DNA of 32,814 nucleotides from an uncultured Campylobacteraceae bacterium. GTDB taxonomy: Bacteria; Campylobacterota; Campylobacteria; Campylobacterales; Arcobacteraceae. Shown here one piece after another: positions 1-32,814 of the stretch; position 1 is the first letter of the stretch, and each line of letters starts with the position of its first letter. The stretch covers positions 1 to 32,814 of the forward strand of contig CAKZOX010000153.1 in the NCBI GenBank assembly GCA_937138295.1, in the 5' to 3' direction. The translations under genes and the position numbers were made by a program. The notes beneath the pieces were generated by a model. It did no database searches, had not been told where the DNA came from, and saw nothing but the letters and a program-made list of their open reading frames with translations.

Positions 1-291
1 GATGCATGGCTAGGTGGTCATGAAGCTATCAAAAAAAGAGTTATGCAACCATTAACTGTTTCTAAACAAGAAACTTCTGTAAATGTAGTAGTAAAAACTT
101 TAGGTGGTGGTTACTCTGCACAAGCTGATGCAGCTAGACATGGTATTTCTAGAGCATTAGTTGCTTATGATGAGCAATTCAGAACTATCTTAAAACCATT
201 CGGTTTATTAACAAGAGATGCAAGATCTGTTGAAAGAAAAAAATACGGAAAGAAAAAAGCAAGAAAATCTACTCAATTCTCAAAAAGATAA
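1..291 (+). CDS. rpsI: 30S ribosomal protein S9, 3' portion. The CDS starts upstream of the window; frame 1 is open from base 1.
   Basis: From base 1 the translation reads [20 protein letters not shown]...[62 protein letters not shown]. This matches the S9 C-terminal signature (GGGxxGQAxAxRHGI[ST]RAL...TRDxRxVERKKxGxxKAR..QFSKR), ending at TAA 289-291. Confidence 0.9.
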
Positions 292-324
292 TTGGTCAGT
301 TTTTTACAAACTTTCTTTTACAAA

Positions 325-354
325 GGAAAAGAGTTTTTCTCTTTTCCTTTTTTT
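325..354 (+). terminator. Rho-independent terminator after rpsI.
   Basis: GGAAAAGAG (325-333) pairs with CTCTTTTCC (339-347) around a 5-nt loop and is followed by T7 (348-354). Confidence 0.7.
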
Positions 355-390
355 ATGCCTAAAAAGTTTTAATAAGATATAATTCTAACT

Positions 391-1905
391 ATGAAAAAAA
401 TTAGTATTTTATTTTTATTAACAATAATATTCTCAATTCAAACAATTGCTTCAACTTTAAATCTATCTATTAGCTCAAGTCCTAGTAGATTAAATCCTAT
501 CTTAGCAAATGATAGTGCAAGTAGTGAGATAGCTAATTGGCTATTTAATGGTTTATTTAAATATGACAAAGATGGAAATGTAACTACAGATTTAGCATCA
601 TCTTATGAATTTAAATCAGACACTCATCTTATTATAAAATTAAAACAAAATGTTTTATGGCATGATAAATCTGAAGTAACTTCAAAAGATGTACTATTTA
701 CTTATGAAAAAATATTAGACCCCAAAGTATTTAACTCAATCAAATCAAATTTTAAATTAGTTAAATCTGTAAAGATTATTGATAAATATACAATTGAAGT
801 AATTTATAAAGAACCTTACTTTAAAGCTTTAGAAATTTGGATGGTTGGTTTACTTCCTGAACATATATTAAAAAATGAAGAAAACCTTATGACAAGTTCA
901 TTTAATAAAAAGCCAATTGGAACAGGTTCATACAAAATAGATAGCTTTGAAGTAGGAAAAGATATTGAGCTTTTTGCAAATGAAGATTATTTTGAGGGTA
1001 AACCAAATATAGACAAGATTTTATATAAATTTTTACCTGACCCAAATACTTCATTTTTATTTTTAAAGCAAGAAAAACTTGATATTGGAGGTTTAACTCC
1101 AATTCAAATAGATAGACAAATTAAAAGTGAATTTAAAGATAAATATCAAATAATTGAAAAGCCAAGTTTTTCTTACACTTATATGGGTTTTAATTTAAAA
1201 AATGAGAAATTTAAAGATATTAGAGTTAGACAAGCTTTATCTTATGCTATTAATAGAAAAGAGTTAGTTGATATTTTATTCTTTGGACATGGAGAGGTTT
1301 GTAATGGACCATTTTTACCAAGAACTTATGCCTTTGATGAAACAGTAAAGACCCCAAAACAAGATATTAATAAAGCTAAAGAGTTATTATCTCAAGCAGG
1401 TTTTAATGACTCAAATCCATTTTCATTTGAAGTTATTACAAACACAGGAAATGATACAAGAATAAATGCCGCTCAAATTCTTCAATATCAACTTGCAAAA
1501 GCTGGAATTGATATGAAAATAAGAGTTATGGAATGGCAAGCATTTTTAAACACAGTTGTTCATCCTAGAAACTTTGAAGCTGTTATTTTAGGATGGGGAT
1601 TAGGATTAACTCCTGATGCATATTCTATTTGGCATAGTTCTAATTCAAAACTTGGAGGCTTTAACTTCGTTTCATATAAAAATGAAAAAGTAGACAAGCT
1701 TATAGAAGAAGGTGCAACTACAATTGATAAGAAGAAACTAGCAAGTATTTATAAAGAATTATATAGAACTATAAGTTCAGATTTACCATATCTTTTTTTA
1801 TATATACCTAACTCAATATCAACTGTTCATAAAAAAATAAAAAATGTAGAACCTGCATTTACAGGATTTATGCACAATCAAAAAGATTGGGTAATAGAAG
1901 ATTAA
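391..1905 (+). CDS. ABC transporter substrate-binding protein, family 5 (oligopeptide/nickel/opine type), secreted.
   Basis: 504 aa. N-terminal signal peptide MKKISILFLLTIIFSIQTIAS. The length and motifs are typical of SBP_bac_5 (..NPILANDSASSEI..LFNGLFKYD..., GTGSYKI, ..LPYLFLY..). No permease or ATPase genes are adjacent. Confidence 0.75.
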   Translation: MKKISILFLLTIIFSIQTIASTLNLSISSSPSRLNPILANDSASSEIANWLFNGLFKYDKDGNVTTDLASSYEFKSDTHLIIKLKQNVLWHDKSEVTSKDVLFTYEKILDPKVFNSIKSNFKLVKSVKIIDKYTIEVIYKEPYFKALEIWMVGLLPEHILKNEENLMTSSFNKKPIGTGSYKIDSFEVGKDIELFANEDYFEGKPNIDKILYKFLPDPNTSFLFLKQEKLDIGGLTPIQIDRQIKSEFKDKYQIIEKPSFSYTYMGFNLKNEKFKDIRVRQALSYAINRKELVDILFFGHGEVCNGPFLPRTYAFDETVKTPKQDINKAKELLSQAGFNDSNPFSFEVITNTGNDTRINAAQILQYQLAKAGIDMKIRVMEWQAFLNTVVHPRNFEAVILGWGLGLTPDAYSIWHSSNSKLGGFNFVSYKNEKVDKLIEEGATTIDKKKLASIYKELYRTISSDLPYLFLYIPNSISTVHKKIKNVEPAFTGFMHNQKDWVIED

Positions 1906-1919
1906 TACATAGGGAAAAA

Positions 1920-2585
1920 ATGAAAGAAAATACAATTATACTATTTGATTTAGATGGAACACTTATAGACTCAACAGATGCAATAGTTTCAACTTTTTAT
2001 CACTCATTTAAAGTTATGAATTATGATTTTAAAGGAAATGATGAAGATATTAAAAATCTTATTGGTTATCCTTTAAATGTCATGTACAAAGAATTAGGAA
2101 TTGAAGAATCAAAAACTTGGGATTTTGTAGATGCTTATAAAAATAGATACAAAATAATTTCAACACAAAAAACTAAATTACTTGAAAATGCTATTGAAGC
2201 CGTAAAATTAGCTTCAAGTATCGCTAGAGTCTCGATTGTTACAACAAAAACTAGAAAATACACTATTCCATTATTGGAGCATCTTAAATTAATGGAACAC
2301 TTTGAAATAGTTACAGGATATGAATGTGTTGAAAACCATAAACCACATCCTGAACCTATTTTAAAAACTTTAAATGATATGAGCATTGATAATATTCACG
2401 AAAATATTTGGATGATTGGTGATACTAAACTTGATTTAATTGCTGCAAAAAATGCAAATGTAAAATCTATTGGTGTTTTATGTGGATATGGTAGTGAAAA
2501 AGAGCTATTTGAACACACAGATATTGTAAAAAAAGATGCTTTAGATGCAATTTTACATATCAAAAATAGCCATTCATTAACTTAA
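1920..2585 (+). CDS. HAD-superfamily hydrolase (phosphoglycolate phosphatase-like).
   Basis: HAD motif I ILFDLDGTLIDS sits directly after MKEN. AGGGA lies 6-10 nt upstream of the ATG at 1920. The track ORF start at 1887 would overlap the upstream gene and lacks an RBS. Motif IV-like GDTKLD is also present. Confidence 0.75.
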   Translation: MKENTIILFDLDGTLIDSTDAIVSTFYHSFKVMNYDFKGNDEDIKNLIGYPLNVMYKELGIEESKTWDFVDAYKNRYKIISTQKTKLLENAIEAVKLASSIARVSIVTTKTRKYTIPLLEHLKLMEHFEIVTGYECVENHKPHPEPILKTLNDMSIDNIHENIWMIGDTKLDLIAAKNANVKSIGVLCGYGSEKELFEHTDIVKKDALDAILHIKNSHSLT

Positions 2586-2682
2586 TATTAACTTATAAAT
2601 AAATATTAGTTTCATTTCTATACATTTACTAAAGTTTTTATAAATTTTATACTAGATGTATATTTATTAACTCATAATTTTA

Positions 2683-2706
2683 AAAATCCCTATTTTTAGG
2701 GATTTT
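2683..2706. terminator. Symmetric hairpin terminator downstream of the HAD gene.
   Basis: AAAATCCCTA (2683-2692), loop TTTT, TAGGGATTTT (2697-2706). This is a perfect 10-bp inverted repeat with a U-tract built into the 3' arm. Confidence 0.6.
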
Positions 2707-2875
2707 AAAAAACAAAGAACTTCAATATATAGTCAAAATAACTATTTTTTTAACCTACTCTTCATCATATTAACACTAATATTAACATAGATAAAGTTTT
2801 AGTTAAGCTAAAGATTAATATAATTACAAAGACTAATTAAAATTTTTAAGTCAATTTTAATATTAAGGAGCCTCT

Positions 2876-3439
2876 ATGTTAGAAATTAGATGGCATAGCC
2901 GAGCAGGTCAAGGTGCAGTTACTGGTGCAAAAGGACTTGGTTCGATTGTTGCTGAATCAGGAAAAGAAGTTCAAGCTTTCGCGTTTTACGGTTCAGCTAA
3001 AAGAGGTGCATCAATGACAGCATATAATAGAATTGATGAAAAACCAATTTTAAACCATGAAAAATACATGCAACCAGATTACGTATTTATTCTTGATCCA
3101 GGTTTAGCATTTACAGATGATATTACAGCTAATGGTAAAGATACAACTAAATATATTATTACTACACACCTTAGCAAAGAAGAGTTGATTGATTTAGTTC
3201 CTGATTTACAAGGTATTGAAGATAGAGTATATACATTAGATTGTTTACAAATTGCTAGAGATACAATTGGTAAAGCAATACCTAATACTCCAATGCTTGG
3301 AGCATTTATGAAAGTAAGTGGTATGTTTGGAATTGATGATTTTAAAGAAAAAATGAAACATGTATTGAAAAAACTTCCAGCTAATGTTATTGATGCCAAT
3401 ATGGTAGCAATTCAAAGAGCTTATGACGAAGTTAGTTAA
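2876..3439 (+). CDS. porC: Pyruvate:ferredoxin oxidoreductase, gamma subunit.
   Basis: The N-terminus MLEIRWHSRAGQGAVTGAKGLG is the hallmark of the POR/KOR gamma family. It is the first gene of a four-gene co-directional block with tight junctions, and the RBS AAGGAG precedes the start. Confidence 0.85.
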   Translation: MLEIRWHSRAGQGAVTGAKGLGSIVAESGKEVQAFAFYGSAKRGASMTAYNRIDEKPILNHEKYMQPDYVFILDPGLAFTDDITANGKDTTKYIITTHLSKEELIDLVPDLQGIEDRVYTLDCLQIARDTIGKAIPNTPMLGAFMKVSGMFGIDDFKEKMKHVLKKLPANVIDANMVAIQRAYDEVS

Positions 3440-3447
3440 AGGAAAAC

Positions 3448-3864
3448 ATGATGAGTAAACCAATAAGTGAAATGGGTTGGGATGAATTAGTCCCAGGTGC
3501 TGCTTTACATACTTTTGATGGAACTGTAGAAACTAATTTATCAAATATTCAACCAGAGGAAAGAAAGTACTCTGAAACTAGTTCTAAAAGTATGAGCGTA
3601 GGTGACTGGAGAGTTATTAAACCAGTTTGGAATAGTGAAACATGTATTGACTGTCAAAACTGTTGGGTTTTCTGTCCGGATACATCAATTATCGCTAGAA
3701 ACAAAGAGATGAGAGGTGTTGATTATGAACACTGTAAAGGTTGTGGATTATGTGTAAGTGTATGTCCTACAAATCCAAAATCTCTTTTAATGTTCAACGA
3801 ATATGTAACTGTTGAAGATGCCTTATCACAATGGCCTGAAAAAAAGAAAAAAGGTGAATTATAA
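3448..3864 (+). CDS. porD: Pyruvate:ferredoxin oxidoreductase, delta subunit (2x[4Fe-4S] ferredoxin).
   Basis: Two CxxCxxCxxxCP motifs: CIDCQNCWVFCPD and CKGCGLCVSVCP. Confidence 0.85.
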   Translation: MMSKPISEMGWDELVPGAALHTFDGTVETNLSNIQPEERKYSETSSKSMSVGDWRVIKPVWNSETCIDCQNCWVFCPDTSIIARNKEMRGVDYEHCKGCGLCVSVCPTNPKSLLMFNEYVTVEDALSQWPEKKKKGEL

Positions 3865-5102
3865 TGAATAGCAGAAAAATGGAATTAAACAAAGTAGAGG
3901 TTTGGGATGGAAACATGGCAAACTCTCAAGCTTTTAGACAAGCTGATGTTGATGTAGTTGCTGCTTATCCTATTACACCTTCAACTGCAACAGTTGAAAA
4001 CTATGCAATGTTCCATGCAAATGGATATATTGATGGTGAAGTTATTATGACAGAATCAGAACATGCTGCTATGTCTGGATGTATTGGAGCTGGAGCTGCT
4101 GGTGGTAGAGTTGCAACAGCTACATCTTCTCAAGGTTTAGCTTTAATGATTGAAACATTATATCAAGCATCTGGTATGAGAATTCCTGTAGTATTATGTT
4201 TAGTTAATAGAGCTTTAGCAGCTCCATTAAATGTAAATGGTGACCACTCAGATTTATACTTAACAAGAGATGCTGGATGGGTTTCAATCGATGCATTTAG
4301 TCCACAACAAGCATATGATATGACTTTAATGTCATTTAGAATTTCTGAACATTTAGATGTAAGATTACCTGTAATTTCAAATCAAGATGGATTTATGACA
4401 TCTCACACAGCTCAAAATGTTCATCCATTAGATGATGATACAGCTTCAAAATTTGTTGGTGAGTACAAACAAGTAAATGCTTTATTAAATTTTGAAAAAC
4501 CTGTAACTCACGGTGTACAAACTGAACAAGATTGGCACTTTGAACACAAAGCAAAACAACATGCTGCTTTAATGGGTGCTAAAAAAGTTGTTAAAGAAAT
4601 TTTTGCTGAATTTAAAGAATTAACAGGAAGAGAATATAAAGTAGTTGAAAGCTATGGAATGGAAGATGCTGAAGTTGCAATTGTATGTTTAGGTTCGACA
4701 TATGAAACTGCAATAGTTGCAATTGATGAAATTAAAAAAGAAGAAGGTATTAATGTTGGTGTTGTTGCTCCAAGATTATTTAGACCTTTCCCACTTGAAG
4801 AAGTAGCAGCTGAATTACAAACTGTAAAAGCTATTGCTTGTATGGATAGATCAGCTCCTGGTGGAACTGTAGGTACATTATACAACGAAATTTCAGGTGC
4901 ATTAATTAATACTCCAGCAAGACCATTAGTTACAAACTTAATCTATGGATTAGGTGGTAGAGATATGACTGTTGCAGGATTAAAAGATATCTTTAGACAA
5001 TTAGATAAAGATGCAAAAGCAGGAAAAATTTCAGGTAATATCCAAAAATTAGTTGGTGTTAGAGGACCTGAATTAAGCTTCTACAACGTACAAGGATTAT
5101 AA
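3864..5102 (+). CDS. porA: Pyruvate:ferredoxin oxidoreductase, alpha subunit.
   Basis: 412 aa. The ATG overlaps the porD TAA (TAATG). Conserved POR-alpha blocks are present (AAYPITPST, GAAGGRVATATSSQGL). Confidence 0.85.
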   Translation: MNSRKMELNKVEVWDGNMANSQAFRQADVDVVAAYPITPSTATVENYAMFHANGYIDGEVIMTESEHAAMSGCIGAGAAGGRVATATSSQGLALMIETLYQASGMRIPVVLCLVNRALAAPLNVNGDHSDLYLTRDAGWVSIDAFSPQQAYDMTLMSFRISEHLDVRLPVISNQDGFMTSHTAQNVHPLDDDTASKFVGEYKQVNALLNFEKPVTHGVQTEQDWHFEHKAKQHAALMGAKKVVKEIFAEFKELTGREYKVVESYGMEDAEVAIVCLGSTYETAIVAIDEIKKEEGINVGVVAPRLFRPFPLEEVAAELQTVKAIACMDRSAPGGTVGTLYNEISGALINTPARPLVTNLIYGLGGRDMTVAGLKDIFRQLDKDAKAGKISGNIQKLVGVRGPELSFYNVQGL

Positions 5103-5103
5103 G

Positions 5104-6072
5104 ATGAGTACATTACAAAACACACAAAAAGAGATTAAAAACTTAAAATCTTTCTCAACTGCTGCTGAAAGATTTGAAGGTTCTCACCTTTTATGTCCTG
5201 GTTGTGCACACTCAATTATTGTAAGGGAAGTATTAAATGCTACAAATGACAACTTAGTTGTTGCAGCATCAACAGGATGTTTAGAAGTTTGTACTGCTAT
5301 TTATCCTCATACTTCATGGGATTGTTCTTGGATTCATATTGGATTTGAGAACTCTTCAACTGCAATTGCAGGTGCTGAAACTATGCATAAAGTATTAAAA
5401 AGAAAAGGTAGAATGAATTCAGACGAGCCAGATCCAAAATTTGTGGCATTTGGTGGAGATGGTTCTACTTATGATATCGGTTTCCAATGGATTTCTGGAT
5501 GTTTTGAAAGAGGTCACAACATGATGTATGTTTGTTTAGACAATGAAGTTTATGCAAACACAGGTGGTCAAAGAAGTTCATCTACTCCAATTGGTTCAAG
5601 TACAACAACAGCTCCAGCTGGATCTCACTCTTATGGTGAGAAAAGACAGAAAAAAGACATCGTTTCTATTATGGCAGCACATGGTTCTCCTTATGTAGCT
5701 CAAGTTGCTCCAAATAAATGGAAAGATATGGTTAAAAAAATCCAAAGAGGTTTTGCAACTGAAGGTCCTGTATTTATTAATGCAATGTCAGCTTGTACAA
5801 CTGAATGGAAATTCGCACCAAATCAAACTATTGAAGTTTCTGATTTAGCTGTTGATTCATTAGTATTCCCTCTATATGAAATTATTGATGGTAAAGAATT
5901 AAATATTACATATAGACCAAAAAATGTAGTTCCTGTAAGAGATTACTTAGGCGCTCAACCAAGATTTAAACACTTATTTAAACCTGAGAATGAATACCTA
6001 ATTGATGAATGGCAAAAAAGAATTGATGCTAGATGGGAATTCTTACAAAAAAGAGAAGAGATTAGACTTTAA
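5104..6072 (+). CDS. porB: Pyruvate:ferredoxin oxidoreductase, beta subunit (TPP-binding).
   Basis: LCPGCAHS is the Fe-S proximal motif and GGDGSTYDIG is the TPP-binding GDG motif. It starts 1 nt after the porA stop. Confidence 0.85.
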   Translation: MSTLQNTQKEIKNLKSFSTAAERFEGSHLLCPGCAHSIIVREVLNATNDNLVVAASTGCLEVCTAIYPHTSWDCSWIHIGFENSSTAIAGAETMHKVLKRKGRMNSDEPDPKFVAFGGDGSTYDIGFQWISGCFERGHNMMYVCLDNEVYANTGGQRSSSTPIGSSTTTAPAGSHSYGEKRQKKDIVSIMAAHGSPYVAQVAPNKWKDMVKKIQRGFATEGPVFINAMSACTTEWKFAPNQTIEVSDLAVDSLVFPLYEIIDGKELNITYRPKNVVPVRDYLGAQPRFKHLFKPENEYLIDEWQKRIDARWEFLQKREEIRL

Positions 6073-6098
6073 TCTTTTAGCTTCTTAAATTATTTTGC

Positions 6099-6134
6099 GT
6101 GCCTAAGGTTTCCTCCTTTATTCCCCTTAGGCAC
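6099..6134 (+). other. GC-rich 10-bp stem with a 16-nt polypyrimidine loop 3' of porB. It is not a canonical terminator because no U-tract follows.
   Basis: GTGCCTAAGG (6099-6108) pairs with CCTTAGGCAC (6125-6134). The loop is TTTCCTCCTTTATTCC. Confidence 0.4.
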
Positions 6135-6176
6135 AAAGCAATAGTATAACTATAATTAAGTATATCAATATCAATT

Positions 6177-6216
6177 AAAAGGCTTAGAAGAACATTCAAG
6201 CCTTTTAATATTTTTT
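6177..6216 (+). terminator. Probable rho-independent terminator of the por operon.
   Basis: AAAAGGCTT (6177-6185) pairs with AAGCCTTTT (6198-6206) around a 12-nt loop, followed by AATATTTTTT. Confidence 0.5.
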
Positions 6217-6263
6217 AAAACCTCTTATTCTATAATTCGAACAAATTAAATCTAGGCTACATA

Positions 6264-7310
6264 TTGAAAATCGACTTCTTAAATATTTTAAAAATGTTTT
6301 ACGCTCTATTTATTGGAGTAGTAGGTAGTTTATTTTTTATATATTTAAATTTGCCCTTGCCTTGGCTTTTAGGTTCTATTTTTGCAGTTTCATTGGCTAT
6401 TAGATTTGAAAATCTTAAAATATCATCACCAAAACCTTTTTCAACTCCAGCTAGAATCTTAATTGGAATTACTATAGGTAGTGCATTTACTCCTGAGATT
6501 TTAGAATTTATTGATATTTATTTATATAGTTTATTACTTGTAATTCCTTACACTTTAATAACTATAATTGCTGGAATGTATTACTACCATAGATATATTG
6601 GTTTTGATAAAAAAACAGCATATTTAAGCTCCATGCCTGGGGGTGTTGTAGAAATGGTGATAATTGGGGAAGAAATAAAAGCTAATATTTCTAAGATTAC
6701 TTTAGTTCAATCTTCAAGACTATTTTTTATAGTTATTACCCTTCCCTTTGTTATTCAATATATCTTTAAAGTTGATATTGCTGGAAATAAACTTATTACA
6801 ACCCCAATTGTAGATATCGATATTATTGGGTTTTTATATTTATTTGTAGCTGGTTTAATTGGTGGTATCATCGCAAAAAAGATTAAACTATCTGCTGCAT
6901 ATTTAATAGGCCCAATGCTTGTAAGTATAGCTTTACATTCAACAGGATTAAGTCACGCAATAGTTCCTGATGAGTTTTTAAAATTTGTTCAAGTTGTATT
7001 TGGAACAATAATAGGTTTTACATTTAAAGGTGTTAAAATTTCTGAAGTTTTAAAGATACTTTTTAGTACCTTTGGTCACTTTATTATCTTAGCAATCATT
7101 TCTATTGTATTTATTTATATTGCCTATTCATTATTTGAATTTCCAATTATTTCTACTTTACTTGCCTTTAGTCCTGGTGGACAAGCTGAAATAAACTTAA
7201 TAGCTATTCTAGTAGCTGCAAATGTTCCATATATAACTTTACATCATATAGTTAGGCTTTTTATTGTTATGAATTTAGCCCCTATTTTTGCTAAAAAAAT
7301 CAAAGATTAA
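6264..7310 (+). CDS. AbrB-family (AbrB duplication, 'putative ammonia monooxygenase'-type) inner-membrane protein.
   Basis: 348 aa and polytopic. The N-terminal LNLPLPWLLGSIFAVSLAI block is typical of the AbrB/YbgN-like membrane family, and the two halves repeat internally. Confidence 0.55.
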   Translation: MKIDFLNILKMFYALFIGVVGSLFFIYLNLPLPWLLGSIFAVSLAIRFENLKISSPKPFSTPARILIGITIGSAFTPEILEFIDIYLYSLLLVIPYTLITIIAGMYYYHRYIGFDKKTAYLSSMPGGVVEMVIIGEEIKANISKITLVQSSRLFFIVITLPFVIQYIFKVDIAGNKLITTPIVDIDIIGFLYLFVAGLIGGIIAKKIKLSAAYLIGPMLVSIALHSTGLSHAIVPDEFLKFVQVVFGTIIGFTFKGVKISEVLKILFSTFGHFIILAIISIVFIYIAYSLFEFPIISTLLAFSPGGQAEINLIAILVAANVPYITLHHIVRLFIVMNLAPIFAKKIKD

Positions 7311-7399
7311 TATAATATATACAATAGTATATTTTATAAACAACGTATAAAATACTTAAGTTTTTTTATTTGCTACAATAAAATAAAAAGGCTTAATAA

Positions 7400-7789
7400 A
7401 TGGGTTTATTTGATGTAAGTATCAAAGACAAACTAAAAAAAGATATTGTAAATAAAGACTTTATTGAATTTATGAAAAAAAATATTCAAAAAGATAGAGA
7501 TTATGAAACACTTGAAGATAATCATTCTATTGAACTAAAAAAGTCTCACTTAGATACTCTTCTAAAATACAATACAAAAATAGAAATTGATTCATCTAAA
7601 AAAGAAAAAGAAGTAAATGTTGAAGCAGAACTTGCAGATACTTTAATACTAACTGTTGTAATTCTTCTTGGAATATTACTTACTTATGGTATTGGAGTCA
7701 TTATTGTTGTAGCCTTTGCATACTTACAAAAGAAAAAAGCAAATGCTTATATTGAAACTCTAATCAAAAATTATAGAACTATCACTTAA
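7400..7789 (+). CDS. Hypothetical protein with a single C-terminal TM helix.
   Basis: 129 aa. The N-terminal part is charged and Lys-rich; the TM segment is LILTVVILLGILLTYGIGVIIVVAFAYL. No recognisable motif. Confidence 0.35.
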   Translation: MGLFDVSIKDKLKKDIVNKDFIEFMKKNIQKDRDYETLEDNHSIELKKSHLDTLLKYNTKIEIDSSKKEKEVNVEAELADTLILTVVILLGILLTYGIGVIIVVAFAYLQKKKANAYIETLIKNYRTIT

Positions 7790-7843
7790 GTTTAGTTATA
7801 ATCTTTTAAAATTTATATATTTTATATTTCAAAAGGATTTTAA

Positions 7844-8359
7844 ATGCCATTATTAGATAGTTTTAGAGTAGATCATACAATTATGCCAGCACCTGCTGTA
7901 CGTGTTGCCAAAACAATGAAGTCACCATCAGGGGATGTAATTACTGTTTTTGATTTAAGATTTTGTGTACCAAATGAAAAAATGCTTGGTGAAAAGGGTA
8001 TTCATACATTAGAACACCTTTTTGCAGGATTTATTAGAAATCATTTAAACTCAGATACAGTTGAGATTATTGATGTTTCACCTATGGGTTGTAGAACTGG
8101 TTTTTATATGAGTTTACTTGGAAGTCCTAGTGAAGAGCAAGTTGGTAAGGCTTGGAGAGCATCTATGGAAGATGTTTTAAATGTTGAAAAACAAGAAGAT
8201 ATTCCTGAATTAAATATTTTTCAATGTGGAACTTGTGCTATGCATTCACTTGATGAAGCAAAACAAATTGCTCAAGATATTTTAGATAGTGATATTGGTG
8301 TAATGTCAAATAAAGAATTATACTTAAGTGAAGAAAAACTAGCATCATTAGGTAACTAA
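7844..8359 (+). CDS. luxS: S-ribosylhomocysteine lyase (autoinducer-2 synthase).
   Basis: 171 aa. The sequence [23 protein letters not shown]...[12 protein letters not shown]...GC..G shows the LuxS fold signature with the HTLEH metal site. RBS AAAGGA is present. Confidence 0.9.
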
Positions 8360-8806
8360 TTGTTAGAAAAACAACTAGATCTTTTTAAAGAATTATTTGC
8401 TGATTATCCAAATATTGCGATACTTCATGTGAATAATTCTTTAGATATTATTACCTCTACCTTAGAAGAAATCAAAAATAAAAATGAAGGAAATATTAAA
8501 TATATTCCTTTTATTGATGAAAAATCAGCAAGACTAAGACCAACTGCAAGAGAATATGAGTATGTAGTTTTAGGTGATATTTTATCATACTGCCCAAATA
8601 AAGATAAGATTTTAAAGCTTATGTATAAAGCCATTGAAAATTCTGGAAACATTATAATTTTAGAAAAGAAATCAAATGATAATTTATATGAACTATTAGA
8701 ATTAATAGAAAATATAGGCTTTCAAGCTGTAAATAATATTGACTTATTTGATGAATTTAATCTTATCACTGCAAAAAAAATGCACCATTGGGATAATGGA
8801 TTATAG
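8360..8806 (+). CDS. Hypothetical protein. It is a degenerate class-I methyltransferase-like fragment with a TTG start abutting the luxS stop.
   Basis: 148 aa. The C-terminal half (VVLGDILSYCPNKDKILKLMYKAIENSGNIIIL) resembles MTase motifs II/III. The Gly-rich motif I is not recognisable (ILHVNNSL). Confidence 0.35.
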   Translation: MLEKQLDLFKELFADYPNIAILHVNNSLDIITSTLEEIKNKNEGNIKYIPFIDEKSARLRPTAREYEYVVLGDILSYCPNKDKILKLMYKAIENSGNIIILEKKSNDNLYELLELIENIGFQAVNNIDLFDEFNLITAKKMHHWDNGL

Positions 8807-8811
8807 AAAAT

Positions 8812-9549
8812 ATGAACTACGAAGTGGTTACTACCCAAGATGGGTCTAATACCTTATACTCAAAACAATACAACCAGCATTATCATAATATAGATGACGG
8901 AGCTGTAAATGAGTCATTGCATAAGCATGTTATTCCATGTATAAGCTTTCATAAAAATGAAAAAAGCCTAAATATTTTAGATATATGTTTTGGAATTGGC
9001 TATAACAGTTTATCAACAATATATTATGTTAAAAAAAACAACTTAGATATAAAATTAAATATTTATTCACCTGAATTAGATGAATCACTTATAAATTCTC
9101 TAAAAGATTTTAATTATCCAAAAGAGTTTGACTTTTTAAAAGAGATTATAAATGAACTAAGCACTAATTATTTTTATGAAGATGAAAATCTAAAAATAGA
9201 AATAGGTATAGGTGATGCAAGAAAATATATAAAAAAATTTAATAAAGATTTTTTTAACATAGTTTATCAAGATGCATTTTCAAGTGATGTAAATAAAGAA
9301 TTGTGGACAAAAGAGTATTTTGATGATATTTTTAAAATATCTAATAAAAATGTAATCATGTCTACATACTCAATAGCAACTCCGGTTAGATTATCTATCT
9401 ATAAAGCTGGATTTGAAATATATCAATATATACCTGTAAAAAGAAAATTAAGTCTGTGTTTTAAAGAAAAACAAGATTTCATTGGAAAATATATTGATAT
9501 GGAATTAAAACAACAAAGAAACAAAGAAGCTAAACCAATCTATGACTAA
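8812..9549 (+). CDS. MnmC2/MnmD-like tRNA (mnm5s2U34) methyltransferase-domain protein (DUF752/Methyltransf_30), standalone.
   Basis: By eye, the blocks LDICFGIGYNSL and YQDAFSSDVNKELWTKEYFDDI...KAGFEI align with the E. coli MnmC N-terminal domain (D-[GA]-F-[AS]-P..N.E.W...F). Confidence 0.5.
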   Translation: MNYEVVTTQDGSNTLYSKQYNQHYHNIDDGAVNESLHKHVIPCISFHKNEKSLNILDICFGIGYNSLSTIYYVKKNNLDIKLNIYSPELDESLINSLKDFNYPKEFDFLKEIINELSTNYFYEDENLKIEIGIGDARKYIKKFNKDFFNIVYQDAFSSDVNKELWTKEYFDDIFKISNKNVIMSTYSIATPVRLSIYKAGFEIYQYIPVKRKLSLCFKEKQDFIGKYIDMELKQQRNKEAKPIYD

Positions 9550-10369
9550 AACAACAATTCCCATACAAGAAATAAATTACACTTCATATATAAAAGGTAA
9601 TTTACCAATAATACTTTCAGCGCCCCATGGTGGAGATATTAATGCCCCTGAAATTAAAACAAGAACATCTGGTATATTTGATAAGGATGACTTTACAAAA
9701 GAGCTAACATTAGATATTGTAAATGAATTTCATAAACAAACTAATAAGTATCCATATGCTGTAATAATGAATTTATCAAGAAAGAAAATTGATGCAAACA
9801 GAGATATTTTTGAAGCTATTGAAATGGATGATAAAAATGCATTAAATGCTTATAATAGTTTTCATAAAGCTATAAATAATAGTTTTGATGAAGTAAAATC
9901 TACTTTTAAATATGGTTTGTATTTTGATATACACGGCCAATCCCACTCTCATAATTGTTTAGAGTTAGGGTATTTACTTACAAATGACAAATTAAAACTT
10001 GAAGATAAAGAATTAAAAAATTACAAAGAAGACTCATCTTTAAATAGTTTGAGTTCTATTTCTAATAAAGATTTTTTAGATTTACTTAAAGGTGAAAATT
10101 CATTTGGAACTATTCTTTGTAAAAACGCACAAGACTCTATTCCATCAAGTAAAATTCACTATGCAAATGATGATAAAGAATATTTTGAAGGTGCTTTTAA
10201 TACTCAAAGTTATTCACAAATTGGTAGTCCTATGATAACAGCTATTCAATGTGAGTTTCCATATAAAAGTAGAAGCACTAAAGAAAACAGATTAAATTGT
10301 GCTAAAGCCTTTGTAAACTCTGTTATAGAGTACTATAAAATTCACTTTGATATTGATTTAAAAGCTTAG
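9542..10369 (+). CDS. N-formylglutamate amidohydrolase (FGase, PF05013)-family protein, putative.
   Basis: ILSAPHGG, DANRD and FDIHGQS blocks are spaced as in the FGase family. The ATG overlaps the upstream stop (ATGACTAA). Confidence 0.4.
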   Translation: MTKTTIPIQEINYTSYIKGNLPIILSAPHGGDINAPEIKTRTSGIFDKDDFTKELTLDIVNEFHKQTNKYPYAVIMNLSRKKIDANRDIFEAIEMDDKNALNAYNSFHKAINNSFDEVKSTFKYGLYFDIHGQSHSHNCLELGYLLTNDKLKLEDKELKNYKEDSSLNSLSSISNKDFLDLLKGENSFGTILCKNAQDSIPSSKIHYANDDKEYFEGAFNTQSYSQIGSPMITAIQCEFPYKSRSTKENRLNCAKAFVNSVIEYYKIHFDIDLKA

Positions 10370-10388
10370 ATTTAATACTTTCTAAGCT
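10363..10388. terminator. Hairpin spanning the 3' ends of the convergent FGase-like gene and pglB.
   Basis: AGCTTAGA (10363-70), 10-nt loop, TCTAAGCT (10381-88). The two stop codons are 2 nt apart. Confidence 0.3.
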
Positions 10389-12519
10389 TATAGATTTTTG
10401 ACATAGGATCTAAAAAAACAGGTGTGAATAAATCTTTGTCATAATCTTCAAAAACAAATAGTTTTATAAAAACTGAATCTATAAGTTTATTATCTATTAC
10501 TAAGTACATATTATACTCTTCAAGGAAAATGATATTTACTTTTCCATTTTTATTCAATGTTTTTCTTGAGATTTGTAAGTTTTTATTTTCATCATATTTT
10601 GTAGTTATAAATTCATTTATTGTATGAATTCCACTAGACATAAATACTTTATTATTGTGTAAGTCTATACTTACTCTATTATCAAGTATGATTTTCTTGT
10701 CTTTTTTATCATATGATTTTGAATTATAGTAAACTATTTTTTCAAGTTTTTTTCCAGTCATTAAATCCATATTTGAAAACTCAATTATTCTTGAAAACAT
10801 AGTTAAAACTTTTGCTGGTAAAAATAGATAAATATCTTCATTAAAAGGTTCTGTTTTAATATTTTGGATATTTTCTAAAAATAAATTAGTATCTTTAAAT
10901 CCATTATCAACAGTCATTTGCTCTATAAATGATTTCACATCTTTTGGTGGCTTATCTAACTCTTTATTTTCTATTCTTTTTTTATCATATGATATGGTTA
11001 AATTAGCCATTTTAACAGCTTCATCTTGGGAAGTTGTAGTAAAAATAAAACTTGTAGGAAAATTATCACTTCCTCTATGAAGTCCACCATCAATTAAAGT
11101 ATTGGTTTCAGTGTAATATCTTATTAAATATCCATAACTCCACCATCCTATTGTATAGTCATTTATATTTGAAATTTTATTTAACTCATCAAGGGATTGC
11201 ACAACTTGTTTTGGGACAGTTGGATAGGCAAAGTATTTATTTATATGAATTAAATTTGGTAATAAAACTAAAAATGTAAGTATTATTAGTAAATAGTTTT
11301 TAACTATTTTTGAAAGTTTACCCTCAAACTTTTTAGCTAAAAAAACTGAAACTAAATAAATAAGATATGAAACTGATAAAGCCATAATTGGAACTGCATA
11401 AATAGTAAATCTTAAGCCTGCAAATAAAGACAAAAACCCAAGTGCTAACATTGGCAAAGTAATGATTAAAATTCTGTATTTAAACAACAATAAAACATAT
11501 CCAAGTAAAGCAAACATAAAAGCAATTAAACTTCCACTTGTTCTAATAGCCATAGTTTCAAAATTAATCGCTTGAACTTCAGGAATTGTATTCATTACAG
11601 CATAAAAATGTAAACCTAAACCTTCATATTGAACAATATCTCTAATTAAATAGTTTTTCAACTGCCCAATAATAGGATTTAATCCTCCAGATATTATAAA
11701 TAAAGCAATTGAAATAAAAACTATATATTTTAGATTTTTATAAAAAAAAGATTTTTTATAAAACAATAATAAAAAAAGTATTGATACTATTATCACCCTA
11801 TAAATTGAGTCTAACATCATCATTGATAAAAGCATAAAAGAAAGTAAGGTTAAATTATATTTATACTCTTTTGTTTTTAAAAATTCTATAAATGCTATTA
11901 ATACAATAATAGAAAAAAATGCAAACTCTAAAGCATAACTTTGTGGATACCAATATCTATATAATATAATTTCAATAGCTGTAAAAACTATATATTTATT
12001 CTCTTTTGTTTGTATTGCTGAATACAAAGACCATATCATAAACATAGGGAAAACTATATTTAGAAAATCTGTATCAAAATATCCCGCCATTGTTCGATTA
12101 TAGTAACTATTAGCAATACTTGCTATAAGTGCAGCCATAAATCCTACACTTAGATTATTTAGTTTTTTTCCTAAAAGTATTAAGGGGATTACAATAAGTG
12201 AAGAAAAGAATATAGGCATATATACAAATAAACTTTCCATTGAAATAGGAGTTATTTTATAAAATAAATAGGCTAAATTAGCCATAGCTGAGCGAATAGG
12301 CGAACGTTCACTAATAAGATTTTCATCACCTATTATTAAATCTTTAGCGCCCTCAGCCCAATAAAAAGCATCATTGGTTGTAAGTATGTATTCGTTATTG
12401 AATTTGTAGTGTTCTATGTTGTTATTATCAACTATCCAGTAAAGTCTTGCTACAAAACTAAAAGTAAAAGCTAATAAAATTAATAAAAGTATTTTTATGT
12501 TTTCATTTTTAGTTAGCAT
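10372..12519 (-). CDS. pglB: STT3/PglB-family oligosaccharyltransferase homologue. It is an orphan with no pgl genes nearby and has variant acceptor-site motifs.
   Basis: 715 aa with about 13 N-terminal TM helices and a periplasmic C-domain. It aligns along its length with C. jejuni/C. lari PglB as recalled: NDAFYWAEGAKD vs NDGYAFAEGARD; ASIANSYYNRTMAGYFDTD vs ASIANSYYNRTMSGYYDTD; GLRFTIYAVP; GWWSYGY vs TWWDYGY; DGGLHRGSDNF vs DGGKHLGKDNF. Confidence 0.85.
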   Translation of the reverse strand: MLTKNENIKILLLILLAFTFSFVARLYWIVDNNNIEHYKFNNEYILTTNDAFYWAEGAKDLIIGDENLISERSPIRSAMANLAYLFYKITPISMESLFVYMPIFFSSLIVIPLILLGKKLNNLSVGFMAALIASIANSYYNRTMAGYFDTDFLNIVFPMFMIWSLYSAIQTKENKYIVFTAIEIILYRYWYPQSYALEFAFFSIIVLIAFIEFLKTKEYKYNLTLLSFMLLSMMMLDSIYRVIIVSILFLLLFYKKSFFYKNLKYIVFISIALFIISGGLNPIIGQLKNYLIRDIVQYEGLGLHFYAVMNTIPEVQAINFETMAIRTSGSLIAFMFALLGYVLLLFKYRILIITLPMLALGFLSLFAGLRFTIYAVPIMALSVSYLIYLVSVFLAKKFEGKLSKIVKNYLLIILTFLVLLPNLIHINKYFAYPTVPKQVVQSLDELNKISNINDYTIGWWSYGYLIRYYTETNTLIDGGLHRGSDNFPTSFIFTTTSQDEAVKMANLTISYDKKRIENKELDKPPKDVKSFIEQMTVDNGFKDTNLFLENIQNIKTEPFNEDIYLFLPAKVLTMFSRIIEFSNMDLMTGKKLEKIVYYNSKSYDKKDKKIILDNRVSIDLHNNKVFMSSGIHTINEFITTKYDENKNLQISRKTLNKNGKVNIIFLEEYNMYLVIDNKLIDSVFIKLFVFEDYDKDLFTPVFLDPMSKIYKLRKY

Positions 12520-12527
12520 GTTTGATT

Positions 12528-13082
12528 CTAGTGAAAAAATAGATGTTCAATTAAAATTTTGACACCAATTAAGATAAGAACAACTCCACCTAGTTTTTCT
12601 GCTTTATCTTCTAAATATGTTCCGCCTTTAGTTCCAATAAATACACCTATAAATGAAAAAATCAAAGTAATTATACCAATAATTATCATTGATAAAAATG
12701 GATTTACTTGCATTAATCCTAAAGTAAATCCAGCAGCCATAGCATCTATACTTGTTGCAATTGCTAACATTAATAATACTCTATTTGTAACTAGATTTAT
12801 CTCTTCTTCAGTACCTTCTTGGAAACTTTCATAAAGCATTTTACTACCAATTAATGTTAATAAAATAAAAGCAATCCAATGATCAATTGTTTGAATATAA
12901 GTGTCTAAGCCTAAACTTGCAAGATAACCAAATAATGGCATTAGTCCTTGAAATAGACCAAAAAAAAGTGCTACTTTAAGAGCAAAGACAAAATCAAACT
13001 TTTTTGCTTTTACTCCAAGTCCAATTGAAACAGCAAAAGCATCCATAGCTAAGGCAAAAGATAAGATTAAAACTTCAATCAT
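12528..13082 (-). CDS. mntP: Manganese efflux pump MntP (DUF204).
   Basis: 184 aa. Two repeated halves each carry the AMDAFAVS / SIDAMAAG motifs characteristic of MntP. Confidence 0.8.
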   Translation of the reverse strand: MIEVLILSFALAMDAFAVSIGLGVKAKKFDFVFALKVALFFGLFQGLMPLFGYLASLGLDTYIQTIDHWIAFILLTLIGSKMLYESFQEGTEEEINLVTNRVLLMLAIATSIDAMAAGFTLGLMQVNPFLSMIIIGIITLIFSFIGVFIGTKGGTYLEDKAEKLGGVVLILIGVKILIEHLFFH

Positions 13083-13091
13083 TACAAAACT

Positions 13092-13586
13092 CTAATCTGC
13101 TAACTTATCTAGTATGTATCTTTCTAAATCTTTTTTTGTAATTTCATCTTTTAAAGATTGTTCAAAAATTTCTTCAATTTTTGATGAGTATTCATCATAT
13201 GGGAAAAAAGGAAAATGTATAGACCAAGATTTTTTAATAACATCCTTTGAAATTGTTGCTATTAGCCAATCTTTAAAGTAATTAAATCCTATAAATATAG
13301 CTGCAGTTATAACAACTGCACCTATAATTGAAATATGTGAGTCTATTTTTGCCAACTCTTTATGAGTTAAAAAAGAAAGGGGCACTAAAATTCCAAGTAC
13401 TATTGATGTATAAAGTATGTATGCCTTAGTAAGACTTAGTTTAAAACCTAATCTTGAAGCATCAACATCCATTCTTTCATTAAATTGTCTATTAGCTACT
13501 AATAGGTCTTTTAATAAAACTGGTTGTTTAGATGTAATAAATACATAACTTAATATTTTTTGCTTAAGTGTCTTTTCTTTTGGCAT
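13092..13586 (-). CDS. Hypothetical small membrane protein.
   Basis: 164 aa with two central hydrophobic segments (ILYTSIVLGILVPLSF, IIGAVVITAAIFIGF). It is wedged 24 nt after metH and 9 nt before mntP. Confidence 0.35.
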   Translation of the reverse strand: MPKEKTLKQKILSYVFITSKQPVLLKDLLVANRQFNERMDVDASRLGFKLSLTKAYILYTSIVLGILVPLSFLTHKELAKIDSHISIIGAVVITAAIFIGFNYFKDWLIATISKDVIKKSWSIHFPFFPYDEYSSKIEEIFEQSLKDEITKKDLERYILDKLAD

Positions 13587-13610
13587 CTTTTTCCCCTTTT
13601 AAATTAATGT

Positions 13611-16600
13611 CTATATATTAAAATAATTTGCCTTATGATGAGGCACAACTATTGCACATGTTGTTTGTTCAGGATGCATTTGATACGTTTCGCTAAGTTC
13701 TATTCCAAACTCTTCAGGTTTTAATAAATCAAAGAAATCTCTATTCATAGCTAAATCAGGACAAGCAGCGTACCCAGGAGAGTATCTACAACCAACATAT
13801 TGTTTCATTTGAACATCTTGTAAAGTATGCCCTTCTTTTGGAACAATATCTAAATCAAGTCTAATTTGCTTATGTAAAACCTCAGCTAATGCTTCTGCTA
13901 ATTCAACCCCAAGTCCATGAACTTGATAATACTCATTGAATTTACCCTCATCATATAAACTTCTCTCATAATCACTTATTTTAAGCCCTGCACTTGCTAA
14001 TGTAAACCCAACAACATCAAGTCTATCATTTGCAAAGAAATCAGCAACACTTCTAAATGGCTTTCTTTTTTGTCTTGGGAATTCTAATACTTTAATAGCC
14101 TCTTCTAAAGGTGGAACATTTTTAGCTTCCTCTTCACTATTAAATAAATATTTTTTATCAAATACATATAGTTTTCCATCATGTGAAACACAAGGATAAT
14201 ATGCATAAATCGCAATTGGATCAAATACATCTTTTTCAATTAGTTCTTCTTTTAATCTTTCATAAGTAGGTTCAACTACTTCTCTTTCATATTTTAAGAA
14301 CTCTTCGCTTGACTGTTTTCCTCTTTTATATCCCCATCTTTGTCTAAATAAAACCCTATGGTTTATCCACTTAAATACTAAGTCTTTATCAATCTTATTA
14401 CCACTTAAAGCAACTCTATCCCAAATAGGGGGGAAAGTAAATTCAGTTTTTTCAGGCATTTGGATTTCTTCATAAGGAGGAATTTCAACTACCTCTTTTT
14501 CAACACTATCACTTGTATCTTTTATTTGAATTAAATCAGCAGCTAAAGCTGTATTGTTTTCATCACCTGCTTCAATTCTTTGCATTGCAATAACACCATC
14601 AAATGCATCTCTACAATAAAAAATTGGACCTTCATAAATAGTTCTACAATAATCATCAACAAATGATTTAGTTAAGGCAGCTCCACCAAGTAAAATAGGA
14701 ACTTTAATCCCTTGTCTTGTTAATTCTTCAAGATTTTCTTTCATTACAGCAGTTGATTTTACAAGTAGTCCACTCATACCTAAAGCACTTGCTTTAGTCT
14801 CTTCAAATTTCTCAATAAATGTTGATAAATCAGCTTTAATACCAATATTTTCTACTTTAAATCCATTATTACTTAAAATAATATCAACTAAGTTTTTCCC
14901 AACATCATGTACGTCACCTTTAACTGTACCTAATACTAATGTTGTATCTGTTTCTTTTTCTTGTTTTGGTAAATATGGATTTAAAGCATCAACCGTTGCT
15001 TTCATAGTTTCAGCACTTTGAAGTACAAATGGTAATTGCATTTGCCCACTACCAAATAACTCACCAATTACTTTCATTCCATCAATAAGCCATTCATTTA
15101 CAATAATATCAGGTTCAACTTCGTGTCTTAATTCCTCAACTAAAGGAAGCATTCTATCTTTATCACCATCTAATAAAAGTTTTTTTACTTTATCAATTGC
15201 AGGTAATTTTTGATACTCTTCATCACTCTCTTCTTCTTGGTCTTCAAGATTTGAGAAATGATCAATAAATGCAAATAATGGATCACCATTTTCTTGATTA
15301 TTGAAAATTAAATCTTCACAAGCTTTTTTATCTTCATCTGAGATTTTATTTAAAGGTAAAATATGTTTTACATTTACAATAGCTGATGTTAATCCAGCTT
15401 TTACACATAAGTCTAAATAAATTGAATTTAAATAAACCCTTGCTTTTGTATCAAGTCCAAATGAGATATTTGATAAACCTAATGTAGTCCCAACTTCAGG
15501 GTGTCTAATTTGGAATTCTCTAATAGCTTCAAGTGTTTCAACACCAGCTGTTCTATATTCATCATCTCCTGAACCAATAGTAAATGTAAGCATATCAAAT
15601 ACTAAATCATCAGGTTTAAAGCCGTGTCTATTTACACATAAATCATAAATTCTTTCTGCAATTCTTAATTTATCTTCTTTTGTTTTAGCCATACCAACTT
15701 CATCAATTACAAGACAAACTAAAGCAGCACCAAATTTTTTAGCTAGTTTACAAACAGCATCAAACTTTTCTTCACCATCTTCAAGGTTTACAGAGTTTAT
15801 TATACATCTTCCACCTATTTGTTTTAAAGCAGCTTCAAGTGCTAAAATCTGAGTTGAATCAGGCATTAAAGGTAAAGATACCTTTTGAGAATATAGTTCA
15901 ACAACTTTATCCATATCTCCCGTTTCATCACGTCCTGCAAATCCAACACTTACATCAATAACATGAGCCCCTGCTCTTACTTGTTGCTGACCAACTGAAA
16001 GTGTTCCTTCATAATCATTTGCTTTAAGTAACTCTCTAAATGCTTTTGAACCAGTGGCATTACTTCTTTCACCTATTAAAAGTGGTGCTGGGTCTTGTTT
16101 TAAAGGAAGTGTATTAAACAGACTTGCTAATGAAGCTTTTAAAAATCCACAAGATGGTTTTGGTTCAATATCTTTTACTTCGTTGTAAAGTGCTTCAATA
16201 TGCTCAGGAGTTGTTCCACAACAACCACCTAACATTGATACTCCATTAATATCTAAGAAACCTTTTTGAAGTTTAGTAAACTCTTCAGGCCCCATTGGAT
16301 AATAAGTTTGCCCACCTCTATTTTGAGGAAGTCCTGCATTTGCGTGAACTGAAATTGGAAACTTTGATACTTCACTTAAAGTTTTTACATGCTTATGAAC
16401 TTGTTTTGGTCCAGTTCCACAGTTAAACCCTAAAGATAAAATATTAAAAGGCTCCATAATAGCAGCAATTGTTAAAGCATCAGTTCCTATAAGCATAGTT
16501 CCTGACATTTCAATTGTCACTGAAACCATAATAGGAATATGAGGTGCAGCATCATTTAATGCATGTAATGCTGCTTTAATTTGAAGTGGATCTTGACAAG

Positions 16601-17087
16601 TTTCAAGTAAGAAAATGTCAGCTCCACCGTCCCTTAAACCTTCAGCCATAATCTTATAACCATCATACATTTCATCATATTTAATATGACCTAAAGATGG
16701 TAGCTTTGTTCCAGGTCCAACAGATGCTAAACAAAATCTTGGTTTATCTGGTGTGCTATATTTTTCACAAACATCTTTTACTAATTTTGCTCCAAGTTTT
16801 GATAATTCATATGAAGTTTCACCTATTTGATATTCATCTAAAACCCATGGCATAGAACCAAATGTATTTGTACTTAATAAATCAGCACCAGCTTTTGCAT
16901 AGTTTTCATGTATTGTTGTTAAGATTTGAGGTGCAGTTAAATTTAATAATTCATTACATCCTTCTAAATCAGCACCTTCGTAAGTCCACTCTTCTTGAGT
17001 AATAGTTGCATTTTGAAGCTGTGTACCCATAGCTCCATCAATAATTAATACTTTTTTTCCAATTAAATCTTCAATTTTCTTTGACAT
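13611..17087 (-). CDS. metH: Cobalamin-dependent methionine synthase.
   Basis: 1158 aa. The Hcy-binding N-terminus is GAMGTQLQ...GADLLSTNTFG...LGGCCGTTPEHI; the B12-binding motif is GDVHDVGKNLV; the C-terminal region fits the AdoMet activation domain. Confidence 0.9.
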   Translation of the reverse strand: MSKKIEDLIGKKVLIIDGAMGTQLQNATITQEEWTYEGADLEGCNELLNLTAPQILTTIHENYAKAGADLLSTNTFGSMPWVLDEYQIGETSYELSKLGAKLVKDVCEKYSTPDKPRFCLASVGPGTKLPSLGHIKYDEMYDGYKIMAEGLRDGGADIFLLETCQDPLQIKAALHALNDAAPHIPIMVSVTIEMSGTMLIGTDALTIAAIMEPFNILSLGFNCGTGPKQVHKHVKTLSEVSKFPISVHANAGLPQNRGGQTYYPMGPEEFTKLQKGFLDINGVSMLGGCCGTTPEHIEALYNEVKDIEPKPSCGFLKASLASLFNTLPLKQDPAPLLIGERSNATGSKAFRELLKANDYEGTLSVGQQQVRAGAHVIDVSVGFAGRDETGDMDKVVELYSQKVSLPLMPDSTQILALEAALKQIGGRCIINSVNLEDGEEKFDAVCKLAKKFGAALVCLVIDEVGMAKTKEDKLRIAERIYDLCVNRHGFKPDDLVFDMLTFTIGSGDDEYRTAGVETLEAIREFQIRHPEVGTTLGLSNISFGLDTKARVYLNSIYLDLCVKAGLTSAIVNVKHILPLNKISDEDKKACEDLIFNNQENGDPLFAFIDHFSNLEDQEEESDEEYQKLPAIDKVKKLLLDGDKDRMLPLVEELRHEVEPDIIVNEWLIDGMKVIGELFGSGQMQLPFVLQSAETMKATVDALNPYLPKQEKETDTTLVLGTVKGDVHDVGKNLVDIILSNNGFKVENIGIKADLSTFIEKFEETKASALGMSGLLVKSTAVMKENLEELTRQGIKVPILLGGAALTKSFVDDYCRTIYEGPIFYCRDAFDGVIAMQRIEAGDENNTALAADLIQIKDTSDSVEKEVVEIPPYEEIQMPEKTEFTFPPIWDRVALSGNKIDKDLVFKWINHRVLFRQRWGYKRGKQSSEEFLKYEREVVEPTYERLKEELIEKDVFDPIAIYAYYPCVSHDGKLYVFDKKYLFNSEEEAKNVPPLEEAIKVLEFPRQKRKPFRSVADFFANDRLDVVGFTLASAGLKISDYERSLYDEGKFNEYYQVHGLGVELAEALAEVLHKQIRLDLDIVPKEGHTLQDVQMKQYVGCRYSPGYAACPDLAMNRDFFDLLKPEEFGIELSETYQMHPEQTTCAIVVPHHKANYFNI

Positions 17088-17164
17088 AATCTCTCTGTTT
17101 ATAGTTTATTATTATTAGATATTCTATTTAAAATGTAGTTAAAATCTAGTTAATGAATAAGTAG

Positions 17165-17764
17165 CTATTGTTTATTAACAACAACTCTTATTACACTTGC
17201 TTCACCTTGATGACCAATTCCCTCATCTAAATGAACAATTTCTTTTGTAATATCTTTTTTACAAGATGTAAATACATTTTCAAAATCGCTCAAATCATAT
17301 AATAAATCTAAGGCTTTTGGTCCACCACTTTTGTAATTTAATTGCTCTTTAGAAAAAAATTCAGCAATAAAATATCCACCTTTATTTAGATTGTTTTCAA
17401 TTTTATTAAACAATGAATTTCTATCTTCTTCAAACATATGTAAATACGTAGCAATAATCACATCATACTTTTTTTCATCATTCCAATTATTTAAATCCAT
17501 ATTTATACAATGAATATTTAAGCACTCATCATTTGCTCTATATTTTAGCTTATCAAGTCCTATATCACTTGCATCAATTGCAGTAACTTCAAAACCTTCT
17601 TTTGCTAAAAAAATAGCATTTCTTCCTTCACCTTCACCTAAACATAAAACTTCTTTTTTACTCTTCATTAGTTCAAGTTTTGATTTTATAAAAGCATTTG
17701 GATCAAGTCCATATAAATAATCAACCTTTCCAAACTTATCATTCCAAAAATGTTTTTGTTCCAT
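17165..17764 (-). CDS. Class-I SAM-dependent methyltransferase (TehB/TPMT-like small MTase).
   Basis: Motif I VLCLGEGEGRNAIFLAKEGFEVTAIDAS. 199 aa. Confidence 0.65.
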   Translation of the reverse strand: MEQKHFWNDKFGKVDYLYGLDPNAFIKSKLELMKSKKEVLCLGEGEGRNAIFLAKEGFEVTAIDASDIGLDKLKYRANDECLNIHCINMDLNNWNDEKKYDVIIATYLHMFEEDRNSLFNKIENNLNKGGYFIAEFFSKEQLNYKSGGPKALDLLYDLSDFENVFTSCKKDITKEIVHLDEGIGHQGEASVIRVVVNKQ

Positions 17765-17806
17765 ATAACTTCCCGTAATATTTATTTTCTTTATAATTTT
17801 AATGGA

Positions 17807-18364
17807 TTATAACATATGTCCCATTCTCTCTTTTTTAACTTTTAGATATTCAAAATTATATTCACAAGCATTTGATATAACAGGTACTCTATTTACAATT
17901 TCTACATTTTCTAAAGAGTCTAATTTTAAGGGGTTATTTGTCATTAGATTTATCTTTTTTATTTTAAAATATTCTAAGATTTTATTTACTATTTTATAGT
18001 CTCTTAAATCTTCACTAAATCCTAATAGTTGATTTGCTTTAATAGTATCATGTCCTAAGTCCTGTAAAGAGTAAGCATTTACTTTATTAAATAAACCTAT
18101 ACCTCTTCCTTCCTGTCGAAGATATATTATCATTCCATTATTTTCAGATATATTTTTCATAGCAAAATCTAATTGTTCTCCACAATCACATTTTATACTT
18201 TTAAAAACATCACCTGTCATACATTCTGAATGTATTCTTACATTTGGTATATCTGATAATTCATCTGTAAATATTACTAAATGCTCTAGTTCATTTTCTT
18301 TAAAAGATTGAATAAAAAAGTTTCCATATTTTGTTGGTAATTTTGCTTTATTTGAAATTTCCAT
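17807..18364 (-). CDS. ribA: GTP cyclohydrolase II (monofunctional).
   Basis: RIHSECMTGDVFKSIKCDCGEQL is the zinc site CxxxxxxxCxC; YLRQEGRGIGLFNKVNAYSLQDLGHDT is the classic RibA block. Confidence 0.9.
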   Translation of the reverse strand: MEISNKAKLPTKYGNFFIQSFKENELEHLVIFTDELSDIPNVRIHSECMTGDVFKSIKCDCGEQLDFAMKNISENNGMIIYLRQEGRGIGLFNKVNAYSLQDLGHDTIKANQLLGFSEDLRDYKIVNKILEYFKIKKINLMTNNPLKLDSLENVEIVNRVPVISNACEYNFEYLKVKKERMGHML

Positions 18365-18514
18365 TTTTTTTCTTTCAATATATTTTATTTATAGTATAAA
18401 GTATTAGGAATATAAATGGTAGTGTAAAAATTTCATTTAATAATTCCTTTATGCAATCAAGTTGCGTATATTTGACGGAATTATATATTTATTAGTTTAA
18501 TTGCAACTTAGTTG

Positions 18515-19168
18515 CTATCTTGAACAATCTGTAAATGCTCTATCAAAAAGTGTGATATAAAACCTATCTTCTAACTTAGTTACATAAAAAATAATGTAAG
18601 GAGTTAAAACAACTTTATAGGATGTTTTTTCAACAATTTTTGCTTTGTAAAAATCCTCTTTTTTATAAAAATCAACATTAGTTTTATTAAAATCAGTCAT
18701 ATGTTCAGTTAAATAGTTTTGAACATCAGCATTTATAAATAAACCACTATCATTCCATCCATAAAACTTGTCATCTTCATAGCTACAATCAAATTTTGGA
18801 TTAGCAATTTTTATAGCTCTAAAATTTATATCATCTTCCCTTTCATAAATAACATGATTTAATTCTTCTAAACCCTCATAAACAAAATTATTGATTGTTT
18901 TTTTGTGAACTATTGCTTGATTTCCATCAATTTTAAATACATCATAGTAACCAAAAGTTGGATGTATGTATTTATTTAATAGATTTAAGTCTTTATTTTC
19001 TAAAGCAAAAACAATTTCATAAATTTCTGTTATTAATAAATCAGTTATCTCTTCCCTAACAAGTTTTCTCTCTTCTTTTATTTGTTCAGGTTCTGTTTTT
19101 ACACTACATGCAGTGAAAATAAACATTAAAGTAAAAGGGATTAGAATAGTTTTTATAAAAATTGACAT
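18515..19168 (-). CDS. Hypothetical lipoprotein.
   Basis: Signal peptide with lipobox: MSIFIKTILIPFTLMFIFTAC|S. 217 aa. Confidence 0.5.
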   Translation of the reverse strand: MSIFIKTILIPFTLMFIFTACSVKTEPEQIKEERKLVREEITDLLITEIYEIVFALENKDLNLLNKYIHPTFGYYDVFKIDGNQAIVHKKTINNFVYEGLEELNHVIYEREDDINFRAIKIANPKFDCSYEDDKFYGWNDSGLFINADVQNYLTEHMTDFNKTNVDFYKKEDFYKAKIVEKTSYKVVLTPYIIFYVTKLEDRFYITLFDRAFTDCSR

Positions 19169-19299
19169 TATGTGCCTTATTTAGTTGTGTAATTTGTAAA
19201 GTATTTTACTACTATTTAATAAAGAGAAGTTAAATTTTTTACTTTTAATGAACAGTTAGATAAAATATCTACTAAATTTTATTATTAGGACTAATTAAA

Positions 19300-20220
19300 A
19301 TGACTGAAGCAAAATATATTTGGATGGACGGAGAATATGTAAATTGGCATGATGCTAAAGTTCACGTACTATCTCACACTCTTCATTACGGTAATGGTGC
19401 TATTGAAGGTACTAAAGCTTATAAAACTGTAGATGGAAGATGTGCAATTTTCAAATTAGAAGAACATACAAAAAGATTAATAAACTCTTCAAAAATGACA
19501 CTTATTAATGTACCATTTACTTTAGAAGAGTTAAATAAAGCACAGGTTGAATTATTACAAAAAAATGAATTATTCGACGGTGCATACATCAGACCACTTG
19601 TTTATTTAGGTTATGGTGTAATGGGTCTTTATCATAAAGATGCTCCAGTTAAAGTTTCAGTTTCAGCTTGGGAATGGGGTGCATACTTAGGTGAAGAAGG
19701 TATGAAAAAAGGTGTTAGAGTAAAGATTTCATCTATGACAAGAACGCCAAATACTTCAGGAATGGGTAAAGCAAAAGCTGTTGCAAATTACTTAAATTCT
19801 CAAATGGCTAAGTTTGAAGCAGTTGAAGCTGGTTATGATGAAGCATTATTAAGAGATGACCAAGGTTATATCGCTGAAGCTAGTGGAGCTTGTTTCTTTA
19901 TCGTTAGAGATGGAGTAATTATTACACCACCAAATGATAATTCATTAGAATCAATTACTCAAGCAACTGTAATTGATTTAGCAAAAGACCTAGGTTATGA
20001 AGTAGTAAGAAGAAGAATTACTAGAGAAGAAATTTACATAGCTGATGAAGCATTCTTTACAGGTACTGCAGTTGAAGTAACTCCAATTAGAGAAGTTGAC
20101 TGTAGAATTGTTGGTAAAGGTGAAAGAGGTCCTGTTACAGAAGAGCTACAAAAAGCTTATTTTGATGCTGTAATGGGTAAAAATGAAAAATATAAAAAAT
20201 ATTTAACATACGTTAACTAA
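19300..20220 (+). CDS. ilvE: Branched-chain amino acid aminotransferase.
   Basis: 306 aa. IWMDGEYVNWHDAKVHVLSHTLHYGNGAIEGTKAY... matches PLP fold-type IV BCAT. ExGxxNLF-like and T(G)TA blocks are present. Confidence 0.85.
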   Translation: MTEAKYIWMDGEYVNWHDAKVHVLSHTLHYGNGAIEGTKAYKTVDGRCAIFKLEEHTKRLINSSKMTLINVPFTLEELNKAQVELLQKNELFDGAYIRPLVYLGYGVMGLYHKDAPVKVSVSAWEWGAYLGEEGMKKGVRVKISSMTRTPNTSGMGKAKAVANYLNSQMAKFEAVEAGYDEALLRDDQGYIAEASGACFFIVRDGVIITPPNDNSLESITQATVIDLAKDLGYEVVRRRITREEIYIADEAFFTGTAVEVTPIREVDCRIVGKGERGPVTEELQKAYFDAVMGKNEKYKKYLTYVN

Positions 20221-20242
20221 AATTAATAAAGGAATATAATAA

Positions 20243-21328
20243 ATGCCTATTGATAACGACTATTTTAAAAAAAGACAACAAAATAGCGGTGGCGGAAATA
20301 ACAACAATGGTGGTGGTGGAAACTACCAACCACCATTTGAGCCACCAGAATTTTTCAAAAACTTTGGGAAAAAAGCTGGAGCACTATATGTGATCATAGC
20401 TATAGTTATTGCTCTTTTTGTTTTTAAACCATTTGTGATTATTGAATCAGGACAAGTTGGTATTAAAGTTACTACTGGTAAATATTCAGAAACTCCTTTA
20501 AACCCTGGATTCCATTTCTATCTTCCAGTGTTCCAAAAAGTAATTATTGTTGATACAAAAGTTAGACTTATCAACTATAAAACTTTAGAAGAAATGAGCG
20601 GTTTTGACTCTGGAATTAGAATTAATCCAGCAATCAATATTCTTGATGCTAGAGGTTTGCCTGTTTCTATTGAATTAACAGTTCAATATAGACTTACAGC
20701 AGCTGGTGCTCCTACTACTATTGCAACATGGGGACTATCATGGGAAGATAAAATTGTTAACCCTGTAGTTAGAAATGTTGTAAGAAATGTAGTTGGTGGA
20801 TTTAATGCTGAAAGCTTACCAACAAAGAGAAATGAAATCGCTACTATGATTGAAAATGGAATTAGAACTCAAATTGAAGCTTTAGAAGGTAGACCTGTTT
20901 CTGTTGAATCAGTTCAATTAAGAGAAATCGTTTTGCCAGAAAAGATTAAAGATCAAATTGAGAGAGTTCAAATTGCAAATCAAGAAGCTGAAAGAGTAAG
21001 ATATGAAGTTGAAAGAGCTAAGCAAGAAGCTGAGAAAAAAGCTGCATTAGCGCAAGGGGAAGCGGATAAAAACAGAATTGAAGCTCAAGGTAGAGCAGAT
21101 GCTGTAACTATTGAAGCTAAAGCTCAAGCAGCTGCTAATAAAGAGATTGCTTTATCTTTAACTCCAACATTACTTCAAATGCAACAAATCCAAGTGCAAG
21201 GTAAATTTAATGATGCACTTAGAGAAAACAAAGATGCAAAAATATTCTTAACTCCTGGTGGATCAACTCCAAATATTTGGGTTGATACTAAAGACAAGTC
21301 AAGAGATACTGCTATTCATAGCAAGTAA
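20243..21328 (+). CDS. SPFH/Band-7 domain membrane protein, HflK-like. It has a Gly/Asn-rich N-tail, one TM, an SPFH domain and a C-terminal coiled coil.
   Basis: N-terminus NSGGGNNNNGGGGNYQPPFEPPEFF, then TM ALYVIIAIVIALFVF, then VIIESGQVGIKVTTGK.. (SPFH), then an Ala/Glu-rich coil QEAERVRYEVERAKQEAEKKAALAQGEADKNRIEAQGRAD. Confidence 0.65.
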   Translation: MPIDNDYFKKRQQNSGGGNNNNGGGGNYQPPFEPPEFFKNFGKKAGALYVIIAIVIALFVFKPFVIIESGQVGIKVTTGKYSETPLNPGFHFYLPVFQKVIIVDTKVRLINYKTLEEMSGFDSGIRINPAINILDARGLPVSIELTVQYRLTAAGAPTTIATWGLSWEDKIVNPVVRNVVRNVVGGFNAESLPTKRNEIATMIENGIRTQIEALEGRPVSVESVQLREIVLPEKIKDQIERVQIANQEAERVRYEVERAKQEAEKKAALAQGEADKNRIEAQGRADAVTIEAKAQAAANKEIALSLTPTLLQMQQIQVQGKFNDALRENKDAKIFLTPGGSTPNIWVDTKDKSRDTAIHSK

Positions 21329-21335
21329 TTTTAAA

Positions 21336-21364
21336 ATAGAGTAGATTTTCTACTCTATTTTTTT
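21336..21364 (+). terminator. Rho-independent terminator after the SPFH gene.
   Basis: ATAGAGTAG (21336-21344), loop ATTTT, CTACTCTAT (21350-21358), followed by a T-run. Confidence 0.7.
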
Positions 21365-21368
21365 ATAT

Positions 21369-21755
21369 ATGAAAAAATTAAACTTTCTTTTATTTACCCT
21401 AATTACAATTGTTGCGATTATTTTATTTTTTTATTTTAACCAAGAAAAAGAGATAAAAAAGACTCAAAAGTTAAATGAAAAAAATAAAGTAATTCAAGAA
21501 AAAAAAGTTATCAAAAAAGAAGAAGTTAAAAAAAATCCAGAAACAATTCAAGAATTAGATTTGACATTGCGTGAAAAAAAGATAATTGATGAAAATAGTT
21601 TTAAAAAAAATGAAAATTATGAAGCACCAATTCCTTTAAATAGTGATATTAAATTAGAAAATAAAAAAGATATTGACATAAATATTGATATGGATGTAAA
21701 TAAAGAAACTAAATCTGTAGATGGCGTTGAATTAAATATACAAAAGAAATTTTAA
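21369..21755 (+). CDS. Hypothetical Lys/Glu-rich protein with an N-terminal membrane anchor.
   Basis: 128 aa. MKKLNFLLFTLITIVAIILFFYF followed by a highly charged low-complexity region. Confidence 0.3.
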   Translation: MKKLNFLLFTLITIVAIILFFYFNQEKEIKKTQKLNEKNKVIQEKKVIKKEEVKKNPETIQELDLTLREKKIIDENSFKKNENYEAPIPLNSDIKLENKKDIDINIDMDVNKETKSVDGVELNIQKKF

Positions 21756-21773
21756 AACTAAACAAGGTAAAAA

Positions 21774-22457
21774 ATGGAATCATTAAATAAAATTGACTGG
21801 GAAAAAGTAGACGGATTAGTTCCTGTTATCACTCAAGATGCAACAAGTAATGAAGTACTAATGTTAGCATATGTAAATAAAGAAGCTTTACAACTAACTT
21901 TAGAAACAAAGTTTGCACACTACTTTTCAAGAACAAAACAAAGACTTTGGAAAAAAGGTGAAAGTTCAGAGCATACTCAAGAAATAGTTGATGTTTTAAT
22001 TGATTGTGATAATGATACTTTAATTTTTAAAGTTAATCAAAAGGGTGTAGCTTGTCACACAGGTAGAAAATCTTGTTTCTTTACTAAGCTTGAAACTAAT
22101 GAAGAGACTCATAAAATTGAAGTTGATACAAGTGCTGCTTATGGAGTAATTGATAACTTATATCACACAATTATTGAAAAGAAGAATGATGATCCTAAAA
22201 AATCATACACAGCAAAACTACTTCAAGGTAAGCAAAATTCTATGCTTAAAAAAATCATTGAAGAAGCAGGTGAGTTTACATTTGCAGTTAAAGATAATGA
22301 CCATGAAGAAATAGTTTATGAAGGTGCTGATTTAATGTATCACTGTTTAGTTGCCCTTGCTTCAAAAAATATCTCACCAGATCAAATCAAACAAGAACTA
22401 GCTAGAAGATTTGGTATGAGTGGAATTGAAGAAAAAAACTCAAGACCTCAAGATTAA
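21774..22457 (+). CDS. hisIE: Bifunctional phosphoribosyl-AMP cyclohydrolase / phosphoribosyl-ATP pyrophosphatase.
   Basis: HisI block LVPVITQD....ML.YVNKEAL..TLETK.AHYFSRT...LWKKGESS..CDNDTL...C..G..SCFF. The HisE (MazG-like) C-terminal half is LYHTIIEKK....SYTAKLL.GK...KKI.EEAGE. Confidence 0.85.
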   Translation: MESLNKIDWEKVDGLVPVITQDATSNEVLMLAYVNKEALQLTLETKFAHYFSRTKQRLWKKGESSEHTQEIVDVLIDCDNDTLIFKVNQKGVACHTGRKSCFFTKLETNEETHKIEVDTSAAYGVIDNLYHTIIEKKNDDPKKSYTAKLLQGKQNSMLKKIIEEAGEFTFAVKDNDHEEIVYEGADLMYHCLVALASKNISPDQIKQELARRFGMSGIEEKNSRPQD

Positions 22458-22476
22458 GAAGTAGTTTTACTTCTTA
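22455..22476. terminator. Hairpin spanning the overlapping 3' ends of convergent hisIE and the mazG-like gene.
   Basis: TAAGAAGTA (22455-63), loop GTTT, TACTTCTTA (22468-76). Both stop codons lie inside the stem. Confidence 0.35.
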
Positions 22477-22814
22477 TTCCCGTACGCTATTTCATTACCA
22501 TTTTCATCAATAAGTGGATATTTTTTCTCATTTTTATCCATTTTACTTAAAATTGCTTCTTCTAAATCAATATCATATTTCATACAAATTCTAAGTAAAT
22601 AAATAGCAACATCAGCTATCTCTTCTTTTAAGTGCTCTTTTTTATCGCCACTTAAATTTGAAGCTTGCTCTAAAGTTAACCATTGAAATATTTCAACTAA
22701 CTCAGCTGTTTCAACACTAAGAGCCATAGCTAAATTTTTTGGGTTGTGGTGTTGATTCCAATTTCTATCATCTGAAAACTTTTGTATTCTTTGTTTTATT
22801 AAATCTATATTCAA
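22467..22814 (-). CDS. MazG-like nucleotide pyrophosphohydrolase (single-domain, YpjD/MazG-type).
   Basis: 115 aa. RNWNQHHNPKNLAMALSVETAELVEIFQW...LKEEIADVAIYLLRIC is the EExxE/D MazG motif. Confidence 0.65.
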   Translation of the reverse strand: MNIDLIKQRIQKFSDDRNWNQHHNPKNLAMALSVETAELVEIFQWLTLEQASNLSGDKKEHLKEEIADVAIYLLRICMKYDIDLEEAILSKMDKNEKKYPLIDENGNEIAYGNKK

Positions 22815-22889
22815 AACTATTCCCTTTTACAAAAAGATTCACTATTATATCAGTAGATGTTTTTAAATTTTTTAAATAAGGATTTTTAT

Positions 22890-23774
22890 ATGGCAAAACT
22901 AGGATTTATTGGTTTAGGAATTATGGGTATACCTATGGCTGGACATTTAATAAAAGCTGGAAATGAAGTTTACTTACATACTAGAAGTGAAATATCAAAA
23001 GAGCTTTTAGATATAGGTGGTATAGCTTGTAAAAATGCCTGTGAAGTTGGTAAAAATGCAGATATTATATTTATAATGGTTCCAAATACTAACCATGTAT
23101 ATGATGTTTTATTTGGAAAAGATGGAATATCTAATGGAATATCTAAGGGTAAATATATAGTTGATATGAGTACTATATCTCCAATTGACACAAAAGAGTT
23201 TGCAAAAAAAATAAATGATTTAGGCTGTGAATACTTAGATGCTCCTGTTTCAGGTGGTGATGTTGGTGCTAAAAATGCTACATTATCTATTATGGTTGGA
23301 GCTAATGAAGAAGCTTTTGAAACTGTAAAACCATATTTTGAAATCATGGGACAAAACATAACTTTAGTTGGTAAAAATGGAGATGGTCAAATTGCTAAAT
23401 TAGCAAATAACATAATAGTTGCCCTTAATATTGAAGCTGTAAGTGAAGCTTTAGTATTTGCATCAAAAGCAGGTGCCAATCCTCAAAAAGTAAAAGATGC
23501 TTTAATGGGTGGTTTTGCCACTTCAAAGGTTTTAGATATTCATGGTCAAAAAATGATTGATAGAACATTTGAACCGGGATTTAAAGTAGAACTTCATCAA
23601 AAAGATTTAAATTTAGCCCTTGATAATGCACAAAAATTAGGAGTAGCCTTACCTAATACTGCAAATACAATGCAATTATATAATTCATGTATAGCTGATG
23701 GTGAAGGTCAAAAAGATCATTCTAGTTTAGTAAAAAGTATTGAGAAATTAAGTAATTTTGAGATTCAAAAATAA
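22890..23774 (+). CDS. NAD(P)-dependent 3-hydroxyisobutyrate / 2-hydroxy-3-oxopropionate reductase-family oxidoreductase.
   Basis: The Rossmann N-terminus MAKLGFIGLGIMGIPMAGHL and the catalytic-region pattern fit the HIBADH/GarR family. AAGGA RBS precedes the ATG at 22890; the track start at 22857 adds a non-conserved 11-aa extension. Confidence 0.7.
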   Translation: MAKLGFIGLGIMGIPMAGHLIKAGNEVYLHTRSEISKELLDIGGIACKNACEVGKNADIIFIMVPNTNHVYDVLFGKDGISNGISKGKYIVDMSTISPIDTKEFAKKINDLGCEYLDAPVSGGDVGAKNATLSIMVGANEEAFETVKPYFEIMGQNITLVGKNGDGQIAKLANNIIVALNIEAVSEALVFASKAGANPQKVKDALMGGFATSKVLDIHGQKMIDRTFEPGFKVELHQKDLNLALDNAQKLGVALPNTANTMQLYNSCIADGEGQKDHSSLVKSIEKLSNFEIQK

Positions 23775-23781
23775 AAGCTAA

Positions 23782-23805
23782 TAAAAGAAGTAAAAACTTC
23801 TTTTA
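23782..23805. terminator. Bidirectional hairpin terminator between the convergent oxidoreductase and mrp genes.
   Basis: TAAAAGAAGT (23782-23791), loop AAAA, ACTTCTTTTA (23796-23805). T/A tracts flank both sides. Confidence 0.6.
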
Positions 23806-23818
23806 TTAAATAGTTGTC

Positions 23819-25009
23819 TTAGTGACAACCACATCCTGTTCCACAAGAACCACCACTTGACTGTTGTGCTTGAGGTTGAGAAGCAGCAGCTGTACTTGCA
23901 CCCGCTGTTGAACATGCACTAACACCTGGAGGTGTTGTTGGTTGTATAGACTCATTAGAAATATCATCATCAACGCTATCTAAAAATGCAATTAACTTTT
24001 CAGCTGCTTGCATATATCTTTTTGCAGAAATTGATTCAGGGTTAAAGTAAGTTACTGGTTTACCAGCATCTCCACCTTCTCTAATAGCAGGTTCAATAGG
24101 TAAATTACCTAATACTTGAGTATTATATGAATCAGCTAAAGTATCACAAGTTCCCATTCCAAAGATATCAGATTCAGTTTCACATGATGGACAAATAAAT
24201 CCACTCATATTTTCAACAATACCAGCAACTGGAATGTGAAGTTTTTTAAACATATCTAATGATCTTCTTGAATCATCAAGGGCAACATGTTGAGGAGTAG
24301 TTACATTTACACCAGCACTAACAGGAACACTTTGAGCTAATGTTAATTGAGCATCACCAGTTCCTGGAGGCATATCAATAAATAAGATATCTAATTCTTC
24401 CCATAAAATATCTCTTAATAATTGTTGAATAGCCTTCATAATCATAGCACCTCTCCAAATAAGAGCCTGCCCTTCCTCCATTAAGTTACCCATAGACATA
24501 ACATCTACACCAAAGGCATTTAATGGTTTAGCTTTATTACCAACTACTTCAACTTCAGCACCATTTAAACCCATCATTCTAGGAATGTTTGGACCATAAA
24601 TATCTGCATCTAAGATACCTACTTTTTTACCTTGCATAGATGCTGCAATTGCTAAGTTAACAGTAGTAGTTGATTTTCCAACTCCACCTTTACCTGAACT
24701 TACCATTACAACTTTTTTAATTTGAGGAGCCATGTTTTTACCACTAACTGAGTTAGAGTTTTGTTTTGGAGCCTCTGGTTTTTTAATGTTTAAAGTAATA
24801 TCTAAACCTAAAGAAGCTAATTTTTCATTAATATCTTTTCTTAATGCTTCTTCAACTTCAGGTGCACTTGAAGTAATATCAAGTGTAATTGCACACGCTG
24901 AACCACTTACTTGAACATCTTTTACGAAACCAAAATCAATAATAGATTTTGAGAAACCTGGATATTGTACGTTTGATAATTCTTTTTTAACATCTTCAAT
25001 ATTTGCCAT
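23819..25009 (-). CDS. apbC: Mrp/ApbC/NBP35-family Fe-S cluster carrier ATPase with an N-terminal DUF59 domain and an extra C-terminal Cys/His-rich tail.
   Basis: P-loop GKGGVGKSTTTVNLA; CPSC cluster-ligating motif; DUF59-like N-terminal domain. The last ~45 aa (..QPTTPPGVSACSTAGASTAAASQPQAQQSSGGSCGTGCGCH) are low-complexity plus a Cys cluster. Confidence 0.8.
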   Translation of the reverse strand: MANIEDVKKELSNVQYPGFSKSIIDFGFVKDVQVSGSACAITLDITSSAPEVEEALRKDINEKLASLGLDITLNIKKPEAPKQNSNSVSGKNMAPQIKKVVMVSSGKGGVGKSTTTVNLAIAASMQGKKVGILDADIYGPNIPRMMGLNGAEVEVVGNKAKPLNAFGVDVMSMGNLMEEGQALIWRGAMIMKAIQQLLRDILWEELDILFIDMPPGTGDAQLTLAQSVPVSAGVNVTTPQHVALDDSRRSLDMFKKLHIPVAGIVENMSGFICPSCETESDIFGMGTCDTLADSYNTQVLGNLPIEPAIREGGDAGKPVTYFNPESISAKRYMQAAEKLIAFLDSVDDDISNESIQPTTPPGVSACSTAGASTAAASQPQAQQSSGGSCGTGCGCH

Positions 25010-25112
25010 ATCAAAAATCCTTTTTGTATTTATTAAAATTTGTTTTTTTGTATTATAATTGAAATAGGATAATTTTTGTCTTAATTAAAAAGAAAAAAAT
25101 TTAAATCCTGTT

Positions 25113-25137
25113 AAAAAGAGGAAAAATTCCTCTTTTT
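25113..25137 (-). terminator. Rho-independent terminator immediately 3' of thiC. It is palindromic and could act in both directions.
   Basis: AAAAAGAGGAA (25113-25123), AAA loop, TTCCTCTTTTT (25127-25137). It begins 3 nt after the thiC stop. Confidence 0.7.
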
Positions 25138-25139
25138 AA

Positions 25140-26498
<1,359 letters not shown>

Positions 26499-26649
26499 CT
26501 ATAATTTAAAAAATATTAAATAAATTGTTTTGATTATATCAAAAAATATTTATATCTGCTTAATTTATTTACTTATTTTAAATTATTAATCTTGTAAGTT
26601 TCATTTTGATATGATTTGACATAAATAACAAATCTAACATGTAGAATAT

Positions 26650-27465
26650 ATGAATAACGAATTAATAAGAACAATAAAATCTATACCGCCTTTACCAGAC
26701 AATATTACTGATTTAGAAGAGTTTAAAAAACTTAATAATGAAGATGTTGACACTTTAACAGAAATAATAAATAGAGATCCACTTATGACAGCTACTGTTT
26801 TAAGAGTTGCCAACTCAACTATGTTTGGATTTAGAAGTGAAATTGAAACTGTTAATAAAGCAATAAATCTATTAGGTATAAATTTTACAATCTCAATAGC
26901 AATTGGTTCAGCAATACAAAACTCTGTAAAAAGTAATTTAAGTGCCTACGGAGTTACAAATGAGGATTTTTTATTTTCTTCAATGTTAGCAACAAAACTT
27001 GTAAATTCTTGGGTAGCATCTATTGATAATAATCTATTAAAAGACTTAGTTTTACCAGCATTCTTACAAGACATAGGTAAATTTGTAATATCGCAAGTTA
27101 TTCAAAATAAAAAACTTACAAATGATTTTTTAAAAAGACTAAGTGAAATTCATGATTTATCAAAAATAGAAATTGAATTTGTAGGATATTCTACTTCTAG
27201 AATTACTGCAAATATCTTTAAACATTGGTCATTATCTCACAAACTTATTTTACCTATTGCCTTTGTAGAAAACATTGAAAACTGTCCTGAAACATTTTTA
27301 AAACAGTCTCAAATTTTACACATTATCAAAATATTAACAACAGTTACAGAACCACTTAGTGAAAATATGATTGAATTAGCTTCACAAAAAGCACTTGAAT
27401 ATGGCTTTGATGTTGAGAATTTAAAATTTTGTGTAAATGCTATAAAAAAGAAAATAGAAATTTAA
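26650..27465 (+). CDS. HDOD-domain signalling protein.
   Basis: 271 aa. LPPLPDNITDL...LTEIINRDPLMTATVLRVANSTMFG...INLLGINF... is the typical HDOD (PF08668) N-terminal pattern. Confidence 0.6.
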   Translation: MNNELIRTIKSIPPLPDNITDLEEFKKLNNEDVDTLTEIINRDPLMTATVLRVANSTMFGFRSEIETVNKAINLLGINFTISIAIGSAIQNSVKSNLSAYGVTNEDFLFSSMLATKLVNSWVASIDNNLLKDLVLPAFLQDIGKFVISQVIQNKKLTNDFLKRLSEIHDLSKIEIEFVGYSTSRITANIFKHWSLSHKLILPIAFVENIENCPETFLKQSQILHIIKILTTVTEPLSENMIELASQKALEYGFDVENLKFCVNAIKKKIEI

Positions 27466-27521
27466 CTTTTCATAAGTAAGAAGCTTGTATAATTTGTAAC
27501 TTTTTTACACAAAGGTAGATT

Positions 27522-28649
27522 TTGATTGATGTAAGCCTCATTATTCTCTGCGCTGGAAATTCAACTAGGTTTGAACATAAAAGCAAAAAGCAGTGGCTAA
27601 GAATAGATAACGAACCTCTTTGGTTATACGTAGCCAATAGACTAAATAACAACTTCTCTTTTAAAGAAATAATAATAGTAAGCTCTCCCTTAGAATTAAA
27701 CTACATGAAGAATTTTAGCGATGATTATATTTACACAACTGGTGGAGACACTAGACAACAATCATTGAAAAATGCTTTACAAATAGTTACATCATCTAAA
27801 GTTATGGTAACAGATGTTGCAAGATCTTGTGTACCATTTGATGTTTTAAATAGATTAATTCAAGCAAAAGATGAAGCTGATTGTATTGTTCCTGTATTAG
27901 ATGTTAGTGATACTGTAATTTATGGGAATGAAACTATCAATAGAGATGAAGTTAAATTGGTTCAAACACCTCAATTATCAGATACAAATATTTTAAAAAA
28001 TGCTTTAAATACAAATATAGAATATACAGATGATAGTTCAGCAATCAAAGCAAATAACGGAAGTGTAAAATACATAAAAGGTGATACACAAAGTAAAAAA
28101 TTAACTTTTGGAAGTGAACTTAAAGATATTGATTGTTTAAAAGAACCTTCTAAAAACTTTTTTACAGGCTTTGGATATGATGTACACGCCTTTGAAGATA
28201 AAAAACCTATGTTTTTAGGTGGAGTGAATATTCCATGTGATTATGGATTTAAAGCACATAGTGATGGAGATGTATTAATACATTCAATTATTGATGCTCT
28301 TTTAGGTGCTATTGGTGCTGGTGATATTGGAGAATTTTTCCCTGATACAGATGAAAAATACAAAGGTGCTGACTCAAAAATCTTATTACAAGAGATTGTA
28401 TCGTTTGTTCACAGTGTTGGATATGAAATAGTAAATATTGATGCTTTAATAGTAGCTCAACAACCAAAAATCAATCCTCACAAACAAGAAATAAAATCAT
28501 CTTTAGCCAAGATTATAAATCTACCTAAACAATTTATAAACATAAAAGCTACTACCTCTGAAAAGATGGGTTTTATTGGAAGAAAAGAAGGAGTTGCAGT
28601 TCATAGTGTTGCAACTTTGAAATATTATAACTGGATGGAAAAACAATGA
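27522..28649 (+). CDS. ispDF: Bifunctional 2-C-methyl-D-erythritol 4-phosphate cytidylyltransferase / 2-C-methyl-D-erythritol 2,4-cyclodiphosphate synthase.
   Basis: IspD N-terminus LIILCAGNSTRF. IspF C-half GFGYDVHAF...HSDGDVLIHSIIDALLGA..GDIGEFFPDTD. The start is TTG (no in-frame ATG) and is preceded by AAAGGTAG. Confidence 0.85.
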   Translation: MIDVSLIILCAGNSTRFEHKSKKQWLRIDNEPLWLYVANRLNNNFSFKEIIIVSSPLELNYMKNFSDDYIYTTGGDTRQQSLKNALQIVTSSKVMVTDVARSCVPFDVLNRLIQAKDEADCIVPVLDVSDTVIYGNETINRDEVKLVQTPQLSDTNILKNALNTNIEYTDDSSAIKANNGSVKYIKGDTQSKKLTFGSELKDIDCLKEPSKNFFTGFGYDVHAFEDKKPMFLGGVNIPCDYGFKAHSDGDVLIHSIIDALLGAIGAGDIGEFFPDTDEKYKGADSKILLQEIVSFVHSVGYEIVNIDALIVAQQPKINPHKQEIKSSLAKIINLPKQFINIKATTSEKMGFIGRKEGVAVHSVATLKYYNWMEKQ

Positions 28650-29539
28650 ATATACTAATAATAGAAAACGAAATTTACCTAGCTCAAAAAGTAGTATCAA
28701 GACTACTTGATGATGGACATAGTTGTGATTATATTGAATCACCAAATATTGATAACTTAACGAAAGAATACGATACAGTTTTATTATCAACATCTTTACC
28801 TTCTGCTTTAGTATCAAGTATTATTAAAAAATATTCTCCATCTGCAATTATTCTTTTACTTGTTTCATATATATCTGATGAAACAGTTACTCACCCTATT
28901 GAAGAAGGTGCAAAAGATTATATTATGAAACCATTTATTATGGATGAATTAGTAAGAAAAATCTATCACTACAAAGAGTGTAGAAGTATGAGAAGAGAGC
29001 TAGCAACACTTAAAGAATACATGGAATTTGTAATGAAAGATATTGATACAAGTGAAGTATTATTACCCCACTCATTTCCAACTTTAATAGAAACAAATTC
29101 ACAATTAAGTGCTGATAAGTTAACTTTTGAATTGGCTAAAAAACTAGATAAATCAATAACATTTATTGACTTAACAGAAGCAAATTGGCAAAAGAAAATT
29201 GCTAATTTTAATGAATCAAAAGTGTTTATGTATCTAACAAATTATCATAGTTTAAAAAAGACTGCAAAAGACAATTTAAATAAGTTGATTGAACATAAAG
29301 ATGTAATTATTAGTTCCCTTGAAGCTGAAGAAGACTTCCCTTATAGAAAAGTTGAATTCTATGATGAAGATTCATTGGTTAGCAATTCAAATATAATGAC
29401 AATAAATGACTATGTAAAAATGATGGTACTATCTTATCAAAGTAAATATCCAGATACAGAACTATCAAAAAAACTTGGTATATCAAGAAAATCTCTTTGG
29501 GAAAAGAGAAAGAAACTTGGTATTGAAAAGAAAAAGTAA
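28646..29539 (+). CDS. Atypical orphan response regulator of the HP1021 / Cj1608 (CemR) type, with a pseudo-receiver domain lacking the phospho-acceptor Asp and a C-terminal Fis-type HTH.
   Basis: 297 aa. Aligned to CheY, the REC fold has DD12/13 replaced by EN (ILIIENE) and D57 replaced by Ser (TVLLSTSLP); T87 to S and K109 are conserved (IMKPF). The C-terminus LSKKLGISRKSLWEKRKKLGI is a Fis-like HTH. Start ATGA overlaps the ispDF stop. ispDF-regulator synteny matches HP1020-HP1021 / Cj1607-Cj1608 as recalled. Confidence 0.6.
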   Translation: MNILIIENEIYLAQKVVSRLLDDGHSCDYIESPNIDNLTKEYDTVLLSTSLPSALVSSIIKKYSPSAIILLLVSYISDETVTHPIEEGAKDYIMKPFIMDELVRKIYHYKECRSMRRELATLKEYMEFVMKDIDTSEVLLPHSFPTLIETNSQLSADKLTFELAKKLDKSITFIDLTEANWQKKIANFNESKVFMYLTNYHSLKKTAKDNLNKLIEHKDVIISSLEAEEDFPYRKVEFYDEDSLVSNSNIMTINDYVKMMVLSYQSKYPDTELSKKLGISRKSLWEKRKKLGIEKKK

Positions 29540-29548
29540 GGATTTAAA

Positions 29549-30031
29549 TTGTTTAGAAAAGCATTTTTAACTGTTGGTTTTAGTGGACTTAGTCCAAAAG
29601 CTCCAGGAACTGTTGGTTCATTTGTATCTTTAATTTTAGGTCTTTTACTTCTACAGATTATAGCTGATTCAACGCTATTTTTATTAGCAATACTAATCAC
29701 AGTAATTGCAGTTAAAGAAATAAATAAATATGAAGAACAAGTTGGAGAGCATGATAGTAAAGAAATCGTAGTAGATGAACTTGCTGGTATGTGGATAGCT
29801 TTAGCTATTTGTGGTTTAAATGACTCAAATATTTATTATATGGCTCCATTAGCTTTTATATACTTTAGAATTTTTGATATTTGGAAGCCTTCAATTATTG
29901 GAAGAATTGATAGAGATGTAAAAGGTGGTTGGGGAGTAATGCTTGATGATGTAATAGCTGGACTTGCAGCTGGTATTGCAACAGCTGCTACGTATCAACT
30001 TATAGAAAAGTTTGTATTACCTCAAATTTAA
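29549..30031 (+). CDS. pgpA: Phosphatidylglycerophosphatase A.
   Basis: 160 aa. GFSGLSPKAPGTVGS...ELAGMW..L is the PgpA family signature. Confidence 0.75.
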   Translation: MFRKAFLTVGFSGLSPKAPGTVGSFVSLILGLLLLQIIADSTLFLLAILITVIAVKEINKYEEQVGEHDSKEIVVDELAGMWIALAICGLNDSNIYYMAPLAFIYFRIFDIWKPSIIGRIDRDVKGGWGVMLDDVIAGLAAGIATAATYQLIEKFVLPQI

Positions 30032-30035
30032 CAGC

Positions 30036-30060
30036 AGACTAAAAACATAGTTTTTAGTCT
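30036..30060. terminator. Perfect 11-bp hairpin between convergent pgpA and lsrK, likely a bidirectional terminator.
   Basis: AGACTAAAAAC (30036-30046), loop ATA, GTTTTTAGTCT (30050-60). Confidence 0.5.
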
Positions 30061-30067
30061 AAACCTA

Positions 30068-31630
30068 TCATAGCCCTGGAGCTTTCCACATAGATGTAGT
30101 TAGATTTTTATCAACTAACTCTAATTGAGCTTTATATATTTTTTGCCATTTTTCTTTTATATCATCATACAGTTTTTTATTTTGCATATTTGGCTGATAT
30201 TCTTTATCCCAAACTACAAGTCTTTTTGATGCCTCTTTTAAATTTTCATAAACCCCAGCACCAACTCCAGCACTCATAGCAGCACCTAATGCTGTAGCTT
30301 CAGTTACTTTTGGAATGCTGACTTTACATCCTGTTACGTCAGCTAAAGTTTGACTCCATAGCTCACCTTTACTAGCTCCTCCTGCAAAGACAATATTATT
30401 TATATTTATATTTGTAAACTCTTTGATTTTATCAAGATTAATAGAACTTACAATACAAGCATTTTCTTGTAGAGATTTAAACATAGAAAACCTATTACAA
30501 GTGTTTGAGTCAATACTAAGGTTTATAAAACTTGGAGCCGCATGGTACCATTTACCGTAATTCATACTATCACTAAAAATAGGCATAATTCCATATGAAC
30601 CAACGGGAATATTTTTTGATTTTTGCTCTAATAAAGTATAAGTATCAATATTTTTTTCTTTCGCTTCAAGTTTTTCTAAATCACAAAAGGCATCCCTAAA
30701 CCATCTCATTACTAAACCAGAAAAAAACGTAATACCTTCTGCTTGAGATTGATCACTTATTACATGGGGATTAACCCTAATTGACATATCTTTTGGTGGT
30801 GTAGTATCTTTTGAGATATTTACAATTTGTTGCCAAAATGAACCACCTAAAATAGCCACATCCCCAATATTAACTACTCCAAGCCCAGCACTACCAAGTT
30901 GTACATCTCCACCACCCATAACTACTTTTGTATCAGTTGATAAATTAACTTCTTTTGAAATATCTTCTTTAACTGTTCCTATTACTGTTCCAACTTCATA
31001 GCAAGGTGTAAAAATATCATCTTTGATACCTACTTTTTTTGCCATACTTGAGTCCCAAGTTCTTTTATTTAAACTAAAGATTCCAGTTGTTCCACCATTG
31101 CTTGGATCAACAGCAATTACCCCTGAAAGTTTTGCTAATATCCAATCTCCTATCATAGAAATAGCTGAAACTTTTTCGTAAATATCAGGTTTATTGTTTT
31201 TTAGCCAAAGAATTCTAGGTAATGCTCCAAGTGCAAAAGTTTGACCTGAAATTTCATAAAACTCTTGCTCTATATTTTCAAAATTTTCTTTTAAGTATTT
31301 AACTTCATTACTAGCTCTTGCATCTACATTTGCAACAGCCCATAATTCATTTCCATCTTTATCGTATAAAACAATACCTTCTCTCATACTAGTTGAACTT
31401 AAGGCTAGGATATCTTTTGAGTTAATTTTAGCTTCACTAATGGCTTCATTTATACAATGTTTTACTAAATTCCAATTATTTTTAAAATCAAAACTCATAC
31501 TATTTGGAACACCCTCTTCTTCAAGGTGAGTCCACTCTTTTTGAGACATAGAAATTTGATTTCCATTTGTATCGAAAATTACAACTCTTATACTTCCTGT
31601 TCCTGCGTCAATTGCCATTAGGTATTGCAT
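30068..31630 (-). CDS. lsrK: Autoinducer-2 kinase (FGGY family, LsrK subfamily).
   Basis: 520 aa. It matches E. coli LsrK (recalled from memory) along the whole length. Shared blocks include YLMA[IL]DAGTGSIR.VIFD..GNQI; VDPSN.GTTG; GGGDVQLG..GLGVV; FWQQVVN; RVNPHVI; FF[TS]GL.MRWFRDAFC..EKL; DTYTLLE; MPIFSD.M....WYHAAPSFINLSID; VFAGG.SKG.LWSQ.LADV.G. Its C-terminus LTTSMWKAPGL matches LTTSLWKAPGL. Confidence 0.8.
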   Translation of the reverse strand: MQYLMAIDAGTGSIRVVIFDTNGNQISMSQKEWTHLEEEGVPNSMSFDFKNNWNLVKHCINEAISEAKINSKDILALSSTSMREGIVLYDKDGNELWAVANVDARASNEVKYLKENFENIEQEFYEISGQTFALGALPRILWLKNNKPDIYEKVSAISMIGDWILAKLSGVIAVDPSNGGTTGIFSLNKRTWDSSMAKKVGIKDDIFTPCYEVGTVIGTVKEDISKEVNLSTDTKVVMGGGDVQLGSAGLGVVNIGDVAILGGSFWQQIVNISKDTTPPKDMSIRVNPHVISDQSQAEGITFFSGLVMRWFRDAFCDLEKLEAKEKNIDTYTLLEQKSKNIPVGSYGIMPIFSDSMNYGKWYHAAPSFINLSIDSNTCNRFSMFKSLQENACIVSSINLDKIKEFTNININNIVFAGGASKGELWSQTLADVTGCKVSIPKVTEATALGAAMSAGVGAGVYENLKEASKRLVVWDKEYQPNMQNKKLYDDIKEKWQKIYKAQLELVDKNLTTSMWKAPGL

Positions 31631-31641
31631 TCAATTTTCCT

Positions 31642-32814
31642 CTACTTTTTTAATTTAGCTTGTTCTAATTCCCAGTATTCCATTTCAAAACTATCTTTAA
31701 GTGAAATTGATTCATATCCACCTAATTTATCAGCTCTTAAAACAGCTATCATAGTGTGCTCAACTATATCATTGATAATATTTGCTTCTTTTTCATTTTT
31801 TCCAAAACTAATTACACCAAAATCTTTTATTACAGCATAATTTGGTGCTTTATTTAAACAAATTTCATCTTTAGCAAATTCATTAAAATAGTTTTCATAG
31901 TTTGATTTAAACTCATTTATTGATGATTCAATACTATTGTAATCTTCAATAATTAAAGGCACTCTTTTTGTTCTTATTATGTGCTCGGGAGTTAATACAC
32001 CTCTACAAGCAAACTCTTTTAAGTTCTCTTTTGAAGCGTATGTTTTTGCTAAATTTGATGTATTTATCATTGCTACAACATCAAAATCTTTTTCCTTAGA
32101 AATTAAATCTTTTAGTTTTTGAACATCAAAATCTTTATTTTGTAGATTTTCATTTAATTTTAAACTTGCATTTTCATTTAAAAAATCTTCAGCTTTTGAA
32201 ACTGCTTCAATCATCTTATCATATGATTTTTTAGCATCATCATCAAAAGTGAAAATTCCATGATTATGTAAAATAATACCTTCGCATTTATTCCAATCTA
32301 TATCTTTACTCATTTCATATATTTTCTTAGCAAGGATAAATCCAGGCATTACATATGGAATAATCAAGAAATTTGGAAATACTTTTTGTATGTTTTGAAT
32401 TCCAGTTTTAGAATTTGACATAGTTACAACTGCATCTGCATGTGTATGATCAACAAATTTAAAAGGAATAATTGCATGTAAAATAGCTTCAACAGATGGA
32501 TTAGGTGCAGTTTTATCAATCATCGCTGCCTTTTGTTCACTAACCATATCAGTATCACTTAAAGTTTCATATTGAGCCATTTTCTTTAAAACATCAAGTT
32601 TTACAGGGGCAAAACCTTCTTCTTTTATAGAAACCAAATCCCAACCACTTCCTTTTACAAGTAGTATTTCTTCACCATCAATTACACTTTTAACTGAAGT
32701 GTTTCCACCACCATGTAATACAAGTTCATCACTTCTTCCTAAAAGATTTGATGTATATACTCTTAAAGCTAAATCACCTTGAAAGTTTTTAGCTTCTTCA
32801 TCACTCCAAAGATT
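31642..32814 (-). CDS. Class-II aldolase/adducin-family protein, RhaE-like (aldolase half of the bifunctional YuxG/RhaEW family, without the SDR domain). It is 5'-truncated by the window edge.
   Basis: The frame is open to base 32814: NLWSDEEAKNFQGDLALRVYTSNLLGRSDELVLHGGGNTSVK... then HTHADAV and LHNHGIFTF (Zn-aldolase HxH...H motifs). It aligns block-by-block with the B. subtilis YuxG N-terminal ~390 aa (recalled) and ends (EYWELEQAKLKK*) where the YuxG SDR domain would begin. The track 'M' at 32637 is an internal TTG. Confidence 0.7.
   Translation of the reverse strand, partial: NLWSDEEAKNFQGDLALRVYTSNLLGRSDELVLHGGGNTSVKSVIDGEEILLVKGSGWDLVSIKEEGFAPVKLDVLKKMAQYETLSDTDMVSEQKAAMIDKTAPNPSVEAILHAIIPFKFVDHTHADAVVTMSNSKTGIQNIQKVFPNFLIIPYVMPGFILAKKIYEMSKDIDWNKCEGIILHNHGIFTFDDDAKKSYDKMIEAVSKAEDFLNENASLKLNENLQNKDFDVQKLKDLISKEKDFDVVAMINTSNLAKTYASKENLKEFACRGVLTPEHIIRTKRVPLIIEDYNSIESSINEFKSNYENYFNEFAKDEICLNKAPNYAVIKDFGVISFGKNEKEANIINDIVEHTMIAVLRADKLGGYESISLKDSFEMEYWELEQAKLKK

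Follow-up and report, generated by a model that had tools for sequence, protein, structure and literature searches.

The pglB-like gene and its neighbourhood

The uncultured marine bacterium considered here, a member of the Arcobacteraceae, carries a pglB-like gene on a 32.8-kb contig (32,814 bp), which was analysed over its whole length and is referred to below as the window. The gene lies in a same-strand run consisting of metH, the gene for a 164-aa protein, mntP and the pglB-like gene itself, with the upstream genes separated by 8–24 bp (Table 1). The original prediction had named mntP and metH as neighbours and had placed no pgl locus at either side, and this holds for the entire 32.8 kb, no pgl-type gene being found anywhere within the window. 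Such an orphan location is not diagnostic, however, since three canonical relatives with an intact WWD motif (P0006, P0003 and P0119) are likewise situated outside pgl clusters. Adjacency to mntP recurs in a 68%-identical relative (P0002), but a strain with 98.9% identity has lost mntP from this site, and an obligatory functional link to mntP was rejected for that reason. Promoter and terminator scans yielded nothing above shuffled controls, and scanning the window for Rfam families and tRNAs gave no match.

Table 1. Coordinates of the pglB-like gene, its neighbours and the motifs of its product
Feature	Position in window	Strand	Remarks
pglB-like gene	10372..12519	-	715 aa; STT3-family Und-PP-oligosaccharide transferase; full-length 13-TM-type fold plus periplasmic domain
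mntP (Mn efflux)	12528..13082	-	8 bp upstream of the pglB-like gene
164-aa protein	13092..13586	-	Matches no family; follows metH directly in the run
TNDAF, first DXD	12364..12378	-	D50 = C. lari D56 (metal and acceptor carboxamide binding), kept
NRTMAGYFDTD, second DXD	12067..12099	-	R142, D149, D151 = C. lari R147, D154, D156, all kept
EL5 micro-mosaic patch	11646..11665	-	Surrounds Y290 (C. lari Y293)
TIPE (TIxE motif)	11578..11589	-	E314 = C. lari E319, kept; x (C. lari M318) = Pro
R326	11542..11544	-	= C. lari R331, which salt-bridges the acidic -2 residue (Asp/Glu) of bacterial sequons
GLRFTIY	11398..11418	-	R370 = C. lari R375 (pyrophosphate binding), kept
WWSYGYL (versus WWDYGYP)	11125..11145	-	S461 (plus 11137-11139) replaces a near-universal Asp; P469L
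DGGLHRG, glycan-binding loop	11071..11091	-	D, G, G, H, G kept; Lys to Leu (PMC3527161)
VLTM, at MxxI (MI) position	10798..10809	-	C. lari M569xxI572

Protein family and fold

The description of the product as unmistakably PglB-like is borne out by profile, alignment and structure comparisons. All three expected Pfam domains score above their cut-offs, namely the STT3 N-terminal membrane domain (PF02516, 1e-31), the STT3-PglB core (PF21436, 2e-34) and the PglB C-terminal beta-barrel, STT3_PglB_C (PF18527, 2e-8). The protein aligns end to end with Campylobacter lari PglB (5OGL/3RCE; E 1e-126), and its AF2 model (pLDDT 89.3, pTM 0.85) has 5OGL as its best Foldseek match (TM 0.90, E 2e-48). Against the NCBIfam PglB equivalog NF050801 it scores 502 bits and does not reach the 1300-bit cut-off; as canonical PglBs from outside Campylobacter also fall below that cut-off (585–627 bits), this criterion is evidently specific to Campylobacter. 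An O-oligosaccharyltransferase of the PglL/PilO (Wzy_C) family was rejected, because only STT3-family domains were detected and there is no Wzy_C or O-antigen ligase domain. Of 61 columns conserved throughout the family, the protein deviates at seven, where other members average 6.2, and its family core is otherwise normal. The gene encodes a folded, selection-maintained enzyme of the PglB family (STT3, GT-C).

Catalytic and donor-binding residues

Each residue originally predicted to form the metal/catalytic site, i.e. D56, R147, D154/D156, E319 and R375 in C. lari numbering, was recovered on alignment with C. lari PglB, together with Y196, Y293, R331, Y468 and H485. The 68%-identical relative also has D56, D154, D156, E319 and R147. 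The preserved donor-site set comprises R375 and Y196 (pyrophosphate), Y468 (binding of the reducing-end N-acetyl group; Y464 within WWSYGYL) and Y293 (EL5), and the glycan loop is intact at D481, both Gly residues, H485 and G487. Beside D50 are two substitutions specific to the clade, G57A and Y58F. The EL5 patch occurs as two alleles, GQLKNYLI in the window protein and sequence L014, and GKLELYLF in L001 and L002.

The acceptor-peptide site

The WWDYG motif forms the pocket for the +2 Ser/Thr, and its Asp bonds the backbone N-H and the hydroxyl of the +2 residue. In the window protein, both Trp residues of the C. lari WWD463-465 are kept and the Asp is replaced by Ser; the codon is exactly as first reported (AGT on the minus strand, ACT on the plus strand) and lies two base changes from GAT. 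Asp occupies this column in 118/118 close homologues, in 146/147 representatives clustered at 50% identity and thus, overall, in 264/265 other homologues examined, while Ser is common to the 68%-identical relative and was seen in none of the homologues examined outside the clade. Given the near-invariance of Asp among close homologues and representatives, along with the recurrence of Ser in the relative, the change is not due to chance, and, judged from these alignments, the loss of Asp is the real anomaly of the protein. A search of JGI metagenomes with the degenerate DNA pattern WW[non-D][Y/F]GYxIRYY recovered the 98% contig already known, plus two chance matches that fall outside any ORF, and nothing else.

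The C. lari D465 has a role in peptide binding (PMC8479172), and the Asp of the WWDYG motif is described as strictly conserved in oligosaccharyltransferases (OSTs) (PMC3527161). That the position matters is indicated by C. jejuni PglB, in which activity is abolished in the variants D459V (three clones), D459N-S492C and W458A-D459A (PMC3527161). No report of a D-to-S change at this Asp being tested in any OST was found in the literature, and a literature text search for WWSYG/WWSFG and related variants found no relevant publication.

A second alteration was overlooked in the original reading of TIPE, which correctly recognized the catalytic Glu: the x of TIxE is Pro (P313), a residue confined to this clade at that position across the 118 close homologues and the 150 representatives compared. 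Since the backbone N-H of M318 participates in peptide binding (PMC8479172), within a main-chain hydrogen-bond frame between sequon and TIXE (PMC8342417), a Pro here would remove the N-H that bonds the +1 carbonyl of the sequon. Its presence strengthens the idea of an altered acceptor. On these alignments, two elements that hold the N-X-S/T sequon, the WWD Asp and TIxE-x, are replaced as in no other homologue examined.

The protein does read DGGL in place of DGGK, but DGGK is assigned to glycan/LLO binding (PMC8342417, PMC3527161) and is not an acceptor-peptide motif as had been claimed; moreover, its Lys varies across the family, being carried by only 79/145 representatives and absent from 10/118 (8%) of canonical close relatives. 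Similarly, the reported loss of MxxI stands only as VLTM in this species, the 68%-identical relative retaining MLTI; L, I, M and V all occur naturally at both positions across the family, and the substitutions appear conservative and within natural variation. The broader assertion that every acceptor-peptide-binding motif is altered is overstated, since the equivalents of R331, W463 and W464 are kept, as they are in 3/3 clade members.

Phylogeny and selection

The WWS clade consists of this species and the one 68%-identical relative, and conservation within it is weak statistically because only two independent lineages are involved. In a neighbour-joining (NJ) tree, which may be distorted by long-branch effects, the clade nests among canonical WWD PglBs on a long stem (0.39), with root-to-tip distances of 0.73–0.81 versus 0.33–0.44 for sister sequences. 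Relative to the 68%-identical sequence, dN/dS is 0.20 at a dS of 1.1, and it is 0.11 over residues 440–500, around the altered motifs. The lineage appears to have departed from canonical WWD PglBs and changed fast on its stem, and it has been under purifying selection since. No relatives were found in a species-representative genome collection, either by protein scan or by an alignment of three clade members, which is weak evidence of absence because the peptide patterns used were narrow.

Relation to characterized oligosaccharyltransferases

The PglBs of C. lari and C. jejuni (PDB 3RCE, 5OGL, 6GXC; EC 2.4.99.19) are ~34% identical to the window protein over the full length (~34% for C. lari PglB), and they share with it the three-domain architecture, the fold, the catalytic, pyrophosphate- and N-acetyl-binding residues, R331 and both Trp residues. 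In contrast, WWS, Pro at TIxE-x, DGGL, VxxM, the change of P469 to Leu and the location outside a pgl locus set the window protein apart. Canonical PglBs of uncultured Campylobacterota are closer (43–48% identity), with P0003 and P0119 being the nearest sister sequences. P0003 also has DGGL, and P0005 is a canonical PglB from a probable member of the Arcobacteraceae that is encoded inside a full pgl cluster. Unlike the window protein, P0003, P0119 and P0005 all keep WWDYGYP, carry Arg, Lys or Ser as the x of TIxE and lie on branches about half as long.

The original prediction had also drawn an analogy with PglB2 of Helicobacter pullorum, a second PglB for which activity was not detected (PMC6025236). 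Both are STT3 homologues from the Campylobacterota with an N-OST function in question and no classical single pgl locus (PMC6025236, PMC11164674). However, PglB2 keeps WWD and all of the essential residues listed for it. With an identity of only 23% to H. pullorum PglB1 and a similarity of 19% to the C. jejuni protein, it is a paralogue that diverged long ago (PMC6025236, PMC11164674), whereas the window protein nests in the canonical clade as a close derivative with a specific change in the sequon site. The analogy is not supported. The inactive C. jejuni mutants described above (W458A-D459A, D459V and D459N-S492C; PMC3527161) are hit at the same residue, but those are laboratory loss-of-function changes, whereas the change described here is natural, leads to Ser, is accompanied by the TIxE change and has been under purifying selection.

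Proposed function and alternative explanations

Of the original interpretation, what remains is a full-length PglB homologue whose catalytic and donor sites are intact, whose acceptor site is changed and which lies outside a pgl locus; the breadth of the changes was overstated, and the PglB2 analogy is unsupported. The most likely reading, favoured tentatively, is that of an Und-PP-glycan transferase that is active but reads its acceptor in a re-tuned way, as changes kept by selection imply that the enzyme may recognize a different acceptor. Like PglB, such an enzyme would still bind a divalent cation and an Und-PP-linked glycan, the donor being assumed, and it would transfer that glycan en bloc on the periplasmic side. 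Its acceptor would most probably still be a protein Asn with an acidic -2 residue, since R331 and both Trp residues are kept, and the reading of +1/+2 would be re-tuned or relaxed, with no canonical Ser/Thr clamp. In a more far-reaching form, which we consider somewhat doubtful, the protein would be the first natural STT3 OST to lack both the otherwise universal Asp of WWD and the main-chain clamp formed at TIxE, i.e. a sequon-relaxed, single-subunit OST that glycosylates Asn or another nucleophile without the +2 Ser/Thr rule, tolerating, for example, other +2 residues or a +1 Pro.

To our knowledge, both the N-X-S/T rule and the motif enforcing it, WWD, are regarded as universal across all three domains of life. 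An intact natural enzyme under selection, in which the Asp is replaced and TIxE contains Pro, offers a direct way to gauge how much of the sequon-reading apparatus is expendable. Should it prove active under another acceptor rule, it would be of value in bacterial glycoengineering, a field limited by the sequon requirement.

An alternative, judged unlikely, is that the protein is an ordinary N-X-S/T OST, and possibly the sole PglB of the organism, with Ser461 replacing Asp adequately (perhaps via water) and the donor glycan supplied by pgl/LOS genes elsewhere. Ser can donate and accept hydrogen bonds, and canonical recognition at lower affinity is conceivable on that account. Normal function accords with the retention of R331, of both Trp residues and of every residue of the catalytic and donor sites, with the intact family-wide core, and with the equally orphan status of the canonical P0006, P0003 and P0119. 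The near-universal presence of Asp in other homologues and the inactivity of the C. jejuni D459V/N variants (PMC3527161) count against it, and the unique TIxE Pro and the accelerated stem suggest a functional shift and not neutral drift.

It is also improbable that the protein is a dedicated LLO hydrolase, in which a weakened peptide clamp lets water serve as the acceptor and free oligosaccharides are released into the periplasm, e.g. as osmoprotectants in a saline habitat; were this so, it would be the first dedicated STT3 protein releasing free oligosaccharide. Nothaft et al. in 2009 reportedly described a PglB-dependent, osmolarity-responsive release of free oligosaccharide (fOS) in C. jejuni, but a C. 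jejuni WWDYG mutant is said to have lost fOS release. An intact donor and catalytic side combined with the loss of two peptide contacts is what a hydrolase might be expected to display, yet the retention of the peptide-binding R331, W463 and W464 would go unexplained. Hydrolysis of LLO without an acceptor is known for PglB, yeast OST and AglB (PMC6215017, PMC8342417), although that by PglB in vitro was not reproduced in PMC6215017.

Even more doubtful is a second copy, in a genome that also encodes a canonical PglB, that either has lost OST activity or has diverged towards a non-Asn or non-protein acceptor. This scenario is conceivable because one probable Arcobacteraceae genome encodes a canonical PglB together with a complete pgl cluster, and H. 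pullorum PglB2 provides a precedent for a second PglB without detectable activity (PMC6025236). A canonical PglB of the same assembly was sought among low-GC-like matches, and those looked up came from other samples. Loss of the Asp from a motif strictly conserved in OSTs (PMC3527161), a PglB-model score 100–170 bits below those of canonical relatives and the long stem branch would suit a redundant copy, but the dN/dS of 0.20, lower still around the altered motifs, and the retention of each catalytic residue over a dS > 1 argue against one. A pseudogene was rejected on the same dN/dS and because the ORF is free of frameshifts and stops in every full-length assembled copy examined, a finding that also counts against a non-catalytic second copy.

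Protein identity, fold and catalytic residues

Architecture, fold and catalytic residues place the product of the pglB-like gene in the STT3/PglB superfamily. All three Pfam domains of bacterial oligosaccharyltransferases (OSTs), i.e. STT3, STT3-PglB_core and STT3_PglB_C, are present, the alignment with C. lari PglB (5OGL, 6GXC and 3RCE) is full-length with an E value of about 1e-126, and an AlphaFold2 model based on 73 homologues (mean pLDDT 89.3, pTM 0.85) has 5OGL as its best structural match, with a TM-score of 0.90. The NCBIfam PglB equivalog score is below the cut-off (502 vs 1300 bits), as are those of canonical non-Campylobacter PglBs (585-627 bits). C. lari numbering was reconstructed via the alignment, and the window coordinates of every motif were checked by translation. 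The metal and catalytic residues D56, R147, D154, D156 and E319 are all kept, and so is R375, as the original prediction had it, along with Y196 (which, with R375, serves the pyrophosphate), Y293 in EL5, Y468 (for the N-acetyl group at the reducing-end sugar) and the glycan-loop residues D481, H485 and G487.

Coordinates of the pglB-like gene and its convergent neighbour
Feature	Window position	Strand	Basis or relation
pglB-like gene, 715 aa	10372..12519	minus	ORF call
275-aa protein	9542-10369	plus	convergent with pglB-like gene, stop codons 2 bp apart

Altered motifs and their published roles

The protein reads WWS in place of WWD463-465, DGGL in place of DGGK and VLTM in place of M569xxI572, from which it had been proposed that every acceptor motif is altered. 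The serine codon is indeed AGT on the minus strand (ACT at plus 11137-11139), two base changes away from GAT. WWDYG occurs in 118 of the 120 best homologues, the only exceptions being P0001 (98% identical, same species, from a JGI metagenome), which has WWSYG and DGGL, and P0002 (68% identical, from a Logan assembly), which has WWSFG and DGGL; with the window protein, these two make up the WWS clade. Searching 1.84 billion cluster representatives exhaustively with HMMER gave 1629 relatives, and the best 150 were aligned, down to 26% identity. Within these 150, the WWD Asp is present in 146 of the 147 sequences covering the column, the DGGK Lys in just 79 of 145, and the natural replacements at M569 and I572 are L, I, M and V. 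The Lys is also absent from 10 of 118 canonical WWD close homologues (8%), including the nearest sister, P0003 (DGGL), and P0002 retains MLTI at the position where the window protein was said to have lost MxxI. Since the Lys and M/I positions are naturally variable, the Asp-to-Ser change alone is exceptional among the three. Among 129 full-length representatives, the window protein is off-consensus at 7 of 61 columns conserved in at least 80% (family mean 6.2), and D465 is its sole departure at a 99%-conserved column. The sole other STT3 homologue without the WWD Asp among the best 150 of 1629 is P0263, a 738-aa representative with a degenerate SWGHGS at that motif and a degenerate DGGK loop.

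A second change, missed by the original prediction, concerns the x of TIxE (C. lari M318). All three WWS proteins have Pro here, and not one of the 118 + 150 remaining sequences does. Proline has no N-H for donation. WWDYG is lost and TIXE altered. The observation is real, and narrower than first proposed: one near-universal Asp and one clade-unique Pro, not all peptide motifs. Among the papers searched, none speaks of a WWS-type OST.

Strict conservation of WWDYG in OSTs has been described (PMC3527161). The +2 backbone N-H and +2 hydroxyl both donate H-bonds to D465 of C. lari PglB, the M318 backbone N-H bonds the sequon +1 carbonyl, and with W463 these make up the three bonds called essential if the peptide is to bind tightly (PMC8479172). 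In AglB and PglB alike, the main chains of sequon and TIXE build a rigid, antiparallel frame (PMC8342417). The DGGK loop, by contrast with its proposed role as a peptide clamp, is assigned to glycan/lipid-linked oligosaccharide (LLO) binding (PMC3527161, PMC8342417). Literature roles and conservation, taken together, make it accurate to describe a protein whose active site is intact in its donor and catalytic half, with two sequon-holding contacts replaced. The other peptide contacts are kept, namely R331 (for the -2 Asp/Glu of the bacterial sequon), W463, W464 and, in P0002, I572.

Selection and origin of the WWS clade

An NJ tree built from 141 PglB homologues puts the WWS clade within the main canonical group, where its sisters are P0119 and P0003 (canonical WWD PglBs of uncultured Campylobacterota). 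The clade has a long stem of 0.39 and root-to-tip distances of 0.73-0.81 vs 0.33-0.44 for the sister sequences. Compared with the 68% relative, the window gene has a dN/dS of 0.20 (dS about 1.1), and of 0.11 over residues 440-500, which include WWS and DGGL; the ORF is unbroken in all full-length assembled copies examined, from several samples. The tree pattern agrees with a burst of change and later constraint, and on the evidence of selection and intact reading frames the protein is functional and not decaying.

The clade is rare: within a 15-billion-protein collection, it is limited to P0002 and the four near-identical members of cluster 7. A DNA pattern search for non-Asp variants across 241 million metagenome records turned up the known contig and, besides it, just two chance matches, and two genome-collection scans with narrow peptide patterns yielded no relatives. 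GC along the window is 24-34%, and several of its proteins, ThiC and LuxS among them, share 90% clusters with proteins of Malaciobacter, Halarcobacter and Poseidonibacter; the window thus belongs to a MAG of Arcobacteraceae. Additionally, window 11646-11665 (residues 285-292, in EL5) carries 10 nt differences in 20 bp relative to L001, a locus from another strain, vs about 1% divergence elsewhere; the alleles around Y290 (C. lari Y293) are GQLKNYLI in the window and locus L014, and GKLELYLF in L001 and L002 (the P0002 locus). This mosaic points to recombination or gene conversion within EL5, in its LLO-binding half.

Possible functions

The residue pattern and its uniqueness, the intact fold, the purifying selection and the gene context are directly shown. 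As to donor, acceptor and activity, which we infer, the protein may be an active Und-PP-glycan transferase whose +1/+2 acceptor recognition has been re-tuned or relaxed, a reading that we favour tentatively; it would probably still target protein Asn that has an acidic residue at -2. That Ser suffices in place of Asp and the enzyme is an ordinary N-X-S/T OST is rather unlikely; the C. jejuni PglB variants D459V (in three independent clones) and D459N-S492C were expressed yet inactive (PMC3527161). A role dedicated to LLO hydrolysis, with free oligosaccharide released, is likewise improbable; such hydrolysis by OSTs is documented (PMC6215017, PMC8342417). A second copy that is inactive or has diverged in some other way, to be set against the low dN/dS, is more doubtful still. 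The suggested likeness to Helicobacter PglB2 is not supported: H. pullorum PglB2 keeps WWD and all listed essential residues, and it is itself a deeply diverged paralogue, with 23% identity to H. pullorum PglB1 and 19% similarity to C. jejuni PglB (PMC6025236, PMC11164674). The window protein is a new natural variant in a known enzyme family and readily testable; the WWS/Pro combination should moderately surprise a specialist, with its significance hinging on experiments and the rest of the genome.

Gene neighbourhood

As predicted, no pgl glycan-assembly locus adjoins the gene, and glycosyltransferase, sugar-modifying, flippase and initiating-transferase genes are absent across the 32.8 kb of the window. 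The gene is last in a same-strand run of metH, a 164-aa unknown, mntP and pglB-like, with gaps of 8-24 bp. TPP riboswitches are common upstream of thiC, and metH is B12-dependent; no Rfam family reached gathering score in the window, including upstream of these genes (26490-26649 and 17088-17164). The convergent 275-aa protein, whose position is conserved in L001 and L014, has no Pfam family, its N-formylglutamate amidohydrolase match being sub-threshold (E 0.006).

Orphan location is not diagnostic. Canonical P0006 (L008), another WWDYG PglB from uncultured Campylobacterota, lies between rpsU and asnB, about 4 kb from metH, with no pgl cluster, and P0003 (L003) and P0119 (L012), both WWDYG, are outside pgl clusters too, the latter overlapping a 639-aa unknown gene, with a phospholipase A1 gene next downstream. 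Canonical P0005 sits within a complete pgl-type cluster, in a 3.5 Mb genome of 28.6% GC whose NDK clusters with an Arcobacteraceae MAG protein, so canonical pgl systems probably exist in Arcobacteraceae.

mntP also adjoins the pglB-like gene in P0002 and several other samples. It is missing exactly here in L001, where the flanks are 98.9% identical and an 18-bp spacer replaces window 12524-13092; functional coupling of the two genes (e.g. Mn2+ supply) is therefore not obligatory. mntP is thus a presence/absence polymorphism; in three ENA assemblies its segment forms separate contigs of 883-910 bp, and by coordinate arithmetic window 13092 is precisely where a 33,185-bp contig of ERZ27257073 stops.

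Follow-up and report, generated by a model that had tools for sequence, protein, structure and literature searches.

AI-2/DPD is produced by every bacterium that carries LuxS, and in the activated methyl cycle the MetH step comes after LuxS. The Lsr system of E. coli and Salmonella comprises the kinase LsrK, the isomerase LsrG, the thiolase LsrF, which adopts a class I aldolase fold, the importer LsrACDB and the repressor LsrR. To our knowledge, Lsr, with LsrF as its last step, is the only known catabolic route for AI-2/DPD. Enteric bacteria use LsrK, LsrG and LsrF to process AI-2 that they have imported (PMC8016206). For Epsilonproteobacteria/Campylobacterota, it is a long-standing question whether AI-2/DPD acts as a signal or is a metabolic by-product (PMC2628731). 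The DHAP shunt, or 5-deoxyribose salvage, employs a kinase (MtnK or DrdK), an isomerase (MtnA or DrdI) and a class II aldolase (Ald2 or DrdA; PMC6079011, PMC10986504).

The 32,814-nt stretch of Campylobacteraceae DNA analyzed here (the window) holds the 3' two-thirds of a three-gene operon, whose first gene, coding for an LsrG-like ABM protein, lies just beyond its edge. Judged from the sequence, the operon is best read as a variation of the known AI-2 processing pathway in which a class II aldolase has taken the place of LsrF. We consider it moderately probable that the operon phosphorylates DPD and breaks the product down with this metal-dependent aldolase, which would replace the CoA-dependent thiolase LsrF. 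A literature search found no paper describing an ABM-aldolase-LsrK variant, in line with the preliminary description of the locus, which had supposed that its form of AI-2 processing was undescribed.

Operon organization and the LsrK-type kinase

The operon and its downstream boundary consist of the following features:

L084:9708-9998, same operon, 2 nt before the aldolase start: ABM gene, 96 aa (PF03992, E=3.9e-15)
31642..32814, minus strand: stand-alone class II aldolase gene, 390 of its 392 codons inside the window (Pfam, NCBIfam)
31631..31641, minus strand: intergenic spacer of 11 nt with an AGGA ribosome-binding site for the kinase (read from the sequence)
30068..31630, minus strand: lsrK orthologue, predicted autoinducer-2 (DPD) kinase, 520 aa (NF008187 and 5ya0 match)
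30029..30070, no strand assigned: AT-rich hairpin between the convergent kinase and pgpA genes (RNA fold -14.9 kcal/mol, z = -2.96)
29549-30031, plus strand: pgpA, convergent with the kinase gene

Sequence past the window edge was read from contig L084, which is 98.9% identical to the window. Its operon order is ABM gene, class II aldolase gene and lsrK, with a 2-nt gap between the first two genes and an 11-nt gap before the kinase. The window ends 6 nt short of the aldolase ATG and the ABM gene follows immediately past the edge. Consequently, of the absences noted in the preliminary description, those of LsrR, an Lsr transporter and LsrF stand, whereas the missing LsrG is an artefact of the window edge. 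The aldolase-kinase junction reads TAG-AGGAAAATTGA-ATG. The 11-nt gap is thus as first described, but AGGA directly follows the stop codon and does not overlap it as had been thought. Such close spacing implies co-transcription of aldolase and kinase, and among 55 related loci, 39 have a gap of at most 30 nt.

Downstream, a hairpin and a convergent pgpA had been correctly recognized, yet calling the hairpin a terminator was too firm: it overlaps the stop codons of both kinase and pgpA, shows no clear U-tract and was not called in a consensus terminator scan of the window, and is best kept as a candidate bidirectional terminator. Neither in the window nor in front of the ABM gene did consensus promoter and terminator scans exceed the level of shuffled sequences; a TATAAT-like box is visible by eye in the 123-nt spacer between carA and the ABM gene. 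Upstream of the operon, L084 carries carA, purA and a hisZ-like gene and neither rhaA, rhaB, fucI nor a sugar transporter, which rules out the rhamnose/fucose utilization locus that the sequence beyond the edge might have revealed. Rfam searches of the window, of L084, L095, L096, L002 and L003, and of the region upstream of the ABM gene (E<=1) brought up neither a riboswitch nor any other RNA family; a link to an SAH or SAM riboswitch was rejected on this basis.

The kinase contains both FGGY domains (FGGY_N, E=9e-45; FGGY_C, E=6e-20; Pfam) and, with 873.5 bits, lies far above the 528-bit cut-off of the NCBIfam LsrK equivalog NF008187. Xylulokinase follows as the next match with 195 bits, a value that no other FGGY model exceeds. 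Residues 2-520 align to residues 22-540 of the crystallized E. coli LsrK (5ya0, E=1e-190), end to end and including the tail LTTSMWKAPGL, at 54% identity. These values bear out the earlier assignment over the whole protein and place the kinase apart from the rhamnulo- and xylulokinases; by sequence, it is a true LsrK orthologue. All ten residues of the proposed DPD pocket (T21, S91, M92, R93, D253, V254, F276, Q278, E308 and I310), a list that stems from homology and a docking model and not from a substrate complex (PMC8016206), are identical and are invariant in 73 of 73 relatives. The enzyme therefore most likely phosphorylates DPD (AI-2). One difference from E. coli LsrK is a Y in place of the HPr-switch residue E122.

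The aldolase and the ABM protein

The full-length aldolase (392 codons, L084:10001-11179; the first two codons lie outside the window) consists of an Aldolase_II domain at residues 28-206 (PF00596, 74.2 bits against a cut-off of 22.2; Pfam) followed by a conserved domain of about 170 aa at the C-terminus. Its alignment to NF006197, a model of bifunctional aldolase/SDR enzymes, covers model positions 4-410 (of 583), and that to TIGR02632 positions 5-405 (of 676), while all scores stay below the cut-offs (NF006197, 459.6 against 627; NF006196, 446 against 831; TIGR02632, 209 against 568). In fused relatives the SDR begins at about residue 407-414, so that the protein, as noted before, ends at the boundary in front of the absent SDR half. 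RhaEW/YuxG (TIGR02632) has the same N-terminal aldolase domain and a colinear middle domain of about 170 aa, but in contrast to it, the module lacks the SDR half as well as any rhaA, rhaB, rhaM or transporter gene nearby, and its aldolase resembles subfamilies NF006196 and NF006197 more than the rhamnose one. The earlier label "RhaE-like" is also at odds with the nearest relatives, which adjoin mtnK and mtnA and not rhamnose genes: a neighbor-joining tree places L090 and L097 in the sister group along with two fused aldolase-SDR enzymes, from L095 and L096, which are situated beside the DHAP-shunt genes MtnK (496 bits against a cut-off of 275) and MtnA (417 against 279). Next to the module itself, in the window and in L084, genes for MTR kinase/phosphorylase and MTR-1-P isomerase were not found.

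In the LsrK-linked aldolase copies, the SDR half is lost or degenerate, which fits a cleavage product other than an aldehyde. The C-terminal extensions of aldolases of 520-570 aa look like degenerate Rossmann/SDR remnants, and a fused ABM domain was ruled out for them. Only seven positions distinguish LsrK-linked from MtnA-linked aldolases (e.g., TPEH versus TPDH), none of which falls within the known metal or phosphate motifs. The FucA-type motifs GNTS, PSVE, HTH and NHG, which provide phosphate binding, the metal-ligand His triad and the catalytic Glu, are retained: GGGNTS, NPSVE, DHTHAD and HNHG align with G28/N29, S71-E73, H92/H94 and H155 of FucA, the equivalence of PSVE being judged by eye as MAFFT gapped this segment. 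An AF2 model displays the class II aldolase fold, with 3m4r and FucA structures as top Foldseek matches. Further fold matches include L-ribulose-5-P 4-epimerase, the YgbL decarboxylase family, pyruvic oxime dioxygenase, NovR, the MtnB-type dehydratase APIP and the 5-deoxyribulose-1-P aldolase DrdA (6btg).

The ABM protein has the length of E. coli LsrG and aligns colinearly to it, with 26-29% of residues identical (hhalign: probability 94.8%, 29% identity). LsrG (NF007791) is the sole NCBIfam match of the ABM proteins, whose 27.4 and 25.7 bits fall short of its cut-off of 135, and in a PDB search several uncharacterized ABM structures were closer than LsrG. E56 and H67 are presumably the equivalents of the LsrG catalytic residues E54 and H65. 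The ABM gene accompanies the kinase in 57 of 82 loci. Together, this remote homology and gene linkage suggest that the protein may act as an LsrG-like P-DPD isomerase.

Proposed pathway and its distribution

In the proposed pathway, LsrK would first phosphorylate linear DPD at C5, as its orthology and invariant pocket suggest; the DPD would be supplied by the cell's own LuxS and possibly by uptake as well. The ABM protein would then isomerize P-DPD to 3-hydroxy-2,4-pentadione-5-phosphate (P-HPD), as LsrG does. Finally, the class II aldolase would bind the DHAP-like end of P-HPD and cut the C-C bond to the acetyl group, yielding DHAP and a C2 unit, in the simplest case acetate, released when water attacks the acetyl carbonyl. 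This last step is suggested by chemistry and by the kinship of the enzyme with DHAP-shunt aldolases, P-HPD being the 4-oxo analogue of 5-deoxyribulose-1-P. Class II aldolases require a 1-phospho-2-keto-3-hydroxy (DHAP) motif, which P-DPD lacks and which, on chemical grounds, only the LsrG product P-HPD bears; the best reading is therefore that the aldolase stands in for LsrF but not for LsrG. Thus, the aldol route put forward in the preliminary description gains support, but its bypass of the LsrG step does not.

In common with Lsr, the module combines an orthologous kinase with an ABM-fold protein of LsrG length, although the latter falls below the LsrG family cut-off, and its predicted end products are DHAP and a C2 unit. 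In contrast to Lsr, it has a class II, metal-dependent aldolase-fold protein where LsrF would be expected, lacks a linked LsrACDB importer and LsrR in the window and related loci, and would probably release acetate instead of acetyl-CoA. With the DHAP shunt it shares the order of kinase, isomerase and class II aldolase by which a SAM-derived C5 by-product would be converted to DHAP and a C2 fragment, as well as an aldolase family with fused members beside mtnK and mtnA; the two sets are neighbors in L095 and L096. However, the kinase is of the FGGY/LsrK and not of the APH (MtnK) type, the isomerase has an ABM and not an IF-2B fold, the substrate would derive from S-ribosylhomocysteine via LuxS and not from MTA or 5'-deoxyadenosine, and its C4 would be a ketone, so that the leaving fragment would be at the oxidation level of an acid and not of an aldehyde. 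We know of no precedent for C-C cleavage of a beta-diketone by a class II aldolase fold. OtnC/YgbL, the 3-oxo-tetronate-4-phosphate decarboxylase (6vop), has a class II fold and frees DHAP from a substrate whose C4 is more oxidized than an alcohol, but it releases CO2 from a carboxylate and cleaves no acetyl group, and it resembles the module aldolase at the fold level only.

Related loci were reached via a 99%-identical kinase homologue and the aldolase homologue P0121. Among 60 Campylobacterota loci with enough flanking DNA, ABM, aldolase and LsrK genes occur together in 47, ABM and kinase without aldolase in three, and the kinase alone in ten. The pairing of aldolase and LsrK, for which a neighborhood survey had been suggested, proved recurrent, being present in 57 of 82 Campylobacterota loci as well as in Ferrimonas and one further contig. 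Gene order is at times permuted (ALD-K-ABM), and the flanks vary, no other neighbor family being present in more than 11 loci. In kinase-only loci, the neighbors are molybdate and polyamine-type ABC systems, LPS-heptose genes and trpB, identities that rule out Lsr genes. Ferrimonas marina carries an aldolase-LsrK(-cupin) set in which the cupin, 3' of the kinase, weakly resembles sugar isomerases. In accordance with the initial observation, tblastn with E. coli queries gave no match to LsrF (E<=1e-3), LsrR, LsrB, LsrC or LsrD in the window and 84 related loci, and LsrA matches were the generic ABC ATPases of molybdate or polyamine-type transporters.

If correct, the proposed pathway would give these Campylobacterota a defined fate for DPD, and some luxS-positive organisms would be predicted to release little AI-2 or to quench it. 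It would also imply a new enzyme activity, the metal-dependent cleavage of a phosphorylated beta-diketone to DHAP, and would link the metabolism of DPD to the salvage of the other SAM by-products through the DHAP shunt.

Alternative readings and the SAM by-product context

Two genes of the activated methyl cycle are located in the window, luxS at a distance of 22 kb from the module:

7844..8359, plus strand: luxS, S-ribosylhomocysteine lyase (69% identity to E. coli LuxS by tblastn; Pfam LuxS, E=2.7e-56)
13611..17087, minus strand: metH, B12-dependent methionine synthase (Pfam S-methyl_trans, Pterin_bind, B12-binding, Met_synt_B12)

As predicted from this match, LuxS is the organism's own source of DPD, which bears on an alternative that concerns physiology and is compatible with the proposed mechanism. 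AI-2 might be imported through an unlinked or unknown transporter and its removal might interfere with the quorum sensing of neighbors. The processing of imported AI-2 by LsrK, LsrG and LsrF in enteric bacteria (PMC8016206) speaks for such a role, as does an EamA-family transporter gene located divergently upstream of the module in two Halarcobacter loci. Nevertheless, we regard uptake or quenching as unlikely: no transporter family recurs near the module among 82 loci, LsrB, LsrC, LsrD and LsrR homologues are absent, and an endogenous substrate is suggested by the linkage to metK, mtnK and mtnA, taken with the presence of luxS in this genome. With neither transporter nor LsrR linked and with relatives among genes for the salvage of SAM by-products, cytoplasmic disposal or salvage of DPD appears to be the likeliest role, rather than a signal-import circuit of the Lsr type.

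The same salvage kinship raises the possibility of another deoxy-pentulose as the substrate instead of DPD, such as 5-deoxyribulose from 5'-deoxyadenosine or a 1-deoxy-pentulose, with a diverged LsrK-family kinase, the ABM protein as mutarotase or isomerase and an aldolase that forms DHAP and acetaldehyde. The closest relatives of the aldolase beside MtnK and MtnA, DrdA among its fold matches and the radical-SAM gene mqnE beside the module in 11 loci would all suit this scenario. It is rendered improbable by the kinase, which scores far above the LsrK cut-off and far lower against every other FGGY model and retains all ten proposed DPD-site residues, and by the loss or degeneration of the SDR half, which an aldehyde product would be expected to preserve. 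Moreover, an aldose-ketose isomerase of the RhaA or FucI type is missing, and in L096 a complete set of mtnK, mtnA and fused aldolase/SDR genes adjoins a separate aldolase and lsrK, which indicates that the sets are not redundant.

The breadth of the fold matches, among them an epimerase, the YgbL decarboxylase, pyruvic oxime dioxygenase, NovR and APIP, would also accommodate a protein that acts on P-DPD or P-HPD as an epimerase, dehydratase, decarboxylase or oxygenase, with a product other than DHAP. We judge this to have little probability, since all FucA-type motifs are conserved and the aldolase belongs to one family with the rhamnulose-1-P aldolase/SDR and MtnA-linked fused enzymes; an oxygenase is further disfavored as many hosts of the module are microaerophiles or anaerobes.

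Least probable is a two-step pathway in which the aldolase cleaves P-DPD directly without an isomerase: kinase and aldolase are the only module genes visible in the window, and Ferrimonas and L090 have no ABM gene within 8 kb of aldolase and LsrK, but the first cistron of the 98.9%-identical contig is the ABM gene, the module is complete in most well-covered loci, P-DPD, with a C4 hydroxyl and a C3 ketone, would offer no DHAP-type end to a FucA-like metal site, and the Ferrimonas cupin could supply the isomerase step.

Returning to the cleavage of P-HPD by the aldolase, a broader and more tentative proposal, possible though rather doubtful, is that LuxS-positive Campylobacterota and some Gammaproteobacteria (Ferrimonas) possess a transporter-independent DPD-salvage branch of the activated methyl cycle. 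Here, the aldolase would serve as a CoA-independent P-HPD C-C hydrolase that forms DHAP and acetate and would have been recruited from a DHAP-shunt aldolase/SDR by loss of the SDR. Carriers of the module would then consume their own DPD, "luxS present" would not equate to "AI-2 producer" in these lineages, and SAH, MTA and 5'-dAdo would all be funneled to DHAP by paralogous enzyme sets. In L096, a single array comprises ABM, metK, mtnK, mtnA, the fused Ald-SDR, the stand-alone Ald, lsrK and mqnE. In total, metK is found within or adjoining the module in nine loci; the metK and mqnE neighborhoods occur only in Sulfurimonas-like loci and might all go back to one ancestral arrangement.

The kinase and its operon

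The FGGY kinase near the end of the window is an orthologue of LsrK. It belongs to an arrangement that reaches beyond the window edge and includes the following elements:

30068-31630, minus strand: lsrK-type FGGY kinase of 520 aa, with FGGY_N and FGGY_C domains
31642-32814, minus strand: class II aldolase, continuing past the window edge
30029-30070: hairpin in the stretch where the kinase and pgpA converge (-14.9 kcal/mol, z = -2.96)
Ending 2 nt upstream of the aldolase ATG, in the overlapping contig L084: ABM-domain gene of 96 aa (PF03992, E=3.9e-15)

The kinase scores 873.5 bits against NF008187, the NCBIfam equivalog model for LsrK (cut-off 528), and at most 195 bits against each of the NCBIfam models for xylulokinase, gluconokinase, glycerol kinase, fuculokinase, ribulokinase and rhamnulokinase. 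Its residues 2-520 align with the crystal structure of E. coli LsrK (5ya0; E=1e-190), the alignment including the C-terminal LTTSMWKAPGL, and the two proteins are 54% identical overall. According to a review (PMC8016206), the DPD pocket of LsrK was proposed to comprise ten residues (T21, S91, M92, R93, D253, V254, F276, Q278, E308, and I310). This set is a model, and all ten of its residues are identical in the window kinase and in 73 of the 73 relatives compared. Residue 112, the equivalent of E. coli LsrK E122, the proposed switch residue in HPr binding, is a Tyr in the window kinase and in 56 of the 73 relatives, and a Phe in eight. The hydrophobic HPr pocket also differs at several residues, and control of the kinase by PTS/HPr is probably absent.

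The aldolase ORF is located upstream of the kinase, at a distance of 11 nt (TAG-AGGAAAATTGA-ATG), and continues past the window edge. The protein has a class II aldolase domain (residues 28-206) and, beyond it, some 170 more conserved residues; it keeps the FucA-type motifs GGGNTS (phosphate binding), NPSVE (catalytic Glu), and DHTHAD and HNHG (metal-binding His triad). An AlphaFold model (pLDDT 79) matched class II aldolase structures, the best of them being 3m4r, FucA, DrdA (6btg), and YgbL. Against the models for bifunctional enzymes with a C-terminal short-chain dehydrogenase (SDR) half (NF006197, NF006196, and TIGR02632), the match is confined to the N-terminal 400-410 positions, and the scores stay under all three cut-offs. 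The C-terminus coincides with the start of the SDR in fused relatives, which bears out the earlier observation that the aldolase stops at the domain boundary.

The public contig L084 (GCA_965659825.1) matches window positions 21643-32814 at 98.9% identity and extends further upstream. It places the aldolase ATG 6 nt outside the window edge and shows the ABM gene ending 2 nt before it; ABM, aldolase and kinase are therefore one three-gene operon. Further upstream, a 123-nt AT-rich spacer separates the ABM gene from carA; promoter and riboswitch scans found neither a consensus promoter nor a riboswitch. E. coli LsrG, likewise an ABM protein of 96 aa, aligns end to end with the operon protein at 26% identity, with several columns invariant in both, and hhalign assigns the pair a probability of 94.8%. 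LsrG is also the sole NCBIfam match of this protein, scoring 27 bits where the cut-off is 135, and some uncharacterised ABM structures are nearer to it in sequence than LsrG. By these comparisons, the protein is LsrG-like, while orthology to LsrG is not demonstrable. At the other end of the operon, the hairpin was not called by a consensus terminator scan.

Conservation of the gene trio

A scan for the kinase over one genome per GTDB species returned 80 loci, all of them in Campylobacterota, including Arcobacter, Halarcobacter, Sulfurimonas, Sulfurovum, and Sulfurospirillum. By tblastn and ORF clustering, 57 of 82 kinase loci have the ABM gene, and the count for the aldolase is the same, 57 of 82; E. 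coli LsrG as a tblastn query detects the ABM gene in 40 loci. Sixty loci are well covered, with no less than 2.5 kb of upstream and 1 kb of downstream sequence; of these, 47 have the full trio, three the ABM gene and the kinase, and ten the kinase alone. The intergenic gaps are operon-like, with at most 30 nt between aldolase and kinase at 39 of 55 loci and at most 18 nt between ABM gene and aldolase at 43 of 53. The order aldolase-kinase-ABM occurs at five loci. The genes flanking the trio vary widely, and the commonest further neighbour family is present in only 11 loci.

Queries with E. coli LsrR, LsrB, LsrC, LsrD, and LsrF gave no match in the window or in any related locus. Matches to LsrA are generic ABC ATPases of molybdate or polyamine-type systems. 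The preliminary description had interpreted the kinase and aldolase as an aldol route for DPD/AI-2 or a close pentulose analogue that bypasses LsrG. Its assignment of the kinase to LsrK, the recurrent pairing with an aldolase, and the lack of canonical Lsr partners are upheld, and a rhamnose or fucose locus is excluded, but the LsrG bypass fails, as the first gene of the operon is LsrG-like.

In three Arcobacter genomes (L027, L029, and L032, at ~3050-7760), the operon is split by a five-gene block on the opposite strand, inserted between aldolase and lsrK; a PotABCD-like ABC transporter is encoded there, as is a glycerophosphodiester phosphodiesterase. In Halarcobacter ebronensis (L002:11643-14681), the kinase is followed by genes for a PemK toxin, a ThsB-like TIR protein and other small proteins, which occupy the position of pgpA in the window and look like a defence or mobile insertion.

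Relation to the salvage of SAM by-products

Four further genes of the window belong to the context of S-adenosylmethionine (SAM):

7844-8359, plus strand: luxS, 69% identical to E. coli LuxS
8812-9549, plus strand: SAM-dependent methyltransferase
13611-17087, minus strand: metH
17165-17764, minus strand: SAM-dependent methyltransferase

As luxS is carried in the window, the host makes DPD, and the presence of luxS, metH and two methyltransferase genes within 33 kb leads to the conclusion that the genome encodes a LuxS-type activated methyl cycle. In nine Sulfurimonas-type loci, metK lies inside or adjoining the module.

In a homology search over 1.8 billion representatives, the closest relatives of the aldolase beyond the stand-alone group were of two kinds: fused aldolase-SDR enzymes, 650-690 aa long, and shorter proteins (520-570 aa) in which the SDR persists as a degenerate remnant. 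A metagenome scan with an alignment of these relatives placed the fused forms mostly away from LsrK; ~17 of 80 have an isomerase of the IF-2B/MtnA type beside them. Three loci combine these elements. L096:2097-11968 (+) encodes, on one strand and with minimal gaps, ABM, MetK, MtnK, MtnA, fused aldolase/SDR, stand-alone aldolase, LsrK, and MqnE (NCBIfam scores and cut-offs: MtnK 496/275, MtnA 417/279, fused enzyme 1018/831, MqnE 645/560). L095:1454-9388 contains ABM, LsrK, MtnK, MtnA, fused aldolase/SDR, and MetK, and L097:2831-8811 contains ABM, LsrK, MetK, and an aldolase whose SDR is degenerate. The array of L096, in which two class II aldolase paralogues are neighbours, looks like a SAM by-product salvage island, and the metK and mqnE neighbourhoods may share one ancestry. 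MtnK, MtnA and a class II aldolase, as in L095 and L096, are the composition of the DHAP shunt or 5-deoxyribose salvage, which converts the pentoses derived from MTA and 5'-deoxyadenosine to DHAP and an aldehyde (PMC6079011; PMC10986504).

In a neighbour-joining tree, calculated without support values, the stand-alone aldolases of Campylobacterota form one clade; its sister group unites the aldolases of L090 (an unassigned contig) and L097 with the fused L095 and L096 enzymes. A more fitting label than "RhaE-like" is "paralogue of the MtnA-linked aldolase/SDR." Only seven positions discriminate LsrK-linked from MtnA-linked aldolases. One of them lies in the GxLTP[E/D]H motif of the C-terminal domain, at residue ~279 (window ~31978-31989, minus): all LsrK-linked aldolases of Campylobacterota as well as those of L090 and L097 have Glu (TPEH), and Asp (TPDH) occupies this place in 76 of 76 fused enzymes of the MtnA type or without linkage.

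A possible processing route

In E. coli, LsrG converts phosphorylated DPD (P-DPD) to 3-hydroxy-2,4-pentadione-5-phosphate (P-HPD) and its hydrate P-TPO, and LsrF transfers the acetyl group of P-HPD to CoA, giving DHAP and acetyl-CoA (PMC8016206; E. coli annotation). The 1-phospho-2-keto-3-hydroxy end is missing from P-DPD (CH3-CO-CO-CHOH-CH2OP) and present in P-HPD (CH3-CO-CHOH-CO-CH2OP), which thus amounts to a DHAP unit with an acetyl group on C3 and is the 4-oxo analogue of 5-deoxyribulose-1-phosphate, the substrate of the DHAP-shunt aldolase. The aldolase would need this DHAP-type end, which would explain why an isomerase gene accompanies it, and recruitment from the DHAP-shunt family would follow from the mimicry of that family's substrate. 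With the DHAP enediolate bound as the leaving group in a FucA-type metal site, water could attack the carbonyl of the acetyl group of P-HPD, which would yield DHAP and acetate. This would also account for the loss or decay, in the LsrK-linked copies, of the SDR half, which handles an aldehyde product. The decarboxylase OtnC/YgbL provides a precedent within the fold for the release of DHAP from a C4-oxidised substrate. We infer all functional steps of this pathway, and both the ABM fold and the class II aldolase fold host a variety of functions. The module is read as a form of Lsr processing in which a non-orthologous enzyme takes the place of LsrF and the components for import and regulation are missing.

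A full-text literature search for LsrK with class II aldolase, including Arcobacter, Sulfurimonas, and salvage, returned nothing relevant. The genes are already labelled "autoinducer-2 kinase" and "class II aldolase/adducin family protein" in databases, and the novelty therefore lies in the reading of the pathway, not in the genes.

Outside Campylobacterota, the gammaproteobacterium Ferrimonas marina encodes a 537-aa aldolase with an SDR remnant, followed by LsrK (sharing 59% identity with the window kinase and 58% with that of E. coli) and a 122-aa cupin; L090 contains aldolase, methyltransferase, and LsrK. Cupin_2 genes of 122-124 aa directly follow lsrK at 11 Arcobacter-type loci (e.g., L021:9564-9938 (+)) and in F. 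marina (L088:11201-11569 (+)), with 68% identity between the Arcobacter and Ferrimonas copies and weak matches to mannose-6-P and lyxose isomerase cupins. No ABM gene was found near the F. marina module, and its cupin might serve as an alternative isomerase. The window contains no Cupin_2 gene.

Elsewhere in the window, a periplasmic SBP_bac_5 solute-binding protein is encoded at 391-1905 (+). The AI-2-binding proteins AibA and AibB of Helicobacter pylori are members of this broad family, which may well be coincidence. A four-subunit pyruvate:ferredoxin oxidoreductase cluster (2876-6072 (+)) and a PglB-type oligosaccharyltransferase (10372-12519 (-)) are typical of Campylobacterota. At 28646-29539 (+), a gene whose start overlaps the end of ispDF encodes a 297-aa protein whose C-terminus is basic and HTH-like and whose only domain match, to a receiver domain, is sub-threshold; the order ispDF, 297-aa gene, pgpA is kept at several Arcobacter and Halarcobacter loci.
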